Assembly (NCBI GenBank): GCA_000004985.1 | Contig: GG738878.1 | Source of the DNA: Naegleria gruberi | Taxonomy: Eukaryota | Length of the DNA stretch: 64,000 bases | Reading direction: 5' to 3' (one strand) | In this document: positions 1-64,000 of the stretch, in pieces | Numbering within the stretch: position 1 is the first letter of the stretch | Layout: each line of letters begins with the position of its first letter | Translations under genes and position numbers: made by a program | Notes under the pieces: model-generated | Seen by the model: only the letters and a program-made list of their open reading frames with translations | Told to the model about the DNA's origin: nothing | Databases searched by the model: none

Positions 1-194
1 AATAATTTCCTTTCATACTCCTTGGCTAAATTTTCTCCGTATTCATTGGGTTCCACATCCACATCCTCTTCCGAATTTCTAATAAATTGATAATGTTTTT
101 TTAATAATTGCATATCGTTTTGATAGGTCGGAGCTGATGATGCCTCTGGCAGCCTATTCTTTTTTAAAAACTCCTCTCGTCTTGTGTTGTGCAT
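1..194 (-). CDS. 5' part of an unidentified gene (N-terminal ~64 aa; continues beyond the window start)
   Basis: Minus-strand ATG at 194..192 opens a frame that runs to the window edge (MHNTRREEFLKKNRLPEASSAPTYQNDMQLLKKHYQFIRNSEEDVDVEPNEYGENLAKEYERKLF...). Charged, coiled-coil-like composition with no recognisable domain. This ORF was missed by the track because it is truncated. Confidence 0.35.
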   Translation of the reverse strand, partial: MHNTRREEFLKKNRLPEASSAPTYQNDMQLLKKHYQFIRNSEEDVDVEPNEYGENLAKEYERKL

Positions 195-258
195 TTTTTT
201 GTAAAGTTGAATAATTATTGAAAGTGATAATTGTTAATTGTTGGACATTTTCATTGTT

Positions 259-3200
259 TTATTTGTGGTCTAACTTTTGTTTCATCATATCAATGAGCAT
301 ATCAGAGTATTTCTCCAAAATATCCTTCGTTGAAGCTGCATTAATTTGCCAAGCTTTAGAAGAAAATGTAGCAGACATATTCTGCAGCAGTTTTGCAATA
401 GCTTCTTTTGATTTGTTGATGGCTTCTACGTCCTTATTTTCTGAGTTATCCATATGGTCAATTATTGAGAGAGCATGAGTAAAAGAATGGGAAATTTGGT
501 TGAGTTTAAGTACAAGGGTTAGTGGAATATCAGACATGTTTGGAATACTTTCAGTGAGATTAATTCTAGATGTGGTCAAATCGTTAGATGGTAATGTTGG
601 TTGATTTGATGAGGCAGTAGTTGTGGTAGTTGTAGGGATTGAATGGTTATTGATTGTGGTGGAAGATGATGCTGTTGAGGAACTTTGGGTAGATGAAGGT
701 TGGAGAGGTGGAAGATGATTGGTTTTTGGGAGTGGTTTTGGAGGCTGCTTTGATGGTTGACCAATGGCCTTTTTCAAAAATTGTGAGGTGACACTAATTC
801 TTCCATCACCCAAAGGTGCTTCGAAAGGAGCAGAAAGACTTTCAAAATTCTTCATTAAGAAATCCTCTTGTACCTTTGGTTTTTCAGGAGGTTCCATTTC
901 AAGCTTAATTACTGCAGTCTTTTCATCTTCATCATCTGACTCTTGTACGAGCTTGTCTTGAGATACCTTGTTGGCTGCCCTCACTAGGAAATCTGGAGAT
1001 TGTTCAGTATTGAAATAGACTACATCTTCCTCTACTGGATCGTCTGCTTCGTCATTAGAACTTGTTTCATCCTCTATAGCAGCTAATTTAAATTCTTTCT
1101 CATCTGCTCTATCTAACCATTTACTATTCTGAGGCTTTGATTCTACAGAGTTTAGGATTGCATTGATTTCATCACTTGTTTTGGTTTTCTTTTGTTTTGC
1201 CCATAATGGTAGTAATGTATCACGTGTTGATAACTCGACAGTGTGTTGAGGACTTTCAGGCATGAGATTTTTTGGTAATATGCTTTCGAATGGCTTATTC
1301 TTATTCAAAAGTTTGGTAATGTTAGGGGAGAGTCTCCACACAAAAATACATCCATCCCCTGATACTGAGATGATTCTTTTAGAGTCTTTGGAAAATTTTA
1401 CACCAGTTATGATTTCTGAATGACCACATACTCTCGATAAGCATTCACCTGTCTGCAAGTTGTAAAGCCTGATATATTTATCAGCAGAGCTGATAACAGC
1501 AAACTCTCCAGAATAGTCGCAACAAACTCTGATAGGTTCAGCTGATGGAAGATAGCTGTCAGCGGTTGATCTAGTGTCAACCTTAAAGCTTTGTTTAGAT
1601 TTGCACTTGTCTAACTCCCAAACACTAATCTTCTTATCCTGTCCAACTGATACAATTTCGTTTGTCTTGCTTACATCCAAATCAAAAATGGTTCCATTCG
1701 ATTGACTATTTTGATATCTTCTGAAAGTATATTCACCATTTGGATCTCTTTCAATCTTTCTAAATACAATAGATTTATCAGCACTGCAGCTGATAAGATA
1801 TCTGAAATTTTCATCCTTTGTAAATCTCACAGAAGTAACAGATGCCGTATGATCATCAAGGGAGGTTACCAATTTGAATAAGGAATTCTTGTATTGGAAA
1901 ATGTGAATAAGTCTATCTCTGCTACTTGTAGCAAATAGGATATCTGTAGAATCTTCAGGGTTCACACTAAAATCCATAGATAAAATTTCAGAGTCGTGAG
2001 CTACTTCAGAATATTCAATGGAAAAGTTTGTTGTTTGAAATATTTTGAGAACACCTTGTCTACTTCCGCAACCTATAAGATTACCATCCTCAGAAAACCT
2101 CACACTTCTTATTCCTTGTTCTCCATTAGGATTTGAAGGTTTATCCTCAATTGCGTGTAGCAAGTCCTTACAGAAAACATTTTTAGAAATGAAAGACTCT
2201 CCTCTTTCAATCTTTTCAGTGAGAGAAGTACTAGCTTCCACATTCCAAACTCTAACAGTATTATCACTCGAACAAGTAACAAATGATCCATGAGGTAAAA
2301 GTGAATTATTTTCAGGAAATAGATCAATATCCCAAATAGAATCACTGTGAGAAAGGAAACTTCTGTACTTGGCTATTCTTTGCAAATTACTAATGTCCCA
2401 AATAAAGAAGGATCTGTCACTGTAGACTGCACATACCTGTCGTGAATCAAGAAGTCTGCAAGCCACACAATTAATATCGTTTGAGTAGGACATTCCAGTG
2501 GTTAGTGGTGGTTTTGGTAATGTGCATTTGAATTTAAGGCTGGTTGGCTCAAACAGACGAACTGTTCCATTTGCACATCCACAACAAATAATATCTTCAT
2601 TGACACTAAGCGAGAATGCTGCTTTAACTTTCATATCCAGCCATTTAAGAATCTGTCTATTTTCGTTTAGTAAACACAAAATTCCATCCGAATTAACTGT
2701 ATACACCCCAGTTGACCCATCCTTGTGTTTCACTATATCAACACTAACAAAATTAGATTCCTTAAAATTCCCCAGAATACACCTAGATGTTTTTACCTCC
2801 ATACTACCATTTGGTTGTTGTTCAATTTGATGATATTTTACAAACTTGTCTCCAACTGTTACAAAAAATGCTCCATCATGTGAAAATGCAACATCATTGG
2901 TCTTTGGAATATCAGTAAATCTAATTATTCGAATTGAATACTTACCTTTCTAATATTTTTGATAGTATGTACAAGACTTCCTTTTTGAGAAGAAGCAGAA
3001 GATAATGTTGAAGCGTTAACACTTTGATTCATATTGGCAGAGAGATCCCACAACTTGATGGTACCATCATTTTCATCCCCAACACTGACAATATATTTTG
3101 CATCATTTGAAAATGCTAAAGAAGTAATTCCATATGAATGATTATCTTTCTTGAGCTCTATAGTTTTCTTTCCTGTTAAAACATCCCATATTACAATAGA

Positions 3201-3593
3201 TGGTTTTGATCCTTTTTCACCTGCTGCCAATAGTTTCCCATTCCTACTGAATTGAAGACAAGAGAAGGTTTTGTTTGATGATGAATTTTGTAAGAATTGA
3301 TATTGTTTGTTCTTTCTTGGATTGTAGCAAACTACCACATTTGCCGAACAATAGGCAACATATTTTGTTTGTGGATGAACTGAAAGCTTTGAATTAGAGT
3401 CGGTTGTTAAACCAATAATTTTTTCCAAAGTTATTCTAGAGCCACCCGATTGTGATGGTTGTGAATTTGATGATGCAGCTACACTTTGTTTTCGCTTCTT
3501 TGATGATTGACTAATGGATCCGCTACCACTTTGTGTGATCGTTCGTTTCAGAGAGGTTGGAGTGGCAGAAGGATGCGGTTGAGGACCAATCAT
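259..3593 (-). CDS. WD40 scaffold protein, MAPKBP1/WDR62-like (two exons: 2946..3593 and 259..2901; ~44-nt intron 2902..2945)
   Basis: The 222-aa and 847-aa minus ORFs are collinear with the MAPKBP1/WDR62 N-terminal WD40 region. Matching stretches include VVCYNPRKNKQYQFLQNSS..PSIVIWDV..KYIVSVGDEN, VTVGDKFVKYHQIE and IICCGCANGTVRLFEPTSLKF. Donor AAG|GTAAGT lies at 2945 on the minus strand, the acceptor is ..CCAAAG|ACC, and the frame is preserved (..NIRK|TNDVAFSHDGAFFVTVGDKF..). The C-terminal half is S/T/P-rich low complexity. Confidence 0.8.
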
Positions 3594-3821
3594 GATTTTT
3601 TTTAAAGTTGTTTTTTATTTAAATTTTGGCGCCAACTTTTTTAACGAATGGATTGCATTCAAAATTGTTGAAAATATCAAGTTCTGCATTTAGCATAGGA
3701 GATTGGAATTCAAACCAGCACCATTCGAATGAAAACTTTTTAATTGGAAATATTTCACAATTTGTTTAAAAAATATTAAATTACAAATAAGAATAATAAA
3801 AAAATATTATATTGAAATAGA

Positions 3822-4829
3822 TTACATGTTAGTTGATTGATAAGATTTGTTATCCTTCTTTCTTTCTTCCAAAAGACATTCAACATAGGCCTGAAGAGTA
3901 CGAGAAATATCTCTACCATGTGGAGTAGCAAATTGGAACTTTTGTTTGGACAAGACTCCTGAAACGAAAGCAAAAGCATTTCTCTTATAGGCCCATGAAT
4001 AGATATCTGAATAACGTTGAGTAAGAATTGGTTCCTTGGTTCCTAACTTTAACAATTGAATTCCATTAGAATTGACTGCAAGAATAACTTGATCAGGTAA
4101 ATTTGCTTGATCCTTATTAACAGTTTGTACAGTCCAGAAAGTACTTCCATAAAAACTCCAATTACGAACATAATTCAAGTAGTGCAACATGGCATCTTCC
4201 TTCTTTAAACCAATCAAACGAGCATGTTCTTGGAAGACATCCTTTTCCCAATCTTCTAATTTACGATTTGATTGAAGGAGAGGAGCAGGAATAAAACGAC
4301 CAATCTTATCCTTCAAAAAACCTTGAATGTGTTTCTTCTTATTGTGATCACCAAAAGTAACTTGCATATTAAGACCAGCTAATTCAATAGCAGCCGATTG
4401 ACTACATGGATAAGTACCATCTCGAACATCAGCAACAGCTTGAATAAAACTATAATTCAAAAACTTTTCTTGTTCACGTGGAATTGCCTTGTGCTTTAAA
4501 AAGACTCTTCTCTTGAATACTAATTTAGAGTCCTTCTCCCAGTCTTTCTTTAATTTTTCCCATTCTTGTTTATCATTCACATACTTTTGAAAGTCTGCAT
4601 CAGAACCAACAGTTTCATAGACCATCAATTTGCACGGTTGTTCATCATCATCTAAACATCTACACTCTCCGTTCTTGTAGAAAAAGAGCGCAAAAGTTTC
4701 ACGTTGTTCCAATTCAATCTTATCAGCGACAACAATTGATAAATCACGAGCACTGATGGTTGGACTAACGGCAATGGTTTTGAAGGAATCATCTACAAAG
4801 TAGACACGAATAACTAATTTAGAATCCAT
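3822..4829 (-). CDS. FERM-domain protein (ubiquitin-like F1, acyl-CoA-binding-like F2, PTB-like F3)
   Basis: 335-aa single ORF. The ubiquitin-like start is MDSKLVIRVYFVDDSFKTIAVSPTISARDL. The F2 lobe is ..AMLHYLNYVRNWSFYGSTFW... The F3 lobe is ..QRYSDIYSWAYKRNAFAFVSGVLSKQKFQFATPHGRDI... An AT-rich 5' flank follows the ATG. Confidence 0.65.
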   Translation of the reverse strand: MDSKLVIRVYFVDDSFKTIAVSPTISARDLSIVVADKIELEQRETFALFFYKNGECRCLDDDEQPCKLMVYETVGSDADFQKYVNDKQEWEKLKKDWEKDSKLVFKRRVFLKHKAIPREQEKFLNYSFIQAVADVRDGTYPCSQSAAIELAGLNMQVTFGDHNKKKHIQGFLKDKIGRFIPAPLLQSNRKLEDWEKDVFQEHARLIGLKKEDAMLHYLNYVRNWSFYGSTFWTVQTVNKDQANLPDQVILAVNSNGIQLLKLGTKEPILTQRYSDIYSWAYKRNAFAFVSGVLSKQKFQFATPHGRDISRTLQAYVECLLEERKKDNKSYQSTNM

Positions 4830-5326
4830 TATTGTTTGTTATTTATATATTAATATTAATAGTATGAGGATGTTAATGTTGATGGGAAATTTTGATGAAA
4901 GTGTGTTGTTGTTTTAGTAGTAAAATAAAATTGTTGTGATTATTACTAATAGGATGATGTTGGTAACACTTTGATCAATTTTTTTTGTGATGAGTTGACA
5001 TTTGACAGTAAAATGACTCATCCATAGTTCTTCAAGTGACTAAACGTTATTGCCATTGTTATTTGTATGGCAAGGTGTGATCTTTATCCTTCACTGACTA
5101 AAACAACGTCTCTTTGTAAATTACATAATTCAACACTTTACAATGTTCAATAATTAAGTAAATGTTTATAATGAAATTACAAATATGAATATGCTTTGTT
5201 ATTGTTACTTGTCATATTCTATTTTTATTTTAAAAAAAAATATGAAACAATTTTATGTAGGTTTTTTGGGCATGAACCTCTGATTAAGATGATCATCAAT
5301 TAAAGAGTGCAGGAAATAATGCAAGT

Positions 5327-6452
5327 ATGCAATTGGCTCGGGTTGCTGATGTGAATGATCGTCAAGTATTTAAGCCTTGTACGTTGATTGATGATCAGGA
5401 GAGAGTTTTGAGGATGTATTGTGGTCGTTCTCATGTTCTCTATGAAAGTAAGTTGTTGTCTCTTTTGAAATATTGGATCTAACTATGTATTCCGAAATTT
5501 GTTCATATTTGTGCACATTCATATTTAAATAATTATTATATATTTAGCTAGGGACGGATCTTTGATAAGTTTTGGAAGAAACGACTATGGTCAATGTTCC
5601 ATTCATGAAAAGGAGGTTAATCGTCCTGTGCCAGCACTGTATAAAACCCGAACAGGTGCTGTTCAGCAAGTCAAATATCCAAAGTTTTTCTCAACTGGGT
5701 GGTTTCATTCATTGTTGGTAAAGGATGAAAGATTGTATGCTTGTGGATACTTTTCATATTCCCCAATGAGTGGTCATGTTATATTTAATGATGTGACAGA
5801 TATTGTGATTAAGGTACCATTTAAAGAGATTACATTTGTGGGTTCTGGAGATCATGTTTGTACAATAGTTGTTGATAATTGTAGAATTATTCAAATGAAT
5901 ACGAATTTAGAGGTATATAATGTAGATAATTTGAGAGAAATATGTGCATACAAGAGTGGATTTTGCTATATTTCTACAGGTGGAGTAATATATCAACCTG
6001 AGGGTAACAATATTGTACAAGCAAAGGAATATTCGAGTTTTGGATGCTATGACTTGAGGACGACAGCAGTTGGCGGTTTTTCCTTCAAATCAAGAAAATT
6101 GGAAAAGTCTATCATTGGAACAGATGAATATTCACTGGATTGCAATGTCTACTCATCATTTTGCTCACATTTTGTCTATAATACGAAAGAGAGAAAATTA
6201 TATGCGTACGGTTCCAATAGTGATCATCAACTTGGAGTAGGCACAGCAAGTGCTGCTAAAGGTTCGGAGGTTTCCTCAATTAATCAAATTCTTTCAGATA
6301 ATTCCAACTGGGATATTTTAGATATTCATTCTGGATGTGATTTCACAATTATTTCAATAGGAGTTCCATACTCGAAGAATGTCATTAGATTTAAAAATAA
6401 CTTATTGAAGAACGCTAATGCATCATTGCTGACTGATGTCAAGTTTCTCTAA
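5327..6452 (+). CDS. RCC1-like repeat (beta-propeller) protein; exons 5327..5447 and 5548..6452
   Basis: Exon 1 is MQLARVADVNDRQVFKPCTLIDDQERVLRMYCGRSHVLYE and ends GAA A|GTAAGT. The 100-nt intron ends TATTTAG at 5547. Exon 2 continues in phase (..TRDGSLISFGRNDYGQCS..). RCC1 signatures GRNDYGQCS and YGSNSDHQLGVGT are present. Confidence 0.6.
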
Positions 6453-6689
6453 GTATCTATATGGTTAGTGTGAAAAAGAACTTGGTTTGTAAACTATTCT
6501 TTAGCAGTGAAAACCAAATCCAGATGCAAATGGTCTGTCATTTAGTACAAAATCCTCAATTCCCCAATATATATTTTCAGATTCAAAGTGAATATTTCCA
6601 ACTTCTTCAACCTTTCTTATTTCCCATATATTAGCAGAATTAATTATTAAGGAAAATTTTAAAAAACATTCTTTTAAAATTAAACAAAA

Positions 6690-9600
6690 ATGTTGCACGC
6701 TTTCCACAAGCCTCTGCAAGTAAACAGAAATGGAACACAAATATTCCTATTGTTGTGTACAAAAAAGAAGCCGATAGCAACAAGAACGTTCGCGAATACT
6801 TTTATATTGTCCTCGTCGGTTCCTTCTAAAGAGTTGTTGTGGAACAAGAACATTTCCATTGATGATAAAATTAAATTCTACAGAACATTTAAAACAAATA
6901 ATCATGATTTATTGGAAATGATTGACATTTGCTTGCTGGTGGCAAATTGTTGTTCCATGATGAAGAGTGAGAAGGAATTTAAAGAGTGTTTATTGGATTT
7001 AAAAAGTTATTGTTCACAATTAAGCGATCAAACAGAAAAAAAAGTGAATGAAAAATCATGGAATTTTATAATTCAACATTTTTGTAAAGAACAAACATTT
7101 CATTCCTATGCCATTTATCTATTTAAAAGAGTTATGCAAGAGAAACAATTAGCATGTCCCAATTTATTTACATTAACTGCCATACTTAAAGTTTGCTCTG
7201 TAGGTAATACCCAAGTTGAATTTTGTGAACAAATTGTTAATGAATTAGAGCAACATGGCGCAATGAATGTATTTTTATACACTCACTTTATTAATAATTG
7301 TATTTGGAATGATGATTTGGAAAGAGCATTAGCAATTGTGTTGAATATGAAAGGCAAAGATATTGAACCAAACTATGCAATTTATATCCCACTTTTAAAA
7401 GCAGCCACTGTTAAGAAAAACATTCAAGTTGGAATGACACTTTACCAACTTGTAAAAAAGAGTAATTTAGCAAGTCCTCAATTATCAACGACAATTATAT
7501 CATTTGCATTGAAATTAAGAAAACCAGAGTTGGTAATAGAAGAAATTGAATTAGTGAAACAACAAAAATGGATGACAATCATAACATGGAATAGTTTAAT
7601 TCAAGCATATATTCAAGAGAACAATATTAAGAAAGCGATTGATGTTATTCATGAAATGAAAGATAATGGTATTTGTCCAGATTCGGCAACTTTTAACATT
7701 CTCATAACAGCTTGTGCTAATACCAAGTTATTTGCAGAAGGAAAGTTGATTCACAAAATTACAACTAACACTTTGAAAGATAATTGCTCTGTTGAACTAT
7801 TGACATCCATTATTAATTTTTATACAAAATGTGGACATCCAGAGATTGCAATCAACGAATGTGAAAAGATGAAATCAAAGGGATTAATGAATGTTGTTTC
7901 TTTTACATGTCTAGTTGAAGCATACATTCAAATAAATGAAATACAAAAAGCCATCGACACAGTTACTGAAATGAAACAATTCAAGGTTACTCCAAACGCT
8001 ACCACATTCTCCATTTTGCTTACCGCATGCGCTAAGTTGAAATTATATAAGGAGGGAATATTGATTCACAAAATTGCAAATAATACTTTGAGAGATAATA
8101 GCTCTCTTAAACTTTTGACATCAATTATTAATTTTTACACAAAATGTGGACATCCAGATATTGCAATTAATGAATGTAAAAAGATATCAAAAAGTATTAT
8201 GGATGGAATTGTTTAATTCAAGCATATATTCAAAATAAGGAAGTTCGACAGGCAATTGAAATAATCACAGAAATGCAAGATTATGGTGTTGAACCAAACT
8301 CTACCACTTTTAACATTTTACTCACAGCGTGTGCTGATTCAAAATTGTTTGAAGAAGGAAAGGCAATTCACAAACTTGCAACTGGCACCTTGAAAGATTA
8401 CTCTTCTGAACTTTTAGCATCTATTGTCAACTTTTACACAAAATGTGGACATCCAGAAACAGCCATTAAGGAATGTGAACAATTGAAATCGAAAGGATTA
8501 ATGAACAATATTGTTTGGAATTGTTTAATTCAAGCATATATTCAAAATAAGGAAGTTCGACAGGCAATTGAAGTAATCACAGAAATGCAAGATTATGGTA
8601 TTGAACCAAACTCTACCACTTTTAACATTTTACTTAAAGCATGTGCTGATTCAAAATTATTTGAAGAAGGTAAATTACTGCATCAAGCATCTGGTCAAGT
8701 GCTCAATAATCCTACAATAGAGTTGAACAATAGTATAATTAATTTTTACACAAAATGCGGACATCCAATAATAGCTATTGATCAATTTGAAAAGATGAAA
8801 ACCAAAGGATTTGAGGCAAATGTTATTACTTGGACGTGTTTAATTCAAGCACACGTTCAAAATAAGGAAGTTCGACAGGCAATTGAAGTAATCACAGAAA
8901 TGCAAGATTACGGTATTGAACCAAACTCTACCACTTTTAACATTTTACTCACAGCGTGTGCTGATTCAAAATTATTTGAAGAAGGTAAATTGATTCACGA
9001 ACAAGCAATAGAAAATGTTAAAGATTGCTCTACTGAACTTTTGACATCAATTATTAATTTTTACACAAAATGTGGACATCCAGAAACTGCCATAAAGGAA
9101 TGTGAAAAATTGAAATTGAAGGGATTAATGAACAATGTTGCTGTTTGGAATTGTTTAATTCAAGCACATATTCAAAACAATGAGGTCCAAAAGGCAATTG
9201 AAATAATCACAGAAATGCAACAATTTGGATTGAACCCTGATTCTACAACCTATACTATTATACTTAAGGCATGTACTGATTCAAACTTGTTTGAAGAAGG
9301 GAAGTTTATTCATGAACAAGCAATAGAAAATGTTAAAGATTGCTCTACTGAACTTTTGACATCAATTATTAGTTTTTATACAAAATGTGGACATCCAGAG
9401 GTGTCAATTGGAGAATGTGAAAAATTACAATCGAAGGGATTAATGAACAACATTGCTGTTTGGAATTGTTTAATTCAAGCACATATTCAAAATAACGAAG
9501 TTCAAAAATCAATTAAAATAATCACAGAAATGCAAGATTATGGTATTGAACCAAACTCTACCACTTTTAACATTTTACTCACAGCGTGTGCTGATTCAAA

Positions 9601-11038
9601 ATTATTTGAAGAAGGAAAGGCAATCCACAAACTTGCAACTGGCACCTTGAAAGATTACTCTGCTGAACTTTTAGCATCTATTGTCAACTTTTACACAAAA
9701 TGTGGACATCCAGAGGTTTCAATTGAGGAATGTGAACAATTGAAATCAAAGGGATTAATGAACAATGTTGCTATTTGGAATTGTTTAATTCAAGCACATA
9801 TTCAAAATACAACAAATACCCAAAACCCATCTACAATAGAATATGGACTGAACAAAGCAATGGTGGTTTTTAATGAGATGAAGGAACATATTGAACCCGA
9901 TAAGATAACCTACCTCATATTGTTGGCTGGATGTGGAGAATATGTTGCGAGAAAGATGGGACTGGATATTATTGATGAACTCAAACTAAAAGGAATGGAT
10001 GTTCATGAGGAGATAGTCAGTGTTATGATCTACTTTTATTCAAGAATTGCTTATCAATCAACTGCACAACAACTATTTGAAAAGCTTGTCGAAGAATCAG
10101 CCCAAAAACGTCTATCCATCATAACATATAATAACATGTTGTCATGTTACGCTCAACATGGAAAAGGAACACAAGCCATGAATTTATTTAATGAAATGGT
10201 TGATAAGAACGTTGAAATGAACGAGCAAACATTCACAATCATGCTGAACACATTTTCACATTGTGGAATGATTGATGAGGCGAATCAACTTTATGGAGAA
10301 ATGAAGACAAAATACAACCATAATCCATCAGTAATTGTAGACTGTGTAATGGTTGATGTCTTTGCCCGTTCAGGAAGATTTCATGAGGCAGAAAAAATAA
10401 TTAACGAAAGAATGAATTATTCTTTGTGGAGTGCTCTACTGGCAGGATGTAGAAAGTTCAATAATGTTGAGCTTGGTGAAAAGGTTTTTAAAATATTGCT
10501 TAGTATTGATGAAAAAAAAGCTCCACCATATATATTATTATCGAACATTTATACTTATTATGGGTTGAATGAAAAAGCTGACAATATAAGACAATTAATG
10601 ATTGAAAATGGAATTAAAAAGATACCAGGAATTGTGTATCAGGAAGAAGATGGTAAATCATACCAATTTGTTTCTGGATCAAAAAAATATGAAAGATTTA
10701 AGGAAATTGAGAAAATGAGAGAGGAGATTTACAGAAAAATAATCCAAGCTGGTTTTGAGCCAGATACTAGATGGGTAACTAACTCAAAATTATTAACTGA
10801 AGAAGAAAAATTAGATTCACTTTGTAGACATGCTGAGAAGACAGCAACAGCTCATGCATTTGTTTTGAATCCAAAGAGAAAATCAATTATTTTAGCGGCA
10901 AATCTTCGTGTTTGCAATGATTGTCATACTGCCACAGAATTCATTTCAAAAGTGATGGATGTTGAAATAATTATTAGAGATGCAAATAGATATCACCATT
11001 TTAAAGATGGTAAATGTAGTTGTGACGGATATTGGTAA
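6690..11038 (+). CDS. PLS-class pentatricopeptide repeat protein with C-terminal E/E+/DYW cytidine-deaminase-like domain (organellar C-to-U RNA editing factor type). The frame is interrupted at ~8200-8272; annotated as ORFs 6690..8216 and 8273..11038.
   Basis: There are at least 8 tandem ~104-aa units, each three PPR motifs (..WNCLIQAYIQNKEVRQAIEVITEMQDYGIEPNSTTFNILL..FYTKCGHPE..). The C-terminus has a PG-box/E motif (IPGIVYQEEDGKSYQFVSGSKKY) followed by DYW: HAEK..LRVCNDCHTATEFISK..IIIRDANRYHHFKDGKCSCDGYW. This gives the HxE...CxxCH zinc/deaminase signature and the terminal D-G-Y-W. At 8190-8230 an ~10-nt deletion relative to paralogous units (aaaagtattatggatggaattgtttaattcaagc versus aaaggattaatgaacaatattgtttggaattgtttaattcaagc) shifts the frame. 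Confidence 0.85.
7580..9790 (+). repeat. Intragenic tandem repeat, period ~312-315 bp (one PPR triplet per unit), >=7 copies, many >90% identical at nucleotide level
   Basis: The motif tggaattgtttaattcaagc recurs at about 8216, 8517, 8831, 9146, 9458 and 9777. The unit at 8273-8520 is almost identical to the unit at 9530-9780, an ~1.26-kb higher-order duplication. Confidence 0.85.
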
Positions 11039-11224
11039 GGAGGATCAGATCTAGCATGACAATAGGTGCATAAATGAATCATGTTATTAAGACTGAACAC
11101 TACAAACTATCGATGTTATTGGAATAGCATAACAGACAATTTTCAATATTGATATTGGCATCGTTTTTGGAACGAACATAATTAGTTTTTAGGAATGCGA
11201 AACTGAACTAGTTCAGAAATTACT

Positions 11225-11911
11225 TTAATCATCAAAGTAGCACATTTCTCCCTCTTTGAACTGGTCATATCCCAGAGAAACACAATATCCTTTTGAAGAA
11301 TAATCTTTGAATGTCTCAACATCTTGAACATTATACACAGTCTTTTTACACTCCTTACAAAAACTTTCATTTGACCAAGTATCCTCTAACATGCTGAATT
11401 GTAATGGGCACTTGTAAATATATTCACAATTCTCAATAAAACTAATATTACTCAAACTTTTGTCTTCATCATTCCATGTTTCAGATGGAATTCTGAAATC
11501 ATTACCATGAATCTTAATGTGAGCTTTTCTCCTTCTCAAAACATGCATCCAATTCTTAATGTTAAGTGCCTTTTCGAATCTTGGAAAATAGAAACAAACT
11601 AAAGGTTTCCAGATATGAGTTTGAACATAATGAAAATCTACACTTTCATCATTTACAGGCTTTTCAATTTTCTTTTCTCTCGGCTCTTGATTAAAAAGTA
11701 TTTTCAAATGTGCAGAATTTGCTTGTGAAAAACCAACCAGCTCTCCCAATTGACAATACATGGCAATGTGAATAATTAATTCGCTAGGTATTTGGCTCCA
11801 TAACGAAGGATTATTGTCGGAATCTGCTAGTTTTGTAGAGAGATTTGTGTCGGTAACATGAGACAATTTCAGTGTTAAATGTTTAATTGTAACAAAAGGA
11901 ACAAGATTCAA
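11225..11911 (-). CDS. hypothetical protein with N-terminal F-box-like motif and Cys-rich C-terminus
   Basis: 228-aa single ORF. The F-box-like stretch is LWSQIPSELIIHIAMYCQLGELVGFSQANSAHLKI. The C-terminus has spaced cysteines (CKECKK..C..C). No other domain was recognised. Confidence 0.4.
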   Translation of the reverse strand: MNLVPFVTIKHLTLKLSHVTDTNLSTKLADSDNNPSLWSQIPSELIIHIAMYCQLGELVGFSQANSAHLKILFNQEPREKKIEKPVNDESVDFHYVQTHIWKPLVCFYFPRFEKALNIKNWMHVLRRRKAHIKIHGNDFRIPSETWNDEDKSLSNISFIENCEYIYKCPLQFSMLEDTWSNESFCKECKKTVYNVQDVETFKDYSSKGYCVSLGYDQFKEGEMCYFDD

Positions 11912-12193
11912 AAGTTCATCTTGATTGTAGTGTGTTAGGAGAGTTATTCAGCAATTGCCCTCCCAATCACCTCAAGAACTTTAGCATTAATTCTCCCAAG
12001 ATTCGTCTATGGGAATAGTGTTTGTTGTATCGAGTGCGGTTCAGAAAATTGTTCAATTGGGAATTGTTTTCTTTGCTCTGCCTGGTCTAGGCCATTCTCA
12101 ATAATGGGAATTTCATATTTGCAATCATGCCACTTGCACATTAGATTTTCAAATGTTTAAGTTCTTTAATGAAATATCAAAAATTAAAAAAAA

Positions 12194-14221
12194 ATGCATA
12201 AAAACAATTCACAAGGAAATGTTATGAATTTTGTATTGTATTTGGTTTTGGGATTGTTGATCGTGAGTTGTTGTGGTGTGCTTGGCAGTGATTGTCCAAC
12301 ATTCCGATCAAAGAATTACTTTCCCCGAATGTTGTATGAAAATGATGGAACAATTTTTAGTGATGAATATTTAACAATGAGGGATGGTGTAAAGATTGCC
12401 TGTGATTTGTATTTACCTTATAGAGCAGTGAATGAAAATCATAGATTACCAACTCTTTTGCATATTACTAGATATAATAGATCATTTAAAGTGAATTTTC
12501 CATTCAATTACTTGTTTGGAGAAAAGCTCAGTATTAGAGGCATTCCATTCAAGAAGTTTGTTGCCAGAGGATATGCTGTAGTTTCATGTGATACTAGAGG
12601 TACTGGTGCAAGTTTTGGAAGTCGTCCTTATGATTTTCATAGAGATGAAGTTCAAGATTTTGGAGAAATTATGGATTGGGTTGTAAAGCAAAAATTCAGT
12701 AATGGAAAGATTGTATCAACAGGTATTTCGTATGATGGAATGGTTAGTGATTTCTTAGTTTCATTGAATCACAAGAGTTTGGTTGCAGTTGCATCAGTTA
12801 GCTCTCCATTCGATCTCTATAGAGATATCATTTATCCTGGAGGTCTTTATCAAAAATCATTTATTGACCATTATTTGAAATTTACTCAACATGTCGAAAA
12901 GTTTGGAGTTGCACCACAAAGAGATAATATCTGTCCAGGATGTGAACCTGACTCTTTGAGAGAAATTTTGATGAATTGGTTCGCCAAATTTATTTTGGGA
13001 GGAGTGAAGGATGTTAATGGTGATGAAGAGACGAAGAAGAAAGCAATTGAATCCCATGCTTCCTCGTATGATGCTCTCGAAATTGTTCACCATCTTGAAG
13101 ATGGTATTAATAAGGTCATTAAAACAAAGACATTTACCTATGAAATGGAAAAGGATGGGCCAGTGAGAGCTGTCCAAGATACCAAGAGAAGAATTCCAAT
13201 GCTTGTATTAGGAGGTTTCTATGAAAGCCAAGTTCAAAACAGTGCTGTGAAGAGATTCAAGTCACTCTATCATGAGGAAAGCAAATTAATTCTTGGTCCT
13301 TACACCCATGGTTTTAGAAATATTGCTTCACCTTATTTGAAGGAAAAATTCCCATGTTTCAATGCCATGGAAGAAGTTATGAGATTCTTTGATCATCATT
13401 TGGGCTTGGATGAAAATACAGGCATTGAAGATGAAAGCCCAATTCATTACTATTCTGTTGGAGCTGAAAAATGGATTTCTACTGATAGTTGGCCACCAAA
13501 ATCTATTGAAACTGTTTATCATTTCTCTGAAAACTCTAAATTAACTACTGAAAAGATGTCTGATCTTTCTTCTAGCCACATCTTGACCCTTAACTTGAAG
13601 GAAAGCACAGTCGTTTTATCCAAGTGGAATATGTTAACTCACTTGTTTGAGAAGTACCCTAGATATAGTGAAAAGCTCTCCTCTTCCTCATGGAACAATG
13701 GAAAATTAAACTTCCAATCAGAACCATTGAAAAGAGATATGGAAATTAGTGGAAATCCTTATATTGATGTGGAAATTACAGCAAATAACAAGGATGGCGT
13801 ATTATTTGCCTACATTCAAGAAGTAGAAGCCAAAGGAGCTGTCAATCTTATTATGGATACTCAATTAAGACTCGTTCATAGAAAATTAACAGGAAAATCG
13901 AATACTGGAGTTATTGATGTTATTCCTTTCAATTCCTTCTACTTGGAAGATAGAGAATACTTGGAACCAAACAAGAGAACACATGTCAGAATGTACTTCC
14001 CAGCCTTGTCATACACTGTCAAAACTGGAAATTGCATTAAGGTTTCATTATTCACTTTTGATGATTTGAACTTTAAGATATTTGGTAATGCTTCTGATTT
14101 GTCAACCACGTTACAAGTTCACTCTGGATCTGTCTATTTACCGGTTGTTGGAGAAGAAATTGTGGAGGAATCAATCATTACTAATGAAGAGGAGCCACAA
14201 GAGGAAAAAGATGAATTATAA
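12194..14221 (+). CDS. secreted CocE/NonD-family alpha/beta hydrolase (peptidase S15, X-Pro dipeptidyl-peptidase-like) with C-terminal beta-sandwich domain
   Basis: 675 aa. An N-terminal signal-like segment is MNFVLYLVLGLLIVSCCGVLG. CocE/NonD motifs are MRDGVKIACDLYLPY, LPTLLHITRYN, GYAVVSCDTRGTGASFG and the nucleophile elbow VSTGISYDGM. The C-terminal ~200 aa match the family's jelly-roll domain. Confidence 0.8.
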   Translation: MHKNNSQGNVMNFVLYLVLGLLIVSCCGVLGSDCPTFRSKNYFPRMLYENDGTIFSDEYLTMRDGVKIACDLYLPYRAVNENHRLPTLLHITRYNRSFKVNFPFNYLFGEKLSIRGIPFKKFVARGYAVVSCDTRGTGASFGSRPYDFHRDEVQDFGEIMDWVVKQKFSNGKIVSTGISYDGMVSDFLVSLNHKSLVAVASVSSPFDLYRDIIYPGGLYQKSFIDHYLKFTQHVEKFGVAPQRDNICPGCEPDSLREILMNWFAKFILGGVKDVNGDEETKKKAIESHASSYDALEIVHHLEDGINKVIKTKTFTYEMEKDGPVRAVQDTKRRIPMLVLGGFYESQVQNSAVKRFKSLYHEESKLILGPYTHGFRNIASPYLKEKFPCFNAMEEVMRFFDHHLGLDENTGIEDESPIHYYSVGAEKWISTDSWPPKSIETVYHFSENSKLTTEKMSDLSSSHILTLNLKESTVVLSKWNMLTHLFEKYPRYSEKLSSSSWNNGKLNFQSEPLKRDMEISGNPYIDVEITANNKDGVLFAYIQEVEAKGAVNLIMDTQLRLVHRKLTGKSNTGVIDVIPFNSFYLEDREYLEPNKRTHVRMYFPALSYTVKTGNCIKVSLFTFDDLNFKIFGNASDLSTTLQVHSGSVYLPVVGEEIVEESIITNEEEPQEEKDEL

Positions 14222-14226
14222 ACTAT

Positions 14227-15144
14227 TTAATGATGACTAATCGGAAGTGGAATGTGTTCTTTTGTGAAATGATCAATCTCTGCACAATACTTTTCTGGTT
14301 CAACAACAAAAATCTTAATGTGATCAATATCACCCTCAAAGCAACAAATCTTTACAGATTTCTTTTCCTTATAATTAGACCAAAATGCATAAACTGCCTT
14401 TGAAGGAACAATAAAATCTTCCTTGGCATACATGACCAAAATTGGAGTGTCTTCACCAAACACCTTTGTGGTTAAACTCAATTCACTCAAATATCCAACA
14501 TAGAACTGTTCAGCCATATTGCTCACATGATAGTAAAAGTAAAATACACAATAAATAATAAATCTAATGATCATTCCAATAATTCCAATAGAATTCTTAT
14601 CAGGAATAACTTTCTTCAATTTCTTATCATAGTTATATCCTGCCAAAACTGAAATAGCATCTGCATCTTCAGTATTTACACCAGGGAATGAATCAGAAAT
14701 CAATCCTCTATATCCCTTTCTAACATTTATATAATCATTCTTATTAGAATCCAATAGAGCCATCATTCTAGCAACAAATAAACCTCCATTATTTGAAATT
14801 GCATGAACAATGAAAGAGCTTTCATTTTCCTTCTGATCCACTTCAATCATATCCAAAATTTTCTCTACTCCATTCAAAGATGCTTTTTTCGAAAATAATT
14901 CCCAAGAATCTGGAATATACGACAAGACATCATATCCCTTTCTGGTATAAATTGCAGTATACTTGGAGACGAATCTGAACTTGCTTCCATACCAACCAAT
15001 CAACAAAACAAGTGGTGGAATATTCTTCGGATTCTCCGATCCAATATCATCATGCTCAAAAAATTGGAGCTTGTTTTTATTTCCGAACTTTTGTACCAAA
15101 CGTTGAAGTGTTTCCCTGCTGTTGCTGTGATGATGTTGAGCCAT
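14227..15144 (-). CDS. TMEM53/DUF829-family alpha/beta-hydrolase-fold membrane protein
   Basis: The ORF extends to 15231, but the likely start is MAQHHHS at 15144. The DUF829 core is PLVLLIGWYGSKFRFVSKYTAIYTRKGYDVLSY. A C-terminal hydrophobic segment is IIGMIIRFIIYCVFYFYY. Confidence 0.65.
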   Translation of the reverse strand: MAQHHHSNSRETLQRLVQKFGNKNKLQFFEHDDIGSENPKNIPPLVLLIGWYGSKFRFVSKYTAIYTRKGYDVLSYIPDSWELFSKKASLNGVEKILDMIEVDQKENESSFIVHAISNNGGLFVARMMALLDSNKNDYINVRKGYRGLISDSFPGVNTEDADAISVLAGYNYDKKLKKVIPDKNSIGIIGMIIRFIIYCVFYFYYHVSNMAEQFYVGYLSELSLTTKVFGEDTPILVMYAKEDFIVPSKAVYAFWSNYKEKKSVKICCFEGDIDHIKIFVVEPEKYCAEIDHFTKEHIPLPISHH

Positions 15145-15549
15145 TTTTTTTATTGTAGATTTTTTAATTGGGTTGTCCTGTTGTAATGCAAAGATATTAG
15201 AGAATCTCATTATCTCAATATTAATACGCACGCTAGCACATAAAATAATTCTCCCAATGGTACCGATTTACCAATCATGTTAAAAAGTGCGACAGTATAA
15301 AATCAATAACTTTCAATATTTTGTAAACTTTCCACCTTGTTCCATAAGCATTGATCATTTACTGTATTGTAAAAAATCAAAATAATTTTCAAATTTGATC
15401 AAAATAAACGAAGAGGAACCAGAAACCTTCCAATTCCATTCAATTTCAATTCTTAAAAAAATCAAAAAAACGAATTAAGGGATCAATTCTCCGCAAGCTT
15501 TGAATCATCAAATACTTATTTATTAAGGAAAAATTATGATTGCAATAAT

Positions 15550-16957
15550 ATGAGTCCAACAAATTCGATATACCAGCAGAAGTGGAGAGTCTCATCACAA
15601 TTATGTATCATGATGATGATGATGGTAATTTTCTGTTGCACTAGATTGGAATATATTAAAGCCAATACTCCAATAATTCGATATTTAAATTTTGATACCT
15701 ATTATACGATGGATTCAAATTCAACTCTTCAATATGGTTTCAAGGTTGGGAAAGATCAAGAGAATTTAAGAGTGGCTGAGGGTTGTGAAATACTGCTTTC
15801 CTTTCGCTCGTTAAATGAAGAATCGAATTTAATTAACATGTCTTTGAGTAGTCTTCCATCTGAATTGTTCAGCAAGTATTATCCATCTACTATGGCAGAA
15901 ATTTATTCGATACAATTTGATGCCAGTAGCTTGCAATATCTCAATAACACCTCTATGGAATTCAAGCACCACTGCCCGAACGGAATTGCAAACGCAAGGT
16001 TAGGAACCTTATCTGCATATACATTTACAAATGATCGTTTTTTAGCCACCAGTGCGCAGCATGGACCTGTAGAAACAACCTTATTAAGATTTCCAATGAT
16101 TTCATTAAGATTATTTGGTGATAGGCTGATTATTGGCATTCACTTGTCATTCATCTTGAGATCCACTGTATTGAATCAGCAGAAATATATCTATGGTCCA
16201 ACAGAACTAGAATTTAACCTCCAACTTTATCACAAATTGGTTCTTAACATGCCATCCATTGCTTCAACAGTTGTGGGGACAGTTTTCACAGTTAAAGAAA
16301 CAAAAAAGGAATCACAAGCGTTTACTCCAGAAGGCTACTCTACTCTCTTTTCACTTGGATTGGTTGGTGGAGAAACCTCAAAGGCAACATTGAGGTATAC
16401 ATTCAGTTCTCTGGTAATACTTGATGCTCTGGGATCATATGTAATGTTTAAACCAAGGTACTCTAATCAGCTATGGACATTTCTTAGATACTCTTCCTTA
16501 TCCTGGAGAAAAAGTATTTCGTGTCAAAATGCCAGCCATTTCGACTGTGAGAATTAAAAACATTGCTGCAACCTATGGATCTTTCACAGTAAGGTTAAAG
16601 AGAATGAGTCCACCTACATCTTATTCGTATGAACAATCAGAGTTCATAACAGCCAATATTGCAACAGCAACCAATTTTGAAATTTTGAATCTTGACTATG
16701 TGGAAACAAATCTCTTCATTTCCCTTGATCCAAACACTCATTCATTTTTTGGATTCGATATTGAAGTGCAGAGAAATGTGGTTGGACAGTTTGCGTTTGT
16801 GGTTTTAGGGGTAATACCTATTTTGTTCACTTTGTTCATAAGTGTTGCAATTATTATTGTGCTTGTTACAATTAAGCGAAATTCTTCAACTTACCGTTAT
16901 AAAGAAAGTGAACTCTTACAAAATAATGAAATGGACTCAATAAATAGAGATTTATAA
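15550..16957 (+). CDS. type-I-like membrane glycoprotein, unknown family (two overlapping ORFs 15550..16557 and 16529..16957; frame junction unresolved)
   Basis: The N-terminal hydrophobic region is MMMMVIFCCTRL. The ~430-aa ectodomain has N-glycosylation sequons. The second ORF ends with a transmembrane segment VVLGVIPILFTLFISVAIIIVLV plus a short tail. The two ORFs overlap in different frames around 16483-16557, and no convincing intron was found there. The cause is a frameshift or an unrecognised splice. Confidence 0.4.
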
Positions 16958-16984
16958 ATTAAAGGAAGTTTTGAGGGTTGTTTA

Positions 16985-19059
16985 GTGATGAATTGGACGA
17001 AGAACTGGTTCTTCAAGATCGAGAGACAATTCCCAATCGTGGAGTGGAATAAGGGCAGGACGGAGAGAAATAGTAACACAGGTAATATTTTCCTTTTGGC
17101 ATTCAGAGTAAAGGTGAGCTTCAACGTCAGGAGAGACAGCACTTGTACATTCGTCCAAAATAGCGTAAGCTGGCTTATGGTACAATAATCTAGCAACTGC
17201 CAATCTTTGTTGTTCTCCCAATGAAAGAATATCATCCCAATTCTTTTCTTGATCCCAACCTTCTCTTTCGGCAATATAGGCAATTCTGACTCTTCTTAAA
17301 AATTCCTTAAGTTCATCATTAGAGAATTTCTTAGATTTTTCGCTATTAGCACCTTCTGGGTAAATAATTTGTTCTCTGAGAGTACCAAAAATGTTATATG
17401 GTTTTTGAGGAATATAGTAAATATCAGAGCATAAAGTATTATTGGCACCACCAGGTTTTTGAATCTTACCAGAATCAGCATACCACAATCCAGCTAAAAC
17501 TCTGAAAATTGATGATTTACCAGTACCATTAGGACCAGTAATGAGGAGATTGTTTCTCTTTTCTGGGGTAGTCTTTAAAACCTCAAATGACAATGATTTA
17601 ACGAGAGTGTGATTGTCTGGTGTTGATAAATGTACATCTTCAAATTTGATAATATCTCCTGAAACAATATGTTTGGCCTTCTTTTCAGCATCCATCTTTT
17701 CAATAGAATCAATGGTTTCCAAGAGGTGACAAATGTTAGCAGCATAACCTGATGTTTCAGATAAACGAGTATGCAAGTGAATAATTTCACCAACAGCTGT
17801 AAATTCGTGTGAAACGACAGCAGCCAAATATCTCAAAACTCTGGCCAATTCAGTTTGGTCAGAATGCTTCAACATACCAAAGAAAACTGGATACATGGCA
17901 ATGAGCCAACTGACAGCTTGAGGTAAGTTGAATACAAAGAAGTCATTGAAGAAACCGAACAACCACTTGGATCTGATGAGCAATCTCTTGTGATTGAACA
18001 AATTCCAGAAAGCTTCATCAGAAACATTTCTTTCCAAAGCATCACCAGCATAGAAAGCAATGGATTCACCATTGGTAGCAGTTCTATAATGAGTATGTCT
18101 GAATTTACTTTCAAGATCTTGCAATCTTGAAGTAAGAGTACCAAATGGAGGTCTCAAAATAGCCATAGCAATGAATGAGAAGGTCATGTATCCCAAGATA
18201 ACAAGAGGACCTCCAACACCAACAATATTAACGAATTGATAAGTATAAACAATAACGTCAGCAATTGGTTTGACCAAGTTGGCATACAAGCTACAAATAC
18301 CATCACAGAACCTGTCAACATCTTGTGTAATGGTTTGATCACTATTGAGATTCAATATTATTGAAATAATTGTAGGAAAAACTTACGGATCATTGAGGCC
18401 AGTATTCAAATTGGCAGTCTTGTAGTACATCATATTACGCAAATACTTGCCATGAATATATTTTGTCAAGGAAATTCTCCATTCCAATTGAAGTTTGTTG
18501 ATGAGGAATTTCAAACTTGGAGCCAAGAGTGACGAAGCAAATGAGAGTAATGTGGAATATCCAAGAATTGACATGAAACTTTTGAAATCAAAGTTCATTA
18601 AAGCACCTGATAATTCACCTGATAAACTACTCAACCAGTTACTAACAAATGTTCTCATAATGACAACGATTGTGACACCAATCAATTGTAAAAATTCTTT
18701 AGATCTTTTTTGGAAATTTAGAAATCACATTAAACTCAAATTACTTACTTGACAGAAGGAACAACGATAGAAATCAAAAGCTTCAATCTTTCTAAAAATT
18801 GCATATCAATATTTGCCTTGATTTTCTTTCCTCCTTCTTGATTGTCGATTTGTTTGGAAATACCCTTCTTGAATTTCCAATATTTAACCAAACCAACAAG
18901 ACCAGCAACAGAAATAGCACCAGAGATTGATGCATACTTTAAGTTTCTCTTATTAAAAAAGTCTGTTTTACCAGTTACTGCTTGGAATAATTCGGCCAAG
19001 CCAAACATTGTATCTTTTAAAGCATCTCCGACACTTGGTTTACTTTGTACATTGACCAT
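16985..19059 (-). CDS. ABC transporter, subfamily D (peroxisomal ALDP/PXA-type half transporter); 3 exons 18749..19059, 18387..18704, 16985..18341
   Basis: Exon 1 is ..FLERLKLLISIVVPSV, with donor GTAAGT at 18748..18743. Exon 2 is KSKEFLQLIGVTIVVIMRTFVS..NTGLNDP, with donor GTAAGT at 18386..18381. Exon 3 begins at the acceptor AATAG at 18342 and reads ..DQTITQDVDRFCDGICSLYANLVKP..EIAFYAGD..., then the NBD with Walker A (GPNGTGKSS), the signature LSLGEQQRLAVARL and Walker B (AILDECTSAVS). Phases were checked: 2 and 2. Confidence 0.85.
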
Positions 19060-19800
19060 TTTAATACTAGTATTTTAAATTGATCCTATAATGTTGTTGT
19101 TATTATATAAATGATGGTTAAATCTATTACTACAAAAAACAAATTTCCTTCCAATACAATGGCCTAAAATTTGATGAAAATTATAAAACGTCGACAACAA
19201 GAGAAAAACTGTTATTTCTTCTTTCCTTCAGTGCTGATGTTGTTGTTATTGATGATGATGGTGCTGATGTTTTAAAATTCTCTTGGCAATGTAGACAGGC
19301 CTTGTCCGATATTAAACAAGAGAGAGATGCACTGGGAAATTTTTTTTAAAGAATGGAAATTTTCCTGTCTGTTGATTTTCTGTGCTTTGCCTGCGATGTT
19401 GGGAAAGAATACAGAGAAAGAAAAATTCTCCAAGATGACAAGGAGAATCTTTGCGGCAATAAAAGGGTGGTTATCTGAGCATTAGTTTACAATGTTGTGA
19501 TTCTTAATATCAATGATAATTATTATTCTTACAGAATGATGATGGTAGAAGAATGGAAGAATAAGAAACAACAATTTGATTGGTAAAGGTATGTCAACAT
19601 TGCCAATAAGATGATTAAAGATCTAGGATTAATATATTAGCTTCTTTTCCCAATTATTTTCTTATCTTTGGAAACAAAATTCAAAAGTTCCCTTCATTTA
19701 CGTGTTCCAATACGTCATTTGATGAAGTTTTTCAACCCCATACAAACAACTATCCGTTAGAGGTAAAGAATTCTTGCGTTAATTATTAACAACAAAAAAA

Positions 19801-20705
19801 TGTTGGCCTTTATCATAATTAGTCAAGCTGCAGTCTATTTGGGATTACTCTTCCTCGTGTTGTGTGTTGCTACGGGATTGTACTATTTGGCAGAGTTGGC
19901 TGAAGAAAATACTGTCATGACTAAGAGAGTTATTTCCTATACGATCTATGTAGGTTGATGATGAGTTAGCCTTGGAGCATAGAACAATTATTAATCATGA
20001 TGATGAAAATTATCGGAATGAATTTGGAAATTAATGGAAAATAGCTTGTTGTTGCTTTACATTTAATTTTGTGGATTTTTGATGAATTGTATTTCAAGTA
20101 TATTTTCATCGGAATTGTTTCTCATATTATTTATTATCAATTGCTTTCTACATTCCCATTCATTAGGGTGAAATCTCTCTCTTTTGTGTTGAGCATTGGT
20201 AAGTTTTGGATTAATGATTTTAATTATATATTTAATAATTATTATTCAGTTGCTTTCTGTATTTCACATGTTGGATGGTATTATTACTTTACTGATTTTT
20301 ACACACCAATTTATGATTTTTCTGAATTGCTAGGTAAGTAGAGTTTGATAATATTTCTGATGAGCCTGACACTTCTTGTTTTAATTTAAAATAATAATAT
20401 TTTAATTTTTATTTTAATTCAATAATTATTAAATATTGAAATCTTTAGGATTTTTCTTCATTTGTGTCTGGATTACTCCATTGGCACTGTTTGTAAGTTT
20501 GAGTATTGGAGATGTTCAATTGCCTGGACTTGGAATGAATGATGGAATTGATTCTGGAAATAGAGATATTTTGAAGAAGAAAAAGAACAATGTTGCTCAA
20601 TGGATTATGTCCTTCTTGAATCGTTTCAGAAAATCCCAAGAAACTGCTCTTCCACAACATCAACCATATATGAATGTCAACAATTCATATACACCATCAT
20701 ATTAA
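19801..20705 (+). CDS. TEX261/Svp26-like ER-Golgi cargo-receptor membrane protein; 4 exons approx 19801..19950, 20047..20199, 20248..20332, 20441..20705
   Basis: Exon 1 is MLAFIIISQAAVYLGLLFLVLCVATGLYYLAELAEENTVMTKRVISYTIY, followed by GTAGGT. Exon 2 is LVVALHLILWIFDELYFKYIFIGIVSHIIYYQLLSTFPFIRVKSLSFVLSIG. Exon 3 is VAFCISHVGWYYYFTDFYTPIYDFSELLG. Exon 4 is FFFICVWITPLALFVSLSIGDVQLP... The whole is collinear with TEX261 (GLYYLAELIEE....FPF...). Confidence 0.7.
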
Positions 20706-20864
20706 ATATGAAAAATCCAAAATACTATAAAAATTTATTTATTTCTTTTTTCAAATAAGATTATAATATAATTTAGATGTTGCAAAAACAAATTACATTC
20801 TGAAATCAATGAATTAAAGAAAAAGTAATATAATAATTTAATATTTATTCAAAGTATTAAAAAA

Positions 20865-22347
20865 ATGCAGCAAAGAAATTCTTCATTCACCGTGGAAATA
20901 TTTCAACAAGAAGTTTTGGATTACCTATCGGAAAGTTTAATGTTGAAGGAAAAACATGGATCGGAAGAATCTAAAAATTTACTTGTTAATTCTCTGTTGA
21001 GACCTCCATCCATATCAACCATTCGAGTGAATACTTATCATTATAAAAAAGGTGGAAAATTCTCAAGTCATGATGAAATTATGGAACAAGCAAGGAAGGA
21101 TTTGGAAACAATTTTTCAAAACAAGTACAAGGTTGAGAGGAGTCCAAATGTTGATGATTGTTTGGTGATCCCTGTTAATGAACTCTCACCAAATTATTCA
21201 AATATTTCGGATCAATGTATGTAATCACTTATGTAATTAATTGGAATTTATTGAAAAAGATATTGTTGTGGATAGAAAATGTGGAGAAGCTGTACTGAGA
21301 GGAGCTGATGTATTTGCTCCAGGAATTTTGGGAATTTCAAAAAATTGTCATTCTGGATCTGAAATTGCAATTCTATGTGATATTTCTTCTCAAACAAAGA
21401 AGGGATTCAGATTTGAAAAAACCATTGAGGAAATGATACAAATTGATGAAAATACCAAGTACCAGAATTTCATCTATGTTGGAAATGGAATTTTGAAAAT
21501 GGACAGGACCAGTATTTTCCAAGCCAATGTAAAGGGAATTGGATTGGAGGTAACCCAACCATTCTATGAGACCTGCTCCTTGAATGAAATATCTCAAACA
21601 TATTACAATGAATTTTTCGCTCAAAATATTTGCTCCATGGTGGTAGCTCACCTTTTGGATCCAAAAAAGGGAGAAAAGATTTTGGATATGTGTGCATGTC
21701 CAGGTGGAAAAACTACACACATTTCAAATCTTATGGAGAATGAAGGTGAATTGATTTGTTGCGATAGACAGAAAGGAAAGGTTGACCTATTAAAGAAATT
21801 GAGTGAAAAACTTGGTTATTCAGTGATGAAACCAACAGTCCTTGATGGTACAAAGGCAACAAGAAGAGTTAACACTGATTCTTCTGAAAATCAAAAATCA
21901 AAAAAGAGAAAGACCAATGAAGAACAAGTATTTTTAGAGGAGAATTATTTTGATAGAGTATTGGTGGATGCACCATGTTCTGGACTTGGACAAAGACCTA
22001 CCCTCTCATTTAAGGAATTTTCATTGGATTCTCTCAAAAAGACAGCTGAATATCAACGAAAGATTTTGGCAGAGGCTTTCAAGGTTTTAAAACCTGGTGG
22101 TATTCTTGTCTTTTCCACATGTACCATCAGTCCAATGGAGAATGAAGAAAATGTTTTGTGGATGCTTGAAAATTTCCACTCTAAAATTGAGTTATTGACA
22201 CCCAACATGACAGCTTTTGCCAGTGAAGGTCTTTCATCCATTATTTCTGATTCTTCAATACGGAGTAAGGTCCTTCGATTTGATCCAGTAACAACTCCTG
22301 AAACTATTGGGTTCTTTGCTTGCAAATTCAAAAAACTTTCCAATTAA
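20865..22347 (+). CDS. NOL1/NOP2/Sun-family RNA (cytosine-5)-methyltransferase, NSUN6-like with PUA-like segment; exons 20865..21216 and 21260..22347
   Basis: The intron is GTATGT...AAAAAG (21217..21259, 43 nt), phase 1. The PUA-like stretch is IVVDRKCGEAVLRGADVFAPGILG. The SAM motif is DMCACPGGKTTH. The motif IV is DRVLVDAPCSGLGQRP. The catalytic TC is LVFSTCTISPMENE. Confidence 0.8.
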
Positions 22348-22554
22348 AACATTTCAAATATTTCAATACCTCTCTCTAATAACACACAAGTTTTGGAAAT
22401 CTAATTACAGAGCCCCTGCCCATTATTACTCTGCAGTAATGTCTATTGAATATTTACTTTGAGAGAGCTGTGCACGATCCATTAGTTTTGGAGTGTTCAA
22501 ATGGCGAAGCGACTCCTTTTGGGAAATAAAAGCGCCAAAATCACAATCTAAAAA

Positions 22555-25500
22555 ATGGCAGCAATTCATCACACGCTTCCACTTTACAAATTGGTGACGA
22601 CGGGAAGGATAACAAGGATGAGTGGTTTTTTCATGATGATTTTAATGGTGGCCATTGCTGTTGTTGTTTTCATGAGAGTCGATGTGGTGCAGAGTAAAAG
22701 ATATGACCTGTCCCAACAATATGATCAGCAACAACTCACTGATGATTCCGAATTGTTTGTTAAAGTGTCGTCTGTGGATTATGAAAGATGGATGATGCAT
22801 CAACCTAATATCGAAAAGGTTTATAGACTTTCAAAGAGAATAAGGAGAGCCAAGGCAGAAATTGATTACAAAACAGAATACCTCTATGTTTTGGGTGAAG
22901 ATCACAATGGTGGTGCTTCTTTTTATATGGATGCGAGTGAGGAAATTATTCCAAAACATGCCAATATTTCAGTAGTATTTGATTATTTGGACGAAGCATT
23001 GGAATATGTCCATGAAAATAAGGATGATCCCTATTTACACAGATTTGTGGTTATTATGCAACAGGGTATTCACAAAGTGAAGGGTAATGAAGCAAGAATT
23101 TCTAGACCTTTCACTTCTATTGTTTCGGAGGACCCAAGATTTCCAGATAGAACCATTATCAGAGCCAATGATATCAATGGTCAGGTGCTTTTCATCGATT
23201 CAACTCATAACATTACAATTAAAGGTGTCACTCTGACTGGTGGGCACTTGGTAAATTTGAAGTTTTCTCACAAGAATGTTCCAAAACCTTGTGGTAGTGG
23301 TAGGTAGTTGACAAATTAATCCATACTGATAACAATTCTCTCAATTTATAGGTTTATTAATTTCTGCTTCAAGCAATATTTTGGTAGAATCTGTATTGTT
23401 ACAAGCAAATAAGGCTGCTATTGGTGGAAGTGTTTGCATTTACAACTCAACTGTTGTCAACTTCCACAAATGTTTCATTAAGAATAGTGTTTCATTCATT
23501 AGAAATATGCTTCTTACAGATAGCTTGAATGGTTTACAATTTTCTGAAGCTTCCAATTTCAATGTTAATAACAGTATTTTTGCTCAAAATTTACCAGCTT
23601 CTAATGATCCAGAAGGTATTTATGGTTGTGGTGGTGGTTTGGGAATATTCAACTCAAATCAAACCATATTTTCTTCATGTGTTTTTGCCAACAATACTGG
23701 TAGGTAATCTATCTTAATAATTTTACTTATTCTAAATTATCAATAGCAATTAACGGAGGAGCCATATTTACAGTTAATTCTTCATTCACTGTAACCAGTA
23801 GCAGAATTAGTGGAAATACAGCTTATAATCAAAGTAGTGGAATTTATAGTGATTGGAATAGTGAGGTTTCCATTGACAAGGTTTTCTTCTTGGAAAATAG
23901 ATGTGTTAGATTGACCTGTAAGATTATCTACTCACCAAAGAAGGAATATTTGGACGATATTTCAAGCTTTAGAGAAGTTGTTTTCCCTGCTATTTGTATT
24001 ACTGGAATTATTCTTTCCATTGGTTTGGGCTTTATTGGTTTATTCGAATTTATTAGAATGGTCAAGCAGAAAAAAAGATGGAGCAATGTAGTTTGGGGAG
24101 ACAAGATTTATTTGTGGCTTTTAGGTGCTTTGGGTATCTATAGGCCTTATGGATCTGTTCCAAGACCTTACAATTGGTTCCACAGAACCCTTATAGTACT
24201 CATTCTCGTTTTGAGTTGCATTCTTCAAGGAATGCAATCAGCTGCAGTTATGCCAGAAGTAAGTTTTCTTTTATTTCAAAATCTTAAACTGTGAAAAGTT
24301 TTTTGATCAAATGGATACTGTAAGATTCACAATCAGCGCTATTCAACAAGTAGTTTTCAATTTCATTCCTCTTGTATGTTATATTGCATTGATATTGGCT
24401 GTTAAGGCAAGCTACAAGAGATTGTTTGTCAACTACAAACCACCAATTCCAACAGAAGTTGAAGTTCAAGAAGAAAATGCTAGTCTCATTAACTTTTATC
24501 AAACTCAAATTGAAAAGGAAAATGAAAGTGTGAACACAGCATCTCCAGTATCTGATCTTTCTGAACAATCTTTTAGAAAAAAGAAGCGTAAGCATGCCTT
24601 TGATTGGAAGAAGGATACTCAAAAGACTGGTCTTCAAAGAAGTATCCATAATAGAAGAGCATTGGCAGGTGTTATTATTTCTGTATTGATTTTGGCATCC
24701 TCTTATGTTATTATTATTTTTGATACCATGTACTTTATTGATTCTAATATTGATATTGCAGCCACTACTAACCAACCTATTGGATTGGATACTATATCAA
24801 GTGCTATTTTCTACATGATGCATTGGCTTTTAAACATGTCAATTATGACCATGGTTTTGCTCACTGTATTCTTACTTTGTAACAGAATTAATTCTTATCA
24901 GAATACTTTCTTTGAAACATTATACCATCAGTTAGAGAGAGCTGTTTTCAATTTGCAAACTGGTGTCTACAGTTATGTTCACCTCAGAAAGGAATGGTAA
25001 GTATAGTATTTCATTTAATTTTCCAACCTATCTGATAGCAAACGTTTGGTGAGATATTCTTGGATTTTAACAATTTCCTATATTATTATTTTCAGTGGAA
25101 TGTGTGTCAATCAAGTTTTAATGGTTTTGTGGGGAGGCTCAGAATTCAAATTCTTTATCTATTATGTAGCAGTTCTTGTTGTAATGCTTGTTCTCATTAC
25201 ACACGTCAGTTATACAAGTAATCACTGGACCAGTTTCAGATTTGATGACTTTTTAGCAGCAGTTCCTCACTCAATTACCTATGATTATGGTATTTTCTTT
25301 GTAAGTTTATTGTCATACACTTTTATTTAATATATAATTTTCATAATTATCAAAAGGTTCCTGGAGCTAATAAGAAACTTTCACTTCCAAAAACTGAAAT
25401 TAATGACAATCTCAGACTCAATGATGGTGCATTCCCAGCTGGAGAAAGCAAGGATAAAGCTGAGCAATTGTTGAGAGATTTAACCTTCTTCCATATGTAC

Positions 25501-25656
25501 ATTCGAGATAGAACCTTTGCTTATCGTTTCCCACTCGAAATTCAAATGCAAACCTATGTCGTATTGACTGCCATTGGTTTATTGGGTTCCTCCTACGCCT
25601 TACTCAAATATGTTTCAAACTCATTCGAAACATCATACTATTATCAATATTTGTAG
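22555..25656 (+). CDS. multi-pass membrane protein with N-terminal signal anchor, right-handed parallel beta-helix (pectate-lyase-like) ectodomain and ~10 TM helices; 6 exons 22555..23299, 23352..23699, 23747..24258, 24299..24996, 25039..25300, 25357..25656
   Basis: All five introns have GTAGGT/GTAAGT donors and AG acceptors, and the phase was checked at each junction. Beta-helix repeats include NITIKGVTLTGGHLV, GGSVCIYNSTVVNFHKCFIKNS, IYGCGGGLGIFNSNQTIFSSCVFANNTG, INGGAIFTVNSSFTVTSSRISGNTAYNQSSGIY. Hydrophobic segments follow, for example VVFPAICITGIILSIGLGFIGLF, LIVLILVLSCILQGMQSAAV, FIPLVCYIALILAV, LAGVIISVLILASSYVIIIF, SWILTISYIIIFSGMCVNQVLMVLWG, FFIYYVAVLVVMLVLITHV, VVLTAIGLLGSSYALL. Confidence 0.7.
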
Positions 25657-25921
25657 ATGGAAATGTCGTCAACCTATTGACTGACTATCAACAAAATTGC
25701 AATTACATTGAGAAGTAAACTCCTTTTGGTATGAATAAATCTACCCTCTCAATGTTTTACAATAAGATTACAATAATGGTTTGCAACATGACAGGCTCAT
25801 TTCAAGGGACAGTTCCTCAAAATTAATACAACCATCGTTAGACTTTCCCAAATTATAATTATACACGAATGGACTACAGTTTTTTCTCTCAACAATCAAC
25901 AAGATGGATCTGGCACATCAC

Positions 25922-26173
25922 CTATTGGAACAATTTGTGAACGCTTCGTTGTACTTCTTGTAGAGGTAATTTTCTGTAAACATGCATCCAATATTCAAAT
26001 GTCTGCCTTTCACGCCATTGGAAGGTTTTTTTTAATTGTTCTCTTGACTTTTGTGAAACGTCACCATTCATTTTAGTACTAAGCTCGTCAAGTGTTTCAT
26101 ATTTTGACTTTGATGTACTGACAAGTGCCATGATTTGGAATGTTGTGTGACTCTTGACCAACAGGAGGACCAT
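25922..26173 (-). CDS. small hypothetical protein (69-83 aa)
   Basis: Isolated ORF in an otherwise empty 560-bp interval (MALVSTSKSKYETLDELSTKMNGDVSQKSREQLKKTFQWRERQTFEYWMHVYRKLPLQEVQRSVHKLFQ). No domain was recognised. Confidence 0.25.
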   Translation of the reverse strand: MVLLLVKSHTTFQIMALVSTSKSKYETLDELSTKMNGDVSQKSREQLKKTFQWRERQTFEYWMHVYRKLPLQEVQRSVHKLFQ

Positions 26174-26221
26174 TAACTCAACGATTGAGAAAAAAAAACA
26201 TAACTAACCAAATAACCAAAG

Positions 26222-27136
26222 ATGATGCTAAGTAATCCAAGTCCTCACATCAACATGTTGATTCCTCACCACCAACACCACCACCACCATCAGCATCAAT
26301 ATCACCACCAAACTGTTGGTCAACAACAACAGTTTAACACTAGTAATTTATCACCAAATTTAATGCAAGATAAAACACCAGAGAAAATGGTCTGTGGTAT
26401 TATACTCAATAACTGGAAATCTCGACACAATACGAAACTGTTGATGAGAAAAGCTCTCAATGATACTGATTCTATTGCTGCTGGTTCGATATTTAAATCA
26501 GCTGATATTGGTGGTGGCACAACATGTCTTGGTATTCAAAAGAAGAAAAAAACTCTTGATAACAAGGGTAAATTCAAATTTCACCAATATCAAGCTCCTC
26601 ACGGTAATGGTTTCGATTCGTTTTATTCGAATACTTTATCATGTTCAGCTCAATCTGATGTGAAAAAGGTGAATAATAAGGCACTTTCTTTGACTCACAT
26701 TGAAAGCAACAAACAATCTGTAAATAGCCACAATAGTCCATACATTGAAAAACAAGTAGTGTTCAAATTTGCAACACTTCCACATCAAACTGCCAGCCAT
26801 CATGTGAAATCAGTAAGCTCAACTGTCATTGCCTCAACCAACATGTACACCTCATGTGGTACAAGCTCTACAAGTAGCAGCACAACGAGTAGTAGCAACA
26901 CTAGTTCACAATTAAATTCAAGATCCAATCAATTAATTATGGATGATGATTATAACAATCATTATCAAAGAGTAGCTACTCTTCAAACTGCACCAATCAA
27001 TTCCAATAATAATAACAATCAGTGGTGGAATTCTTTCGAACTTCCACAAATTAACAGTTGTCATCAAGCTACAACAACTACCTCTTCAGAACCATTACCA
27101 AGTTTTTCACAATTAATAAACACTCTTGGTATTTAA
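26222..27136 (+). CDS. low-complexity His/Gln/Ser/Thr-rich hypothetical protein
   Basis: 304-aa ORF starting MMLSNPSPHINMLIPHHQHHHHHQHQYHHQ, with poly-S/T/N tracts. Nothing recognisable. Confidence 0.45.
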   Translation: MMLSNPSPHINMLIPHHQHHHHHQHQYHHQTVGQQQQFNTSNLSPNLMQDKTPEKMVCGIILNNWKSRHNTKLLMRKALNDTDSIAAGSIFKSADIGGGTTCLGIQKKKKTLDNKGKFKFHQYQAPHGNGFDSFYSNTLSCSAQSDVKKVNNKALSLTHIESNKQSVNSHNSPYIEKQVVFKFATLPHQTASHHVKSVSSTVIASTNMYTSCGTSSTSSSTTSSSNTSSQLNSRSNQLIMDDDYNNHYQRVATLQTAPINSNNNNNQWWNSFELPQINSCHQATTTTSSEPLPSFSQLINTLGI

Positions 27137-27420
27137 ACACATTTAAAATTTGAAAATCAACCACAGTTTCTGAACTGTACTTATTATCAGATTTATCCCA
27201 TTTCTTATTTTAATATCTTTTATCTTCTCTAAAGAGATCCGTTGCAGCCTTACTTTGAAAATTTCAAAAAAATTAATAAATTAAAAAATGGAGCACAACA
27301 CACAGGTGAAAACACGTGTTTGGTGGCACTCTACTCTATTCAATCTGTATTCCCTGAGACTGGTATTAATCTCCGATATGCTACTTTCAAAATATGGGTG
27401 ATTTGTGAATTATGTCATAG

Positions 27421-30400
27421 TTGACTCGATGTGTGGTCTTTTTTAAAAACAAAATGAAAAACTGTTATTTTGGTGATATTGTGATTGTGTGTGTTGATGA
27501 AGATGGTGATGGTGATGATCATTATTCGGAGGCTGGATATGAATTATTACAAAACCACTTAGATAGTGTAGCATGGGAAAGAGTGGAGAGGAATGAAAAG
27601 ATTTATGATCATATGGAGAGTCTAATGAAACCCTATATTTGGTCAGGTTTGGAATATATTGAGAAAAATCCATTTCCAGACAATGATTGTAAATTGGTGT
27701 TTTATAGAGTGTTGAAGAAATTTGGAGAGTTATTGGAAATGGCTTCAGATGCTATCAAGTGTGATGAACGGTTGGTTCTTAAGGCTGTTAAAAGTAAACC
27801 TTCCTCTTTGCAATTTGCAAGTTTGGAATTGAGATCAAACAGAGAGTTTGCATTGAAAGTTGTTTCGTTTAAGACTCTTCATAGTGGTTCTCCATTTGAA
27901 TTTTTGGAGAATTTTCATGGTGATTATGAAATAGCATTGTTAGCTGCCAAACAATATGGAATGGCATTGGAGTTTGTTGCACCAAAGTTGAGAAATAACA
28001 GAGATATCATACGTGAAGCAGTGGAAAATAATGGATGTGCACTACAATTTGTCCCTGAACAATTAAAAGATAGAAGCTTAGTATGGAGTGCTTTAGATTC
28101 ATATTGCAAGTTTGAATTTGTACCAAAAGAAATGGAGAATGATAGAGAAATTTTACTTAAAGCTGCCTTACATTCAAATTTGAGCAGAATTCCAGACTTA
28201 TTTCACAGTGACAGAGAATTCGTTCTTGAACTTGTAAAGAGAGATGGATGTTTATTACAACATCTTCCAATAGAGTACCAACAGGATAGATTATTTGTAT
28301 TGGAAGCTGTAAAACGGAACCCTTTTTATTTAGCTGAGGCAAGTGATGAATTTAGAGGTGACAGGGAAATTGCTTTGATTGCTTTTCGGAAAAATCCGGA
28401 TGTATTTCAATATATTTCAAATAACTTGAAAAATGATAGAGATTTCATATCAAGCTTGATATTGAATGGATATGACCTGTATAGATTACAACGGTTTGGT
28501 GTTGCACTAGCCAACGATCGAGATTTCATTTTGAGTGCGATGGATAATTGGCTTGACTTTTCAAATTTTATGGATATGGAAAATACTTACAGGTCAGACC
28601 TGGAATTATGTAAAAAACTTATCAAACTATATCCTGATTGCATACGTTATACACTATGTGAAGAACTGAAACATAACAAAGAATTAGTAATGAGCTTATT
28701 ACCTCATAGTTTGGAAATACTTGAAGACATACCAGACGAGCTGAAGAATGACAGAGAATTTATTCAATACGCATTACGGTTGCATGACAAGTCATTACAG
28801 TATGCGTCGGACGAGCTGAAGAATGATAGAAGTTTGGTAATGGAAGCCATAAAATACGATAGCAATAACTTTATCTTTGCTTCTGACGAATTGAAAAATG
28901 ACAGACAAATTGTAGACTATATTATTCTTCAAAATGCATCTTTAATTGAATTTGCCTCCAAGTCCATTAGAAATGAAAGAGAAATTGTATTGAAAGCTAT
29001 CAAAAATTCATTTACTGATATTTCTCAATTTTTAGGTTATGAAATTATGGAAGAAAGAGAAATAGTCTTGGAGTGTGCTAAAAGGTTTGGAGGTTTGGAG
29101 CATCTTATAACCGAGTTTAGAAATGATAGAGAAATTGTTCGACATGTTATTCAAAATAATAAGGGTGAACAGCTTACTTATGCATCTGAACATTTACGCA
29201 AGGATCGAGAAATGGAGCTAATTGCAGTAAGGAATGGGCTGAGTTTGAAGTATGTCCATAACAAAATAGACAGGGAAATTGTATATGCTGCCGTAAATCA
29301 CTATGAAAGAAACGTTAAATATATACCAGATGAATTCATGAATGATGAGGAAATTATCTTACTATCTGCTAATTATCGTAATTGTTTAGATTACACTGGA
29401 GAACAATTGAAATCAAATAAGGAATTTATTAGAAAATTGATTTCAAAAAATGGTTGTTTATTATCAGATGTAGCAAGTGAGCTGAAGGATGATAAAGAAG
29501 TTGTGATGGATGCTGTGACTTCAAATGGCTTATCACTACAGTTTGCTTCACAATCAATGAAAGAGGATAAGGAAATTGTTTTGTCAGCTGTAAAATCCGA
29601 TGGACAAGCTCTGTCCCACGCCCCTGATCATTTTAAAAATGATAGAGAAATGATAATTTCTGCAGTTGATCATGGGTTTGCGGAATTTGATCATGATTAC
29701 ACTGCAGATAGAGAAATAGCACTAAAGGTAGTGAATAGGGATATTTTTTATTTCGAATACACAAAGGAACTGAGAATGGATAGAGATTTCATATTACAAA
29801 TAGAAAATCCAAATTTCTCCCTTTTATCAATTTCCCCTAAATTAAGAAATGATAGAGAAATAGCTTTTAAGGCGTTGGACATGGATGGGAATGCTTTATT
29901 GTACGTCTCTGACGAGTTGAAGAATGAATTTAAAAACGATCGAGAAGTATTGTTAAGAGCAATTGGAACTAATCAAATAGCATTTGTTTGTGCCTCAGTT
30001 GAGTTGCAAAATGATGAAAAGTTTGTATTAGATTCGGTCTCAGTGAATGGAATGGTATTGAGATATTTACCACTCAAATTCAAGGATAATAGACAAGTTA
30101 TTTTGAAAGCTGTTCAAAATAATGGTTGGGCACTCTTTTACGCACCATCAGAATTACTTCAGGATAGAGAAATAGTAATGAATGCCATAAAGAATACTGG
30201 TACTTCATTGGAATATGCTCCTTTCGAATTTAGAAACGATAAGGAAATTGTTTTAGAGGCAATTAAAACCAATGTGGAATCTTTACAATCGGCTTCATAT
30301 GAATTACGGAATGATGAGGAATTTATTTCACAAGCTATGGATATTGATATTGAATCTCTTCAATATGCCAATTATTCACTGAGATATAATATTGATTTTC

Positions 30401-30600
30401 TTACAAGAATGAATAAGGAAAATAGGATTATTCAAGGAGCATCAGAACAGTTACAAAAAGTTATTGACATGAATGGATTACTACAACAATTCAAGCAGGA
30501 GACAACTAGCAAAATCTACAACTTCAATCCCATTACTTTATGGACAATTTCAATTTTATTAGTGGCTTTATGTTGTGGAATCAAATTATATAATATTTGA
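27421..30600 (+). CDS. DUF4116-repeat protein (>20 tandem ~24-aa half-repeats) with C-terminal transmembrane tail anchor
   Basis: 1059-aa single ORF. The repeated motif is LKNDREIVLKAV..NG.ALQFAS.EL (for example DELKNDRSLVMEAIKYDSNNFIFASDELKNDRQIVDYII...). The last 22 aa (ITLWTISILLVALCCGIKLYNI) are hydrophobic. The likely true start is MKNCYF at 27454. Confidence 0.8.
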   Translation: MTRCVVFFKNKMKNCYFGDIVIVCVDEDGDGDDHYSEAGYELLQNHLDSVAWERVERNEKIYDHMESLMKPYIWSGLEYIEKNPFPDNDCKLVFYRVLKKFGELLEMASDAIKCDERLVLKAVKSKPSSLQFASLELRSNREFALKVVSFKTLHSGSPFEFLENFHGDYEIALLAAKQYGMALEFVAPKLRNNRDIIREAVENNGCALQFVPEQLKDRSLVWSALDSYCKFEFVPKEMENDREILLKAALHSNLSRIPDLFHSDREFVLELVKRDGCLLQHLPIEYQQDRLFVLEAVKRNPFYLAEASDEFRGDREIALIAFRKNPDVFQYISNNLKNDRDFISSLILNGYDLYRLQRFGVALANDRDFILSAMDNWLDFSNFMDMENTYRSDLELCKKLIKLYPDCIRYTLCEELKHNKELVMSLLPHSLEILEDIPDELKNDREFIQYALRLHDKSLQYASDELKNDRSLVMEAIKYDSNNFIFASDELKNDRQIVDYIILQNASLIEFASKSIRNEREIVLKAIKNSFTDISQFLGYEIMEEREIVLECAKRFGGLEHLITEFRNDREIVRHVIQNNKGEQLTYASEHLRKDREMELIAVRNGLSLKYVHNKIDREIVYAAVNHYERNVKYIPDEFMNDEEIILLSANYRNCLDYTGEQLKSNKEFIRKLISKNGCLLSDVASELKDDKEVVMDAVTSNGLSLQFASQSMKEDKEIVLSAVKSDGQALSHAPDHFKNDREMIISAVDHGFAEFDHDYTADREIALKVVNRDIFYFEYTKELRMDRDFILQIENPNFSLLSISPKLRNDREIAFKALDMDGNALLYVSDELKNEFKNDREVLLRAIGTNQIAFVCASVELQNDEKFVLDSVSVNGMVLRYLPLKFKDNRQVILKAVQNNGWALFYAPSELLQDREIVMNAIKNTGTSLEYAPFEFRNDKEIVLEAIKTNVESLQSASYELRNDEEFISQAMDIDIESLQYANYSLRYNIDFLTRMNKENRIIQGASEQLQKVIDMNGLLQQFKQETTSKIYNFNPITLWTISILLVALCCGIKLYNI

Positions 30601-30652
30601 AGGTTTATTTTGCTTTACAATTAAATTTACAAAATTATTGATCCAAATATCA

Positions 30653-31042
30653 CTAATAATATTTTGGAACAACAACTGAGGGAGGAACTATGACAATAAG
30701 AAACACACCAATACAACAAAAACAAACATTCATCATGACAGTAAACCAAAACAATGTTTTGGCAATAGCTGCCACTGATTGAGATTTTCTGTTTCCTGAA
30801 TATTTGTATGTGGAATGAACAAACCAAAAAGGAATGCAACTTAATGGGAAGCAACCACAACATGCCAATACTACAGCTAAACATATTGAAAGAGTCAATG
30901 AAGAACTTGCTCCAGATTCTTCATCATAATATTTATCCCAATCTCTTGGTTTGTAGTAGTTTTGAAATGAGAATATCAATGGATGATGATCGATCAAGTT
31001 CGGATCTATCAATACAATCGGAGGAAAATACACCACCACCAA
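30653..31042 (-). CDS. possible small Cys-rich two-TM membrane protein (overlaps the 5' end of the plus-strand F-box gene)
   Basis: 129-aa ORF containing LSICLAVVLACCGCFPLSCIPFWFV and FWFTVMMNVCFCCIGVFLIVIV. It overlaps the plus-strand ORF over 30808-31042, so one of the two N-terminal extensions may be spurious. Confidence 0.3.
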   Translation of the reverse strand: MVVVYFPPIVLIDPNLIDHHPLIFSFQNYYKPRDWDKYYDEESGASSSLTLSICLAVVLACCGCFPLSCIPFWFVHSTYKYSGNRKSQSVAAIAKTLFWFTVMMNVCFCCIGVFLIVIVPPSVVVPKYY

Positions 31043-32828
31043 TAGCAGGAATAACGAATGACAATGCTCTTGTTACAACTGATACTAATGATGGTACTGG
31101 GAATGTTGGGAATATTCCACCTCCTCCACCATTATCAAGTGTAGTTCCTGTTTATTTACCAGCGAATTTGATGAAACCAATAGAAGTAGTGCCACGCATA
31201 CCTACTAATGGGTCTTTTTCAGACTCATCTGAAAGTGATGATGATGAGGATTTGGGGTATCATCGTCCTATACAACCACCAATTGAGACTCCTATCAAAC
31301 CAAGAGTTTTTAAAGAACCAACTTATGACCAAATTAAACCAGTCATTGGAATACCAATTCCGAATGCAAATACAGATAGAACTAATGAAATTATGTCTGG
31401 ATGGATCACTAAATATAATTATGATAATGTTCCTCCAGAAGCATTGATGGAAATTTTCAAATTTGTAGATGTCAAAACCTTGTCAACGTAAGTTTTTAAA
31501 AACAACTACAATTTTGAAACATTTGAATAGTTGTTCCCTTGTTTCAAAGAATTGGCACTTTGCCACACTTCATGACGCCTTGTGGGAAGATTCAGTGAGG
31601 AAATTATTTGAAAGATTTAACAATCAAGAATCTGACTGTAAGTATATAGAAATACGTGTGTAGTATTTAAAAACAATAATATTTGGAATAATTTACAACC
31701 TTATAGACTATGCAATTGATTGTGGAAGAATGAATAAGAAGTATGGTACTCCAATTAAACCTCCTCCAAAAATTAAAAAGATTGAGGATTATGTAACAAT
31801 AGAGAATGGTAAAATTGTTTCCTATCACACTCTAAGAGCATTGAATATTGAACAAGGAAAGAAAAAACTCATTTCCAAATTGAAAAGAGACAGAAAGGAA
31901 TATTGGAGAACAAAGTTCCAAGAGAAGTATGACAATGCCTCTTCGTAAGTTTTTGGAAAACAAAGTTTTATTTACCTCTTTAAACAGACTCAAGTATAGA
32001 TACTTTTTTGGATTTTCCACACTTGTATACATTTCATTATTTATTTTCTTTTGTCTAGTTGCTGTCAATGATGCTATTCCAAAATCTGTAATTCCCAATT
32101 GGCATCTTTATAGCTTTATTCCTCTGTGGTTTTTCTTTTTATTTGGATTTGGAACTTTGTTCTTTGTATTTTTTATGTATACATCTGCGAGTAGAGATTG
32201 TGAGATACTAATACTGGGAGGTGTGATACTGTTGGTTGTTTTTGGTGGTTTGGCTTCTGCAATTTTATCATTTTTGAATGTGGCTGTTCTACCCGTGACG
32301 TATAATTATGATCGGTTTTCAGATCAGTATGTTATATCGTGGTTTATTGTACTCATTCCAGCTTATATATTTGCAGTAGTGATGTTTATTGCTCAGTTGG
32401 TTGCTGTAGGAATTGTATTGATTGAGGACTGGCTAAATCAAGCAACTGTCAAAAAGAAATGGAAGCATTTTGGAGTGGCAATGTTCTTTTCAACTATGAA
32501 CCTTTTAATGATTGCAGGTATTGGAATGGTAGGCATTTCTCTTGAATATCCTACATTCTTTCCAATATATTATCCAGCCATTCCAGCCATTATTGTAGTA
32601 TTAGGATTTATCGTTGTGGCTATTAAGGAATTGTGGAAAGATAGAAATAATCAATATTCAAGTGATAAGTACATTTTGAGTTTCGGTTTGGTATTTTTCA
32701 TAGCACTGGCTATTAACATTGTCATCATTGGCTTGTATCCATTCTTACTGAGCTACTCGTGGTTCTCTTCTCTCTTACCGCTCACAGCTGCGTATGCCTT
32801 TGTTTGTCGTGTGATATATGAAGGTTAA
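30808..32828 (+). CDS. F-box protein fused to a C-terminal multi-pass (7-8 TM) membrane domain; 4 exons ~30808(or 30966)..31487, 31531..31637, 31707..31944, 31988..32828
   Basis: The F-box spans intron A: PPEALMEIFKFVDVKTLS|TCSLVSKNWHFATLHDALWEDSV. The three introns are GTAAGT...AATAG (31488..31530), GTAAGT...TTATAG (31638..31706) and GTAAGT...AAACAG (31945..31987). The phases are 2, 1 and 2, and all are consistent. The last exon is the 31929..32828 ORF read in frame from LKYRYFFGFSTLVYISLFIFFCLVAV..., giving eight hydrophobic helices. Start codon is uncertain: Met codons at 30808, 30844, 30862, 30966 and 30978. Confidence 0.6.
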
Positions 32829-32886
32829 TGATAAAATGTATTTAATAATTTACTAATAGCTTAATATTTTCAATCGAAAAAATAAT

Positions 32887-34851
32887 TTATTCCAATGTAT
32901 CATTATTAGAAACCAATTGTCTTTGTACCAATTCCTTATATCTACTACCATTAATCATGAGTTGATCGTGTGTACCCTCCTCCACAACCATACCTCCATC
33001 AATTACATAGATGTTATTGGCATTCTTAATTGTAGAGAGACGATGAGCAATTACCAAAACAGTTCTTCCTTCCATTAATCTTTGAAGAGCTTCCTGAACT
33101 TGATGTTCAGCATTGGAATCAAGGGCAGAGGTGGCTTCGTCCAAAATAAGAATCCTTGCTTGTTTCAATATGGCTCTAGCAATGGCAATTCTCTGCTTTT
33201 GTCCACCACTCAATTTAATACCTCTTTCACCGACAGGTGTATCATAACCTTCCGAGAATCCCATAATAAACTCGTGAGCATTGGCCTTAGTTGCAGCATC
33301 AATAATTTCTTCATTGGTTGGAGGAGTGCTTGATTCCCAACCATAACAAATATTCTCTCTAATACTGCAAGAGAACAGAGATGGTTCCTGTTGCACAACA
33401 GCAATATTCTTTCTCAATTCTTTTGGACTGAGTTCTCTAATTGACTTTCCATCAACTAAAATATCACCCTCATTAGGATCATAGAAACGTTGTAATAATG
33501 AGCTAATGGTTGATTTACCATTTCCACTCTTTCCAACCAGAGCATTTACTGTGGAAGGTAACATTTCAATATTAACACCCTTCAAAACAGTTTGTTCAGG
33601 TCGAGATGGATAGGCAAATTGCACATTTCTAAACTCTACATGACCAGAAACTGGTTGATTAGATTCATCCATATCATAATCCATAGTTTGTGCTGATTTT
33701 CCTTGTCTCTTTTCAATTACTGGCACTTGTTTCAATAATTCGTGAACTCTTGCAGTAGCACCAACAGCCTTAACTAATTCGAATAGAACAGAAGAAACAA
33801 CTCCTAAACTAGTGGCCACATAGAATGTATAAATAATAAAGCTGGTCAATAATCCAATTGTAATTTCCTTTTTCAAAACCAATGAACCTCCATACCACAA
33901 AACCAGAATAATACTAGCTGTTGCACAGAAGGTCATTGTACCATTGAAAAATCCACTGCTCACTGAAAGTTTTCTTGCCAATTTCAAAGTGTCATCAATT
34001 GAAACATTGTACTGAGAAACGTGAGTATATTCCTTTGAAAAACTTCTTACAGTTCTCAAATTTGAAAATGATTCCTCAGCAACTTCACTAGATTTAGCCA
34101 ACGCATCTTGAACTTGTTTTGATAATCTCTTTACAATTTTACCATAAATAATTGCACCGAATATAATTGGTGGAATTACTGACATGGTTACCAAAGTTAA
34201 TTTCCAACTTGTGTAAAATAAAAAGAAAACTCCACCAATTGCCTGTAAAACATTTCTCATAAAAAGAAATAGATTTGATGTTACAGCAGCTTCAAGAGAC
34301 TTCGTATCAGAACTCAATCTATTAAGTAATTCACCTGTTTTAGTGGAATCGAAAAAGCTCACATCCTGAATAATCATTGTCTCAAATAATTCCTTTCTCA
34401 ATCCAGCCACAACTCTCTCACCTGCAAATGAAAAGCAAAAGTGTTTAATTGCTGTTGTAATGGCAATTCCAAAAACTGCCAATAACAAGTAAAGAGCTGC
34501 AGTGTTCAAATATTTTTCTCCCTTCTCATCGCCATCTTCAGATGTCAATGCTTGTGGAATGACATCAACAAGGTTTGTCAAGAATAATGGTAAAACAAGT
34601 CCTAAAACTGTACTGATCAACATGGCAACCGTTCCTACCAATAGCAAATGCCATTGAGTGAATCCTAAACCGAGTAACCATTTTAATTGTGAAAGTGAAG
34701 ATCCTCGGAAGAAATTACTAATAAATTTAAGTGGTGATCTTGATGTTGGAATTGTTGGTGATGAAGAGTTATCTTTTTCATGGAGGTTGATATTTTCATT
34801 TGTTCCTTCATTGTTATTATCATCGTCTTCGGAGAGGTGTTGTGGAGGCAT
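32887..34851 (-). CDS. ABC transporter, subfamily B half transporter (TMD-NBD; mitochondrial ABCB10/ATM1/TAP-like)
   Basis: 654-aa single ORF. A six-helix TMD follows an ~70-aa N-terminal extension. The NBD carries Walker A (GKSGNGKST), the signature LSGGQKQRIAIARAIL, Walker B (ILILDEATSALD) and the H-loop (VIAHRLST). Confidence 0.85.
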   Translation of the reverse strand: MPPQHLSEDDDNNNEGTNENINLHEKDNSSSPTIPTSRSPLKFISNFFRGSSLSQLKWLLGLGFTQWHLLLVGTVAMLISTVLGLVLPLFLTNLVDVIPQALTSEDGDEKGEKYLNTAALYLLLAVFGIAITTAIKHFCFSFAGERVVAGLRKELFETMIIQDVSFFDSTKTGELLNRLSSDTKSLEAAVTSNLFLFMRNVLQAIGGVFFLFYTSWKLTLVTMSVIPPIIFGAIIYGKIVKRLSKQVQDALAKSSEVAEESFSNLRTVRSFSKEYTHVSQYNVSIDDTLKLARKLSVSSGFFNGTMTFCATASIILVLWYGGSLVLKKEITIGLLTSFIIYTFYVATSLGVVSSVLFELVKAVGATARVHELLKQVPVIEKRQGKSAQTMDYDMDESNQPVSGHVEFRNVQFAYPSRPEQTVLKGVNIEMLPSTVNALVGKSGNGKSTISSLLQRFYDPNEGDILVDGKSIRELSPKELRKNIAVVQQEPSLFSCSIRENICYGWESSTPPTNEEIIDAATKANAHEFIMGFSEGYDTPVGERGIKLSGGQKQRIAIARAILKQARILILDEATSALDSNAEHQVQEALQRLMEGRTVLVIAHRLSTIKNANNIYVIDGGMVVEEGTHDQLMINGSRYKELVQRQLVSNNDTLE

Positions 34852-35059
34852 TTGTTTACGTATTCTAATTGAAACGAGTTGGGATTTATGCGATATTAAT
34901 AGAAGAATGCCGCACTAGAGGAACTTTTGCTACAGTCCGCTAATTGTACACCATCCAATAGAAAATCGAATGAGCACGAATTCTAATTGGTTCAGAATGT
35001 TGAAGAGGACAAAAACACATTGTTAAATTGAACCAACACGTATTAAAAAATTAGAGGAC

Positions 35060-36810
35060 TTAGAATTTATTTCGTTGAGCGAATTCAAATTGATAGGTTG
35101 TCATCATGTTTGAACCTGGTTGTTTTGTTGGTTGTGGTGTTGTGTTTAAATTTTTTCCAGATCTAGCGAGTGGTTGTTGTGAGGTTGATATCATATTCTT
35201 TCCAATAGTTATTGAGGAATTCATCTTAGGGGCGTCATCAGTTGGTCTTGATCCTCTGGAAGAACACAGTCCAACTCTGAGGTTATCTTCCAATGGCTGA
35301 ATATCAAATGTATTAGGGCTAAACACTTCAAATCTAAATTCTCCTTTTCTATTTGAATACATTGTACATGGAGTAATAACATATTCTCCTTGGTCCAAAT
35401 CAAGCTCAATAGAATTGTATCTAGCATAGACAGGATATTGGAGTAAAGCATTTGGAGAGTTATCAGTTGGAAGAATCTTGTAATTACTATCAGTTCCCTT
35501 ATATACAGCAAATCCAATACCTGATCTATAGTATTGAGCATCAGCATCTTGTGACAAGTATGGACGATAAATAATCAAGAAGAATCTTCCACTCTTTTGC
35601 ACTGTTAAACGGAAATGAGGATTCTTTGCAAAAGCCATATTATTCATCATTCCTCCAGCGCATTCGTTATCCCAAGCACCTTCAACTCTCTTTCTATTCC
35701 AATTTGCATAAGGGAAGGTAAGATTATTCTTCAAATTTGCTTTCAACTTTGATTCCATTGGGAAAGAGAAAATTGAGTCATTTAGCAATCTGCAACAAGT
35801 AATCTTGTCATAATAGGTGCAAAAGTCTTTGAATTCCATCCAGAAAATACCGTCATCCTTTGTATCGGCACCCATTTCCTTTCTATATTGGAAAGTCCAA
35901 TTACGAGAAGCATCACTCCAAGGACCCTTCCATTCAAATTGACCCCACGGATTTCTCAATTTTATCAATTTGAATTTCTTGTCACTAGTTTCTCTAACAT
36001 CAAGGATGGCATAGGCGTGGCCAGCAACCAAACCCTTAGATTCATCTGTTGTTTGTCCTCTTGAAGAAGAGATACCAGTTCCCATCAAGACATTCTCAGT
36101 ACTGTATTGAACAAGCTTATCCCACAAACGATCCTTTCTCCATGGTTGCTTACCTGGATTTTGTGACCAGTTATTGACATAGAGTCTTTCAGGTCTTCCT
36201 CCAGTGAGCATTACAACACCTTCTTCAAGATAACCACCATCAAGAGCTTCATAAGATCCCAACAATTTGGCAAGAGCCTTTTCAAGAATGCAAACCCAGA
36301 TTTCATTCTTTAATGTATTGTGACCGAATGCAGGAAGTCCATCCTTACCACACGGAATTCTGTCATCAATAGTAACTGTCTTCCATTCATGTTGATAGTA
36401 AAATCTGACAGTATATCTTCCTTCAGCTTCGTTAGCTTCAACAAAAAGTCTTTGAAGAACATCAGGAATTACAGAAACTACAGTTAAGGCTGACAACCAC
36501 CAACAATCACCTAATTAATTTTTTAAATAAATCGGGATGAAAGCAAAAAACATACCTAATTGCCCTTGTTCAACATCACCAGGATTAGTTGAGTCAACAA
36601 ACAAGGAAGGAGTTCTTGTCCATTGGCTCGGTCTTTTCCATGATGTTACGGAAGCAACAAATTCAGGAACAGTTCCATCAGGCTAATACAAGTTGTTTAA
36701 AAAATACAATAAATTATCATCAATAAGACCGTTATGATTCCTACTCGTCAACTTACATCATAGCAGAGAGAAGATTTATCTGCTGGAAAAACGTCGTCAA
36801 TGTAAGGCAT
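35060..36810 (-). CDS. calpain-like cysteine protease (catalytic domain plus domain-III-like C-terminus); 3 exons 36747..36810, 36556..36682, 35060..36510
   Basis: Exon 1 is MPYIDDVFPADKSSLCYD, followed by GTAAGT. Exon 2 is PDGTVPEFVASVTSWKRPSQWTRTPSLFVDSTNPGDVEQGQL, followed by GTATGT. Exon 3 begins (G)DCWWLSALTVVS, the active-site Cys motif QGxLGDCW, and later has ..GLVAGHAYAILDV.. (His) and ..LRNPWGQFEWKGPWSD.. (Asn). Phases 0 and 1 were checked. Confidence 0.8.
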
Positions 36811-37613
36811 TATTTTTTTTGATTTGATTTTTTTAAAGTTGCTACCAAACTGTAATTTTGATTTTAAAAATGGCGCCTTTTAATTGGCGGTTATGAACTT
36901 GACCATCAGCAATAGAAATTCCCTTATCATTCTCTATCCCTTATCCATAGAGAAACAGTAAGATTCAATATTGGTCATTGAGAAAGATGATACTTGAATA
37001 TTTCGATAATAACAAAGTAAAGTATAACACCTCCACCTCACTATTTGAACAAATATAAGGTGTTGAACCAACCCATTCCAATATTTACTCGCTATTCAAG
37101 AGCAGAAACTACATTGCTTAATGGTTGATGATGTGTTTATTGAAGAAATTTCTCGGTTTTCATCATTAATATAATTAATATTCAGTTCAAATTCCATCCA
37201 ACAATGAAGATATTTTATTATTAAAACGACAGTATTATTTTATTGAACATTAATCAATAATATGGGCCATATACAAACCAACAAATAATCAACGACCTAA
37301 TTGTTGGCCTATTACGGAAGCTTCACAAAATACCCATTGTAAAATAACAAAAACACTTTACAACAAAATTTGTTCGCGTTTGGCAATTTTCGTCATCACA
37401 CACCAGCTAATAACTCACTCTCTTCACATAAAAATTTTTTTGTAAAACTTTACGCATTTCAAACAAAAAGAGCAAAAGGCCAGCGCCAAATCTATTGTTC
37501 CCGAAGAAGAAACATTATTGTTCTCTCTCACACATAGTGTTGTTCATCAAACTACACACCCAACATCTCTTACAGTTTCACCCCAAGTTTGAAGTGTTGA
37601 TGAAGAATTTAAT

Positions 37614-40283
37614 ATGCTTCTCTCTACTTCCAACCCTACACCATCATCACAAGTGACGGTGAAAAAGAGTGGTGAAAATATGTTGTTCAACAATTCAACC
37701 TTCACCAACAACAGCAGCAATACCCCAAACTCTTCAGAAGAGCAAAAAAGTAGTACTAGCCATGTGATTTCATCCTCTTTATCACCTCTTGCACTCCAAC
37801 CAATAACTACAACACCCAACCATCAATCAAAGCCTATGTCTATGGAGGTTTTGTCATCTTCTTATCCACAACAACATGAATCAAAGCCTTCTTCCGATAG
37901 TATCATACCACCACCAAGAATGCAACCTCCAACAACAACAAACTTTCCCATCATTACAAGCTCTAACCCATCTATTCGTTCCACAACAACAGGTCATCCA
38001 ACTTTTCACAGTTCTTTCCCTATTATGACCAATAACTTTTTGGCTCCTCCTCTCTTCTCTTCTTCAAAAATTCATTCTACTAGTTCCGTTCCAACTATTA
38101 CCACCTTACAAAGCTCTTCTGTGAGTCCAAATTCACTAATTTCCTCTATCAATAATACACCAACAAAATCTAGTTTGGATAATGTACCAAAGCCTGTACC
38201 AACTGCTTCCTCAATTCTTGCACCATCACTTTCTCTCATTGAAACAGAGTCTATTTCACCTCAACCTATTAGAGTTTCAACAATTTTGTCCAGTTTTAAT
38301 ACCCCATCCGATTCAAGTAAATCAGCAATAGGTAATAGTAACAATAGTTCAAACTCTCAAACAGAGTCTGTTTCCACAACTACTACTCCAAAGATTACAC
38401 GTGTAAGGAAACTCACACCAAGAAGAGTTCCTGACCTTCCTCTGCAGCAGGAGCAACAAGCTGGTACAACAAAACAAGCAAGTGAGCCAACAACACCAAC
38501 CAAGGAACAACCTACAAGAACAGAAGCTGAATCAAACCCTTTCACTACACTTTATTCTAAACCTCTTTCCTCCTTTCCACTTCATCATCCTTCTTCCTCA
38601 ATGAGTGGCAGCAGTTTTTCACCATTTCCTCCTCCAACATCACATTCCAGATTAGTGAGTCCTTCAACGCCATCACCAATAAGCCTTTGGCCAAGCACTA
38701 CTGTTACAACTAGCACTTCGGCAACACCTAATAAGCATATAGTCCCTCCTCCACTATTACCACCTCTTAATGTTTCTCCTCCCAACACAAAGAAGAGAAG
38801 AACCAATAGCCAAGAAAGCGTAGGAGCCAGTCTTCAGCCATTAACACCATTAACACCACCAACACCATCAGCTCAATTTCCATTCCCTTCAGTTAGATTG
38901 TCAAGTGCTACACCACCACCAGGATATGTTCCTCCTCCTCCTTTCCCTATTTCATCAGCTTCACTTATTCCAGTAGTAAAATCAAATGTGATTGGACCTC
39001 CTGAAAGAAAGGTTTCTAGCAATACTCCACCGCCAGAGGCAAAACCAAAGAAAAAGGAAAATATGGTTGGTTGTAACAGTATCAGAATACCATTCAGATC
39101 TTGGATGAAGACTCTTGATACTCTATCAGCACCAAGCCTTAGAGCTGTACAGGAACGAGTCACCCAATTGTTGGAAAAGAAGGAAGAAGAAAAGAAGAAG
39201 AATCTACTAGCAAAGCAACAGAAACAAGAAACATCCTCTTCTTCAAATCGAACAACCAAATTGAGTTGTAGTAACGATACTTTGTCATTACTCTCTACAG
39301 ACTTATCTAGTATTGATACGCTTGCTATTCTTGCATTGGCTGATTCACCTCCTTCTCCTACTTTGGCTAAATCTAGTGAACTGATATCTGAATCTGTTGA
39401 ACTATTCTCTAAAAGTCCAGATAAATCAATGATGATTGAATCTGATGATTCTGAGGAGGAATCTGAGGAAGAAATTGATATTAATCTCAAGATTGCTCAA
39501 GCTGAACCTTTTGTTAGAGAATATTCTGGTAATGGATTTATCTATCCTGGTAGAAGGGGAGCCAAGTCACAACGAGTGAGACTACCAATTTGTTTCTACC
39601 CAAGCATGAAAAGTGTTTTAGCCTCAGAAAGCAGCGCTGAAACATTTGTTGAAGGTGAAGATTCTATCAATCCTGTCATTGATTTGGAGCATCATTTGGA
39701 ATTTTTCATTGACGATTCTGACAGAAAGTTGTATAACTCTATTAGGGGATTGCATCTCGTGCTGCTCAAGAGGATCAGTAAGACTGTCTATATTGAGGAG
39801 AGTAGTGTACTCGTTCAAAGAAGTTCTAGATCAGATGATGGTGGATATAACTTTTCCATTATCAATCAAACAAGTCTCCACCCTCCTTTACCAGGACAAA
39901 GACAAGCCGACTATTCTCTTCTCCTTGTTGAACCAAGAGGTAAACGTAGGAATGCTCAAGATGTCGATAAGGTCAATAGATATTGTGAAATTATTCATGA
40001 ACAAGGCAATCAATGCAAGATTCGTGTTGGATTTAGAATTTGTAAAGCTCAAAAGAAAAAGCATACTAAAGGTGTTTACTTGTTGAGACTAGTAGCTTGT
40101 ATATCCGATGAAGCAGAGATTAAATTTGATTCCTCAAATCAACCAATTAATGGTGTTATGAAAGTATTGGAAGAAAGTGAACTATTCAAGATTGTATCTC
40201 GAAGAGTTACTGCTAACAGTAAGCCAACAGCAAGTCTCAAACGGAAGATGGATGATGATGAAGTAGATTCATCTTCTGAATAA
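37614..40283 (+). CDS. large S/T/P-rich hypothetical protein with ~250-aa structured C-terminal domain of unknown family
   Basis: 889-aa single ORF. The first ~480 aa are mucin-like S/T/P low complexity. The C-terminus (..FIYPGRRGAKSQRVRLPICFYPS..LEHHLEFFIDDSDRKLYNSIRGLHLVLLKRISKTVYIEESSVLV..CKIRVGFRICKAQKKKHTKGVYLLRLVACISDEAEIKF..) looks globular and was not recognised. Confidence 0.5.
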   Translation: MLLSTSNPTPSSQVTVKKSGENMLFNNSTFTNNSSNTPNSSEEQKSSTSHVISSSLSPLALQPITTTPNHQSKPMSMEVLSSSYPQQHESKPSSDSIIPPPRMQPPTTTNFPIITSSNPSIRSTTTGHPTFHSSFPIMTNNFLAPPLFSSSKIHSTSSVPTITTLQSSSVSPNSLISSINNTPTKSSLDNVPKPVPTASSILAPSLSLIETESISPQPIRVSTILSSFNTPSDSSKSAIGNSNNSSNSQTESVSTTTTPKITRVRKLTPRRVPDLPLQQEQQAGTTKQASEPTTPTKEQPTRTEAESNPFTTLYSKPLSSFPLHHPSSSMSGSSFSPFPPPTSHSRLVSPSTPSPISLWPSTTVTTSTSATPNKHIVPPPLLPPLNVSPPNTKKRRTNSQESVGASLQPLTPLTPPTPSAQFPFPSVRLSSATPPPGYVPPPPFPISSASLIPVVKSNVIGPPERKVSSNTPPPEAKPKKKENMVGCNSIRIPFRSWMKTLDTLSAPSLRAVQERVTQLLEKKEEEKKKNLLAKQQKQETSSSSNRTTKLSCSNDTLSLLSTDLSSIDTLAILALADSPPSPTLAKSSELISESVELFSKSPDKSMMIESDDSEEESEEEIDINLKIAQAEPFVREYSGNGFIYPGRRGAKSQRVRLPICFYPSMKSVLASESSAETFVEGEDSINPVIDLEHHLEFFIDDSDRKLYNSIRGLHLVLLKRISKTVYIEESSVLVQRSSRSDDGGYNFSIINQTSLHPPLPGQRQADYSLLLVEPRGKRRNAQDVDKVNRYCEIIHEQGNQCKIRVGFRICKAQKKKHTKGVYLLRLVACISDEAEIKFDSSNQPINGVMKVLEESELFKIVSRRVTANSKPTASLKRKMDDDEVDSSSE

Positions 40284-40379
40284 ATCATCTCTGTACATTT
40301 GTAACGGTAATAATAATAGATTGTTCAAACTGTTTTAAACCGCCTACATAATTTACAGTAATTAAATCAACTTAAAAAA

Positions 40380-40685
40380 ATGAGTAGAAAGCAAGGTATT
40401 GAACCAAAATTCATTGTCGATGATAGAGGACATATCATTGATAAGGAGAAACATGCAAAGCCCGGAACTTCATTCCCTCAAACTACTGGCCAACCACTTG
40501 CTCAATCAAGCTTTTCCTTTACTCCAGTCGGCTATCAAGGTTATGGCGTGAGACCAAATCATGTTATTCTTGGAACAAGACCTCAAGTTGGTGAGACTAA
40601 TCCTCAAGCCCACCACTTTCTCCACAAACATGAAAACAACAAGACATTTGGTTATTCCACTGCCAAGTTAAATTCTTTGAAATAA
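40380..40685 (+). CDS. small hypothetical protein (101 aa)
   Basis: Isolated ORF with balanced composition (MSRKQGIEPKFIVDDRGHIIDKEKHAKPG...). No domain was recognised. Confidence 0.3.
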   Translation: MSRKQGIEPKFIVDDRGHIIDKEKHAKPGTSFPQTTGQPLAQSSFSFTPVGYQGYGVRPNHVILGTRPQVGETNPQAHHFLHKHENNKTFGYSTAKLNSLK

Positions 40686-40961
40686 TTATTTTGATATCAT
40701 TCAATACGGAATCACATTAATTTGAAGAGACAATAATATCAAATAGTATATTGAAAATTATTTAAATTTACTCATCACACCACCTAGGAAATTGTAGATA
40801 TTGTAAATAAAATTCTCACTACTTCATGATGAGTAATGAGAATGAATAACCCATGAATAGTTACTTTCGCATTTTCAACAATCGGTGTTTATTACCAAGA
40901 AAGTACTGGCCATGACAGAATATCCACACTAAAAAAAACAAAGAAGAAACACTCTGAGATC

Positions 40962-42767
40962 ATGCTTTCTCTAGATTCACCCAAACATCAGCAACAACAC
41001 CATGATGATATCTATCTGCAGGATTTCAACAATGATGGCGAACATTATTCGAATAATAGAAATCATCATCAACAACAATTTTATTACAATTCACCTCCCA
41101 TTACAACAACAAATATTCTCAACGAGTCGACAAGTAGTGTTGCCTCTAATTTAATAACATCATCACCCGATCACAATAATTTAAATGATGGAATAAGTGG
41201 CAGATTTTCCAACAAATCAAATTCCTCCTCTCAACAAGCTTTATTTTCCTCATCACCCCAAAACAATAAGAATAGAAAAAACAATTCAAAACAACAATCA
41301 ACGAAAGAATTTAAGGATCGTTTACTAAATTTAAAAGCAGCAGAATCCAAAGATCAACCCAGTGAAATTTATAGGAATCTCACAAAGCGAGAGAGGTTTA
41401 ATATAACGTGTTGTGGAGTGGTTGTGGCAGGTGTGGTGGTGATTGTCTTGACAATACTGACTGTATTTGTAGTTTATTATTTGGAGGTGTATCGGATTGA
41501 TTCGAATAGGAGGATGGGTTATGAGAAAGTGGAACTTGCTGAGAGAAATATTGGTAAACAACTTACAAAAACATTTAATTCATTGTTGGTAATGAGGGAT
41601 CAAGCGCAGAATTGGAATTATTCAATTAGTTTGGAAAAGTTTAATGGACTTTCGGCTAGATTAGCTTGGGGACATCATGAAGTTTACAATTTCGAATATG
41701 CAATTGGAGAAAATGCATCACTGGATTATGTCTATCCTCCAGTGGATGCTGTTTATGGATTACAAATGGGAGCTGACTCATCAACTCACAAATCAGCCAT
41801 GAATGAAGCCATCCAAAAAAACGAAACTACAATTTTTGGACCTATTTCACTAATTGAGGGTGGAGTAGCTGTCATTGCTCAACATCCAATATTTTATTTG
41901 AATGGAAGTTTTTTTGGATTTGCTGTCGAGCTCTGTAGAGTTGACCAATTATTCAATTCGATTAATTTTACAGGACTTTTACAAGGTTATCAATATCAAT
42001 TATTTGATTATTATAGAAATTCTGTGTTTTTACAAAGTTTGGATGGACATTCAGAGTTTGAACCAACGATTGAAAGAAATGTTTCAATCATTTCTGATAG
42101 TATTTATGCGAATATTTCAGTTTATAATTGTAGATGGAAGATTATTCTTCGACCTGTCAATGGATGGGACTCTAATTCAATTTTGTGGCTTGAGATATTG
42201 ATTGCCTTACTGATTATTTTTTTACCGTCCATAACTATTGGTGTTTTGGCATCAGTTGTTGTTAATTCATGTAATTGGTTAGGTAATCATGGAAAGGTGG
42301 CGGATGTTTTGGATAAAGTCAGAAATCAACACGTAAAAAAAGAGCAGAAAAAGGCCATGCTTAAGGAGGATTGGGAAGCATGTTGTGAGTGTTTTAATGA
42401 GAGAACTGACAAGATTCAAAGAATTGTTAATCATTTACCAATGGCTGCAATTTCAGCCTCTCTGGATGGAAAAATTTATTCTGTGAATGCGGCCTTGACG
42501 AAATATTTTGGCTATGATTCGAATAGAATCCTAGAAATTAAGCTCAATGATATGTTTGTGGATTTTAATATTAAGGAAATATATAATAATCGAAAGGGAA
42601 AAGGCCATTTCACACACTCGGCAACAATCATGTCAACAAATCAAGAAGCACACCAAGTAATAATTAATATTTTATTTAGCGAGAATTCTAAGGAAGTATC
42701 AGTTCTGATTTTCATTCCTTGCTTGGACAAGGGGGAAAAAAGTACAAGTTTGGAAACAGTTGATTAA
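40962..42767 (+). CDS. sensor-like membrane protein: TM1 - ~230-aa extracytoplasmic CHASE-like ligand-binding domain - TM2 - cytoplasmic PAS-like domain; no catalytic output domain
   Basis: 601 aa. TM1 is ITCCGVVVAGVVVIVLTILTVFVVYYL. The extracellular segment is ..WGHHEVYNFEYAIGENASLDYVYPPVDAVYGLQMGADSS..TIFGPISLIEGGVAVIAQHPIFYLNGSFFGFAVELCRVDQLF... TM2 is ILWLEILIALLIIFLPSITIGVLASVVV. The PAS-like segment is ..RIVNHLPMAAISASLDGKIYSVNAALTKYFGYDSNRILEIKLNDMFVD... The CHASE assignment rests on this architecture and is not a verified match. Confidence 0.55.
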   Translation: MLSLDSPKHQQQHHDDIYLQDFNNDGEHYSNNRNHHQQQFYYNSPPITTTNILNESTSSVASNLITSSPDHNNLNDGISGRFSNKSNSSSQQALFSSSPQNNKNRKNNSKQQSTKEFKDRLLNLKAAESKDQPSEIYRNLTKRERFNITCCGVVVAGVVVIVLTILTVFVVYYLEVYRIDSNRRMGYEKVELAERNIGKQLTKTFNSLLVMRDQAQNWNYSISLEKFNGLSARLAWGHHEVYNFEYAIGENASLDYVYPPVDAVYGLQMGADSSTHKSAMNEAIQKNETTIFGPISLIEGGVAVIAQHPIFYLNGSFFGFAVELCRVDQLFNSINFTGLLQGYQYQLFDYYRNSVFLQSLDGHSEFEPTIERNVSIISDSIYANISVYNCRWKIILRPVNGWDSNSILWLEILIALLIIFLPSITIGVLASVVVNSCNWLGNHGKVADVLDKVRNQHVKKEQKKAMLKEDWEACCECFNERTDKIQRIVNHLPMAAISASLDGKIYSVNAALTKYFGYDSNRILEIKLNDMFVDFNIKEIYNNRKGKGHFTHSATIMSTNQEAHQVIINILFSENSKEVSVLIFIPCLDKGEKSTSLETVD

Positions 42768-42784
42768 TTCAATTACAAACTTAT

Positions 42785-45700
42785 TTACCACCAATCAGAA
42801 CCAACATTGGAAACTTCTTCAGAGACTGAATTAAAGTTCTTTGTGACTGCCTTGCTTGCTGATGCAAATAAACCTTCGTTGAGTTCATTTTCCAAATCAC
42901 GATGGAAACGATCAGTGATTGGTCTTGTAACAAATTTGAGGTGGAAGGAATAAGTATCCTTTGGCATAACTTTGACCTTTTCTTGTGCCTCCTTTTGGAG
43001 AGTTGCAACTGGGTCAGGTAATAATGAGAACAAAATCTTTTCAAAATTCAAACAGAATTTTTCAAAAGCTTGCTTATTCTCTTTCGTCTTGGAGAACAAC
43101 ATTCCTTTCCACTTGAGTTCCTTTCTGTATTTAGTAATGACCAAGTAGAGAGTTTCAGCAATAACTTTGCAGTGTGGATGACTCTTATATTCGTTAATGT
43201 TTGTTTCAAAGTCCTTCAAGATGACGGATGTATATCTTCCAATTTCATTCTTATAGCTAATTTCCAAGAGCATGTAATAATTAAGGGACCAAATGATAGG
43301 ATGGACATAGTTAACAACAGCACCTCTTTCTTCAGTAAAGAGTGCAGTCTTTAACCATTCAGTTGGTTGTTTCAAAAGTTTCAACTTTCTTTCGAGTGGA
43401 AGTGAAAATATGATAGTATTGAACAATCTACCAAAGTTTGAGCTTACCAAAAATTGGTTGGAAGTCAAATTGTTTTGTGAATCGATAACCAAAAAGTTTT
43501 GAGAATTACCACCTGTTGAAGGGATAAAGAATAAGGAATCGCAAACTGTTGTTGGTAATTCCTTATATTTGGCAGTGCCTAAGGTTGTTTTAGAGAGAGC
43601 TCCACTCTTTTGAGGATTGAACTTGAGGGCATGTGAAGTGTATACTCTGCTTGGGGCCTTTTTCAAGAGTGTTTTTTGAATGTAATCAGTACACTTTCTA
43701 GCCAAGTTACTTTCACCTGGGGTTGAGAGTAAGAACATTTCTTTTAGTTCGGTTTGAGGAATGACATGACCCTTGCATGGCACAAAAAGTCTAGTCTTGA
43801 ACTTTTCAGCATCTACATTACCAATGAAAATTACACCACCTTCTGTTGGCTTTGTATTCTCCTCTTTCCAAGTTGGTCCTCTCAATAATTGTAACAAATC
43901 AGCAGAATCCATATATTGATCATCTCCTTGATTGAACATTGGATGAACAATGAGTTTACCTTCAAATCCACCATTTACCCATGTGATAGGATGTCTATCC
44001 TTTGTTCCTCTCACATAGGATATTCCACCATATCGCTCAATATCCCAAATGTTAACACTAAGTCCCAATCCTTCAAATATCTTGATGTAACATAAAAACT
44101 CAGGTCTTTGAATTTGCTTATCAGTAAAGAATAATACATCGAATGGATTTTGACCTGGTACAGTAGGGAAATAATTTGGAGTCAAACGGATCATACTTTC
44201 AAGGTTTTCAATTTTCTTTCCTCTAAGATGAAGACTAACTTTGAATGGAATAATTTCAAAGAATTGTGCAATATCATTAATTTCAACTTGGAAACTTCTA
44301 GAGTAGGTCATACCAGCTTGAATAAAAGGTATATCTTCTTCAATTCCATTTACTCCATTCAAACCAGGCTCATTATGAACAATAAATCTAGGATCAAATA
44401 CAATATTAAGTTTCAAGTGTTGTCTCTCGCCGACAGTAGAACCATAATTCATCATGGAAATATTCTTAAATGTAACAGTAACAGTGCCTCTCTCTGTTCT
44501 TCCCAACTGTGGTGGAGCAAAAATAGCCTCAAATTGAATTGGGTATTGAATAATGTAGTCATTCTTAAGGAAGGCACCTGGGAATGGTGATGTAAGAAGG
44601 GTTGCAGATGATTGGACTGGGAGAATTGACTTGTAAGGTCCAACACCCATAGGTTCTGGTGTATCAGAGATGGTACCAAAGAATTGGAATGGTATTGTGA
44701 AAATTCCTCCAGGAAGAATAGCTTGATCCAAAACATAAAAAGTATCTGCAGAGAGGAAAGATTGTTGACCTTGAGTACTAGGGAAGGAAATTACTGTTCC
44801 TACTGGCAAAATCATACCACCTTGGTTGGATAAAGTGACAGCAGATACAAATACAGTTTCACCAGGTTCAAAAACTCCATCATCTTCAGTTGCAAAGAGT
44901 TGGAAAGAAGTAACAAACAAATCAAATACAGATGTACCCTGATCCAAAATGTTATTAGTTATTGGATCATAGACACGGAAGAGTAAACTTCCAGGCATGC
45001 CATCTTGACCGTCTTGACCTCCCATACCCCTAAAATTTTTTGAAATTGAATAATGTTTGTTAATAGTTGATACTTACTGTCTTCCTGATTGACCATTTTG
45101 ACCTGATTGACCACTTCTACCATCTGAACCTCTTTCTCCAGAGCTAAGACTTTCACTATCAACAGGTTGCCCTGCAGAACCACCACTACCACCACTGCCT
45201 CCACTGCCACCACTACCGCCATGACCACCACTACCACCACATCCTGGATCACCTCCGTAACCTCTTCTACCAGCCCTACATTCAGCTTGAACAAATTTTA
45301 AAAGGGCTGGATTATGTGTTTCAATAACTACACTTCCACCACTTCCTCCATTTCCTCCACTATTGGATTTAAAATTAATTGAGTCTATAAGAAACTTACT
45401 TGGCTCCATTTCCACCACTAATAATTGTTGAATAAATTATATGCAACTTTCCAATACTTACTCTGCACCATCTCCACCACTATTAAAATAATAAAATTTA
45501 ATTGAACTAGCTCACAAATACTTACTTTCCACCACTATTTTCAAAAAATTAATATTCCAAAAATGAAAACATTTCCAAAACTTACTTTCCACCACTAAAT
45601 GCATTTCATTAGTAAACTTTGATTTCTAAATACTTACTCTCCACCACTAGATACATTTAAATTCACAACTAATTCTAGTAATACTTACTCTCCACCATCC

Positions 45701-46430
45701 CCTCCATTACAACCTTTATTACCAGATTTACCACTACCTCCACTACCACCGCTTCCACCACTTCCACCATTGCCACCACTTCCTCCACTACCACCATGAC
45801 CACCACTAAATTTTGAATGAATTATTATCATGCATGAATAGATTACCAGTACTTACTCGCCACCATCTCCTCCATTTGCCAAAAAGACCAAAACCTTTCC
45901 AGCTCCATCATCCAAACACAATGTTTCATTAGCAGTACCACTCACAACAATGGACTTGTGGTTAACTCCTTCAATTGTCACTTTAATATTACCAGCGCTC
46001 TGTGCACTAGTTCCACTTGTACCACTTCATGAAATAATGATCAATAAAAAGGGTGTCCCAATTACTGCTACTACTTACTGCTCACCATGTGTTGCTCTTC
46101 CTCCGCTGGAATATATTAGTATTTCAAACAAATCATTGCTACTTACTGACTACCATTGGTACCATTACCACCTCTCTGACCACTAGAACCCCAAGAACCA
46201 GAATTTCCACTCTATTTCATCATGATGATAAAAAAACAATGATATCCTATGGATGATACTTACACTTCCCCAACTTCCTGAATGCCCACTATTAATAATA
46301 AGAAAAATAATGATCATCATCAAATAGTATAAACATTTTCATGTTATCCAATAAAAACCCACCTAAAACCCGAAACACCCGAAATTCCAGGTTTCCCAGA
46401 AACGTCTACTATAATTGAATTTTTGAGCAT
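42785..46430 (-). CDS. collagen-like (Gly-X-Y) repeat protein with large C-terminal globular domain; 13 exons: 46363..46430, 46264..46288, 46147..46211, 46079..46105, 45857..46024, 45689..45805, 45638..45646, 45586..45594, 45526..45534, 45462..45479, 45400..45417, 45078..45360, 42785..45029
   Basis: Every junction has a GTAAGT donor (the first is GTGGGT) and an (A/T)AG acceptor. Only one reading phase stays open through all exons (phase 2 at the micro-exons). The reconstructed N-terminus is MLKNSIIVDVS-GKP-GIS-GVS-GFS-GHS-GSW-GSS-GNS-GSW-GSS-GQR-GGN-GTN-GSH-GGR... followed by ..NIKVTIEGVNHKSIVVSGTANETLCLDDGAGKVLVFLANGGDGG. Then come DGGHGGSGGSGGNGGSGGSGGSGGSGKSGNKGCNGGDGGE, the micro-exons DGG / DGG / NGG / NGGDGA / DGGNGA, then NGGNGGSGGSVVIETHNPALLKFVQAECRAGRRGYGGDPGCGGSGG..GSDGRSGQSGQNGQSGRQ|GMGGQDGQDGMPG, then a 735-aa non-repetitive domain. 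Confidence 0.65.
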
Positions 46431-46829
46431 TTTTTTTTGCTTTTTAAAAAATTGGATTTTCAACGATGAAACCCCGCCAATTTCCTTCTTTAGAACCGTA
46501 ATTCACAGGAACAAAGTAGGAACATTTACAGCCATTTGTTATCCTTTGCGAATATTTCAATTGTGTTGTGTGTAACACTTGCAAATGTGAGGACGTTGAA
46601 GTTCGCTTGGTTGTGGCAATAGATATATCTCCATGTTGGCCAGATTGTTATTTTTCAATTTCAAAATTGAATTATTGCTTAACTGTTCGCCTTACTTTGG
46701 GCTTGAATAAGGATTTACTGGTCATTAAAGCAAAGGAAAACTTAATTTCTCATCATCTGTTGTGGTTTTGAGTCTATTTCATCTTTGATTGTAAATTCCA
46801 TTAAAAAATAAAAATCAGAATTAAAAAAA

Positions 46830-48485
46830 ATGGATGCATTGTGTTTGGAATTGATCTTTTCCTACTGTTTACCTCATAGTATATTTTCGGTGTGTAGTTT
46901 GGTGTGTAGAGAGTGGTCCGAGTTGATCCGATCAAGAGATTTCTTCAAAAGATATTCGAAAATGAAAATGCGATCTGTGGTGGGACCTTTTAATTGGATT
47001 GAAATGATGAGTTGTGTCGATTATGAATTTTATGAATTAATTTCATCCTTTTTATATTCGGTCAAGTCTGAAAATTGTCGAATTTTACCAAATCACATTC
47101 AAATAATGGTTCCATCGAGTGATCACGATCGGAAATATTTAATTTTCTATGATCGGGAAGAGAAACTCTATAGAATATTGAAAGATGAGAAAGATGAAAT
47201 GATTCCCTATCATGAAGAGGATGATGGAATGGGTAAAATTAAAGAGCTTGTGAAGAGTGCAAAGGTAGTTTCGGCTAAAATTAATTCAGAAACTTTCTAT
47301 TCGGTTGATCTTATGCATACCCATACGGAGTGTCAGCAAGAAGGCTTGGAATGGTTGTTGCAACAGCAAACAAAATATTTCGACCATATTCCTACGGAAT
47401 TCTTTTTCAGTATTTTGGATTTTCACACAAATCCATCAAGTTTTAGGTTTGACAGATTTTGTATAGGAGGGGAGTTGTTAAATGCGTTGAAACATGAAAA
47501 AATTCTGCCTGAATCCCATAATACTCAATTCAAGCATTTCAATGTAACAAAAATTGGAACCAAAGCTTCAAATTTGTGGAATTATCCTTACGAAGGAGCA
47601 CTGGAGAGATTGTTCAATAGAGGTAAATTGAGTAATGAGTTGGGAATTGATTTGATTCATAGAGGATTTGAAATTTCAATGCGTACATTGATTTCAAAAG
47701 ATTCTCAATTGGCTCTTGATCTAACAGTTGAATATTGTAAAGTGAATCAAATTGATTTGTTGAGGAAGATTGCCATGAAAGATCATGTTCATATTACAAA
47801 CGCTGTGGAAATGTTTTACTATTTCACATGTTGCGTTTTTCAAATTCCTATCTGGCTCTATTCTCCTTCTAATAGATGGATTGATTATATCAAAAATTTG
47901 GATTCTAATATTCATTTTCCATTTGCTTCAAAATGTGAAACTCTATCAGAAGAATTACAAATGCCAAGAGTCTGCCTCCTTGCTAAGAAATCCCTTCAAG
48001 ATTCCTCTTATGGAAGAATTCAATTGGACAGACTATCTTACATTACGAAGAATTATGTAAAATCTGTGAATATTCAATATATCGAAGAAGATTTAGTGCA
48101 ATACGATAAACTCAATGAGGAATTTTCACACTATGACTGTATCATATATTGCGTGGAGAGATTAGATACCAGTACTAATAACAAAGAAGAGAAAGGAATT
48201 GATTTTAATGTGTTGAAACATTTGGCTGAAAGTGGAAAGAGAATTTGCTTTATGTTTAAAATAGAGAATTTGAAAAACTTCCCAAAATCACCAATTCCAT
48301 TACTGAAACATGTCAAATGTGGTCTATTTGAGTTTTCTGAACGAAACATTCACACTCTCATTACAGGACGAGATATAGACATTAAGGAAACTAAATATAA
48401 GGGTGTTGATCCTTGTCCACCTCCACCAACTCAAAACAATGATGATGATGAAGAAGAAGAATATTATTCTAGCATCTTTTATTAA
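46830..48485 (+). CDS. F-box protein, otherwise uncharacterised, acidic C-terminus
   Basis: 551-aa single ORF. The N-terminal F-box is MDALCLELIFSYCLPHSIFSVCSLVCREWSELIRSRDFFKRY. The C-terminus is ..NNDDDEEEEYYSSIFY. Confidence 0.55.
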   Translation: MDALCLELIFSYCLPHSIFSVCSLVCREWSELIRSRDFFKRYSKMKMRSVVGPFNWIEMMSCVDYEFYELISSFLYSVKSENCRILPNHIQIMVPSSDHDRKYLIFYDREEKLYRILKDEKDEMIPYHEEDDGMGKIKELVKSAKVVSAKINSETFYSVDLMHTHTECQQEGLEWLLQQQTKYFDHIPTEFFFSILDFHTNPSSFRFDRFCIGGELLNALKHEKILPESHNTQFKHFNVTKIGTKASNLWNYPYEGALERLFNRGKLSNELGIDLIHRGFEISMRTLISKDSQLALDLTVEYCKVNQIDLLRKIAMKDHVHITNAVEMFYYFTCCVFQIPIWLYSPSNRWIDYIKNLDSNIHFPFASKCETLSEELQMPRVCLLAKKSLQDSSYGRIQLDRLSYITKNYVKSVNIQYIEEDLVQYDKLNEEFSHYDCIIYCVERLDTSTNNKEEKGIDFNVLKHLAESGKRICFMFKIENLKNFPKSPIPLLKHVKCGLFEFSERNIHTLITGRDIDIKETKYKGVDPCPPPPTQNNDDDEEEEYYSSIFY

Positions 48486-48507
48486 TAGATATTAATGTGA
48501 AACAATA

Positions 48508-49410
48508 TTATTGTTGATTGATTGTTTTGAATAATCTTGGTTTGATATCTTGGAAGAGATTACTATTGGAGCTTTCAACTCTTCTTCCTGAAATAATTGT
48601 CCATCTTAATTGCTCCAAAAGAATTGGAAATAATTCACTTGGAGAATTTAACTTTTCGGCAATTCTTTCTTGGATGGATTTAATCCAATCAGCTGCTGTT
48701 TGATCTTGTTTGAATTCAATATTTTCACCATGAATGAAATGAGCAATTTCCTTAACTGTCAAAGTGTCAGAAGCAACATTAATATCACCAACAATATCCT
48801 TTCTGATAGCAGCTTTAGCTACAAACTTTCCAATATCTTCTAAAAAGCTAACATCAACCTTTTCACTCAAATCACCATTGTAATGAACTGTCTTGGTTTC
48901 TGTGTCAAACTTGTTGAATAATAAGAAGGAAGCCATATGAGCAAAGATTCCAACATTCACTTGAGTCCATTCTAAACCACTTTGTTTGATAGTTTCAGTA
49001 ATTTTGAACTTGGCATCATTTAACATACTTTCCTCAGGTTTGAAAAGATTTAAATTCAAACCATAGGTTGTTGGAAGGTACTTTTTTACACCTGCCTTCT
49101 TGGAAGCTTCAATGAGTTTCAATTGACCTTGAAGCAATAGCTCAGGATTAGCTGCAAGAGCAGTGATGACTACCTCTTTACCAGACAATGCATTTACGAG
49201 CTCCTCTTCACTTGTTGAGAGAATATCCCCAACAATTACATTAGCTCCCTTTTCTTTCAAAGAGGCAACCTTTTCCTCATTTCTAACATGCAAGGTCAAC
49301 TTGACTTGTGGGTAATGTTCTAAGATTGCTTTGGCAATTTCGAGACCACAATTTCCACCAGCTCCAATAACAATTACAGAAGTGTATTGATTTTGTTGAG
49401 TAGAAGACAT
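48508..49410 (-). CDS. NmrA-like / isoflavone-reductase-like NAD(P)-binding oxidoreductase (atypical SDR)
   Basis: 300 aa. The Rossmann motif is VIVIGAGGNCGLEIAKAIL, and the family layout HVRNEEK..LKEKGANVIVGDI.. is present. Confidence 0.7.
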   Translation of the reverse strand: MSSTQQNQYTSVIVIGAGGNCGLEIAKAILEHYPQVKLTLHVRNEEKVASLKEKGANVIVGDILSTSEEELVNALSGKEVVITALAANPELLLQGQLKLIEASKKAGVKKYLPTTYGLNLNLFKPEESMLNDAKFKITETIKQSGLEWTQVNVGIFAHMASFLLFNKFDTETKTVHYNGDLSEKVDVSFLEDIGKFVAKAAIRKDIVGDINVASDTLTVKEIAHFIHGENIEFKQDQTAADWIKSIQERIAEKLNSPSELFPILLEQLRWTIISGRRVESSNSNLFQDIKPRLFKTINQQ

Positions 49411-49717
49411 TATTATAGAATTCTAGGTAATAAATTACAAGAGATATTCAGTTGTTTTTTTGTTGTTGTTTTTTGGATCATGGTTTCAAAATCTCTTCCT
49501 TAAATACTGTGTCAGTATAGTTTGGCAATAGACACAAGTAATGATATTTGTGCGTCCTCGTTTAACAGCAAAACGGACACATATGTTGCTCTGTGTCGGA
49601 AATGAATCCCGACCAAGTAGTTTTACAAAATAAAAGATTTTCAAGTGAGAACTTTCAAAGATTTGAGCTTATTAATTATTTTCAAACCTTAGCCTTTTCC
49701 GAAAATATGGAAATTAT

Positions 49718-51055
49718 TTATAAAATTTCAACATTACATGAATCAATTTGTTTTACAAAGTCAGATCCAAAACATAGGGATGGAGTGAGACAACCACTTT
49801 CAATCTTCAAATCGTGTCCAGTGAGAATCTTCAAAGCACTCAAAAGAGCTGATTCGGCAGTGAATAAATAACCTGCTTTTGTTACAGCTCTTCCAGAAAC
49901 CTTCTTATCACCACAAGTTAAACAACCAGAGATGTGAACTCTATCTTTTTCAGTTTCTTCTGGACCCTTTGGCATGAATATGTCAATAGCTTTGAACATG
50001 AGTGGTACAACAAATGGCAAATTGAATAAGAGGAAGAAGAGAATAGTCACAAACCAAATATTGTAAATTCTGGCAACAGTTGGAGCATTCTTTGAGGATG
50101 TGAAATAAACTCTAATATTTGGAACTTGAGTACTGACATAACCAGTTGCAATATCACCCCATGGAACTGACATGCAAGTTAAAGATTTGGTATTTTTGGT
50201 TGTTTCATCATAAAACTCAAAATCCTTAGCAACAAGTGGATGTGGACCAATCTTGTGATTAACTCTTTCTGGGAATCCCCAAGGAGCTTCCTTCATCATA
50301 TTGACTGCACTCTTAGTTGTACCTCTAGACATGCCAGATTTACCAGTATTAATTGCAAGTTCAATTTGAGCCTTAGAATCATGAGAAGCTCCCTCACCAT
50401 ACTTTTTATCAAAAGCTTCTTGAAGAGATTTGGCCAAACAATCAGTTGGAACAACATCGAAACCAACCTATGAAAATTAAAGATTTTTCAAAGTTAATTA
50501 TTCATCTACTTACTCCAGGCATTAAAATGATATTCTTTTGTTTGGCAGCAATTTTACAAGCTTCATTTTCGAGAATACTTTGGAATACAGTATCTATTCG
50601 AATTTCAAATAATTATTAGAAATTAATATCAACAAATCAAATGATATTAGAAAGGCTTAAAAAAACAATTCAAACCTACACTCTCCAGTAATATCAATAT
50701 AATGAACACCAGTTCTCAAACAACTATCAACAACTCTCTTTGAAGTATGAGCAAAAGGTCCAGCAACCAACATGACAAGATCAACCTTTCCAATATGTTC
50801 ATCCAAATCCCTATCATCCAAACCAAACACTTGATATTCAACACTATTTTCTTCAATTTGTTGTCTCTTCATCATACTTTTAAGTTGTTCTCCCGATCGT
50901 CCAGCCAAAACAACTCTATTCAATAAATTAAATTTCTTTACTAATTTTACAACAAGTTCTCCTGTATAACCATAGGCACCATAAATCATAAATTTCTGGC
51001 CGGCTGATAATTTGCCGATCAGAGTTTGAATTAATTGATCGTAATTTAAAGACAT
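49718..51055 (-). CDS. saccharopine-dehydrogenase-like oxidoreductase (SCCPDH family); 3 exons 50680..51055, 50514..50593, 49718..50467
   Basis: Exon 1 is MSLNYDQLIQTLIGKLSAGQKFMIYGAYGYTGELVV..VHYIDITGE, with donor GTAGGT (phase 1). Exon 2 is YTVFQSILENEACKIAAKQKNIILMPG, with donor GTAAGT. Exon 3 is VGFDVVPTDCLAKSLQEAF... and includes the hydrophobic segment IWFVTILFFLLFNLPFVV typical of SCCPDH. Confidence 0.8.
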
Positions 51056-51224
51056 TTTTTTTGTGTTACTTTTTAAACTTCCGAAAAGTTTTTGGAATTT
51101 TTTTCTTTCTTTGCGGAAGGACTAATCGGAGAGAAATTAGGAGAATACTATTGAGATTCTCATGGATTCTAGAAAATAATGGTAAGGTTATGGAGATGGA
51201 GATGAAGGTATGTGAATGAATGGC

Positions 51225-52772
51225 TTAATGATGTTTGGATTTGATTTCTTTAAATCCTAATGTTCTCTTTGTTTGTTCGTAGACTGCAAAGCTTACTGCA
51301 TGAGCTGGAATTCCCTTAATGAGAGAAGGAATGAAACCTTTGAACATGGCAGAGTAACCTTCCTTTTGGACAATTTTAACACAGGCATCAATCATTCCAT
51401 TGTAGACCTTGGCTGTCTTGACTTGTCCATGCAAATCCTGTTGAACTGTTTTGGTTGTCACTTTGAGTTGATGAGCTCCTTGAGTAATCATACGAGTGTT
51501 CAATACATGGAGAGGATAGAAAATGATTTGACTCAATAGTGAGGAGGCACTACCACAAAACATGAGACCAGTCACTGAAGGATTATTCCCAAAGACTGTA
51601 GCACGAATCCATTCATAGCTCATTAAGGAGAATCCTGAAGACCAAATAGTTCCCAAAATGGATGGAGTTAAACCTCTAAAGAATGGTACGACATATCCCT
51701 CATGTTGGGCAATTGTCTTGATGGCATCCATAATTCCTTTATATTCATCAGCAGGTGCAACAGATAGTCTAGTTTTTACGACTTCGAGAGGATAGAGAGC
51801 CGTATGGCAAGTCACACCTGAAGCTGAACCAGCAATGAAAGTTTGCCAATTTGAACCATGTCCACCATTCATATCACTGAGAATCTTTTTAACTCTCTCG
51901 AAAACTGCAAATTTAATGGCCTTCTCTGGAGCAGATTTGAGAATATTTACACCATTACCTCTAAAGAGACCCTTAATTCCACTCTCCATGTACATTTCCT
52001 TGAAACCAACCAAGATTGAAGGTGGTTTCCTTGTTTGAACTTGATATAAAATCTTGAGTCTTTCCAATGGAGCTGTAACAGTTTTACTGATAGCACCTGA
52101 AAGTGCACCAGCTATCAGTGCTTTAGAAGTATTATTGAGATAGGAGAAATTATTAGTATTTTCTCTAATTGACTTGTCCATAATTATCAAATCGACGTCA
52201 TCTCTAATGAGAGAAGAGGCATCTCTCCAATATTCTACAATTGAAGCAATATTTACATCTGGAACAAGTGTCAATAAATTACACCACTCTTCAAATGAGA
52301 TTACTCCATCTCCATTCGCATCAATTCTCTTCATTAATTGTTTAACAACTTGTGGAGCTAGAGGATAATTAGCATTGGTGTCTGTTGATTTTTGAAAAAC
52401 TTGAGAAACACCCCTAGAAACCTCATCCATATCCAAGAAACCATCACCATTCTTATCCAAATCAGAAAAGATGACACGAAGCTCCGATCTCCTCTTTCTA
52501 ACATAATTTGAAAATTCCTCGAAGGTAATTCTTTGATCATGATTAAAATCCATCTGATCAAAGGCTCCATTTACATTGGCAGAAGGGAGTTGTAGTTCTC
52601 TGATCCCTTTTTCTAATTCTTCCTTATCAATAAAGTGATCATTATTTATATCTAGTTTTTTAAATAATAATTCGAGAGAGGCATCATCTGTGTTATTATT
52701 ACTACTAGGTGATGAAGAGGAATTTGATGAAATATTGTTGCTGATGGTTGATGGTTGTTCTGTACTCGTCAT
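51225..52772 (-). CDS. calcium-binding mitochondrial carrier (SCaMC / ATP-Mg-Pi carrier type): 4 EF-hands + 3 mitochondrial-carrier repeats
   Basis: 515 aa. The EF loops are DINNDHFIDKEE, DFNHDQRITFEE, DKNGDGFLDMDE and DANGDGVISFEE. The carrier signatures are PLERLKILYQVQ, PLEVVKTRLSV and PLHVLNTRMITQ. Confidence 0.85.
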   Translation of the reverse strand: MTSTEQPSTISNNISSNSSSSPSSNNNTDDASLELLFKKLDINNDHFIDKEELEKGIRELQLPSANVNGAFDQMDFNHDQRITFEEFSNYVRKRRSELRVIFSDLDKNGDGFLDMDEVSRGVSQVFQKSTDTNANYPLAPQVVKQLMKRIDANGDGVISFEEWCNLLTLVPDVNIASIVEYWRDASSLIRDDVDLIIMDKSIRENTNNFSYLNNTSKALIAGALSGAISKTVTAPLERLKILYQVQTRKPPSILVGFKEMYMESGIKGLFRGNGVNILKSAPEKAIKFAVFERVKKILSDMNGGHGSNWQTFIAGSASGVTCHTALYPLEVVKTRLSVAPADEYKGIMDAIKTIAQHEGYVVPFFRGLTPSILGTIWSSGFSLMSYEWIRATVFGNNPSVTGLMFCGSASSLLSQIIFYPLHVLNTRMITQGAHQLKVTTKTVQQDLHGQVKTAKVYNGMIDACVKIVQKEGYSAMFKGFIPSLIKGIPAHAVSFAVYEQTKRTLGFKEIKSKHH

Positions 52773-53128
52773 ATTTTTTTTGATTGTGAAAAGAATAATA
52801 TGAACTGATCCTTATCTCCTCCTATGATCCAACAAAATATAATTGAGCTTGTTCAGCTTTTCACAAGCAACAATAAATATAATATCATCATAAATATTAT
52901 GTAATGATATTGTTGAATATCAAAGGTAGTTATCATAGATTATGAACTTGAAAGTTCCAAAAACAAATTAATTGTTGTTTTTTTAGAATTTTATTTGATA
53001 TTTTGGAATATCCAAATAAGAGTGGAAGTCCAAATTTAAAGTCTAGAAGTGTAGGTGTGTTGATTTATAGTTGTGTGTACAAAATGTGGTGTTGTGGTTG
53101 GTGAAAATTGGTGTAATGATTGACAAAA

Positions 53129-55588
53129 TTATGCTGTATGGCATGTAAGGGTATAATTCTTGAATCCGGTTGCAATTGTACAATAGCTGCCTCTATTGGC
53201 AGTATCCAAATTCCAAAGCTTGACAGTTCTATCATAAGAACCGCTGCATAACCAAGTGTTTTGGTAGGATACAAGACATTTAACAGCATCAGTGTGTCCG
53301 ATAAGTTGTGACTCTCTATTCCAAGTCTTTGGATCATAAATTGAAATTGTTTGATCCTTACTACCACTACACAATAATCCAGCATGATAGCACAAGGAAA
53401 GAACGCCATTTGAGTGAGCCTTAATTTGCTTGATAAATTTAGTACCTGATCTAATATCCCAAATTCTGATATGTCCATCATAAGTACCAGCAACCAAACA
53501 ATTATAAACAGGATCATAAACCAAAGATAAAACAAAACTACTATTGTCCAATGTCATGATATTTTCAAAGTTTGGACCTGACCAAACTTTTACCTTTCTA
53601 TCTCCAGAACCACTGAAAAGAGTATTGTCACTTGCACATAAAACGTTAATCCAATCAGAGTGGGCATGAACACACTTTACACATTCTGCCTTTTCTACAT
53701 CCCATGCACGAATACGATGAGAATTTCCGTCCTTTGAACCACTGACTAAATTACCATAATAACTACATAATGCTCCGACTTTTCCTTCACATCCTGCCAA
53801 AACATGTTCACATTCGCCAGTATCAAAATTCCAAATACGAATAGAGTTATCTCCAGAACCACTGCAAATTCTTCCTTGATGGCTGTGTAATGCAGAGACA
53901 AATCTAGAGTGTCCCTTCAATGAAAGATAATAATCGGTCAATGCATGCTTATCATATCCTCTCTTGGCATGTTGTTGTTGATTGTCTTGGGCTTGAGTGA
54001 ATTCATCCTTTGATAAATCATAAACCTTGATAGAACCAACACCACCACCACTCAACAAGTATACAATTTCTCCTCCGGTCTTGTTATGATTAATTACAGG
54101 AACTGAAGTAGTGCTATTAGAACTAGCACCTCCTCCAGTACTTGTTGGAGTAGTACTAAGAACTGGGGATGAAGGTTTAATAAGAGAGGAAGGAAGTGTA
54201 CCATTACTTGCGTCACTTAGGGTTGGAGTACCACTAGATGCAGAACTGTTACTTGCAACACTGCTAGTTGTACTCTTTGGAGTAATGGCAATTGAACTAT
54301 TATAATATAAATTGTTTGGAGAAGGTGTTGTTGGAGTTGGGAAAATACGACCACTTCCAATATTTGGTGTAATAAATGGAGAGTTAACCAAAACATTATT
54401 AGTGCTATACTTTCTTGAACCAGAATTTCCACTTGTTGGAGTCATCATTATTGGTGAATCCATACCAATAGGATTAATCATTTGAATTCTATTTGGTGAC
54501 ATTTGATAATCATTAATATTTTGTGGGAAAAGTGGATCATTAATGGATGATAAACCATTTGAATTATTTACACCTCTATTTGGTGTTGCCAAAACACTCA
54601 ATCTGTTATTTTGCATGAGATTTGTATTTGGTAAATCATTACCACTTGAACCAAAGCTATTACTTCTATTGTATCTACCTGGAGTTGTTGTAACATTATT
54701 AGGAGTAGGAGATTTTCTTGGAGAAATTAATAATTGTTGGGCAGGATTGGTCATGTATGAATAAATACTATTCTCATAAGGAGATGATTTTTCAGGACCT
54801 GGGAATGTACTACCAATTGGATCATTATTATATCCAGTCCAAGATGAAGTAGTGCAACTAGATGCAGGTGATAGAGGTCTTTCAAGACCTACATTTGTAC
54901 TACCATTCATCATCATTTCAGTTGGACTTGGGCTATTACCAACAGTTGAAGTACTATTAACTTTAGTGTTATGCATCTCTTTTTGTCTGTATTCTTCTAA
55001 TTGATTTTGAAGTCTGGCAATTTCGCATTTGGCAGAATACAAGTCAGAGGATAACCTGGCAATTTTACTTTCCAAGAACATTTTTTCATTCATCCAAGTA
55101 TTATTTGCAATATGCATTGGAGGAGAACTTAATAACATTGGAGATGTAGAGTTTTGTTGTGGAGAAGTCATACCCATTGGATGATGTTGTTGATGATGTA
55201 CAGGTGTGCCTAAGATTTGTTGATTTGATTTACCAGAACTGTTACCCATTGACTTTCTACTTTTATGGATTGGTGATCTAATCATAAACTCTTCACTATC
55301 TAAATGTTGTGGTGGTGATGATTGATCATTTTCATTTTGATCAATCTCTCTGAGTAAATCCATACCGATAGCATTATTACCATTTGATGCTAGAACAGCT
55401 TGATCCATTTCTAACATGGAATTTCTGTCATAATGTTGTTCATGAGAGATTGTTTTACTATCCTCAAGTCTTGACAAGAGTGGTGAAGAGAGATGGTGTT
55501 GATGGTGTGGACTTTGGGAGAGACTATTAACTCCCCAAATATTTGTATTATTTACCTTTGATGGAGAGGAGTTTACAATGTTCATCAT
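53129..55588 (-). CDS. WD40-repeat protein with long low-complexity N-terminal half and short coiled coil
   Basis: 819 aa. The N-terminus is ~500 aa of S/T/N/P low complexity. A coiled-coil stretch reads LESKIARLSSDLYSAKCEIARLQNQLEEYRQKE. The C-terminus has 7 WD repeats (..CSGSGDNSIRIWNF.., ..VSGSKDGNSHRIRAWDV.., ..FSGSGDRKVKVWS.., ..VAGTYDGHIRIWDI.., ..CSGSKDQTISIYD.., ..CSGSYDRTVKLWNL..). Confidence 0.7.
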   Translation of the reverse strand: MMNIVNSSPSKVNNTNIWGVNSLSQSPHHQHHLSSPLLSRLEDSKTISHEQHYDRNSMLEMDQAVLASNGNNAIGMDLLREIDQNENDQSSPPQHLDSEEFMIRSPIHKSRKSMGNSSGKSNQQILGTPVHHQQHHPMGMTSPQQNSTSPMLLSSPPMHIANNTWMNEKMFLESKIARLSSDLYSAKCEIARLQNQLEEYRQKEMHNTKVNSTSTVGNSPSPTEMMMNGSTNVGLERPLSPASSCTTSSWTGYNNDPIGSTFPGPEKSSPYENSIYSYMTNPAQQLLISPRKSPTPNNVTTTPGRYNRSNSFGSSGNDLPNTNLMQNNRLSVLATPNRGVNNSNGLSSINDPLFPQNINDYQMSPNRIQMINPIGMDSPIMMTPTSGNSGSRKYSTNNVLVNSPFITPNIGSGRIFPTPTTPSPNNLYYNSSIAITPKSTTSSVASNSSASSGTPTLSDASNGTLPSSLIKPSSPVLSTTPTSTGGGASSNSTTSVPVINHNKTGGEIVYLLSGGGVGSIKVYDLSKDEFTQAQDNQQQHAKRGYDKHALTDYYLSLKGHSRFVSALHSHQGRICSGSGDNSIRIWNFDTGECEHVLAGCEGKVGALCSYYGNLVSGSKDGNSHRIRAWDVEKAECVKCVHAHSDWINVLCASDNTLFSGSGDRKVKVWSGPNFENIMTLDNSSFVLSLVYDPVYNCLVAGTYDGHIRIWDIRSGTKFIKQIKAHSNGVLSLCYHAGLLCSGSKDQTISIYDPKTWNRESQLIGHTDAVKCLVSYQNTWLCSGSYDRTVKLWNLDTANRGSYCTIATGFKNYTLTCHTA

Positions 55589-56469
55589 TGATAATACTTA
55601 GTAGTAATATATTCTTTCTTAGTAGATTTTAATAAGTTAAAACAATATTGATATGTATTTACTATCTAAATACTAGTTTGTTGTATATATCTATAAATAA
55701 TATTTTACTATTATTAAATATTTTTAAATACTTTTCAACAAGCTATTAAATTTCCTAAATAAAGAAATAATTTTTTTTTTCTAGTACTAACAAAATACTG
55801 TATTGTAGGATCTTCTCCTTCTTAAAGTATTGTTAGAGTTGGCTAGCAATAGTTACTAACTATTAGTTATTGATGATATCCAAATGTCATATTAGGTATA
55901 TAGTAGCATTATAGAAAATATGATAATGTTTGAGTGTGCACGATATAATTGGAAAGGAGTTTACCACAATAGGTAAGTGGTAAAGAGACAACATTTCCAT
56001 AGTACAATAATAGTGTATTATTATTTATAATATATAATTAATCAATTAATTTAAATAATAGTTATAGTTGTGATAATACAATAGTGGTAATAATAGTTGT
56101 GCACATTGTCCAGTATCGTGTTTGAATGGTCATAGAGTATGCATGTTACTATTGTTAATGTACGGAATATAATCAATTACTTACACTTGGGTTGAAAAAA
56201 TCTTCAACAAGCTGGAATATTAAAGAGGTGGATAATAGAGATTTGGTAATTTCATTGTCATAGTATTGTTGTTGAATGGATGGATCAGATATGGTTTGTG
56301 TTCCATTGAAGAATATTTGTTAGGTTGCCATCCGGAATTTGATCCAAGTGAGTGAGAGTATCAAATGATACAAGTAATGATGATTGGTAGTGAATCAAAG
56401 ACACCAAGATGGCCATACAGGGTCCAAGGTTCAAATAATAGAAGTCATGAGTAAACAGGGAATTAGAAA

Positions 56470-56755
56470 TAATTTAGACAAACACACATTATTAAAAACA
56501 CATACCAATATAAAGAGATCTATTAAAATCACAATATACAATTAACAACTCAAAGACTTCCTATCAGAAGAGGAGCTATTGTTCTCTCTCCAATGAAACC
56601 AAAAATGAAATACAGGAATATAAATTGGATTGAAAATAGACTATTGATGATTCCGTATGACAATGTATCTGAATATATATTCAATGAGTACAACTACTAC
56701 TATTATCTATCGTCAGCACATCATTAAAACACACATTATTTAAAAACATACCTGC
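56470..56755. repeat. direct repeat of a ~27-nt motif (AAACACACATTATT(T)AAAAACA(C)ATACC) at ~56481..56507 and ~56726..56752 inside a 2.1-kb gene-free AT-rich interval
   Basis: Seen by eye. The two copies lie ~245 bp apart, and no ORF lies between them. Confidence 0.4.
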
Positions 56756-57687
56756 TTTGACGGTAGTCGTCGTATTGAATTGTCTTCTGCTACTATCAAA
56801 GGCCGGCTAGGAAATTGAAAGTACCTTGGACAGAGAATCGAGATTGTTTTTTTTTAGATGGGTTGTGTTGCAATCATCACTTATTCGCTCTCCCTTTGAG
56901 AATATTACACCTTGCAGTGGTCAGCAGCTGCTATTGTTCTTCAGCATTGAAGAGGGAGGTCAAACACAATGCAACAATGCTTGAAAATATTCCTTCTTCC
57001 TTCTTTCTGAGAAATCTTCCACCACAGGCCTTTACAGAGAAGTGAAGGAAGAAAAGCTGCAGTTCGATTTTTGCTTTTAAAAGAAAATCAACGAGTCCAA
57101 CCTCATCATGATAATGTGGTGTGAAGTTAGAGTGTATTATAAAGGTGGATTATCATATTTAATGGATGATGCAAATGTAACATGTTGTGATTCATTCACA
57201 TATTGGAAGAATCCTCGAAAGATCCGAAAATTCAAATATTAAACGTTGAAGATTTTCAATAATGCAACATCTCCTTTGCACTAACGAGTAATACAATTAA
57301 TTATTAACAATACTCAGTGGTGTAATATGTTGGTTCAATGAACCGTTTACATATCTCGACATGTTTCATGAATGTTGTAATGAAATGAAGCTTTGAGGGA
57401 CAAACAAAAACGGGTTGAGTCCAATTTGGAAAGCAGGGGGAAGAAAATTACAATGATCAAATATGATTGGTTCTATGAAATTTGAAAAGGTATTGTAATG
57501 TGTTCCAAGAAAATAAGTTCCTTGAAGTTGGTTGTTGTAGAGAAGATCGCTAATTGACTCCCAAACAGGTTACGTTTTTGGCAATCAAGAATACGGTAAA
57601 TTCTCTCTACTCTTAATGGATTCTGATAATAATTTAAAAACAAATTGCACAGAAGATTCTTAACGAAAGATAAATTTACAAAGTGAT

Positions 57688-59236
57688 TTATTTTGTGGAA
57701 ATTTCCTTAGAAACAACCAAACTGCCCATTTCATTCACCAAGGTACGATAGAAAGCATTATAGTCAAGGATGTTACCTTTACCTCTTCTTACTTCAACAA
57801 CTGAGAAACCACCACTTGTTTCTTCAATCTTAATACTAAATGTTATAGCAGCTTGATTTACAGTGGCCATACACTTAATTTCATCGTCACCCTTTGTGGT
57901 TGGTTTGGCCTTCATTTTATCGAGTTTTGAAACGATGGCTGTTTGACATTCTTGTTTCTTTCCTTTAGCCATAAATCTTGTTTGTCTCTTAATTTTAACA
58001 GATGCATCCGAAGACATGAGTGGATTCATAGAACCCATCATTAACATGGAAGCCAAATCGAAAGCATTCAGAGTATTGACCTTAGTTTGAGAATTTTGAG
58101 CTGGTTGTGTTGATGATTGAACTTCAGTAACATCTCCAGTACTTTTAACAGAAGCATCAATTTCCTTTTCAGTCAAACTGATCTTTGATGTAACTCTATC
58201 AAGTTTGAATCCAACCTTGAACCATTTATGTTCCATAATTTGTTCAACAGTAATTCTTTTTTCTGGATCTACAACAAGCATTCTACTAATAAGTTCAGTT
58301 TGGGCACTTGTAAAGTGAGGTGGATAAGAGAATTTTCCTGATTCAATCTTGGCAAACAATCCTTTCATTGTATCATCTTCAAATGGTAAATAACCAGCCA
58401 ACATGACATACAAAATAACACCACATGACCAAACGTCGGCCTTCTTTCCGTCATAACCCTTTTCCTTCAAAACTTCAGGAGCTATTAAGGTGGTTCAAAT
58501 ATATTACATTTTCGAAATTATTACTACTAGCAAAATTTAAAAAACATACCAACATAATTTGGTGTACCACAAGTTGTCATCAACATCTTTTGTTGTCCTG
58601 ATCCATCATTACCGGAGAGTGCAGATAAACCAAAGTCACTAATCTTTAAAACATCTTCACCATCCAACAATAAATTTTCTGGTTTCAAATCTCTGTGAGC
58701 AATTCCTTGAGAATGGCAATATTCAATACCTGAAATCAATTGTTGGAAGTATTTTCTTGCTGTTGTTTCATCGAATCTCTTGGCCTCAACTATTGATCAT
58801 ATTATGTTGTTTTATATAGTTTAATAATATTATCGTCATCATCATTAAATATTATTATTAATATGATTGGATATCCGTGTTGTGTGATCAAAAAGCAATA
58901 CAAATAATTATTAATATTGTATTGAATACAAAAAAGATACGTACCAATTCTGTCGAACAATTCACCACCAGTAATCAATTCCAATACAATATAAATATGT
59001 TTAGAGCTTTGAAGAACTTCTCTCAATTGTACAACGTGTTTGTGTTTTAAAATTTTCATGATGGCAATTTCTCTCTTGAGCTGGGCTTCCATGTTTTCTT
59101 GTTTGACCATCTTTCTATCGATAATCTTGATAGCCCAGTGAGAGTTATCAGTTGTATCTACAGCTAATTTAACCTTTGAAAAAGTACCTCTACCGAGGGT
59201 TTTTCCCAATTGATACTTTTCGATTTTCTTAGGCAT
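57688..59236 (-). CDS. CIPK/SnRK3-like Ser/Thr protein kinase with C-terminal NAF/FISL-like motif; 3 exons 58945..59236, 58550..58789, 57688..58481
   Basis: Exon 1 is [36 protein letters not shown], with donor GTACGT (phase 1). Exon 2 is [63 protein letters not shown], with donor GTATGT (phase 1). Exon 3 is [34 protein letters not shown]...HKWF.., then ..[23 protein letters not shown], an NAF-like A-F-D-L-I-S motif, and a C-terminal PPI-like region. Confidence 0.8.
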
Positions 59237-59664
59237 ATTTAATATCTACGGCTGATGAATTTTTTTGAGAGTAAAAATCAATACTGTGTAGCAGCTGATG
59301 ATTTTGAGTATTTTTTTTACTGTTGATTGGAGAGTTTTATTGTTGTTATTGTGTCTCTGTAAGTGAGTGAATTGTTGTTACCTTTCATTATCTAATACTC
59401 TCTGAAGCAATCAACAATGCAATGCAGGAAGAAGAGATATAATATCTTCTTGTGTTGGTTTCCAATGGAAAAGAGATTCGACTCAGTATTACAAGGACTT
59501 TGTAACAAATGTTTTAATATTCGTGCAGTCTAATTGGTTCATTCTATTTGACACCTGTTGCGAAACTTGACAAGTTGGAAGGGAAAAGTGTCCAAATCAA
59601 TTCTTTCACTGCACACAACCAAATTTGAGGGTGGTAAAAATTAATGTCATTGAATCGTAAAGGA

Positions 59665-60508
59665 TTAAAGGTACCTCAATACAGAGTGATTTTTCTGATA
59701 GGCTTGCAATATTTCATCAACTGTTAGGAGATTATCATTATTGGAATCAGCCATTTCCATCAGCTTGGTTGCATTTTCCTCAATTATTTGTTTGATATTA
59801 GGATCATTTACATCGTTTCCTCTCGCTTTAAATGCATGAGCTCTTTTGTAAATCCAATTATATTTGAATAAATAGCTTCCAAATTTAAACACTTACGTGC
59901 ATTCCATTATATTTTCCTTAGTCACCTTACCAATATTGTCTTTGTCATAAATTTGGAAGAAGAACCGTATTAATTGCTCAGGATCACTTTCTTTGGCAGT
60001 AGGTCTCTACTATTTGATCTAGTTCTTATTACTACTTATAATAACTTACAGTAATAGACATGAAAATCTATTATTTGTTATTAGTTTCCAAAATGTTTGA
60101 ATCACTTACAAGGTATTCCTCAAAATTGACAAATCCATCCTTGTTCGTATCCATGGCTCTAAACAAATCATCAACAATAATTTCTGGAGATGATATTCCA
60201 GGTTCTGATTTGAGAAATTCACAAAAATTATTCTTTTGAGCTTTCCCTGTTGGATACCACTTGTACCACTCTGCAAATGTCACAAATCCAAATCATAATT
60301 AATTATTGATTTCACAATATTCACATCAATTAATTAAAAATAGCATTTCCTATCACTAATACCTACGTGTGTACAATCTCTGAATTTCATTTATTGAAAA
60401 TGCGTTATTAACTTGTTTTTGATATTTTAACATTTCAATTTCGTCGTCAGCATCCGAAGAAGCTTGACTGTTACTTGAAATGTGATTGCTTTGAAGTATT
60501 TGACCCAT
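59665..60508 (-). CDS. N-myristoylatable EF-hand Ca2+ sensor of the calcineurin-B-like / neuronal-calcium-sensor type; 5 exons 60367..60508, 60110..60270, 60050..60067 (18-nt micro-exon), 59897..60004, 59665..59842
   Basis: Exon 1 is MGQILQSNHISS..EIQRLYT, with donor GTAGGT (phase 1). Exon 2 is QWYKWYPTGKAQKNNFCEFLKSEPGISSPEIIVDDLFRAMDTNKDGFVNFEEYL, followed by GTAAGT. The micro-exon IFMSIT (ATTTTCATGTCTATTACT) is flanked by ATAG and GTAAGT. Exon 4 is RPTAKESDPEQLIRFFFQIYDKDNIGKVTKENIMEC, followed by GTAAGT. Exon 5 is TAHAFKARGNDVNDPNIKQIIEENATKLMEMADSNNDNLLTVDEILQAYQKN... It is collinear with NCS-1/recoverin (EVQQWYKGF..CPSG.., EFIQALSVTSRG, KLRWAFKLYDLDNDG.., DKNADGKLTLQEF). Confidence 0.75.
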
Positions 60509-60611
60509 TTTTTAATTGTAAAATAATAGAAGAGTTCCAACATAGCTCAATTCACAAATTGTCGAATATTTCGAATGAACAATAGATTTATCATAAAAGT
60601 GATAATTTTAA

Positions 60612-61121
60612 TTACTTTTGTTTTGATTGGTCAAACATTCGACGTGCTGACATATAGGAATCGTACATTGACTTGACTTGTGATTCTGAAGACCCATTTT
60701 GCTGTGAAACCCTTAAATCAATATCGGAAACAGTTTCGTGTGACTCGAAAAATTCTGTCAATACCCTTAAATTATCAACAACAAAATTGTAATCCCTGTA
60801 CACCACCTTTTTTTGATCTCGCTCAATAACATGAGCAAAATTTTCCACATCAAATACAGGAAGGTAATCACCAATGTGGCCACAATCAAAACCAAATCTA
60901 CCATCCTTTCCATAGGTCAAACCACCATGCACATGGCATTGAATGTTTTCGTAACATTTATTGAACATTGGGTGATGTTTTGGCAATTGAACATATCCTG
61001 TCCAACAAAGAAATGCATTTCTTTTCAAATAACAATCGTAACCACCTAACACAACGTGAAGTTCTCCATCCTTGCATGGATGTTCTTCGTTATCCCTTTC
61101 GAACAGCTCCTTATTATCCAT
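60612..61121 (-). CDS. hypothetical protein (169 aa) with His/Cys/Gly-rich core
   Basis: Single ORF (..HVVLGGYDCYLKRNAFLCWTGYVQLPKHHPMFNKCYENIQCHVHGGLTYGKDGRFGFDCGHIGDY..). No family was recognised. Confidence 0.4.
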   Translation of the reverse strand: MDNKELFERDNEEHPCKDGELHVVLGGYDCYLKRNAFLCWTGYVQLPKHHPMFNKCYENIQCHVHGGLTYGKDGRFGFDCGHIGDYLPVFDVENFAHVIERDQKKVVYRDYNFVVDNLRVLTEFFESHETVSDIDLRVSQQNGSSESQVKSMYDSYMSARRMFDQSKQK

Positions 61122-61912
61122 TTTTTTTTGTTATATGATAACGACTGCATAATTCGTGTCTATTTTAAATGTGCATTCCATGTACCAAACATTCGTTTTG
61201 ATTGATATTCAAAGTGTAAATGCAAAGAGGAATTTGCATTCGTTTCCTTGACAAGAATAGAACAATTTAACGAGAATGATCCTGTTTACAATGTTAAACT
61301 TCTTCAGTGGAAAAGCTTAATCATTTTGGATGACCAAACCATTAAATGATATTTTTTAAACCAGTGTATGTTTTTGAATTACTGTAAATGAGAACCTTCA
61401 AATAAATCTAATACGTCATAGGACAGTAGATGGATCTCTCAATCCAGAGCAATTTGCCAAATTAATATAAAATACCAACTAGGAAAAAAAAGTCACCAAT
61501 ATAAATTATCTAATGGACCAAACCAACAATTCAATATTAATACTTTTTACATAAAACTTTATTTTTGTAACCCAGAGGCAGTATTAAATCTGAAACATTT
61601 ATCCACTCAACTTCATCATTGCTGCAGAACTTCATCCAGGCGCAAGAATGTCGAAGGAAGCGTATTATTAATTTTCCAACACAAAAAAATATTGCACCCT
61701 CTACGCCCGCACGCAAGTGAAAGAAGAATCATTTAAAATTGGTTCATTCCAAACATCGAACCGTTTTATTTTTAAGTCATCACAAAAGAAATTTCATCTA
61801 TTGTTTGAATAGGTGCCCAACCTGAACAGCATTCTCTCATTTGTTTACCTTTACTCCGTATTAATCGTCATCAATATAACTTAGCCGCATCATCACACAA
61901 CTTTATTTTGAA

Positions 61913-64000
61913 ATGAATCAACAACAACAACAACATTTTGTACATGCTGCTACTTCCTCCTTTTCTAATTATCCATCCCAACAACAACAACAATCACTAA
62001 TGCGAACTCCATCATATCAATACCAAAATATTCCATCATCAGATTTAAATCAAATACCAATTCAACATCAACACTACACTACTCAGAGTAATAACACTAA
62101 TAATATATATTCTAACAATAGTAATAACATAATACAACCAACAACAAATAATGTTTTTGATTATAACACTCCACCACTAAAATCACATTTACATTCTACA
62201 GGGGGATCCAATAATTCTTCATATTTTCAAAATTCTCAATACAATAATTTTGGTCAACCACAACAATCTATGCACAATTACCATCATTATGGAGGAACAA
62301 CTAGTTATAAATCACCAACACACAATAATTCATCAGGGTTTAGTGTTCATCCCTCTCAAGACTTGTCATTCAAACAACAAGAAACATTTTCCAAACACCT
62401 AAATAATAATCAATCTCCAAATGTTGTACACAATTACTATCCTACTGCAACTGTTACACCTCAAACTTCTAAAATTTCTCTTGATAATTCTCCTAAACAA
62501 CATAGTCAACCAACAAAGGCCTCCAACAGATTCAGTGACAACTTCCTATCAATCACCTTCAACCGCCTTTACTCCAACAGAACTATCGAAAACCAAATCA
62601 CCTTCCAAAACTCCAACAAACTCCACTGAATCCAATGAAGACTCTGCAAGTGAGGAAGAATCTACTAATTCACCAAATGCAAGAAGAGCAAAGAAATCCA
62701 CACGTGCTTGTGAAGCCTGTAGAAGACATCACCGTAAATGTGACGGAGGTAGTCCTTGTCAAACTTGTAGTGGGAAGGGGATTAGTTGTGTATATACCGA
62801 AAGAAAAAAGAGAGGTCCAAAGAATGAGGCAACCAAACTTTTAAAGAAAGAAATTGAGGAACTCAAAGAAAAGCTTATGGTGAGTGAAAGAATGAAATGT
62901 GAATGGGAACAAAAATGTAAAGAATTGGCCAAAATGGCAGGTATTTCGATAACACTGAACGATCAGAATATGCCTATGTTTAGTAATTTACAAAACGATC
63001 AAAATAGTAATACTATGGCCTTCTCCAATACTCAGCAAACAACCATGCAGAGTAATGATCAAAGTTATCCTATTATATTCGATAGCAGTGGAGCTGTTGA
63101 TAATTCAAATCCTCTTTCCACAATTCCAGTCTTCTCAATTTCACTCTCTAATGAAGAGGAAAATAATAAGAAACGAAAGAGCGTAGAGAATAATCTTGAA
63201 AATCTGAAAAAGCAAAAATTTGACACCACTAACAGTAGTACAGAAATTGAACATTTGGATTTGTCACAGAAAAATACAGATCCCATTCCAACGGATGGTC
63301 AGAGGTTTGCCCTCTCTACAATGGTTACTCGTTTCATTAATATTTGGGATAAATTTGTCCATCCATTCCATTCCTTACTCCCTCCAAAATGGCAATCAGC
63401 AATGCCAGATCTTCTCTATGATATCATTAGAAATGATGGTGTCAACTCTGAAAATACCTTCTTCATGTACAGTTTATTATGTAATTCTGCTCGTTCTCTA
63501 GGAGATATCATGCTAAGTAGAGATTTGCACCATAAAGCAATGACATTGTACCCTCTTCATATGAACAACCCAGATCCTCGTGTAGGGTTTGCCTTGGTGC
63601 TTCTCTCCTATTACTCAATGTCTGTTGGTAGTTTGAGAAAGGCAATTGCTTATTGTAAGGATGCTCTTCGTATCTCTGAGGTGTTAGACAAACCACAACT
63701 CAATCTTCAAATGAACGCCTTCCTCTCTATTGCATCCATTTCAGATGACTATGAAGAAAGAAAAGTGAACTTTAGGCGACTGGGACAAACTAAACAAATT
63801 TGTGATGTAATCATGTCTGTCACGGGTGAAGTTCAAAATGAAATTACACACGGTGGTAATACCAATTATAAGGAATTGATTGCACAAATGGCTGACTTGC
63901 TTCGTCTCAAGAATATGTCCTCTTCTAATGTTACCTTAATGCATGAAATTGCCATTTATGGTATTTTAATATTGTGTCTTCATAAGGCAGGATACAGAGA
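61913..64000 (+). CDS. Zn(II)2Cys6 binuclear-cluster (Gal4-type) transcription factor with Q/N-rich N-terminus, coiled-coil linker and fungal-TF-like middle-homology region; partial (runs off the 3' window edge); frame change near 62505-62530
   Basis: The zinc cluster at 62703-62790 is RACEACRRHHRKCDGGSPCQTCSGKGISCVY, with spacing C-x2-C-x6-C-x5-C-x2-C-x6-C. It is followed by the basic linker ERKKRGPK and the coiled coil LLKKEIEELKEKLMVSERMKCEWEQKCKEL. The same frame then stays open to position 64000 (..FALSTMVTRFINIWDKFVHPFHSLLPPKWQ..). The upstream poly-Q/N ORF (61913..62629) is in another frame; see findings. Confidence 0.7.

Follow-up and report, generated by a model that had tools for sequence, protein, structure and literature searches.

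A lineage-restricted protein of Naegleria gruberi combining a Pmp-type beta-helix with a predicted eight-helix membrane domain

I found that a single gene in a 64,000-nt stretch of the Naegleria gruberi genome (contig GG738878.1; the window) joins a Pmp-type right-handed beta-helix ectodomain to a predicted eight-helix membrane domain. As judged from sequence searches, the eight-helix domain represents a family that is lineage-restricted and had not been described before. When 1.84 billion representatives were scanned exhaustively with HMMER, 8 matches emerged, all of them members of this family; their sources are N. lovaniensis, N. fowleri, and Willaertia magna, two environmental contigs of amoeba-like character, and a transcript of a marine protist. 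Every match keeps the beta-helix and the eight transmembrane (TM) helices. Since this layout is common to three lineages at 20-33% identity, the two domains would work together. Two scans of metagenome contigs for the divergent branch gave nothing, and no papers on the family were found by organism, domain, or locus tags. The gene appears to be single-copy. A paralogue search of the 64,000-nt window found no second copy, and N. lovaniensis, N. fowleri, and W. magna each yielded one full-length protein, that of N. fowleri being UniProt A0A6A5C2X2. Thus, the expansion usual for lineage-specific receptor families, for which the sequence-only reading had proposed a paralogue check, was not seen.

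Gene structure and the joining of the two domains

The gene lies at 22555-25656 on the plus strand, as do all of the features described below. Its six exons join in frame into 954 codons and a stop, and the five introns (40-56 nt) all have GT..AG ends. It is a genuine gene of a heterolobosean amoeba, and the six-exon model is correct. Exon 1 (22555..23299) is an ATG-initiated ORF that runs to a GT donor and encodes residues 1-248 and the first base of codon 249. Its in-frame join was verified, and the orthologue aligns with it; it carries the predicted cytoplasmic N-tail, the hydrophobic signal segment, and the first part of the ectodomain. Exon 2 (23352..23699; residues 249-365) encodes beta-helix rungs. 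Exon 3 (23747..24258; residues 365-535) is translated into the last two rungs, a linker, TM1, and TM2, and it is here that the two domains are physically joined, with the frame uninterrupted. Exon 4 (24299..24996; residues 536-768) encodes TM3, the basic cytoplasmic loop 3, TM4, TM5, and most of loop 5. The end of loop 5, TM6, TM7, and loop 7a follow in exon 5 (25039..25300; residues 768-855). Exon 6 (25357..25656; residues 856-954 and the stop) contains the variable loop 7b, the conserved loop 7c, TM8, and a 13-residue C-tail ending in ...YYYQYL.

In N. lovaniensis, the orthologue P0001, at 65% identity and 98% coverage against the window protein, is continuous over all five junctions: PCGSG|LLIS, NNT|AINGG, MPE|FFD, LRKE-C-KRL, and GIFF|VPGANKK. 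Environmental Naegleria gene calls echo the boundaries of exon 4, with breaks or read-through at the same places; P0017 and P0018 terminate in ...MPE+VS, and the fragment P0016 spans MDRVRF...LRKEW. The six phase-checked exons and the protein of ~955 residues proposed from the sequence alone are therefore borne out by the 954 residues, the GT..AG introns, and the junctions matching those of the orthologues.

Might a gene for a secreted beta-helix protein have been wrongly merged with an adjacent, separate gene for a membrane protein? Homologous loci have indeed been cut into separate ORFs at introns by prokaryote-style gene callers. However, the last rungs, TM1, and TM2 all lie within one open exon (23747-24258). 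The MMETSP/JGI transcript contig L002 (3.5 kb), which represents a distant homologue, has both domains in a single 940-residue ORF, and the same fused order is found in the annotated proteins of N. lovaniensis, N. fowleri, and W. magna and in two environmental contigs. The artefact reading is effectively refuted, and the earlier treatment of the two parts as one gene stands.

The beta-helix ectodomain

The ectodomain is ~400 residues in length. As noted from the sequence alone, it is rich in N-x-S/T sequons, with 8 in the ectodomain and 11 in the whole protein. About seven Pmp-type right-handed beta-helix rungs lie at 23179..23934 (residues 209-427), crossing introns 1 and 2. The clear rungs cover ~220 residues, and ~90 more residues upstream of them form a further beta-strand region; the earlier figure of ~350 residues of beta-helix repeats was thus roughly right, although less of it is made of clear rungs. 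Pmps are defined by FxxN and GGA(I,L,V) tetrapeptides that recur in pairs (PMC10715098), and repeated tetrapeptides of both types were found in the window protein. Its ectodomain has 8 FxxN motifs, a count reached in 1 of 5000 shuffles, and 2 GG[AS][ILV] motifs, a count reached in 7 of 5000. Both are confined to residues 273-415, where non-canonical GGG/GSG variants also occur.

The window protein itself has no Pfam match at E<=1, PF02415 (Chlam_PMP) included. PF02415 is matched by 5 of 6 family members at E<=10, and reaches 31.9 bits in the L003 homologue (L003env), against a gathering threshold of 20.6. In P0011, it lies exactly at the gathering score (20.6 bits), and Beta_helix (PF13229) scores 33.5 bits against 25.9. 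The N. lovaniensis orthologue was used as a stand-in for the window protein in AlphaFold and fold-search queries. Its model is all-beta over residues ~115-420, with a pLDDT of up to about 80 in the rungs. In a Foldseek search against the PDB, nearly all of the top 40 matches are beta-helix proteins, the best being the pectate lyase 7xks (E=1.7e-5). The right-handed beta-helix fold that the sequence-only reading had claimed for the ectodomain is thus supported by the model, although its confidence is modest, by these Foldseek matches, and by the Pfam matches in relatives.

Adhesion has been linked to Pmps and to trichomonad Pmp-like proteins (PMC10715098, PMC9203502). The window protein shares with both an extracytoplasmic right-handed beta-helix and FxxN and GGA(I/L/V)-like tetrapeptides ~20-25 residues apart. 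Pmps are bacterial autotransporters with a C-terminal beta-barrel anchor (PF03797), 9-25 rungs, and a middle region, whereas the window protein has about seven rungs, scores below the Pfam threshold, and has an alpha-helical eight-TM anchor. A Pmp autotransporter was rejected, as there is no PF03797 match and eight hydrophobic alpha-helices make up the C-terminal half; only the type of repeat is shared.

The membrane domain and its conserved cytoplasmic loops

Hydropathy and helices conserved in alignments point to an eight-helix membrane domain at 23989..25614 (residues 446-941). The predicted helices TM1 to TM4 are residues 446-464, 514-532, 552-570, and 657-675, and TM5 to TM8 are residues 705-729, 780-798, 806-824, and 923-941. 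The "at least ten" hydrophobic helices counted earlier are too many; there are eight after the ectodomain, besides the N-terminal segment. A weakly hydrophobic stretch (residues ~479-497) and several amphipathic helices in loops were probably behind the inflated count. The N-terminal hydrophobic segment (22618..22674; residues 22-40, MSGFFMMILMVAIAVVVFM) has a Kyte-Doolittle score of 2.63, and an equivalent segment is present in the homologues. In the L003 homologue, it is a canonical signal peptide, MTMQQLLLLLLLLLVLVINC|KD. Thus, the segment was correctly noticed, but its role as a signal anchor is uncertain, and it may instead be cleaved off as a signal peptide.

A topology with eight helices agrees with the positive-inside rule in all lineages: the predicted inside-to-outside ratio of K+R is 23:3 for the window protein, 20:4 for L003, and 14:7 for P0011. 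Because of the eight helices and the ratio of 23:3, the 13-residue C-tail is predicted to be extracytoplasmic, and not the short cytoplasmic tail proposed before. I infer that the beta-helix faces outward or into an organelle lumen, that loops 1, 3, 5, and 7 are cytoplasmic, and that the C-tail is outside. For its location, the plasma membrane is assumed.

Conservation peaks in three segments, all of them predicted cytoplasmic loops, with 94-100% identity between Naegleria species, whereas the TM helices show 47-74% and the beta-helix 55-74%. Loop 5 (24881..25072; residues 730-779, NRINSYQNTFFETLYHQLERAVFNLQTGVYSYVHLRKECKRLVRYSW) is modelled as a helix and is 94-96% identical to that of the other Naegleria and 88% to that of Willaertia. 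Loop 7a (25208..25371; residues 825-860, SYTSNHWTSFRFDDFLAAVPHSITYDYGIFFVPGAN) is 100% identical to those of N. lovaniensis and N. fowleri. Loop 7c, which precedes TM8 (25462..25557; residues 891-922, EQLLRDLTFFHMYIRDRTFAYRFPLEIQMQTY), is the best-conserved motif of the family, with 97-100% identity in Naegleria and Willaertia and 56% in the L003 lineage. This pattern would suit partner binding or gating at the cytoplasmic face. Outside, a P-x-[FY]-x-D-x-x-D motif is conserved in the predicted extracellular loop between TM2 and TM3. Few charged or polar residues are conserved within the helices, as far as could be read from the alignments by eye, without tabulation.

The sequence-only reading placed the membrane domain outside known GPCR, transporter, and channel families, and the profile and PDB sequence searches agree. 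The membrane half gave nothing significant against Pfam, NCBIfam, or PDB sequences, also with two- and three-lineage profiles, and no known transporter or channel family in these databases matched even at E<=10. Weak matches to DUF2207_C (E=0.057-2.5), SfLAP (E=0.0025, one member), COX14, Orbi_NS3, and XrtX-associated (E=0.32) were dismissed, being non-significant and inconsistent between members. A 4+4 internal repeat was not found (hhalign probability 0.1%), nor was any inverted or direct repeat. Known superfamilies (MFS, ABC, RND, TMEM16/OSCA, polycystin, and others) were rejected for want of a profile match, a solved homologue, or an internal repeat. Structure prediction, which had been proposed as a check, confirmed the beta-helix but not a membrane fold: the AlphaFold models are of low confidence (pLDDT 51 and 55, pTM 0.40-0.41), and fold searches with the membrane part gave generic helix bundles only.

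Possible functions and known systems

The reading favoured here, although its chance is put somewhat below even, is that of an adhesin-like surface sensor or receptor that signals through its cytoplasmic loops and is not an enzyme. The surface sensor proposed from the sequence alone thus survives as the best guess, by inference. The beta-helix would be a non-catalytic module for binding or adhesion, like those of chlamydial Pmps and trichomonad Pmp-like proteins, and its ligands might be prey, substrate, or matrix. The eight-helix core may relay occupancy or force to cytoplasmic partners via the almost invariant loops 5, 7a, and 7c. Adhesion-type receptors such as adhesion GPCRs are alike in having a signal peptide, a large glycosylated binding ectodomain, a multi-pass core, and conserved cytoplasmic surfaces. 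In contrast to these, the window protein has eight conserved helices instead of seven, a C-terminus predicted to be outside, and no 7TM, GAIN, or GPCR profile match at E<=10. GPCR matches in Foldseek have E>=2, and assignment as a GPCR was rejected.

What else could such a protein do? The main rival, unlikely but to be taken seriously, is that the eight-helix domain works as a channel or transporter and that the beta-helix is its accessory luminal or extracellular domain, such as a ligand gate, a matrix tether, or a protective cap. SV2 proteins and polycystins would have a comparable layout. The polytopic core, the very strongly conserved membrane-proximal loops, and the conserved motif between TM2 and TM3 agree with this rival, as do slow evolution and a single copy, which would be expected of a housekeeping membrane function. 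The lack of a family match even at E<=10, of an inverted or direct internal repeat, and of more than a few conserved charged or polar residues within the helices argues against it. A channel or transporter fold is retained among the readings because the structural models are of low confidence. SV2A/B/C resemble the window protein in carrying a luminal or extracellular beta-solenoid on a polytopic membrane protein, and 8uo9_A appeared in the ectodomain fold search without significance (E=1.1). In SV2, a 12-TM MFS transporter, one loop carries an inserted pentapeptide-repeat quadrilateral helix, whereas the beta-helix of the window protein is N-terminal and of the Pmp type, and its core has no Pfam match to MFS.

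A membrane-anchored glycan-processing enzyme (a polysaccharide lyase, hydrolase, or epimerase), which the sequence-only reading had offered as an alternative, is quite improbable. Such an enzyme might process polysaccharides of cyst walls or prey, and the membrane domain would anchor it or take part in export. The best ectodomain matches in Foldseek are pectate lyases, PL6 alginate lyases, GH82 and GH28 enzymes, and tailspike depolymerases, and the L003 homologue has a weak precomputed match to Pel9A-like_beta_helix. However, the fold matches are at 8-12% identity and indicate a shared fold only, and the repeat type is that of Pmp adhesins. Lyases have a cluster of Ca-binding Asp/Glu and catalytic Arg/Lys residues, and GH28 enzymes have an Asp triad. 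The invariant beta-helix columns over the three lineages are G, N, F, S, L, I, P, A, Q, Y, and a single Asp (D400). They are thus chiefly the structural, rung-forming G/N/F/S, and no acidic/basic cluster of the catalytic type is conserved in the three-lineage alignment. Nor would an enzyme need invariant cytoplasmic loops and an eight-helix anchor. The families PL1, PL6, PL9, GH28, and GH82 were rejected, since the catalytic cluster is absent and the window protein has no family-specific Pfam match. Among animal PbH1/G8 membrane proteins, fibrocystin (PKHD1) and CEMIP/TMEM2 combine an extracellular right-handed beta-helix with G8 domains and one TM anchor, and TMEM2 and CEMIP act as enzymes that degrade hyaluronan. 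An extracellular beta-helix is common to these and the window protein, and no sequence relationship was detected.

Two observations count against the surface sensor. The single copy and the 88% identity between the N. fowleri and N. lovaniensis proteins look more like housekeeping than like a fast-evolving surface receptor, and the very high conservation of the loops is also compatible with a channel gate or a regulatory domain.

It is conceivable, if rather doubtful, that the eight-helix domain is a new membrane fold or module, originating in Heterolobosea and a handful of other protists, that couples a Pmp-type adhesin to the cell interior. The protein would then belong to a new class of adhesion, mechanosensory or chemosensory receptor, or ligand-gated channel, and would be a single conserved surface-exposed protein in N. 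fowleri. If true, the family would provide a membrane domain without a Pfam or PDB relative that is always fused to a Pmp-type beta-helix, a new eukaryotic means of anchoring and employing an adhesin module of bacterial style, and a candidate for surface or prey recognition by Naegleria amoebae. As lineage-restricted orphan hypothetical proteins are numerous in protist genomes, it will be of moderate importance until its function is demonstrated. The copy in N. fowleri, the brain-eating amoeba, would have a large exposed ectodomain and is a conceivable surface marker or target; its 88% identity to the protein of the harmless N. lovaniensis argues against a virulence-specific role.

Gene model and fused architecture

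The window is eukaryotic and AT-rich (~33% GC), and its introns are very short. Six ORF pieces at 22555-25656 (+) were spliced in frame into a protein of 954 aa, and each of the five introns (52, 47, 40, 42, and 56 nt) is bounded by GT..AG. The sole close database relative is the N. lovaniensis orthologue P0001, a 980-aa hypothetical protein that is 65% identical across 98% of the query, and its alignment is gap-free through all inferred exon junctions. Three environmental Naegleria gene calls (P0016, P0017, and P0018) also end at or run through the exon 4 boundaries. A PUA/RsmB-F methyltransferase gene lies upstream, as in N. lovaniensis, where one additional gene intervenes. On these sequence comparisons, the gene model is judged to be sound. 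Moreover, exon 3 holds the final two beta-helix rungs, the linker, TM1, and TM2, while in lineage C of the family (described below) the beta-helix and the membrane domain share a single ORF on a transcript contig. A mis-joined model of separate beta-helix and membrane genes is thus effectively excluded, and the fusion proposed in the sequence-only reading withstood the test preset for it.

The N. lovaniensis orthologue gene (L001 6001-9513) has intron positions only partly common with those of the window gene. Both genes have the PCGSG and LRKEC intron sites, while the 40-nt intron at MPE|FF is missing in N. lovaniensis, which has a different intron near aa 578. These differences suggest that introns were gained or lost in the course of Naegleria evolution.

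A Pmp-type beta-helix on eight transmembrane helices

The window protein itself has no Pfam match at E<=1. Within the family, Chlam_PMP (PF02415, the repeat of the chlamydial polymorphic membrane proteins, Pmps) matches five of six members at E<=10 and Beta_helix two of six; in one environmental homologue the Chlam_PMP score of 31.9 bits exceeds the cut-off of 20.6, and the most distant member reaches 33.5 bits for Beta_helix, where the cut-off is 25.9. Residues 209-427 fit an arrangement of about seven rungs, each 26-38 residues long, with eight FxxN (1/5000 shuffles) and two GG[AS][ILV] motifs (7/5000 shuffles), far above shuffled sequence. In the Pmp beta-helix, FxxN and GGA-type tetrapeptides are buried and form the rungs (PMC10715098). 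In the AlphaFold model of the N. lovaniensis orthologue, the ectodomain is all-beta, and its top PDB matches, at 8-12% identity, are nearly all right-handed beta-helices (pectate lyases, PL6, GH82, and tailspikes; best E=1.7e-5). These motifs, family scores, and matches bear out the beta-helix that had been read from the sequence. The window ectodomain has eight N-x-S/T sequons. The beta-helix columns invariant over all three lineages are those that build the rungs (G, N, F, S, and the like) and one Asp, and no conserved catalytic-type acidic or basic cluster was found in the beta-helix of this alignment.

Eight TM helices follow the ectodomain (TM1 to TM8: aa 446-464, 514-532, 552-570, 657-675, 705-729, 780-798, 806-824, and 923-941), with hydropathy, family alignment, and models in concordance, and the identical set aligns across all lineages. 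A single topology, which would place the ectodomain and the C-tail outside and loops 1/3/5/7 inside, satisfies the positive-inside rule in each lineage. The membrane-proximal K+R counts (in:out) are 23:3 in the window protein, 20:4 in the lineage B homologue on L003, and 14:7 in the most distant member, P0011. Thus, the "at least ten" helices and the cytoplasmic C-tail suggested earlier are probably wrong in detail.

The membrane domain gave nothing in Pfam and NCBIfam, and when the full set of PDB sequences was searched with profiles, nothing matched at E<=10. An exhaustive phmmer scan with the membrane half, run against 1.84 billion cluster representatives, had only eight matches at E<=0.001, all of them fragments or full-length members of its own family. 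No internal duplication of the domain was detectable. Two AlphaFold runs reached pLDDT 51-55 and pTM 0.40-0.41, a low confidence that results from the shallow alignment. As far as the tools used can see, the domain belongs to no described family, in agreement with the sequence-only reading.

Distribution and conservation of the family

The full architecture is common to three lineages. Lineage A comprises Naegleria and Willaertia: the window protein, P0001, N. fowleri P0012 (88.5% identical to P0001), Willaertia magna P0003 (54% identical to the window protein), and several environmental fragments. Lineage B comes from the environmental contigs L003 (JGI 3300062347) and L004/L005 (Logan SRR22388309 and SRR25266749), whose genes were broken at introns by prokaryote-style gene callers. 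The reassembled L003 protein has 831 aa, GT..AG introns of 50 and 52 nt, 32-34% identity to lineage A, and a canonical, cleavable signal peptide. With introns of 50-52 nt and 34% GC, L003 appears heterolobosean-like; gene calls adjoining the homologue carry RGS and NIT domains (L003 7378-10153 (-)). Lineage C is a marine-protist transcript (MMETSP; also JGI 3300016793) with 20-22% identity and an uninterrupted ORF on a 3.5-kb contig. One full-length protein was recovered per annotated genome, and no paralogue lies within the 64-kb window; the expected expansion of a receptor family was not borne out. No paper on the family was found. It is a genuine, orphan, lineage-restricted family.

By per-segment identity, the three best-conserved segments are predicted cytoplasmic loops, which surpass both the ectodomain and the TM helices: loop 5 (aa 730-779; 94-96% to other Naegleria, 88% to Willaertia), loop 7a (aa 825-860; 100% and 92%), and loop 7c (aa 891-922; 97% and 100%, and 56% in lineage B). 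Identity runs from 47 to 74% in the TM helices; the Pmp rungs reach 74% between Naegleria species.

Candidate functions and neighbouring genes

The repeat type is the same as in chlamydial Pmps and trichomonad Pmp-like proteins, but the window protein is not an autotransporter because it has no beta-barrel. Its overall layout is similar to that of adhesion receptors, and loosely to those of SV2 proteins and fibrocystin/TMEM2, but it lacks the defining features of each. I classified it as a surface protein whose beta-helix sits on a polytopic anchor of a novel kind; it probably resides at the cell surface. The most economical reading, held tentatively, is an adhesion or sensing receptor: an adhesin-like, non-catalytic ectodomain would be coupled by the eight-helix core to cytoplasmic partners, which may bind the invariant loops. 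The main rival would make the membrane domain a channel or transporter and the beta-helix an accessory part; it is rather unlikely, though the low-confidence models of the membrane fold leave room for it. A membrane-anchored glycan-processing enzyme seems improbable. Thus, of the earlier "surface sensor or glycan-processing enzyme", the sensor is favoured by inference and the enzyme is the less likely part.

Plant-type PPR-DYW RNA-editing factors occur in Naegleria. At 8273-11038 (+), one exon encodes a 921-aa PPR protein that carries an E motif and ends in a DYW deaminase domain, the architecture of a plant-type organellar RNA-editing factor. This protein is therefore consistent with the taxonomic assignment; its PPR array is seen as a 315-bp tandem repeat (5.1 copies, 8204-9809). 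Directly downstream of the window gene, a 304-aa ORF that may be coding (26222-27136 (+)) has a poly-His/Gln N-terminus, Ser/Thr/Asn-rich low-complexity runs, and no Pfam match. Next, 17 DUF4116 repeats (Pfam E=2e-204) make up nearly all of a 1059-aa ORF (27421-30600 (+)). Two ABC transporter genes, at 16982-18355 (-) and 32887-34851 (-), are ordinary neighbours, one ABCD-type (ABC_membrane_2) and one an ABCB-type half transporter. An 889-aa ORF with no Pfam match (37614-40283 (+)), with a 205-aa ORF antisense to it, lies where the window is richest in GC and most strongly skewed (38-39 kb: GC 0.41, GC skew -0.45). At 45-46 kb, where the strand is strongly skewed towards C (GC skew -0.56), there are 9-bp ACCACCACT-type tandem repeats, whose minus strand encodes Gly-rich (GGS)n runs at 45730-45808. 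These adjoin a 746-aa DUF7932 protein (42785-45418 (-)), and the (GGS)n stretch is probably an upstream exon of that gene.

What the first reader, a model, noticed from the sequence alone, without database searches (positions are those of the whole stretch)
45380..45660. Five 9-nt and 18-nt micro-exons, each encoding exactly one or two Gly-X-Y triplets, in a 13-exon collagen-like gene
On the minus strand the 9-nt motif TGGTGGA(G/A)A occurs three times (45638..45646, 45586..45594, 45526..45534), followed by two 18-nt units (45462..45479, 45400..45417). Each is bracketed by (A/T)AG and GTAAGT, about 43-51 nt apart. Only one of the three phases stays open across the whole gene. In that phase the micro-exons read DGG / DGG / NGG / NGGDGA / DGGNGA. 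They sit between longer exons that are continuous Gly-every-third-residue sequence, including 18 uninterrupted GXY triplets at the N-terminus and GSDGRSGQSGQNGQSGRQGMGGQDGQDGMPG at the junction to the last exon. Exon lengths that are multiples of 9 nt are the classic signature of metazoan fibrillar-collagen genes. A protist gene reduced to single-triplet exons is an extreme and possibly independent version of that organisation. Nine-nt exons are also near the lower limit of what spliceosomes recognise.
Basis: seen in the sequence. Interest (0 to 1): 0.75.

Follow-up and report, generated by a model that had tools for sequence, protein, structure and literature searches.

The report
Conserved 9-nt micro-exon array in Naegleria
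A Naegleria gruberi gene for a glycine-repeat protein of unknown function (DUF7932 family) is cut into a run of five tiny exons of 9 and 18 bases, and the same layout in three related amoeba genomes shows they are real coding exons and a striking case of intron build-up inside a coding repeat.

Summary
On the minus strand, three 9-nt and two 18-nt units sit at exactly the stated coordinates, each between an AG acceptor and a GTAAGT donor. They complete a 13-exon, 1019-aa open reading frame. The window is Naegleria gruberi.

The units are real exons, not a minisatellite or pseudo-exons:
- Three related genomes (two metagenome relatives and N. lovaniensis) carry the same array.
- Phase-2 introns lie at identical positions in the glycine linker (50, 53, 56, 62 in all four genomes; 68 in three).
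- Between N. gruberi and its closest relative, micro-exons are 78-89% identical while intron interiors are no more alike than shuffles.
- Only with all five micro-exons does the linker reach 77 residues, the same as both relatives. The family median is 75.
- The deposited N. lovaniensis protein can only be encoded through five 9-nt exons.

The "collagen" reading is only partly right. The protein belongs to the DUF7932 family. The micro-exons encode Gly-Gly-X triplets in a fixed-length segment that AlphaFold2 predicts as ordered, more like a polyproline-II bundle than a collagen rod. Homologues in a sponge, a rotifer and another metagenome contig have no introns, so the introns were gained in the Naegleria lineage. 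No transcript data for N. gruberi could be examined.

The parts
42785..46430 (-). Whole gene: 13 exons, 12 introns, 1019-aa DUF7932-family protein of Naegleria gruberi
   Evidence: Model built and translated without stops. Pfam DUF7932 hit at 3.7e-14. 171 homologues found.
46363..46430 (-). Exon 1 (68 nt). ATG at 46430, followed by the start of the Gly-X-Y run.
   Evidence: Start context aaaaaaATG is shared with L001 and N. lovaniensis.
46264..46288 (-). Exon 2 (25 nt), a further micro-exon. The orthologous exon is 25 nt in L001 and 28 nt in N. lovaniensis.
46147..46211 (-). Exon 3 (65 nt)
46079..46105 (-). Exon 4 (27 nt micro-exon, three triplets)
45857..46024 (-). Exon 5 (168 nt). Encodes the first beta segment (KVTIEGVNHKSIVVSG...VLVFLA) and the start of the Gly-Gly-X linker.
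45689..45805 (-). Exon 6 (117 nt, 13 triplets), first half of the Gly-Gly-X linker
45638..45646 (-). Exon 7, 9-nt micro-exon TGGTGGAGA. Lies between the introns at linker residues 47 and 50.
   Evidence: Intron positions are shared with L089 and N. lovaniensis.
45586..45594 (-). Exon 8, 9-nt micro-exon TGGTGGAAA (between linker introns 50 and 53)
   Evidence: Both flanking intron positions are shared by all four genomes.
45526..45534 (-). Exon 9, 9-nt micro-exon TGGTGGAAA (between linker introns 53 and 56)
   Evidence: Both flanking intron positions are shared by all four genomes.
45462..45479 (-). Exon 10, 18-nt micro-exon TGGTGGAGATGGTGCAGA (between linker introns 56 and 62)
   Evidence: Both flanking intron positions are shared by all four genomes.
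45400..45417 (-). Exon 11, 18-nt micro-exon TGGTGGAAATGGAGCCAA (between linker introns 62 and 68)
   Evidence: The position-68 intron is shared with L001 and L089.
45078..45359 (-). Exon 12 (282 nt). Encodes the end of the linker, the second beta segment (VVIETHNPALLKFVQAEC), and the third Gly-Gly-X and Gly-X-Y segment.
42785..45029 (-). Exon 13 (2245 nt including the stop). Encodes the last Gly-X-Y triplets, the DUF7932 domain and the C-terminal domains.
44543..44920 (-). DUF7932 domain (aa 309-434), predicted Ig-like beta-sandwich
   Evidence: Pfam hit. Beta-sandwich fold matches for the homologue model.
45360..45688 (-). Micro-exon array with its six short introns (42, 43, 51, 46, 44, 40 nt). 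All are phase 2 with GTAAGT donors and TAG acceptors. Retaining any of them gives an immediate in-frame TAA (xxG TAA).
   Evidence: and direct reading of the sequence.

Best explanation
The five units are real coding exons, most likely always included, in a Naegleria gruberi gene for a DUF7932-family protein.

What they encode. Each 9-nt exon encodes exactly one Gly-Gly-(Asp/Asn) triplet, and each 18-nt exon encodes two. Every intron splits the Asp/Asn codon after its second base (GA|T or AA|T). Any donor joined to any acceptor therefore keeps both the frame and the triplet register. The encoded 21 residues form the second half of a 77-residue Gly-Gly-X linker between two conserved beta segments. 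The linker length is conserved across the family.

How they are probably spliced (inferred). The flanking introns are ordinary short Naegleria introns of 40-51 nt with perfect GTAAGT donors. Splicing most likely proceeds by recognising each intron as a unit, probably one intron after another, because a 9-nt exon leaves little room for both splice-site complexes at once.

What the protein segment probably is (inferred). The linker is a compact, ordered glycine-rich module, probably packed polyproline-II helices in which 9 nt equals one helical turn. It is probably not an extended collagen rod.

How the array arose (inferred). The array is old within the Naegleria clade. It arose by intron gain inside the coding repeat of a gene that is intronless in other lineages. 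Since then it has changed mainly by loss of individual introns and by sequence exchange between neighbouring exon-intron units.
For: Shown:
- The exact coordinates, the splice signals and the single open frame. The motif occurs 3 times against 0 expected.
- The organism is N. gruberi: a neighbouring ORF is 100% identical over 654 aa to the NCBI entry named 'abc transporter [Naegleria gruberi]'.
- Other introns in the window have the same GTAAGT donors, and eight of the 12 credible candidates are 40-56 nt.
- L001, a metagenome relative (55% aa identity, same downstream neighbour), has micro-exons of 18/9/9/18/18 nt.
- L089, a second relative (53% identity), has 9/9/9/9/18/18.
- The deposited N. 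lovaniensis protein C9374_002317 threads onto its genome only through five 9-nt exons, an 18-nt exon and a 27-nt exon. That annotation was made with BRAKER1 and RNA-seq (PMC6125883).
- In linker coordinates, phase-2 introns fall at 50, 53, 56 and 62 in all four genomes, and at 44, 47 and 68 in three each.
- Between N. gruberi and L001, micro-exons are 78-89% identical. Intron interiors are no more alike than shuffled sequence for four of the five pairs, and only weakly so for the fifth.
- Linker length with all micro-exons is 77 in N. gruberi, 77 in L001, 77 in L089 and 71 in N. lovaniensis. The median over 61 sequences (59 database homologues) is 75. Without the micro-exons it would be 56.
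- The glycines encoded by the micro-exons (G161-G174) are at least 90% conserved in a 60-sequence alignment.
- Homologues in Oopsacas, in Adineta and on contig L002 are single uninterrupted ORFs.
- L001 introns 8 and 9 are paralogous (z = 9.7), although both positions are ancestral.
- The AlphaFold2 model of the intronless homologue P0002 has pLDDT 93-96 over the equivalent linker half, with no alpha or beta structure by DSSP.
Against: - No N. gruberi transcript data could be examined, so inclusion of each exon in mRNA is inferred from comparison, not observed.
- The N. lovaniensis exon map is my threading of the deposited protein, not the deposited CDS coordinates. BRAKER1 models are predictions. 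That gene lacks the conserved downstream neighbour and may be a paralogue.
- Pfam's collagen model does pass threshold at the N-terminus.
- No N. gruberi protein for this gene was found in the protein collection, so there is no independent annotation in this species.
Confidence: 0.85

Rival explanations
1. The micro-exons are cassette exons. Because all are symmetric (phase 2 on both sides) and all junctions recreate GAT, AAT or CAT followed by GG, combinatorial skipping would give in-frame isoforms with different numbers of Gly-Gly-X triplets. This would tune the length of the glycine module, as proposed for schistosome micro-exon genes.
For: All six introns are phase 2 with near-identical donors and acceptors. 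Any skip keeps the frame, by direct reading. Symmetric micro-exons are used this way in Schistosoma micro-exon genes (PMC8293314).
Against: Linker length is exactly 77 residues in three species, despite different exon partitions, and matches the family norm only with full inclusion. The encoded glycines are nearly invariant in the family. Fixed-length ordered modules tolerate triplet deletions poorly (inference).
Confidence: 0.15
2. The Gly-Gly-X linker and the flanking Gly-X-Y runs form a true collagen triple helix in a trimer, so this really is a protist collagen whose gene mirrors collagen exon organisation.
For: Uninterrupted Gly-every-third runs of 15, 25, 12 and 12 triplets. Pfam Collagen at 29.7 bits against a 27.2 cutoff on aa 12-69. 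The PDB profile search hits collagens on the Gly-X-Y parts.
Against: Only 6 Pro in the first 300 aa, with two of every three residues Gly in the linker. In the PDB profile search, the one printed local alignment that spans the Gly-Gly-X linker scored negatively, while the significant stretches lay on the Gly-X-Y segments. Most homologues carry no precomputed Pfam Collagen hit. Linker length is fixed across the family and interrupted by beta segments. AlphaFold2 places it confidently in a monomer. By eye there is no hydrophobic N-terminal signal sequence. Introns are phase 2, not phase 0.
Confidence: 0.12
3. The units are pseudo-exons or relics inside one 329-nt intron (45360..45688) and are never included. 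Exon 6 splices directly to exon 12, which is also in frame.
For: The direct junction GA|T GGA keeps the frame (direct reading). No N. gruberi transcript data were examined.
Against: The exons and their splice sites are conserved in four genomes, while intron interiors are randomised. The resulting 56-residue linker would be well below the 70-78 residues typical of the family. A 329-nt intron would be far longer than the 40-115-nt introns seen in this window.
Confidence: 0.03
4. The region is a non-coding minisatellite or an assembly artefact that merely resembles exons.
For: The 9-nt core with its splice-like flanks recurs at a spacing of 52-62 nt.
Against: Tandem Repeats Finder reports no such array. 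The spacers are unrelated to each other. The same architecture is found in independent assemblies from three other sources.
Confidence: 0.01

Closest known systems
DUF7932 (PF25560) protein family
   Same: - The Pfam domain is hit well above threshold.
- The full-length architecture is collinear with homologues from sponges, a nemertean, rotifers, Percolomonas, Tetrahymena, Bdellovibrionota and Myxococcota: a Gly-X-Y run, a beta segment, a Gly-Gly-X linker of about 75 aa, a V-x-I...P-x-L segment, more glycine repeats, beta-sandwich domains and a helical C-terminus.
   Different: The family has no known function, and no paper in the searched library mentions it. The three non-Naegleria members whose loci I examined (sponge, rotifer, contig L002) are intronless. 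The Naegleria-clade genes carry 12-16 introns, concentrated in the glycine repeats.
Fibrillar collagen gene organisation in animals (54-bp, 9n exons)
   Same: Exon lengths in the repeat are multiples of 9 nt (27, 117, 9, 9, 9, 18, 18), so each exon encodes whole triplet units.
   Different: - Introns here are phase 2 and split the third-position codon. Fibrillar collagen exons begin with an intact Gly codon (established knowledge).
- The unit is 9 or 18 nt, not 54.
- The repeat is Gly-Gly-X and proline-poor.
- The protein is not homologous to animal collagens beyond periodic composition.
- The pattern arose independently.
Schistosoma micro-exon genes (MEGs)
   Same: Runs of consecutive, very short (36 nt or less), phase-symmetric exons that can be removed without breaking the frame (PMC8293314).
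   Different: - In MEGs most of the coding sequence is made of micro-exons. They encode secreted, variable proteins restricted to schistosomes and rely on alternative splicing.
- Here micro-exons make up 63 of 3060 coding nt (115 nt if the 25- and 27-nt exons are counted).
- They encode a conserved fixed-length structural repeat, and comparative data argue for constitutive inclusion.
Glycine-rich polyproline-II helix bundle domains (snow flea antifreeze protein, Obg N-terminal domain, ALK glycine-rich region)
   Same: - Two of every three residues are Gly.
- There are three residues per helical turn, so one 9-nt exon would equal one turn.
- The module has a fixed length and sits between beta segments.
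- AlphaFold2 predicts it with confidence yet without alpha or beta structure (bioRxiv 10.1101/2023.11.25.568672).
   Different: No sequence or fold match to any of these was obtained. I could not inspect backbone angles. The resemblance is an inference about how the segment folds, not a membership claim.

Membership tests
DUF7932 (PF25560) family | Match to the Pfam model above its gathering score | tested here: met
   53.7 bits against a cutoff of 27, E = 3.7e-14, aa 309-434 covering profile positions 2-130 of 130.
DUF7932 (PF25560) family | Full-length collinearity with family members, including the glycine linker and C-terminal domains | tested here: met
   171 homologues at E <= 1e-5, nearly all carrying PF25560. 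In the 60-sequence alignment, 20 columns are invariant and many glycine columns nearly so. Linker length is 77 against a family median of 75.
Collagen superfamily (PF01391, collagen triple helix repeat) | Uninterrupted Gly-X-Y repeats | tested here: met
   Runs of 15, 25, 12 and 12 triplets.
Collagen superfamily (PF01391, collagen triple helix repeat) | Pfam model above gathering score over the region in question | tested here: not met
   The whole-protein score is 29.7 against 27.2, and the best-scoring stretch is aa 12-69. The micro-exon region (aa 157-178) lies outside that stretch, and the location of the second stretch was not reported. Only a few homologues carry a precomputed PF01391 hit.
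Collagen superfamily (PF01391, collagen triple helix repeat) | Proline-rich (or charge-rich) X and Y positions that stabilise a triple helix | tested here: not met
   6 Pro and 103 Gly in the first 300 aa. The linker is Gly-Gly-(D/N/S/H).
Collagen superfamily (PF01391, collagen triple helix repeat) | Trimeric triple-helix formation | not testable with these tools
   Only a monomer AlphaFold2 model of a homologue was obtained. It places the glycine segments with pLDDT above 90.
Fibrillar-collagen-type exon organisation | Repeat exons in multiples of 9 nt | tested here: met
   Exons of 27, 117, 9, 9, 9, 18 and 18 nt.
Fibrillar-collagen-type exon organisation | Exons begin with an intact Gly codon (phase 0) and derive from a 54-bp unit | tested here: not met
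   All introns in the repeat are phase 2 and split GA|T, AA|T or CA|T codons. There are no 54-nt exons.
Schistosome-type micro-exon genes | Short (36 nt or less) symmetric internal exons | tested here: met
   Five consecutive phase 2-2 exons of 9-18 nt, plus the 27-nt exon 4, which is also phase 2-2. The 25-nt exon 2 is short but not symmetric.
Schistosome-type micro-exon genes | Most of the coding sequence is made of micro-exons; secreted, variable, alternatively spliced products | tested here: not met
   Micro-exons make up 63-115 of 3060 coding nt. The encoded residues are conserved and the length is fixed. Secretion and alternative splicing could not be tested.
Glycine-rich polyproline-II helix bundle domains | Packed left-handed three-residue-per-turn helices, seen in a structure or a structural match | tested here: inconclusive

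The most novel reading that the evidence does not exclude
The array records intron proliferation inside a coding tandem repeat. A gene family that is intronless elsewhere, and has many bacterial members, acquired an intron at a GA|TGGTGG site in the Naegleria lineage. The intron then spread to equivalent sites of the Gly-Gly-X repeat by recombination or gene conversion between repeat units, without changing protein length. That produced up to six consecutive one- or two-triplet exons. If so, this would be a natural system for studying a repeat-mediated route of intron gain, and for asking how an intron-defining spliceosome handles chains of 9-nt exons.
Probability: 0.35. Interest if true: 0.75.

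Novelty: new variant of a known kind. Interest (0 to 1): 0.6.

Why it matters
**Splicing.** Chains of three to five consecutive 9-nt exons are very rare. Here they are conserved across genomes whose proteins are only 37-55% identical. That shows a protist spliceosome working on 40-50-nt introns can process them reliably. It gives a clean test case for the minimum exon size under intron-defined splicing.

**Intron evolution.** The contrast with intronless homologues makes this an unusually legible case of lineage-specific intron gain and later loss inside a coding repeat. All introns share one phase and one sequence context, protein length is held constant, and two neighbouring introns in one relative still look alike.

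**Annotation.** Genes like this are easy to miss. No N. gruberi protein for this gene turned up in a 5.8-billion-cluster protein collection.

**The protein family.** The work also draws attention to DUF7932, a widespread and uncharacterised family with a fixed-length glycine module.

Tried and rejected
1. A metagenome-wide scan for AGTGGTGGARAGTAAGT gave 84 contigs with one match each. None encodes a DUF7932 homologue or has a second micro-exon nearby. I treated them as chance hits.
2. Exact look-ups for my model, for the last-exon ORF and for three neighbouring proteins found nothing on record. I could not see how, or whether, N. gruberi annotators modelled this gene.
I modelled the intronless homologue P0002 instead.
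5. The PDB profile search returned only periodic, low-complexity collagen matches.
6. Rfam found no RNA family in the window.
7. Recent tandem duplication of exon-intron units as the origin of the N. gruberi array: its introns show no convincing mutual similarity (best z about 4 among 66 pairs), and the intron positions are ancestral. Duplication, if it occurred, is old. The similar L001 introns 8 and 9 are better read as sequence exchange between existing units.
8. The minisatellite reading was rejected.
9. Literature searches for DUF7932, for Naegleria micro-exons and for Naegleria collagen found nothing relevant.
Full report
**1. The observation**

I read the minus strand of 44800-48600 and listed every GTAAGT there.
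- TGGTGGAGA at 45646..45638
- TGGTGGAAA at 45594..45586 and at 45534..45526
- TGGTGGAGATGGTGCAGA at 45479..45462
- TGGTGGAAATGGAGCCAA at 45417..45400

Each unit follows (T/A)AG and is followed by GTAAGT. The 17-nt motif AGTGGTGGARAGTAAGT occurs three times in the window against 0.00 expected from shuffles. Tandem Repeats Finder sees only 9-nt coding periodicity inside the longer exons. It sees no 50-60-nt array across the micro-exon region.

Joining 13 exons gives a 3060-nt frame of 1019 aa with no stop. The other two frames are closed. Exon 3 has to start at 46211 to keep the frame. The "18 uninterrupted" N-terminal triplets are actually 15, then an Ala break, then 3.

**2. Organism and context**

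A neighbouring ORF (32887-34851, minus strand) is 100% identical over 654 aa to the NCBI entry named "abc transporter [Naegleria gruberi]". The window also carries a PPR-DYW gene and a 15-repeat DUF4116 gene. GC content is about 33%.

A simple scan for GT[AG]AGT donors flanked by open frames found 12 credible candidate introns elsewhere in the 64 kb. All start with GTAAGT and are 40-115 nt long, eight of them 40-56 nt. The introns around the micro-exons (40-51 nt) are therefore ordinary Naegleria introns. What is exceptional is that 12 of them sit in the first 1.4 kb of one gene.

**3. What the gene is**

Pfam gives DUF7932 (53.7 bits, cutoff 27, aa 309-434). It gives a marginal Collagen hit (29.7 against 27.2) whose best stretch is aa 12-69. 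NCBIfam gives only sub-threshold streptococcal collagen-like matches.

A search of 5.8 billion protein clusters found 171 homologues. Nearly all carry PF25560. They come from sponges, a nemertean, bdelloid rotifers, Percolomonas, Tetrahymena, Bdellovibrionota and Myxococcota. No paper in the searched library mentions DUF7932.

All homologues share one architecture:
- a Gly-X-Y run
- a beta segment ending in A-x-G-G
- a long Gly-Gly-X linker
- a V-x-I...P-x-L-L segment
- more glycine repeats
- beta-rich domains
- a helical C-terminus

**4. Are the micro-exons real? Comparative evidence**

- *L001.* The closest relative (P0001, 55% identity) lies on a JGI metagenome contig. The upstream DNA gives a 14-exon, 1030-aa model with micro-exons of 18, 9, 9, 18 and 18 nt. 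The downstream neighbour is conserved and convergent, as in the window.
- *L089.* A second relative (P0241, 53% identity) has four 9-nt and two 18-nt micro-exons.
- *N. lovaniensis.* The deposited protein C9374_002317 (P0242) was annotated with BRAKER1 using RNA-seq (PMC6125883). It threads onto its genome only through 17 exons, including five of 9 nt, one of 18, one of 27 and one of 5.
- *Shared intron positions.* Counted from the first residue of the linker, phase-2 introns fall as follows:

| Genome | Linker positions of introns |
|---|---|
| N. gruberi | 8, 47, 50, 53, 56, 62, 68 |
| L001 | 14, 23, 44, 50, 53, 56, 62, 68 |
| L089 | 14, 44, 47, 50, 53, 56, 62, 68 |
| N. lovaniensis | 11, 14, 23, 44, 47, 50, 53, 56, 62 (plus a phase-1 intron at 64) |

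  Four positions are shared by all four genomes, and three more by three of them.
- *Exons conserved, introns not.* Between N. gruberi and L001 the orthologous micro-exons are 78-89% identical. The intron interiors are no more alike than shuffled sequence for four of the five pairs, and only weakly so for the fifth.
- *Linker length.* It is 77 residues in N. gruberi (with all five micro-exons), 77 in L001, 77 in L089 and 71 in N. lovaniensis. The median over 61 sequences (59 database homologues) is 75. Without the micro-exons it would be 56.
- *Conserved glycines.* The glycines the micro-exons encode (G161-G174) are at least 90% conserved across a 60-sequence alignment.

Together these results rule out a minisatellite. 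They make a single long intron with dead pseudo-exons very unlikely.

**5. How it most likely works**

Shown:
- Every intron in the repeat is phase 2 and splits GA|T, AA|T or CA|T. All donors are perfect GTAAGT, and the acceptors are AG followed by TGG.
- By direct reading, retaining any of these introns gives xxG TAA, an immediate stop. Any donor-acceptor combination stays in frame.

Inferred:
- With 40-51-nt introns and 9-nt exons, recognition must be across the intron. It is probably sequential, because both splice-site complexes cannot easily sit on a 9-nt exon.
- The constancy of the 77-residue linker argues that full inclusion is the functional product. Cassette use cannot be excluded without transcripts.

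**6. Collagen or something else?**

The linker is Gly-Gly-X, with only 6 Pro in the first 300 aa. It has a fixed length and sits between beta segments.

I therefore modelled P0002, a 34%-identical homologue encoded by one uninterrupted ORF, using a 60-sequence alignment. The mean pLDDT is 82.8. The glycine segments score 93-96, including residues 261-290, which correspond to the micro-exon part. DSSP assigns them no alpha or beta structure.

"Works like a polyproline-II bundle" is therefore an inference. "Is a collagen" fails on proline content, and the best Pfam Collagen stretch does not cover the micro-exon region.

**7. Evolution**

Family genes in the sponge Oopsacas, in the rotifer Adineta ricciae and on contig L002 are single ORFs. 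Many family members are bacterial. The 12-16 introns of the Naegleria-clade genes are therefore most simply lineage-specific gains concentrated in the repeat.

Differences among the four genomes look like individual intron losses:
- N. gruberi lacks the introns at 14, 23 and 44, which leaves a fused 117-nt exon.
- L001 lacks the intron at 47, which fuses two 9-nt exons into an 18-nt exon.

In L001 the introns after the two 9-nt exons are clearly related to each other (z = 9.7), although both positions are ancestral. This points to sequence exchange between neighbouring exon-intron units. Such exchange could also have spread introns through the repeat without changing its length. That last step is speculative.

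**8. Comparison with known systems, and novelty**

- *Fibrillar collagen genes.* The 9n exon lengths resemble them, but phase, unit size and protein family all differ.
- *Schistosome micro-exon genes.* The run of symmetric micro-exons resembles them (PMC8293314). Here, though, micro-exons are a small, conserved, apparently constitutive part of the gene.
- *Exon size limits.* Exons of 1-6 nt are documented (PMC4674806), so 9 nt is not near the limit.

I found no paper describing this array or the family. The N. lovaniensis annotation silently contains the same structure. No N. gruberi protein for this gene appeared in the searched collection.

I rate it a new variant of a known kind, with interest 0.6.

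**9. Limits**

- No N. gruberi transcript data were available.
- The N. lovaniensis exon map is my threading of the deposited protein.
- The organisms behind L001 and L089 are unidentified relatives from metagenomes.
- The structural interpretation lacks coordinates.

Noticed in passing
window 42785-46430 (minus strand): No Naegleria gruberi protein matching this gene was found in the 5.8-billion-cluster protein collection. The best hit was a 55%-identical metagenome protein, whereas the neighbouring ABC transporter is present at 100%. The gene may be unannotated or mis-modelled in the reference annotation, possibly because of the micro-exons.
   Followed up: partly
window 8273-11038 (+) and 6690-8216 (+): Two adjacent pentatricopeptide-repeat genes. 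The second carries E-motif and DYW deaminase domains, the plant-type RNA-editing architecture that is rare outside land plants.
   Followed up: no
window 27421-30600 (+); also L002 252-1178: A 1059-aa ORF made of 15 DUF4116 repeats (661 bits). A DUF4116 gene also lies near the intronless DUF7932 homologue on metagenome contig L002.
   Followed up: no
window 40962-42767 (+); L001 4486-6675 (-): The convergent downstream neighbour of the micro-exon gene is conserved in the relative L001 (38.5% identity over 374 aa). There it has a weak CHASE-domain hit. The N. gruberi ORF itself has no Pfam hit at E <= 1e-5.
   Followed up: partly
L001 940-976 and 1101-1141 (introns 1 and 3): Two non-adjacent introns of the relative's gene share a motif of about 20 nt (ATCATTGTGTTGAC...), z = 11.4. 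Several other introns of that gene contain GTTGAY. This may be the species' branch-site consensus or a sign of related intron origins.
   Followed up: no
window 37614-40283 (+): An 889-aa ORF extremely rich in Ser, Thr and Pro (low complexity) with no intron. GC skew is strongly negative across 36-40 kb.
   Followed up: no
L088 4412-4416 (N. lovaniensis): Threading the deposited N. lovaniensis protein requires a 5-nt exon (TGGAG) followed by a phase-1 intron. This would be even smaller than the 9-nt exons. It could instead be an annotation compromise.
   Followed up: no

What the first reader, a model, noticed from the sequence alone, without database searches (positions are those of the whole stretch)
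42785..46430. Collagen-like protein without a signal peptide, with duplicated non-collagenous inserts and a 735-aa uncharacterised C-terminal domain
The reconstructed protein starts MLKNSIIVDVS, with no hydrophobic leader, then goes straight into GXY triplets. Two non-repetitive inserts are flanked by GGDGG (NIKVTIEGVNHKSIVVSGTANETLCLDDGAGKVLVFLANGGDGG and SVVIETHNPALLKFVQAECRAGRRGYGGDPGCGG). The large globular C-terminus (SLLFRVYDPITNN...) does not look like a known collagen NC1 or C1q domain to me. A collagen-like protein that may be intracellular in a unicellular eukaryote is unusual, and the C-terminal domain could be a novel trimerisation or enzymatic module.
Basis: partly seen in the sequence, partly recalled or inferred. 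Interest (0 to 1): 0.55.

Follow-up and report, generated by a model that had tools for sequence, protein, structure and literature searches.

The report
Glycine-triplet DUF7932 protein of Naegleria
This is a real 13-exon Naegleria gruberi gene for a signal-peptide-less protein whose "collagen-like" part is a conserved glycine-triplet domain, probably a folded polyproline-II helix bundle rather than collagen, attached to the multi-domain body of a large, widespread, completely uncharacterised family (Pfam DUF7932).

Summary
It has no signal peptide or transmembrane segment.

- **Organism:** the window is Naegleria gruberi.
- **C-terminus:** it is not one orphan domain. It contains Pfam DUF7932 (E 4e-14), and a profile search finds 1119 cluster representatives. 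Named members come from Naegleria, a sponge, a nemertean, Glomeromycota and a giant virus; others lie in Bdellovibrionota and Endozoicomonas MAGs.
- **Fold:** a model of a collinear N. lovaniensis homologue (pLDDT 77) shows two Ig-like beta-sandwiches, an alpha/beta domain and a helical domain.
- **Glycine region:** it is conserved position by position. There are six tracts of nearly fixed length, GXY at the edges and GGX inside, with about 3% proline. Variable turns and two conserved, unrelated connectors separate them. The model gives the tracts high confidence as non-alpha, non-beta structure.

I read this as an intramolecular polyproline-II bundle, not a collagen trimer. Eukaryotic relatives carry FYVE, PX, PH, C2, SAM or TPR domains, whereas the Bdellovibrionota homologues carry signal peptides. 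Function is unknown; I favour a non-catalytic cytosolic scaffold or recognition module.

The parts
42785..46430 (-). Whole gene: 13 exons, 12 introns, 1019 codons plus TAA stop. Exons on the minus strand: 46430-46363, 46288-46264, 46211-46147, 46105-46079, 46024-45857, 45805-45689, 45646-45638, 45594-45586, 45534-45526, 45479-45462, 45417-45400, 45359-45078, 45029-42785.
   Evidence: In-frame splicing with canonical sites. Introns are AT-rich relative to exons. The product is collinear with homologues over its full length. The syntenic orthologue L001 splices the same way.
44990..46430 (-). Glycine-triplet module, residues 1-285, including all 12 introns. It starts with an N-terminal beta-strand. 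Six Gly tracts follow: A1 12-36, A2 54-72, B 113-134, C 161-186, D 208-232 and E 261-285. Three variable turns separate the tract pairs.
   Evidence: Triplet runs. Family-wide Gly pattern is GXY in A and E and GGX in B, C and D, with Pro 3.3%. Tract lengths are nearly invariant while turns range from 1 to 70 aa. In the homologue model the tracts have pLDDT 80-90 with DSSP coil.
45877..45990 (-). Connector ('insert') 1, residues 74-111 (NIKVTIEGVNHKSIVVSGTANETLCLDDGAGKVLVFLA), between tracts A2 and B.
   Evidence: Four beta-strands in the homologue model (E75-116 of P0006). Family length is about 43 aa, IQR 40-48. It is not similar to insert 2.
45257..45334 (-). Connector ('insert') 2, residues 187-212 (SVVIETHNPALLKFVQAECRAGRRGY), between tracts C and D.
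   Evidence: A beta-strand plus a short helix in the model (E185-189, H192-197 of P0006). Length is 21 aa in the family, IQR 21-23. L197 and the position of F200 are conserved.
45400..45646 (-). Microexon cluster: three 9-nt exons (45646-45638, 45594-45586, 45534-45526) and two 18-nt exons (45479-45462, 45417-45400). Together they encode residues about 157-178, most of tract C.
   Evidence: Each is flanked by ag|TGGTGG...NA|gtaagt. The orthologue L001 has an 18, 9, 9, 18, 18-nt cluster at the same place. Tract C is 26 residues in nearly all family members, so all five are needed. There is no exon-plus-intron tandem repeat.
44531..44989 (-). First Ig-like beta-sandwich, residues 286-438. Pfam DUF7932 covers residues 309-434 (44543-44920).
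   Evidence: Pfam DUF7932: E 3.7e-14, 53.7 bits against a cut-off of 27. The motifs DGxxEPGE, NxGG, YP and NIS are conserved. The model shows beta strands only. Fold matches are to pilin, macroglobulin and transglutaminase-barrel sandwiches.
44165..44530 (-). Second Ig-like beta-sandwich, residues 439-560.
   Evidence: Strands 442-581 of the homologue model, pLDDT above 90. Foldseek alignments of about 280 columns to two-barrel regions of transglutaminases.
43439..44164 (-). Alpha/beta domain, residues 561-802, with alternating strand-helix order. Conserved residues are D569, L571, T574, E582, W600, D601, Y605, S609, K630, G675, P709, P731 and G756.
   Evidence: Secondary structure of the model, mapped through the alignment. 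Conservation. No Pfam or PDB sequence match.
42788..43438 (-). C-terminal alpha-helical domain, residues 803-1019. The last 40 or so residues have low confidence.
   Evidence: Helices 904-1066 of the homologue model, mapped. K820 and E861 are conserved.

Best explanation
The locus is a genuine, intron-rich Naegleria gruberi gene for a cytosolic member of the DUF7932 family.

**Structure.** The glycine-triplet region is not a collagen rod interrupted by inserts. It is one conserved folded domain with six fixed-length Gly tracts of 19-26 residues each. These most likely form three antiparallel polyproline-II hairpins (A1/A2, B/C, D/E) packed side by side. The inner tracts are GGX because they are packed on more than one side. 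The outer tracts are GXY.

The N-terminal strand and the two 'inserts' are the conserved connectors at one end of the bundle. The three turns at the other end vary in length. This rigid module sits on two Ig-like sandwiches, an alpha/beta domain and a helical domain.

**What is shown.** The gene model, family membership, the conservation pattern, the domain order, and the absence of a leader.

**What is inferred.**
- The polyproline-II bundle geometry.
- Cytosolic, membrane-peripheral localisation.
- Function. I favour a non-catalytic scaffold or recognition module. On this view the stiff bundle presents its variable distal loops, as phage gp38 adhesin tips do, and the C-terminal domains bind partners.
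For: **Gene model:**

**Organism:**, a 100% match to an N. gruberi protein.

**Family:**
- Pfam DUF7932, E 4e-14.
- 1119 representatives at E<=1e-3 and 267 at E<=1e-30.
- Full-length collinearity with N. lovaniensis P0006 (38%) and the N. gruberi paralogue XP_002679508 (33%).
- Named members from a sponge, a nemertean and Glomeromycota.
- A Terrestrivirus member.
- Bacterial members.

**Gly module:**
- Position-specific Gly conservation.
- Invariant tract lengths against variable turns.
- In the model, pLDDT alternates between 80-90 in the tracts and below 55 in the turns, with no helix or strand assigned.
- The literature states that GGX repeats give multilayer PPII packing, whereas GXY gives collagen (bioRxiv 10.1101/2023.11.25.568672; PMC13243192).

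**Cytosolic location:**
- No leader or transmembrane segment.
- FYVE, PX, PH, C2, SAM and TPR fusions in relatives.
- Only 7 of 97 near-full-length representatives have an N-terminal hydrophobic leader, followed within a few to about 20 residues by the conserved 'I-x-I-D-x-SG' start. The Bdellovibrionota homologues read directly have such leaders too.
Against: - No coordinates could be inspected, so PPII dihedrals and helix packing are not verified.
The window's own C-terminal model was poor, with pLDDT 53.
- Obg-fold similarity is not detectable by sequence.
- Function is pure inference: no characterised relative, no informative gene neighbourhood, and each fusion partner is seen in one protein only.
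- Conserved D, E, S, K, W and Y residues in the alpha/beta domain could form an active site.
- No transcript evidence supports the microexons.
Confidence: 0.55

Rival explanations
1. A true collagen-like protein. The GXY tracts of three chains wind into a collagen triple helix, the inserts are kinks, and the C-terminal region acts as the trimerisation (NC1-like) domain.
For: - Gly occupies every third residue over long stretches.
- Pfam Collagen scores marginally above its cut-off for residues 12-69 (29.7 vs 27.2 bits) and for residues 259-293 of P0006.
- An AF2 monomer run cannot show a trimer.
Against: - Pro is 6 of 295 residues in the window protein and 3.3% of tract residues in the family.
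- Three tracts conserve a second Gly per triplet (0.57-0.79), which collagen does not require.
- Tracts are only 19-26 residues long, with fixed lengths and variable loops between them.
- AF2 places them confidently in a monomer.
- There is no C1q or NC1 Pfam match.
- There is no secretory leader, and relatives carry cytosolic fusion partners.
Confidence: 0.1
2. The Gly-rich region is an intrinsically disordered low-complexity linker, for example for condensate formation. Its periodicity would be a by-product of replication slippage in GGN repeats.
For: - The composition is 35% Gly with many GGS/GGD/GGN units.
- TRF finds 9- and 27-nt repeats at 45730-45808.
- The PDB sequence search returns only artificial GGS linkers.
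Against: - The Gly register, tract lengths and both connectors are conserved across Heterolobosea, animals, fungi, bacteria and a giant virus.
- Slippage would make tract lengths variable, yet the length IQR is zero for tracts A2, B, C and E.
- pLDDT is 80-90 in the tracts.
Confidence: 0.07
3. The protein is an enzyme. The conserved alpha/beta domain (residues 561-802) carries an unrecognised active site, and the Gly bundle and Ig-like domains serve only as a stalk or for targeting.
For: - The strand-helix alternation is Rossmann-like.
- D569, T574, E582, W600, D601, Y605, S609 and K630 are conserved at 70-90%.
- A bacterial homologue lies in a same-strand gene run that includes an AAA+ protein and a 1673-aa Laminin_G_3 protein.
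Against: - No Pfam, NCBIfam or PDB sequence match at permissive thresholds.
- No conserved Cys or His and no P-loop.
- No residue in this domain is invariant.
- Fold searches returned only the sandwiches, so this domain was never really tested on its own.
Confidence: 0.2

Closest known systems
Pfam DUF7932 family (UniProt 'DUF7932 domain-containing protein', e.g. Naegleria lovaniensis XP_044550565, Oopsacas minuta KAI6661803, Terrestrivirus A0A3G4ZNF8)
   Same: - Significant Pfam match.
- Same order of Gly module, two sandwiches, alpha/beta domain and helical domain.
- Collinear over the full length.
   Different: - The Pfam model covers only about 125 of 1019 residues.
- No member has a described function, and no paper mentions the family.
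- The window protein is the minimal form, without the N- or C-terminal extensions seen in some relatives (PH + SAM, FYVE, C2, PX, TPR).
Glycine-rich polyproline-II helical bundle domains (snow-flea antifreeze protein 3BOG, phage S16 gp38 tip 6F45, ALK/LTK glycine-rich domain, Obg N-terminal domain)
   Same: - GGX/GXX tripeptide tracts of similar length joined by turns.
- Very low Pro content.
- Predicted ordered non-alpha, non-beta structure.
- As in gp38, conserved Gly motifs alternate with variable loops (bioRxiv 10.1101/2023.11.25.568672; PMC13243192).
   Different: - No detectable sequence relationship.
- Tracts are about twice as long (19-26 residues, against roughly 6-11 in sfAFP and gp38).
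- The geometry here is inferred, not seen.
- No known PPII-bundle protein appeared in the fold-search top lists.
- Obg Pfam and BLAST tests were negative.
Collagen triple-helix repeat proteins (PF01391; bacterial Scl1/Scl2, C1q-type proteins)
   Same: - Gly at every third residue.
- Borderline Pfam Collagen match.
- Weak NCBIfam hits to Scl1 and Scl2, far below their cut-offs.
   Different: - Pro-poor.
- GGX in the inner tracts.
- Short tracts of fixed length.
- No leader, LPXTG motif, C1q or NC1 domain.
- Relatives have cytosolic domain partners.
Tandem Ig-like beta-sandwiches of transglutaminases (barrels 1-2 of TG2, factor XIII and protein 4.2), macroglobulin MG domains and Gram-positive pilins
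   Different: - Sequence identity is only 5-13%.
- The match is to the non-catalytic sandwiches only.
- There is no transglutaminase Cys-His-Asp core and no thioester or isopeptide motif.

Membership tests
Pfam DUF7932 family | Match to PF25560 above its gathering score | tested here: met
   53.7 bits against a cut-off of 27, E 3.7e-14, residues 309-434, profile positions 2-130 of 130.
Pfam DUF7932 family | Full-length architecture shared with other members (Gly module, sandwiches, alpha/beta domain, helical domain) | tested here: met
   Collinear alignment with P0006, P0053 and P0005. Identity is 33-55% over about 1000 columns with P0185 and the L001 product. The profile search gave 267 hits at E<=1e-30.
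Collagen triple-helix repeat proteins | Uninterrupted Gly-X-Y repeats recognised by PF01391 | tested here: met
   Runs of 15, 25, 12 and 12 triplets. PF01391 scores 29.7 bits against a cut-off of 27.2, which is marginal.
Collagen triple-helix repeat proteins | X/Y positions rich in Pro/Hyp, or otherwise of collagen-type composition | tested here: not met
   Pro is 6 of 295 residues here and 3.3% of tract residues in the family. The X or Y position is conserved as Gly in three tracts.
Collagen triple-helix repeat proteins | Three chains forming a triple helix, nucleated by a trimerisation domain | not testable with these tools
   Only monomer AF2 predictions were possible. There is no C1q or NC1 Pfam match.
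Collagen triple-helix repeat proteins | Entry into the secretory pathway (signal peptide) | tested here: not met
   No hydrophobic leader. An in-frame stop lies upstream. The N-terminus is a conserved structural strand.
[quoted passage not shown] | Several GGX/GXX tracts of matched length joined by turns | tested here: met
   Six tracts of 19-26 residues with near-invariant lengths, separated by variable turns. Gly occupies 1 of 3 positions in the outer tracts and 2 of 3 in the inner tracts.
[quoted passage not shown] | PPII backbone geometry and side-by-side helix packing | tested here: inconclusive
   The homologue model gives pLDDT 80-90 with DSSP coil in the tracts and low confidence in the turns. 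Coordinates could not be inspected. No PPII-bundle structure appears in the top 50-60 fold matches.
Obg fold (GTP1_OBG, PF01018) | Sequence match to the Obg N-terminal domain | tested here: not met
   No PF01018 hit at E<=10 for seven family modules.
Transglutaminases | Papain-like catalytic core with a Cys-His-Asp triad | tested here: not met
   Structural matches cover about 270-360 aligned columns at 7-10% identity. I read these as the tandem beta-barrels, but the aligned target region was not reported. No Cys or His is conserved in the family, and there is no Pfam transglutaminase hit.

The most novel reading that the evidence does not exclude
The N-terminal 285 residues may define a new, ancient class of glycine-rich polyproline-II helical bundle. 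It would have six unusually long helices (19-26 residues) arranged as three hairpins, capped by a small beta unit. It would be the first such domain found as a widespread intracellular eukaryotic module, and it is shared with Bdellovibrionota, Endozoicomonas and giant viruses. The variable distal loops would act as a recognition surface, as in phage gp38.
Probability: 0.4. Interest if true: 0.7.

Novelty: new member of a known kind. Interest (0 to 1): 0.5.

Why it matters
Only a handful of natural polyproline-II bundle domains are known, and protein designers and structural biologists actively study them. A large cross-kingdom family carrying what looks like the longest such bundle, with no published study, is a good target for structure determination.

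Localisation work in Naegleria would also be informative. It shows that "collagen-like" hits in protist genomes can hide a different fold.

For genome annotation, the gene is a warning case. It has twelve tiny introns and five 9-18-nt exons, and no matching protein turned up in the databases searched.

Tried and rejected
- **Dictyostelid origin.** I first assumed this from composition and intron style. It is wrong: a neighbouring ORF is 100% identical to an N. gruberi protein.
- **Obg-fold homology of insert 2.** Suggested by 'GG-S-V-V-I-E-T..L-L-K-F'. It is not supported by BLASTP or Pfam.
- **Word-indexed homologue searches.** They returned almost nothing for this family.
- **Model of the window's C-terminus from five sequences.** It was poor, pLDDT 53.
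- **Library limits.** afdb50 was unavailable.
- **Profile against PDB sequences.** Nothing found.
- **Permissive Pfam scan of 19 C-terminal fragments.** No recurrent family besides DUF7932.
- **Back-translated family pattern against prokaryotic genomes.** Nothing found. A DGIFEPGE pattern scan then found bacterial members.
- **Paralogue within the window.** None.
- **Tandem exon-plus-intron duplication as the source of the microexons.** No such repeat exists.
- **Look-ups of the N. gruberi record for existing annotation.** All failed.
Full report
**1. Gene model**

The finding lies on the minus strand. Reading 46430 to 42785 and removing twelve short introns gives an open 3060-nt coding sequence.
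- The introns are 40-74 nt, and all have GT(A/G)(A/G)GT..AG ends.
- Intron GC is 0.19-0.33 against 0.39 for the exons.
- An in-frame stop lies 25 codons upstream of the ATG with no other ATG between.
- All twelve introns sit in the first 1.4 kb. The last exon, 2245 nt, encodes everything after the glycine region.
- Five very small exons (9, 9, 9, 18 and 18 nt; 45646-45400) lie in a row.

A metagenomic orthologue, L001, supports the model. Its product is 55% identical and the neighbouring CHASE-like gene is syntenic. It splices in frame in the same way and has an 18, 9, 9, 18, 18-nt cluster at the same place. No transcript data were available, so the model rests on splice signals, frame and homology.

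**2. Organism**

I first took the window for a dictyostelid. That was wrong. The ORF at 32890-34851 is 100% identical to a Naegleria gruberi ABC transporter.

The other genes examined are ordinary eukaryotic nuclear genes: calpain, an EF-hand mitochondrial carrier, a WD40 protein and an NmrA-like protein. None is functionally linked to the finding. No paralogue lies in the window.

N. gruberi does have at least one divergent paralogue elsewhere, XP_002679508. It is 1001 aa with the same architecture and 33% identity.

The window's own protein was not returned by any database search at high identity. It therefore seems to be missing from the protein sets searched. I could not check the genome record directly.

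**3. Signal peptide**

The N-terminus has no hydrophobic leader, and no 19-residue window exceeds a Kyte-Doolittle mean of 1.3. The first residues (SIIVDVSGKPG) are a conserved element of the family:
- The orthologue starts MAQIQNTLVIDNSGEPG.
- N. lovaniensis P0006 starts MDLRVVIDKSGRKG.
- In the structural model this segment is a beta-strand.

**4. The C-terminal part is not an orphan**

Pfam finds DUF7932 at residues 309-434 (E 3.7e-14).

A HMMER profile of the C-terminal 735 aa was run against 1.84 billion cluster representatives. It found 1119 proteins at E<=1e-3 and 267 at E<=1e-30.

Named members come from:
- N. lovaniensis, N. gruberi, the sponge Oopsacas minuta, the nemertean Lineus longissimus, the glomeromycete Acaulospora colombiana and an MMETSP protist;
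- the giant virus Terrestrivirus.

A DNA pattern for DGIFEPGE recovered full-length bacterial homologues in Bdellovibrionota and Endozoicomonas MAGs.

No member has a described function, and no paper in the library mentions DUF7932.

**5. Architecture**

The spliced window protein could not be submitted for structure prediction. The window's C-terminal exon modelled with five sequences was poor, pLDDT 53.

I therefore modelled N. lovaniensis P0006 with a 102-sequence alignment. P0006 is collinear with the window protein from residue 1 to the end. The model has mean pLDDT 77 and pTM 0.67.

Mapped onto the window protein, the domains are:

| Residues | Domain |
|---|---|
| 1-285 | Glycine module |
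| 286-438 | Beta-sandwich containing DUF7932 |
| 439-560 | Second beta-sandwich |
| 561-802 | Alpha/beta domain with alternating strands and helices |
| 803-~985 | Helical domain |

Profile searches against PDB sequences and permissive Pfam scans add nothing.

Conserved non-Gly residues are DGxxEPGE, NxGG, YP and NIS in the first sandwich. In the alpha/beta domain they are D569, T574, E582, W600, D601, Y605, S609 and K630. No Cys or His is conserved.

**6. The glycine region**

The periodicity is real: in-phase Gly runs of 15, 25, 12 and 12 triplets. The details do not fit collagen.

*Conserved blocks.* Across 86 aligned family members the Gly positions fall into six blocks, in window numbering: A1 12-36, A2 54-72, B 113-134, C 161-186, D 208-232 and E 261-285.

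*Gly pattern.* The outer blocks have Gly at one position in three. Frequencies are about 0.71-0.77 at the first position and 0.01-0.19 at the other two. The inner blocks B, C and D conserve Gly at two positions in three (0.81-0.87 and 0.57-0.79). Proline is 3.3% of tract residues.

*Lengths.* Block lengths are almost invariant: medians are 19, 22, 26, 22 and 25 for A2 to E, with an IQR of zero for A2, B, C and E. The three segments between the pairs A1/A2, B/C and D/E vary from 1 to 70 residues. The two 'inserts' keep their lengths, about 43 and 21 residues.

*Model confidence.* pLDDT alternates in step with this pattern. It is 80-90 in the tracts, which DSSP calls neither helix nor strand, and below 55 in the variable segments. 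The N-terminal strand, insert 1 (four strands) and insert 2 (a strand plus a short helix) are the only regular elements.

*The inserts.* They are not related to each other: local score 16 against a shuffle mean of 15.9 +/- 3.3.

*Literature.* Published work on glycine-rich polyproline-II bundles states that one Gly in three permits the collagen triple helix. Two in three, or all Gly, permits layers or honeycombs of PPII helices, as in snow-flea antifreeze protein, phage S16 gp38, ALK/LTK and Obg (bioRxiv 10.1101/2023.11.25.568672; PMC13243192).

*Reading.* The simplest interpretation is an intramolecular bundle of three PPII hairpins. The beta elements lie at one end and the variable loops at the other. 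This is an inference: I could not inspect coordinates, and no known PPII-bundle structure appeared in the fold-search top lists. A specific link to the Obg fold was tested and not found.

*Microexons.* They encode residues about 157-178, most of tract C. Tract C is 26 residues in nearly every member, which argues that all five small exons are included.

**7. Location and function**

Among the 30 longest family members, single proteins carry FYVE, C2, PX, PH plus SAM, or TPR domains around the same core. These are cytosolic, often lipid-binding modules.

By contrast, the Bdellovibrionota homologues have N-terminal signal peptides. Seven of 97 near-full-length representatives also have a hydrophobic leader, followed within a few to about 20 residues by the conserved I-x-I-D-x-SG start. 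One Endozoicomonas homologue has no leader and is followed by a RING-plus-Sel1 gene.

The eukaryotic proteins, including this one, are therefore most likely cytosolic.

Bacterial neighbourhoods were not informative. One has an AAA+ gene and a 1673-aa Laminin_G_3 protein nearby; another has only unannotated genes.

I therefore commit only to a low-confidence functional model. A rigid glycine bundle presents variable distal loops, as the gp38 tip does. It is mounted on two Ig-like domains and a C-terminal alpha/beta-helical unit that binds partners, possibly at endomembranes. A catalytic role for the alpha/beta domain cannot be excluded.

**8. Verdict**

- There is no leader, and the protein is probably intracellular.
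- It is not a collagen in any sense beyond periodicity.
- The inserts are not duplicated.
- The C-terminus belongs to a catalogued but uncharacterised family.

The gene is a new member of a known, function-unknown kind. The interest lies in the family's conserved glycine module, which may be an undescribed and unusually large polyproline-II bundle. It also lies in the gene's odd structure.

Noticed in passing
window 45400-45646 (minus strand): Three consecutive 9-nt exons (TGGTGGAGA, TGGTGGAAA, TGGTGGAAA) are followed by two 18-nt exons, each flanked by ag|TGG...NA|gtaagt. A matching 18, 9, 9, 18, 18-nt cluster occurs in the orthologous metagenome locus L001 at 1571-1810.
   Followed up: partly
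window 45030-46362 (minus strand): All 12 introns of the gene lie in the 1.4-kb glycine-coding 5' part, and none lies in the 2.2-kb last exon. Eleven of the 12 are phase 2 and split a codon just before a Gly codon (NA|gt...ag|T/C/G GG). Many other genes in the window read as long uninterrupted ORFs, so this intron density is locally exceptional.
   Followed up: partly
window 42785-46430: No protein identical or nearly identical to this gene's product was returned from the protein collections, although a neighbouring N. gruberi protein was found at 100%. The gene may be unannotated or mis-modelled in the N. gruberi gene set.
   Followed up: partly
window 32890-34851 (minus strand): After Naegleria and Acrasis, many of the closest full-length relatives of this N. 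gruberi ABC half-transporter are myxobacterial MsbA-like proteins, at 46-49% identity over about 90% of the length. This suggests a possible bacterial origin.
   Followed up: no
window 40962-42767 (+) and L001 4486-6675: The convergent neighbour is a 601-aa protein with a transmembrane segment and a weak CHASE-domain match. It ends 17 bp from the stop of the finding's gene. The same neighbour is syntenic in the metagenomic orthologue locus.
   Followed up: partly
L042 2083-5442, L032 2304-5009, L057 661-4383, L044 234-3230: Bacterial full-length homologues with the same glycine module occur in Bdellovibrionota MAGs, where they have signal peptides. One also occurs in Endozoicomonas without a leader, followed by a gene encoding a RING-like finger plus Sel1 repeats.
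   Followed up: partly
BFVD entry A0A3G4ZNF8 (Terrestrivirus sp.): A giant virus encodes a full-length DUF7932 family member of 1137 aa. It aligns structurally over the whole model (Foldseek E 2.4e-32).
   Followed up: no
L092 1044-16590: In one bacterial metagenome contig the DUF7932 homologue lies in a same-strand run of genes. These include a ClpB-like AAA+ protein, two unannotated proteins and a 1673-aa Laminin_G_3 protein, so it may be a secreted multi-protein system.
   Followed up: no

Follow-up and report, generated by a model that had tools for sequence, protein, structure and literature searches.

The described systems that stand closest to the locus analysed here are two kinase systems and the neuronal calcium sensor (NCS) family, which is taken up further below. 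In the CBL-CIPK module, represented by Arabidopsis SOS3-SOS2 (CBL4-CIPK24) and by Trichomonas TvCBL1-TvCIPK, a calcineurin B-like Ca2+ sensor is paired with a kinase that carries an SnRK3-type catalytic domain, an NAF/FISL motif and a PPI-type regulatory domain. In metakinetoplastids, a kinase of SnRK3/CIPK-like type, SCAMK, has a calmodulin-like domain inserted into it (PMC5924475). Beckmann et al. 2016 (PMC4990929) catalogued NgrCIPK1, NgrCIPK2 and NgrCBL1 in Naegleria gruberi, defined CBLs by a first EF loop extended to 14 residues, usually with Ser at position X, and noted that N-A-F is conserved in every CIPK analysed there (legend of their Fig. 2A); Ca2+-dependent CBL binding and CIPK activation were tested in that work with Trichomonas proteins only. 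Clear orthologues of NCS-1 and calcineurin B are likewise present in Naegleria (Inaba 2015, PMC4415241). We found no report of CBL/NCS-CIPK gene linkage in the open-access literature.

We examined a 64,000-nt stretch of N. gruberi contig GG738878.1 (hereinafter the window), in which a CIPK gene and an EF-hand gene are neighbours. The kinase resembles its CBL-CIPK counterparts in all three parts, SnRK3-type catalytic domain, NAF/FISL and PPI, whereas the adjacent EF-hand gene does not encode a CBL and the organism's recognised CBL is encoded outside the window. SCAMK offers a second likeness, since in this Discoba lineage an EF-hand module of non-CBL type is joined physically to a CIPK-type kinase; in SCAMK, however, the EF-hands are fused into the polypeptide and the NAF Asn is replaced, whereas here there are two genes and an intact NAF motif.

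The two genes occupy 57688-60508 on the minus strand in head-to-tail order; the ATG of the EF-hand gene opens with its A at 60508 and the stop codon of the kinase closes at 57688, so that the adjacent minus-strand pair described in the sequence-only reading, sensor directly upstream of kinase, is reproduced to the base. The EF-hand gene (59665..60508, minus strand) encodes 202 aa in five exons (60508-60367, 60270-60110, 60067-60050, 60006-59897 and 59842-59665, including the stop codon) separated by GT..AG introns throughout, and its spliced translation equals the database protein P0001 ('predicted protein [Naegleria gruberi]') exactly. Reproducing P0001 requires the 18-nt microexon (60050..60067, minus strand), which encodes IFMSIT in the exiting helix of EF2; its counterpart at L004 673-690, in the close relative represented by loci L003 and L004 (hereinafter designated the L004 species), encodes VFMSVT. 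The kinase gene (57688..59236, minus strand) encodes 441 aa in three exons (59236-58945, 58789-58550 and 58481-57688, including the stop codon), with GT..AG introns of 155 and 68 nt. The spacer from the EF-hand stop codon to the kinase ATG (59237..59664, minus strand) measures 428 bp, in agreement with the roughly 430 bp first estimated. The next ORF upstream (61121-60612, minus strand), which is unrelated, ends just 103 bp before the EF-hand ATG, indicating that short spacing is the norm here and that 428 bp is not unusually tight for this genome. An Rfam search of 55000-61500, spacer included, returned no match.

By its sequence, the kinase is NgrCIPK1, a genuine and already published CIPK: it agrees, across the ~398 residues shown, with the published protein (JGI 80321; PMC4990929, Suppl. 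Table S1), bearing out the AMPK/SnRK-type kinase with NAF motif that had been read from the DNA. Residues 8-265 form an SNF1/AMPK-related (CAMKL) Ser/Thr catalytic domain (Pfam Pkinase, 1.5e-78). NgrCIPK1 aligns end to end with AtCIPK23 (1e-105) and AtCIPK24 (2e-98), and its PDB matches to Snf1, AMPK, SIK, BRSK and MARK rank behind the CIPKs. The NAF/FISL motif (58012..58071, minus strand; residues 315-334), of which residues 315-328 (58071-58030) are the 14-residue motif noted initially, aligns to the FISL of SOS2/CIPK24 (2ehb_D, 4d28) and CIPK23 (4czt), and is identical in the L004 species and nearly so in Willaertia. It is followed by a PPI-type C-terminal regulatory domain containing KRQTRF (57715..57999, minus strand; approximately residues 339-433).

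Failure of the kinase C-terminus to align with NAF-domain profiles had been named as a refuting outcome. The Pfam NAF profile PF03822 does not match the kinase, even when the C-terminus alone is searched at E<=10, while the C-terminal 176 aa searched alone match the CIPK24 and CIPK23 regulatory regions only, including the SOS2 regulatory domain (2ehb_D, 7.5e-7). Among the 120 homologues listed, precomputed PF03822 matches are carried by just two plant (Artemisia) proteins and by none of the protist CIPK homologues, a pattern suggesting that the profile is tuned to plant proteins. Since an alignment with the SOS2 regulatory domain is obtained, we read the PF03822 miss as a limit of a plant profile rather than as absence of the motif.

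The EF-hand protein contains the four helix-loop-helix units that had been read from the sequence, but only EF2 and EF4 fit the EF-loop pattern. The degenerate EF1, WYKWYPTGKAQKNNF (60224..60268, minus strand; residues 49-63), has no acidic Ca2+ ligands; aligned with NCS-1, recoverin and CBLs, it shows NCS-type length and P-x-G, without the 4-residue CBL insertion that is present in NgrCBL1, TvaCBL1/2 and plant CBLs, and without a Ser-rich start. P54 and G56 of EF1 are nearly invariant across the family, and the Cys of C-P-x-G is replaced by Tyr (YPTG). In the L004 orthologue the EF1 region is either very divergent or affected by a wrong splice model. The EF2 loop, DTNKDGFVNFEE (60116..60151, minus strand; residues 88-99), is canonical, as it is in three of three orthologues (N. 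gruberi, the L004 species and Willaertia). The EF3 loop, DKDNIGKVTKEN (59911..59946, minus strand; residues 128-139), fails the pattern, with Ile at position 5 and Asn at position 12, a column (residue 139) in which no fewer than 90% of 44 relatives have Glu; EF3 is degenerate in the L004 and Willaertia orthologues too. The EF4 loop, DSNNDNLLTVDE (59713..59748, minus strand; residues 176-187), has canonical ligands and matches the pattern.

The N-terminal myristoylation signal of NCS proteins is MGxxxS/T, and the PROSITE-type consensus allows Ser, Thr, Ala, Gly, Cys or Asn at residue 6. The protein had been described as myristoylatable from its MGQ start, and Gly2 is indeed present; residue 6, however, is Gln (Glu in the L004 species) and falls outside this consensus, to which the Willaertia orthologue (MGISPS) and most family members conform. 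The C-terminus reads ...HSVLRYL, and the orthologues stop at ...LQYL and ...LEYL. It lacks the FPSF/PFPF phosphorylation motif of CBLs. Since NgrCBL1 and the TvaCBLs are also without it, this motif defines plant CBLs only. An alternative 3' splice, using an extra intron at 59674-59609, would give an FPSF-like tail ('...DTFPFQLV...'); we rejected it, as the database model and both orthologues end in L(R/Q/E)YL followed by a stop codon.

Sequence, fold and phylogeny place the protein (hereinafter designated the sensor) with the neuronal calcium sensors. A phmmer search of PDB sequences with P0001 is led by NCS-1 (6e-16), followed by hippocalcin, recoverin, GCAPs and KChIPs, with weaker matches to calcineurin B (7e-9) and AtCBL2 (1e-6), the last nine orders of magnitude worse than NCS-1. 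The AF2 model (pLDDT 92.2) finds only NCS-family structures among its best 50 Foldseek matches in the PDB (50 of 50, TM ~0.7), with no CBL, and sequence and predicted fold agree on NCS-1, frequenin, hippocalcin, KChIP and recoverin as the best solved-structure matches. In a distance-based NJ tree with 1000 bootstraps, the sensor groups with NCS proteins in 85% and with CBLs in none of the 1000 replicates. The sequence-only reading had set CBLs against recoverin and frequenin as the grouping on which its proposal hung, and the grouping came out on the NCS side; of its 'CBL/NCS-type' label, membership in the CNB/NCS/CBL superfamily stands and CBL identity does not, for want of a 14-residue EF1 loop and of any replicate with CBLs. 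Together with the Willaertia, Acrasis and Heterolobosea sp. BB2 members, the sensor forms a heterolobosean clade (86% bootstrap) apart from canonical NCS-1, and on sequence and modelled fold it belongs to this heterolobosean NCS-like subfamily as an uncharacterised member.

Apart from its best sequence and fold matches, the sensor resembles the NCS family in its dead EF1 with P-x-G at NCS length, its long NCS-like EF3-EF4 linker and its N-terminal Gly2. It differs in having YPTG in place of CPxG, a degenerate EF3 rather than EF4 (the family's functional EF2+EF3 pair is therefore not found), a 4-residue insertion after EF2, a short C-terminus ending ...LRYL and an imperfect myristoylation consensus.

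These results bear directly on the view that the CIPK lies next to its own CBL partner and that the locus is a canonical CBL-CIPK pair in physical linkage. As this view expects, the sensor is collinear with CNB/NCS/CBL proteins of the four-EF-hand kind and carries Gly2 at its N-terminus, but its EF1 loop is not of the 14-residue, Ser-initiated type, the tree, the Foldseek list and the CBL2 score all point elsewhere, the FPSF tail is missing and the one splice model with an FPF-like tail is contradicted by the orthologues, and the published NgrCBL1 is a different protein encoded outside the window. As a matter of family membership, judged from sequence and predicted fold, the identification of the neighbour as a CBL is refuted, and we regard a canonical pair as extremely improbable.

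A synteny comparison, also suggested at the outset, gave support and contradiction in turn. Adjacency, strand and order recur in one close relative, the L004 species, which is well diverged (kinase dS ~1.2); the genes on both outer sides differ there and have no match anywhere in the window, and the spacer is 157 bp as against 428 bp here, with no alignable conservation between the two. By contrast, in Willaertia magna, a member of the sister genus, the sensor orthologue P0122, which groups with the sensor in a clade of 99.8% bootstrap, and the CIPK1 orthologue (P0002 and its longer isoform P0273) reside on different contigs, with no partner gene within 10 kb at either locus. None of nine other CIPK or NCS-like loci examined shows the pairing: four NCS-like loci (L013, L015/L016, L017 and L018) have no CIPK within 7-10 kb, and five CIPK genes (L001, L002, L006, L012 and L014) have no relative of the sensor gene nearby. 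N. gruberi, the L004 species and Willaertia each have both genes; no copy of either was detected in N. fowleri. A metagenome scan with the orthologue alignment yielded five loci, each with a 26-28 residue EF-loop match only and no CIPK.

We favour, with moderate confidence, the explanation that these are two separate, intact genes, neighbours rather than a demonstrated module, which were joined by a rearrangement in the Naegleria lineage and probably have their own promoters. Synteny of the sensor with a WD40 gene is common to N. gruberi and Willaertia, CIPK1 sits between the sensor and the WD40 gene in N. gruberi, and an ABCD transporter gene lies near CIPK1 in Willaertia, its orthologue being located 39 kb away in this window; the common sensor-WD40 synteny and the transporter at the Willaertia CIPK1 locus support such a rearrangement. 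The unlinked Willaertia genes, the absence of pairing at the nine other loci examined and the unconserved spacer likewise favour separate neighbours. The sensor would thus hold an old position beside the WD40 gene, the adjacency having arisen, or persisted, only in the Naegleria lineage, and each gene would probably be transcribed from its own promoter.

Several observations count against this independent-neighbour explanation and speak for a genuine module, in which the NCS-like sensor would bind the NgrCIPK1 NAF/FISL helix in a Ca2+-dependent manner, activate or target the kinase as a non-CBL sensor for a CIPK, and be kept in order with it for co-ordinated expression. The adjacency has been kept at a kinase dS of ~1.2 despite changed flanks; only one CBL is recognised in N. 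gruberi beside its two CIPKs; and the sensor and kinase genes are co-present in three taxa and both undetected in N. fowleri. With what we take to be roughly ten NCS/CNB/CBL-type genes in roughly 15,700 genes, the chance of a sensor-type neighbour beside either of two CIPKs is roughly 0.3%, which likewise counts against independent neighbours. In addition, the superfamily to which the sensor belongs is the one nearest to CBLs. The NCS and CBL families are sisters, both of which take up amphipathic helices in a similar crevice, and by this analogy the structure of the sensor could conceivably allow it to bind the NAF helix. In the kinetoplastids, also Discoba, a CIPK-like kinase became fused with an EF-hand domain of non-CBL type, as SCAMK (PMC5924475). 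Against a module stand the unlinked Willaertia genes, the absence of pairing at the other CIPK and NCS-like loci examined, the degenerate EF3 and dead EF1, and a sensor evolving several-fold faster than a kinase whose NAF motif is invariant; the joint absence from N. fowleri also follows from one deletion of two adjacent genes. On balance we consider a genuine module unlikely, and the fuller scenario, in which a Naegleria-lineage CIPK was brought beside an NCS-type sensor and came to be regulated by it via the NAF helix, a shade more doubtful.

The same arrangement could also reflect co-regulation without direct binding, through a common chromatin domain, a common promoter region or occasional read-through, with both products serving the same Ca2+ response programme on different targets. 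The shared strand, the short spacers in both species, the retention of the arrangement in two species and the fact that both genes encode Ca2+-signalling components fit this explanation, which is nonetheless quite unlikely given that no spacer sequence is conserved, that an unrelated upstream ORF lies closer still and that the genes are unlinked in Willaertia.

Under the favoured explanation of separate neighbours, the two proteins would act apart. By analogy with SOS2/CIPK24, the NgrCIPK1 regulatory region may auto-inhibit the kinase via the NAF/FISL helix, and a Ca2+-loaded sensor clamping this helix would relieve the inhibition; NgrCBL1, canonical and highly conserved, is the sensor most likely to activate the kinase. 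The neighbouring sensor is, by family analogy, most likely a Ca2+ sensor that would use its EF2 and EF4 sites and bind an amphipathic helix of some target.

What can be stated firmly is modest: the kinase was already published, its neighbour belongs to a heterolobosean NCS-like group and is itself uncharacterised, and their adjacency is a lineage-restricted feature of gene order, so that functional pairing is a possible and testable hypothesis. If NgrCIPK1 were under the neighbour's control, this would break the rule that CBLs alone decode CIPKs, and NAF kinases would not be confined to CBLs; N. gruberi, with a single recognised CBL for two CIPKs, would gain a second sensor. The pair would then be an unfused counterpart of kinetoplastid SCAMK, a rare eukaryotic sensor-kinase pair held together in the genome, and an evolutionary intermediate for thinking about the origin of EF-hand-kinase fusions such as SCAMK and CDPK.

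The two genes differ in evolutionary rate. In the L004 species the kinase shares 89.5% identity with that of N. gruberi and has the same NAF motif, whereas the sensor is only 59% identical and evolves several times faster; the sensor dN/dS is approximate, its microexon coordinates being off for 6 of 202 codons, and the 59% identity comes from a separate alignment. CBL1 is nearly identical between N. gruberi and N. fowleri, and an unchanging NAF helix accords with a partner that, like CBL1, evolves slowly.

The kinase and sensor genes are minus-strand neighbors in head-to-tail order, in a region of eukaryotic character (~33% G+C, short GT..AG introns). As the sequence-only reading had placed them, the 3-exon kinase gene (59236-58945, 58789-58550, 58481-57688; 441 aa) directly follows the 5-exon sensor gene (60508-60367, 60270-60110, 60067-60050, 60006-59897, 59842-59665; 202 aa), with 428 bp between the sensor stop codon and the kinase ATG. 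Spliced and translated, the sensor gene gives exactly P0001, 'predicted protein [Naegleria gruberi]'. This spacing is ordinary locally, because just 103 bp separate the sensor gene from an unrelated 169-aa Cys/His-rich ORF upstream of it (60612-61121, minus strand); that ORF matches no Pfam family and has no counterpart in the related species' loci. Farther out is a plus-strand low-complexity ORF (61913-62629, 238 aa) with very high Gln, Asn and Ser content (MNQQQQQHF...). On the other side, in surroundings that are otherwise compact, the ~2.1 kb between the kinase and a WD40 gene (55589-57687) lack any long ORF on the flanking genes' strand, have no Rfam match and show no similarity to the genes filling the equivalent Willaertia interval.

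The kinase is a true CIPK, as proposed from its catalytic domain and its C-terminal NAF/FISL motif, the helix that CBL sensors bind. Besides a Pfam protein kinase domain (1.5e-78), its best PDB matches among all chains are full-length Arabidopsis CIPK23 (1.7e-105, residues 4-432) and CIPK24/SOS2 (1.9e-98), with Snf1 and AMPK far behind (~1e-77, catalytic domain only). The C-terminal 176 residues alone match only the CIPK24 and CIPK23 regulatory regions in the PDB, the best match being 2ehb_D (7.5e-7), a SOS2 fragment crystallised with SOS3, in an alignment that takes in the NAF/FISL motif and KRQTRF. The Pfam NAF profile does not match the kinase; since it matches only 2 of the 120 kinase homologues listed, both from a plant (Artemisia), we read its silence as pointing to a plant-tuned profile rather than an absent motif. 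The kinase is already known and named, since Supplementary Table S1 of Beckmann et al. 2016 (PMC4990929) lists its sequence as NgrCIPK1 (JGI 80321), and our spliced model agrees with that entry across the ~398 residues displayed.

The sensor belongs to the CNB/NCS/CBL superfamily but is not the CBL that the sequence-only reading had suggested. By sequence, it ranks closest to NCS-1/frequenin (6e-16), followed by hippocalcin, recoverin, GCAPs and KChIPs, with calcineurin B at 7e-9 and Arabidopsis CBL2 at just 1e-6. Beckmann et al. (PMC4990929) define CBLs by an extended, mostly Ser-initiated first EF loop of 14 residues; aligned with their reference sequences, the sensor EF1 (WYKWY-PTG...) has the NCS length, and it carries the NCS P-x-G motif and no acidic ligands. 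In a distance (NJ) tree with 1000 bootstraps, the sensor, its metagenomic orthologue and the Willaertia magna orthologue P0122 form one clade (99.8%) nested in a heterolobosean group (Willaertia, Acrasis kona, Heterolobosea sp. BB2; 86%), and this group joins NCS-1 and recoverin in 85% of replicates and CBLs in 0/1000, a grouping that goes against the CBL assignment. The AlphaFold2 model (pLDDT 92.2) retrieves the NCS family throughout the Foldseek top 50. Sequence and predicted fold thus both group the sensor with NCS proteins, not with CBLs. The only CBL recognised in N. gruberi, NgrCBL1 (MGNQPGKNKQYRK...; PMC4990929 Table S1), is a different protein by sequence comparison and is not encoded in the 64-kb window; its sole weak match inside the window is an EF-hand gene resembling a mitochondrial carrier (51225-52772). 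For Naegleria, Inaba 2015 (PMC4415241) notes orthologues of NCS-1 and calcineurin B, plus unclassified relatives.

The description of the sensor as a myristoylatable four-EF-hand protein holds in part. Of the four EF-hands, EF2 and EF4 alone match the EF-loop pattern; in EF3, position 5 is Ile and position 12 is Asn, the latter being Glu in at least 90% of 44 relatives, and this hand is degenerate in both orthologues as well. Gly2 is present, but the N. gruberi sensor appears to depart from the myristoylation consensus. The orthologues contradict an alternative 3' splice that would give the protein an FPSF-like tail. An 18-nt microexon (IFMSIT; 60050-60067, minus strand) between introns of 42 and 43 nt encodes the helix that leaves EF2; this microexon is kept in the related species as VFMSVT (L004 673-690), and the equivalent Willaertia residues are seemingly joined to the next exon. 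The EF1 region of the related species (L004 336-500) is very unlike that of N. gruberi and Willaertia (ERENNFIKFFSENKSFTNTDKQEGF vs TQWYKWYPTGKAQKNNF), reflecting either a freely evolving pseudo-EF1 or a wrong donor/acceptor choice (weak GTGGTC donor).

The adjacency is real and recurs in a close Naegleria-type relative, represented by contigs L003 and L004 from two independent metagenomes (one organism, 99.7% identical). There, the sensor orthologue (59% identity) lies directly upstream of the CIPK1 orthologue (89.5% amino acid identity, dS ~1.18) on the same strand, with a 157-bp spacer that does not align with the 428-bp one. Neither the upstream nor the downstream flanking genes of this pair have a counterpart in any part of the 64-kb window. 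Adjacency kept at dS >1 although both flanks were replaced is what a genuine NCS-type sensor-CIPK module might leave, yet in the sister genus the two genes are unlinked: the Willaertia CIPK1 orthologue (76% identity) lies between chromate-transporter and PFK genes on a 375-kb contig, where tblastn finds no relative of the sensor gene within 10 kb, and P0122 is on another contig (275 kb), likewise without a CIPK within 10 kb. The other loci examined show no such pairing either. By tblastn, no sensor relative is found at three CIPK loci of a heterolobosean-like metagenome organism or at the N. fowleri CIPK2 locus, which also has no annotated EF-hand gene, and no CIPK is near the sensor paralogues of Willaertia, Acrasis kona and one further organism. 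The linkage is thus restricted to the Naegleria lineage.

Three taxa have both genes (N. gruberi, the L003/L004 organism and Willaertia), and among the candidates scored, N. fowleri yielded neither orthologue; in database searches, its closest match to the kinase is the CIPK2 orthologue (48% identity), and the sensor has none. Both may be missing from N. fowleri, a shared pattern that speaks for a module but that the loss of both neighbors in one deletion would also account for.

Synteny shows how the neighborhoods differ. In Willaertia, two small genes separate the P0122 gene from a WD40 gene 3.3 kb downstream of it (L013 13974-16250), whose orthologue in the window (53129-55588, minus strand; long Ser/Asn/Pro-rich N-terminus) has the same orientation and 75-80% identity in the WD40 part. 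This microsynteny is common to both genera, and the sensor-WD40 neighborhood is therefore old; of the two, only N. gruberi has CIPK1 inside it. The Willaertia CIPK1 locus has an ABCD-type transporter gene 4 kb downstream (L014 16056-18050), and its orthologue (ABC_membrane_2 and ABC_tran; 17031-18706, minus strand; ~80% identity) is 39 kb from the N. gruberi kinase. The two neighborhoods, contiguous in N. gruberi, are therefore apart in Willaertia, and in this two-genus comparison either state could be ancestral.

We consider it probable that the two genes are independent neighbors, with NgrCIPK1 putatively regulated by NgrCBL1. Evolution of the sensor outpaces that of the kinase several-fold, and the NAF motif of the kinase is identical in the two Naegleria-type species; an unchanging motif beside a fast-evolving sensor would suit a conserved partner, for instance CBL1, whose sequence hardly differs between N. 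gruberi and N. fowleri. A sensor-CIPK module is favored by a sensor from the superfamily nearest CBLs and by the two CIPKs vs one recognised CBL of N. gruberi (PMC4990929), but with two of the four EF-hands degenerate and EF-hand genes locally common (two in the window, and a pair within ~3 kb at each of two loci in Willaertia), we regard it as unlikely. Co-regulation of the two genes without binding is a putative alternative that appears less likely still. Adjacency of a CIPK and such a sensor has a rough chance of ~0.3% for a pair noticed post hoc, on assumed numbers of ~ten NCS/CNB/CBL-type genes among ~15,700, with two CIPKs offering four neighbor slots; counting any EF-hand gene makes this chance much higher. 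The proposed linked pair is thus confirmed as an observation and partly supported as an interpretation: a true CIPK beside a superfamily sensor that is NCS-like, not CBL. We found no report of such gene linkage in the open-access literature; the closest precedent is SCAMK, a kinetoplastid fusion coupling a CIPK-type kinase to a non-CBL EF-hand module (PMC5924475).

The second Ca2+-binding gene of the window, ~5 kb from the kinase, is the minus-strand ORF at 51225-52772 (515 aa), with four canonical N-terminal EF-hand loops ahead of a sequence resembling a mitochondrial carrier (SCaMC/APC-like Ca2+-regulated carrier). A C2-domain protein kinase of Willaertia (L017 6234-7904) lies 97 bp upstream of, and on the same strand as, the NCS-like paralogue P0128 (8001-8697); with 22% identity and no NAF motif, this kinase was ruled out as a CIPK. 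Some 10 kb upstream of P0122 is a similar C2-kinase (L013 1-200), and a second EF-hand gene lies 1-1.5 kb downstream at both loci, which may thus be paralogous segments. The longer isoform of the Willaertia CIPK1 orthologue (P0273, ABK040_004692; L014 10001-12281, 563 aa) attaches a chromate-transporter-like transmembrane segment to the kinase; this gene model probably reflects read-through from, or merging with, the ChrA-like gene upstream.

What the first reader, a model, noticed from the sequence alone, without database searches (positions are those of the whole stretch)
62400..62800. Gal4-type Zn2Cys6 zinc cluster in a non-fungal-looking genome, with a frameshift or 25-nt intron candidate upstream of it
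A textbook Zn2Cys6 motif (C-x2-C-x6-C-x5-C-x2-C-x6-C) is followed by a dimerisation coiled coil and a fungal-type middle homology region. The domain is overwhelmingly fungal, although it occurs sporadically in amoebae. The poly-Q/N N-terminal ORF (to 62629) and the zinc-cluster frame overlap out of phase. Removing the 25-nt segment GTCAACCAACAAAGGCCTCCAACAG (62504..62528) would join them in frame as ..SPKQH|N|SVTTSYQSP.. This segment starts with GT and ends with AG. A 25-nt intron would be far shorter than the 43-100 nt introns elsewhere in the window, so a 1-nt indel is the main alternative.
Basis: partly seen in the sequence, partly recalled or inferred. Interest (0 to 1): 0.5.

Follow-up and report, generated by a model that had tools for sequence, protein, structure and literature searches.

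The report
Naegleria zinc-cluster gene, probable one-base frameshift
This is an already catalogued Gal4-type zinc-cluster transcription factor gene of the amoeba Naegleria gruberi, where such genes are the commonest transcription factors; its two reading frames are most likely split by a single-base insertion in the assembled sequence, not by a 25-base intron.

Summary

A zinc cluster here is not surprising. A published census counts Zn_clus as the largest transcription factor family in Naegleria (78 genes in N. gruberi).

The out-of-phase ORFs are real. The 25-nt GT..AG segment exists at 62505-62529, one base off the stated coordinates, but does not look like an intron:
- Its donor is GTCAAC; 11 window introns all have GTAAGT or GTATGT.
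- It is 52% GC against 16-26%, and 25 nt against 40-115 nt.
- 231 GT/GC..AG pairs would restore the frame, so one is expected by chance.

The database model bridges the frames with a 163-nt "intron" (62343-62505). That also looks spurious, because it is open and coding-like in frame 2. Codon usage puts the frame switch at about 62518-62527 (AAAGGCCTCC). Two orthologues are single uninterrupted ORFs.

Best reading: one intronless gene with a 1-nt indel, either an assembly error or a real allele. Low interest.

The parts
61913..62520 (+). N-terminal Q/N/S/T-rich, predicted disordered coding region (frame 2: codon first bases at coordinates equal to 2 mod 3). It starts at the first ATG after an in-frame stop. 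The end point is approximate because it is the inferred frame break.
   Evidence: ORF 61913-62629. Codon usage favours frame 2 in every 60-nt window up to 62483-62542. AlphaFold pLDDT is below 50 for residues 1-187 and 189-208. Orthologues carry 299-395 aa low-complexity N-termini in frame with the zinc cluster.
62343..62505 (+). The 163-nt 'intron' used by the database model XP_002675356.1 / NAEGRDRAFT_69430 to bridge the two frames (..SSGF|INQQRPP..). It is probably not an intron but coding sequence.
   Evidence: Splicing it out reproduces P0001 exactly. The donor GTGTTCAT scores -2.6 bits, at the 60th percentile of exonic decoy GTs. It has no stop in frame 2 over 54 codons (P about 0.017, or 0.005 at intron-like composition), and its GC is 32.5% against 16-26% in real introns. 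Frame-2 codon scores are +5 to +8 inside it.
62505..62529 (+). It is a chance GT-AG pair inside coding sequence, not an intron.
   Evidence: Coordinates corrected by one base. Donor score is -5.5 bits, GC is 52%, and the length is below the 40-115 nt range. It is one of 231 frame-restoring pairs.
62518..62527 (+). Most likely position of the frame change from frame 2 to frame 0, that is one surplus base, within AAAGGCCTCC.
   Evidence: A likelihood change-point scan with codon tables trained on 20 long ORFs of the window peaks at 62521. Positions 62518-62527 lie within 2 log units of the peak. Only 2-3 nt homopolymers are present here.
62521..64000 (+). Frame-0 coding region (codon first bases at coordinates equal to 0 mod 3) that carries the DNA-binding and regulatory domains. 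It runs off the window end; the annotated protein continues for about 100 more residues.
   Evidence: 100% identity to P0001 over 490 aa. Frame-0 codon scores are positive from 62513 onward.
62709..62789 (+). Zn2Cys6 binuclear cluster, first to sixth cysteine. Basic residues precede it (RRAKKSTRA) and the motif ERKKRGPK follows it.
   Evidence: Regex location. PF00172 at E=1.3e-9. A family profile matches the DNA-binding domains of Gal4, Put3, Lac9, Pho7, Leu3, Hap1, Ppr1 and Cep3 in the PDB. pLDDT is 82-89.
62823..62942 (+). Long amphipathic helix directly after the cluster. It is the presumed dimerisation coiled coil.
   Evidence: AlphaFold helix at residues 251-287. The profile alignment extends through the Gal4 6-90 and Put3 2-61 linker and coiled-coil region. 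The helix is conserved in the heterolobosean relatives.
63303..64000 (+). Start of the roughly 320-aa all-helical C-terminal domain, with the motif FVHPFHSLLP at 63360-63383. It is a divergent relative of the fungal middle homology region and continues beyond the window.

Best explanation
The locus is one intronless Naegleria gruberi gene, annotated as NAEGRDRAFT_69430 / XP_002675356.1. It encodes a zinc-cluster transcription factor of about 800 aa with this layout:
- a disordered Q/N/S-rich N-terminal region of about 260 aa;
- a Gal4-type Zn2Cys6 DNA-binding cluster;
- a coiled-coil helix;
- a disordered linker;
- a helical C-terminal regulatory domain distantly related to the fungal middle homology region.

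The two reading frames are separated by one surplus base in the assembled sequence, at about 62518-62527 (AAAGGCCTCC). This is either a base-calling or assembly error, or a real single-base insertion in the sequenced allele.

Inferred mechanism of the protein, by analogy with Gal4 and Put3 and not shown here: two zinc ions are held by the six cysteines. The protein dimerises through the helix and binds paired CGG-type half-sites. The C-terminal domain regulates activity, and the low-complexity N-terminus may act as an activation or condensation region.
For: Identity and domains:
- Identity to the annotated N. gruberi protein.
- Domain evidence.

One gene:
- The N-terminal ORF is far longer than chance allows and has no other plausible continuation.
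- The frame-0 ORF has no credible start. Its only ATG upstream of the cluster (62421) gives MLYTITILLQLLHLKLLKFLLIILL..., which is an out-of-frame reading.
- The orthologues in Willaertia magna (990 aa, L002 1501-4473) and on an environmental contig (855 aa, L001 458-3025) are single uninterrupted ORFs with 299-395 aa N-termini.
- The N. fowleri orthologue has its DNA-binding domain at residue 365-367.

No intron:
- All 11 introns recognised in the window are 40-115 nt, 16-26% GC, and start GTAAGT or GTATGT. Three are validated by Pfam domain continuity across the junction.
- The candidate donors score -5.5 bits (25-nt segment) and -2.6 bits (163-nt segment), against +5.2 to +12.2 bits for the real introns. 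That is no better than random exonic GTs.
- None of the 231 frame-restoring GT/GC-AG pairs has a consensus donor.

Position of the break:
- Codon usage is clearly frame 2 through the annotated 'intron' and switches to frame 0 at 62518-62527.
- Frame-0 'STAFTPTELSKTKSP' (from 62559) resembles the orthologue's 'TPTFTPTSERYKKSP', and frame-2 'KISLDNS' (to about 62490) resembles its 'RISLSQS'.
Against: - No reads, traces or cDNA could be examined, so the indel is inferred by exclusion.
- The region has only 2-3 nt homopolymers, so it is not an obvious error hotspot.
- The donor consensus was used to pick the reference introns. The donor-score comparison is therefore partly circular, and only three introns are independently validated.
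- The N-terminal region is low-complexity, and the alignment to orthologues near the junction is weak.
- I cannot tell a sequencing error from a true insertion in the strain.
- I do not know whether the JGI model had EST support.
Confidence: 0.6

Rival explanations
1. The database gene model is right. A 163-nt GT..AG intron (62343-62505) is spliced out and gives the 743-aa protein XP_002675356.1.
For: It is the deposited annotation and it restores the frame. Its length is near the published mean intron length for N. gruberi, 203 bp (PMC8296547). GT and AG are present.
Against: - The donor GTGTTC scores -2.6 bits, at the 60th percentile of exonic decoy GTs.
- The segment has no stop in the upstream exon's frame over 54 codons (P about 0.005-0.017). 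By contrast, each of the 11 real introns has a stop in at least two of its three frames.
- Its GC is 32.5% against 16-26% in real introns.
- Frame-2 codon scores inside it are among the highest in the gene.
- It would remove 'SPNVVHNYYPTATVTPQTSKISLDNS', which loosely matches the orthologue.
- Two orthologues have no intron in this gene.
Confidence: 0.1
2. One reading: an ultrashort spliceosomal intron is removed. It would be 25 nt (62505-62529), or the 31-nt variant 62505-62535.
For: It has GT..AG ends and its length is 3n+1. The junction gives a plausible S/T-rich sequence. It sits exactly where codon usage changes frame.
Against: - The donor GTCAAC mismatches the window's invariant GTA[A/T]GT at positions +3, +5 and +6, and scores -5.5 bits.
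- It is 52% GC against 16-26% in real introns.
- It is 15 nt shorter than the shortest intron seen here. It is also below the 30-bp minimum chosen for N. fowleri RNA-seq mapping 'based on an assessment of predicted genes' (PMC8296547).
- There is no credible branch site with normal spacing.
- 231 alternative pairs would also restore the frame.
- Frame-2 codons 62504-62518 (SQPTK) add about 3 log units of coding signal that an intron would discard.
Confidence: 0.05
3. The frameshift is real and fixed in the strain. Either the gene is a young pseudogene, or the factor is translated from the internal ATG at 62421 without the Q/N-rich N-terminus.
For: The assembly is all we have, and it shows the shift. 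ATG 62421 is in frame with the zinc cluster. Zinc-cluster genes are numerous (78), so some redundancy and gene decay is plausible.
Against: - Both halves keep long intact ORFs with strong coding-type codon usage. Any inactivation would therefore have to be very recent.
- A start at 62421 gives 35 hydrophobic residues (MLYTITILLQLLHLKLLKFLLIILL) that are an out-of-frame artefact. They are absent from all orthologues.
- The orthologues keep the N-terminal region in frame.
Confidence: 0.17
4. Programmed +1 ribosomal frameshifting joins the two frames during translation.
For: The required shift is +1, and the two frames overlap by 224 nt with both open.
Against: - The shift zone 62490-62559 contains none of the known +1 signals, read directly from the sequence. 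There is no in-frame stop or rare-codon pause of the antizyme type (UCC-UGA), no Ty1/ABP140/EST3 motif (CUU-AGG-C), no Ty3 motif (GCG-AGU-U), and no Euplotes motif (AAA-UAA/UAG).
- Shifting at the frame-2 stop (62627) would retain the non-coding-like frame-2 stretch and lose the orthologue-matching 'STAFTPTE'.
- The orthologues need no shift.
- I know of no report of such frameshifting in Naegleria (own knowledge).
Confidence: 0.03

Closest known systems
XP_002675356.1 / EFC42612.1 / NAEGRDRAFT_69430 / UniProt D2VKK9 (Naegleria gruberi 'predicted protein')
   Same: It is this very gene. Identity is 100% over the 490 aa of frame 0 in the window, and the N-terminal 143 residues are the same.
   Different: The deposited model removes 62343-62505 as an intron. 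It therefore lacks about 54 residues that my analysis treats as coding. It reads INQQRPP in frame 0 where the true protein probably reads ..SQPTKA.. in frame 2 before the switch.
Fungal Gal4/Put3/Ppr1/Leu3/Hap1-type Zn(II)2Cys6 transcription factors
   Same: The six-cysteine spacing is the same, and the Pfam PF00172 match is above threshold. A family profile matches the solved Gal4, Put3, Lac9, Pho7, Leu3 and Hap1 DNA-binding domains, including the linker and coiled coil. The order of domains is the same: cluster, coiled coil, linker, large helical regulatory domain.
   Different: The host is a heterolobosean amoeba. A disordered region of about 260 aa precedes the cluster, whereas in most fungal members the cluster is N-terminal (own knowledge). 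The regulatory domain is too divergent for Pfam Fungal_trans. DNA target and dimerisation are untested.
Cep3 (CBF3 subunit B), the solved structure used here to represent a zinc-cluster protein with its middle-homology-type domain
Heterolobosean orthologues and paralogues: Willaertia magna KAL9655666.1, N. fowleri g2112/g7934, Acrasis kona KAL0483400.1 and KAL0486842.1, Percolomonas cosmopolitus A0A7S1KNL1
   Same: They share the architecture and the conserved C-domain motif F[VI]HPxH[ST]LLP. Identity is 47-56% for the orthologues and 23-36% for the more distant members.
   Different: The two orthologues whose DNA I could read are single continuous ORFs with no frame break. N. gruberi is the only one with the interruption.

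Membership tests
Zn(II)2Cys6 binuclear cluster DNA-binding domain (Pfam PF00172) | Six cysteines spaced C-x2-C-x6-C-x5-12-C-x2-C-x6-8-C | tested here: met
   CEACRRHHRKCDGGSPCQTCSGKGISC at 62709-62789
Zn(II)2Cys6 binuclear cluster DNA-binding domain (Pfam PF00172) | Profile match above the curated gathering score | tested here: met
   38.5-39 bits against a cutoff of 21, E about 1e-9. 9 of 14 family members match.
Zn(II)2Cys6 binuclear cluster DNA-binding domain (Pfam PF00172) | Linker plus dimerising coiled coil C-terminal to the cluster, as in Gal4 and Put3 | tested here: met
   A 37-residue helix at 251-287 in the AlphaFold model. The profile aligns to Gal4 6-90 and Put3 2-61. Dimerisation itself was not tested.
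Zn(II)2Cys6 binuclear cluster DNA-binding domain (Pfam PF00172) | Binds two Zn(II) ions and CGG-type DNA half-sites | not testable with these tools
   Needs biochemistry, for example protein-binding microarray, EMSA or metal analysis.
Fungal-specific transcription factor domain / middle homology region (Pfam PF04082 Fungal_trans) | Match to the PF04082 profile | tested here: not met
   No hit at E<=1 in the query or in any of 14 relatives. No hit at E<=10 for two Percolomonas members.
Fungal-specific transcription factor domain / middle homology region (Pfam PF04082 Fungal_trans) | Remote homology by profile-profile comparison to bona fide PF04082 domains | tested here: met
   hhalign of 9 heterolobosean C-domains against 5 PF04082-positive proteins gives probability 94.1%, E=1.3e-7, 116 columns. 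The match covers the 'F..vHP..P' start motif and the following helices. It covers only the first third of the domain.
Fungal-specific transcription factor domain / middle homology region (Pfam PF04082 Fungal_trans) | Fold like the Cep3 regulatory domain | tested here: inconclusive
Naegleria U2-type spliceosomal intron (as a description of the 25-nt segment 62505-62529) | GT..AG termini and frame restoration | tested here: met
   However, 231 such pairs exist, so this is not discriminating.
Naegleria U2-type spliceosomal intron (as a description of the 25-nt segment 62505-62529) | 5' splice site GTA[A/T]GT | tested here: not met
   GTCAAC scores -5.5 bits against +5.2 to +12.2 for 11 window introns, at the 34th percentile of exonic GTs.
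Naegleria U2-type spliceosomal intron (as a description of the 25-nt segment 62505-62529) | Length and base composition within the range of the genome's introns | tested here: not met
   25 nt against 40-115 nt, and 52% GC against 16-26%.
Naegleria U2-type spliceosomal intron (as a description of the annotated 163-nt segment 62343-62505) | Consensus donor and non-coding character (stops in frame, AT-rich) | tested here: not met
   Donor score is -2.6 bits. There is no stop in frame 2 over 54 codons, and GC is 32.5%. Frame-2 coding scores are strongly positive.
Programmed +1 ribosomal frameshift site | A known shift-prone motif (antizyme UCC-UGA, Ty1 CUU-AGG-C, Ty3 GCG-AGU-U, Euplotes AAA-UAR) in the zone where the frame must change | tested here: not met
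   None is present in the frame-2 codons of 62490-62559, read directly.

The most novel reading that the evidence does not exclude
The assembled sequence is correct and the cell still makes the full-length factor. It would do so either by removing an ultrashort non-consensus intron of 25-31 nt, well below the 40-115 nt range of the window's introns, or by programmed +1 ribosomal frameshifting in the AAAGGCCTCC region. Expression of a zinc-cluster factor would then depend on a recoding or mini-splicing event not described in Heterolobosea.
Probability: 0.06. Interest if true: 0.55.

Novelty: already known. Interest (0 to 1): 0.1.

Why it matters
It matters only in small ways.

- It corrects a database gene model. 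XP_002675356.1 probably lacks about 54 real residues and contains a spurious intron, because a gene predictor patched a single-base frame break with a GT-AG pair.
- It shows that a 'fungal' Zn2Cys6 domain in this genome is expected, not anomalous. It is the largest transcription factor family in Naegleria.
- This particular factor belongs to a conserved heterolobosean subfamily (Naegleria, Willaertia, Acrasis, Percolomonas). Its C-terminal domain is a divergent relative of the fungal middle homology region. This supports the view that the cluster-plus-regulatory-domain architecture predates, or has spread beyond, fungi.
- Were the frame break real and bypassed by the cell, it would be a first case of recoding or mini-intron splicing in this lineage. 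The evidence points away from that.

Tried and rejected
- Looked for independent transcript or genome copies of the junction. The exact look-up of the 238-aa ORF and of P0001 found no contig. The protein search with the C-terminal part found only the annotated protein and one environmental orthologue.
- A second protein search, with my reconstructed N-terminal 340 aa, returned nothing at all. It did not even return P0001, probably because of the low-complexity sequence, so it is uninformative.
- A scan of JGI metagenome contigs found no relative.
- DNA-level alignment to the orthologous contig works only across the zinc cluster, so it cannot place the indel.
- Global alignment of the N-terminal regions is too weak to choose between 'H-N-SVTT' (intron) and 'HSQPTKAPTDSVTT' (indel).
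- The phage collection gave no match, as expected.
- The afdb50 fold library was unavailable.
- Considered a 46-nt candidate (62535-62580, GTGACA..AACAG), which has a typical length. Rejected because the donor scores -3.7 bits, GC is 46%, and it would delete the orthologue-matching STAFTPTE segment.
- Considered a 385-nt candidate with a GTAATA donor (62121-62505). Rejected because it removes 128 codons of strongly coding sequence.
- Literature searches for the locus tag and accessions found nothing.
Full report
WHAT IS THERE

The window has 34% GC. From 62529 to the window end, the frame-0 translation is 100% identical to a 743-aa 'predicted protein' of Naegleria gruberi. Its accessions are XP_002675356.1 / EFC42612.1 / NAEGRDRAFT_69430 / UniProt D2VKK9. 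The genome is therefore a heterolobosean amoeboflagellate, and the gene is already in the databases.

The six-cysteine motif CEACRRHHRKCDGGSPCQTCSGKGISC lies at 62709-62789. It matches Pfam Zn_clus (PF00172) at E=1.3e-9, above the curated cutoff. A profile built from the family finds the solved DNA-binding domains of Gal4, Put3, Lac9, Pho7, Leu3, Hap1, Ppr1 and Cep3. For Gal4 and Put3 the alignment runs on through the linker and coiled coil.

THE PROTEIN

I made an AlphaFold model from a 14-sequence family alignment. It shows:
- a disordered N-terminus (residues 1-208);
- a confident zinc cluster (pLDDT 82-89);
- a single 37-residue helix directly after it (251-287);
- a disordered linker (295-405);
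- a very confident all-helical C-terminal domain (409-725, pLDDT mostly above 90).

Pfam's Fungal_trans model (PF04082) does not detect the C-terminal domain in this protein or in 13 relatives, nor in two further Percolomonas sequences, one of which is also among the 13 relatives. Two other tests do link it to the fungal middle homology region:
- Profile-profile comparison of the heterolobosean domain with five proteins that do carry PF04082 gives 94.1% probability and E=1.3e-7 over 116 columns. The match includes the characteristic 'F..vHP..P' start.

HOW UNUSUAL IS A ZINC CLUSTER HERE?

Not at all. The transcription factor census in Herman et al. 2021 (PMC8296547, Table S3) lists Zn_clus as the largest family in Naegleria. 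It counts 78 genes in N. gruberi and 56-58 in three N. fowleri strains.

An exhaustive HMMER search gave 21 proteins at E<1e-10. Those I traced come from Willaertia magna, Acrasis kona, Percolomonas cosmopolitus and uncultured material. They share the cluster, the helix and the C-domain motif F[VI]HPxH[ST]LLP. This is a conserved heterolobosean subfamily.

THE FRAME BREAK

The ATG ORF 61913-62629 (238 aa, Q/N/S-rich) and the frame-0 ORF open from 62403 overlap out of phase. The upstream ORF is far too long to be chance, with an expectation of about 9e-4 for the whole window.

The only ATG in frame 0 ahead of the cluster (62421) gives MLYTITILLQLLHLKLLKFLLIILL. That is simply the wrong-frame reading of a Q/N/S/T-rich coding sequence.

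The orthologues keep a long low-complexity N-terminus in frame with the cluster:
- 299 aa on an environmental contig, where the gene is one ORF (L001 458-3025);
- 395 aa in Willaertia magna, where the gene is one uninterrupted 2973-nt ORF (L002 1501-4473);
- about 365 aa in N. fowleri.

So the two ORFs are one gene, and a +1 correction is needed somewhere.

WHERE IS THE BREAK?

I trained codon tables on 20 long ORFs of the window. Frame 2 is favoured in every 60-nt window up to 62483-62542, and frame 0 from 62513 onward. A change-point scan peaks at 62521, with 62518-62527 within two log units.

Orthologue similarity brackets the same zone. Frame-2 'KISLDNS' ends near 62490, and frame-0 'STAFTPTELSKTKSP' starts at 62559.

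IS THE BRIDGE AN INTRON?

I recovered 11 introns in the window by asking which short GT..AG removals join adjacent ORFs. They are 40-115 nt and 16-26% GC, and every one starts GTAAGT or GTATGT. Three are independently validated, because a Pfam domain runs uninterrupted across the junction: a protein kinase domain and, twice, an ABC membrane domain.

Against this background the two candidates look like this:
It has donor GTCAAC, which scores -5.5 bits (34th percentile of 692 exonic GTs), against +5.2 to +12.2 for the real introns in leave-one-out scoring. It is 52% GC and 15 nt shorter than the shortest intron.
- The database model bridges the frames differently, with a 163-nt GT..AG 'intron' at 62343-62505. 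Removing it reproduces the deposited protein exactly. Its donor GTGTTC scores -2.6 bits. It is open in frame 2 for all 54 codons (P about 0.005-0.017). Its GC is 32.5%, and it holds some of the strongest frame-2 coding signal in the gene.

In total 231 GT/GC..AG pairs would restore the frame without a stop, and none has a consensus donor. Finding one is expected by chance. A gene predictor that is forced to produce an open frame will always find one.

WHAT REMAINS

A single surplus base near 62518-62527 is the simplest account. I cannot tell whether it is an error of the draft assembly or a true insertion in one allele of the strain. No reads, traces or transcripts were reachable. The site has only 2-3-nt runs. 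That it includes a GGCC palindrome, a classic site of Sanger band compression, is my own speculation.

Programmed +1 frameshifting is not excluded, but it has no support. None of the known shift motifs is present in the zone, and the orthologues need no shift.

I put the probabilities at about:
- 0.6 for a 1-nt indel in an otherwise intact intronless gene;
- 0.17 for a real, fixed frameshift (young pseudogene or internal start);
- 0.1 for the annotated intron;
- 0.05 for the mini-intron;
- 0.03 for ribosomal frameshifting.

VERDICT

The zinc-cluster identification is right, but it is ordinary for this organism and already annotated.

The only modestly useful by-products are a likely correction to the deposited gene model and the recognition of a heterolobosean subfamily whose regulatory domain is a divergent middle homology region.

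Interest is low.

Noticed in passing
window 15457-16954 (+): This is a second pair of same-strand ORFs overlapping out of phase by 110 nt (15457..16554 and 16445..16954). Together they look like one secreted or type-I membrane protein: a hydrophobic N-terminus, then a C-terminal transmembrane segment FAFVVLGVIPILFTLFISVAIIIVLVTI. No GTAAGT/GTATGT intron joins them. A 43-nt GTGAGA..TTTCACAG candidate (16547-16589) would. It could be an intron with a variant donor, or another single-base frame break in the assembly.
   Followed up: partly
window, 11 introns: + 20334-20448, 21217-21259, 24259-24298, 24997-25038, 25301-25356, 31945-31987; - 58549-58482, 45077-45030, 18748-18705, 18386-18342, 2945-2902: The introns in this window are strikingly uniform. 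Nine of the eleven are 40-56 nt (the other two are 68 and 115 nt). They are 16-26% GC, with donor GTAAGT (9) or GTATGT (2), and a YTRAY-like element a few bases before the AG. The published mean of 203 bp for N. gruberi may be inflated by spurious long 'introns' like the one in this gene model.
   Followed up: partly
L002 (Willaertia magna JBEGDK010000035.1) 1501-4473; L001 (ENA ERZ27315067 k141_1887279) 458-3025: The orthologues of this factor are single-exon genes. The environmental contig (40% GC, 56% protein identity) probably comes from an unsequenced Naegleria-like heterolobosean.
   Followed up: partly
protein family (P0001-P0015): The C-terminal domain carries a near-invariant motif F[VI]HPxH[ST]LLP followed by ..N.FF[LM]YSLL.NSA. 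It is shared by Naegleria, Willaertia, Acrasis and Percolomonas sequences. Pfam has no model that detects it, so this heterolobosean variant of the middle homology region is uncatalogued there.
   Followed up: partly
window 45436-42788 (-): This large gene has an N-terminal glycine-rich repeat (GGSGGHGGSGGSGGSGG...), and a 48-nt intron at 45077-45030 splits it. I did not examine its function.
   Followed up: no
tool behaviour: The word-indexed protein search with a 340-aa query returned no hit at all. More than 300 residues of that query are identical to P0001. This is presumably a low-complexity effect, so negative results from that tool on Q/N-rich queries should not be trusted.
   Followed up: no
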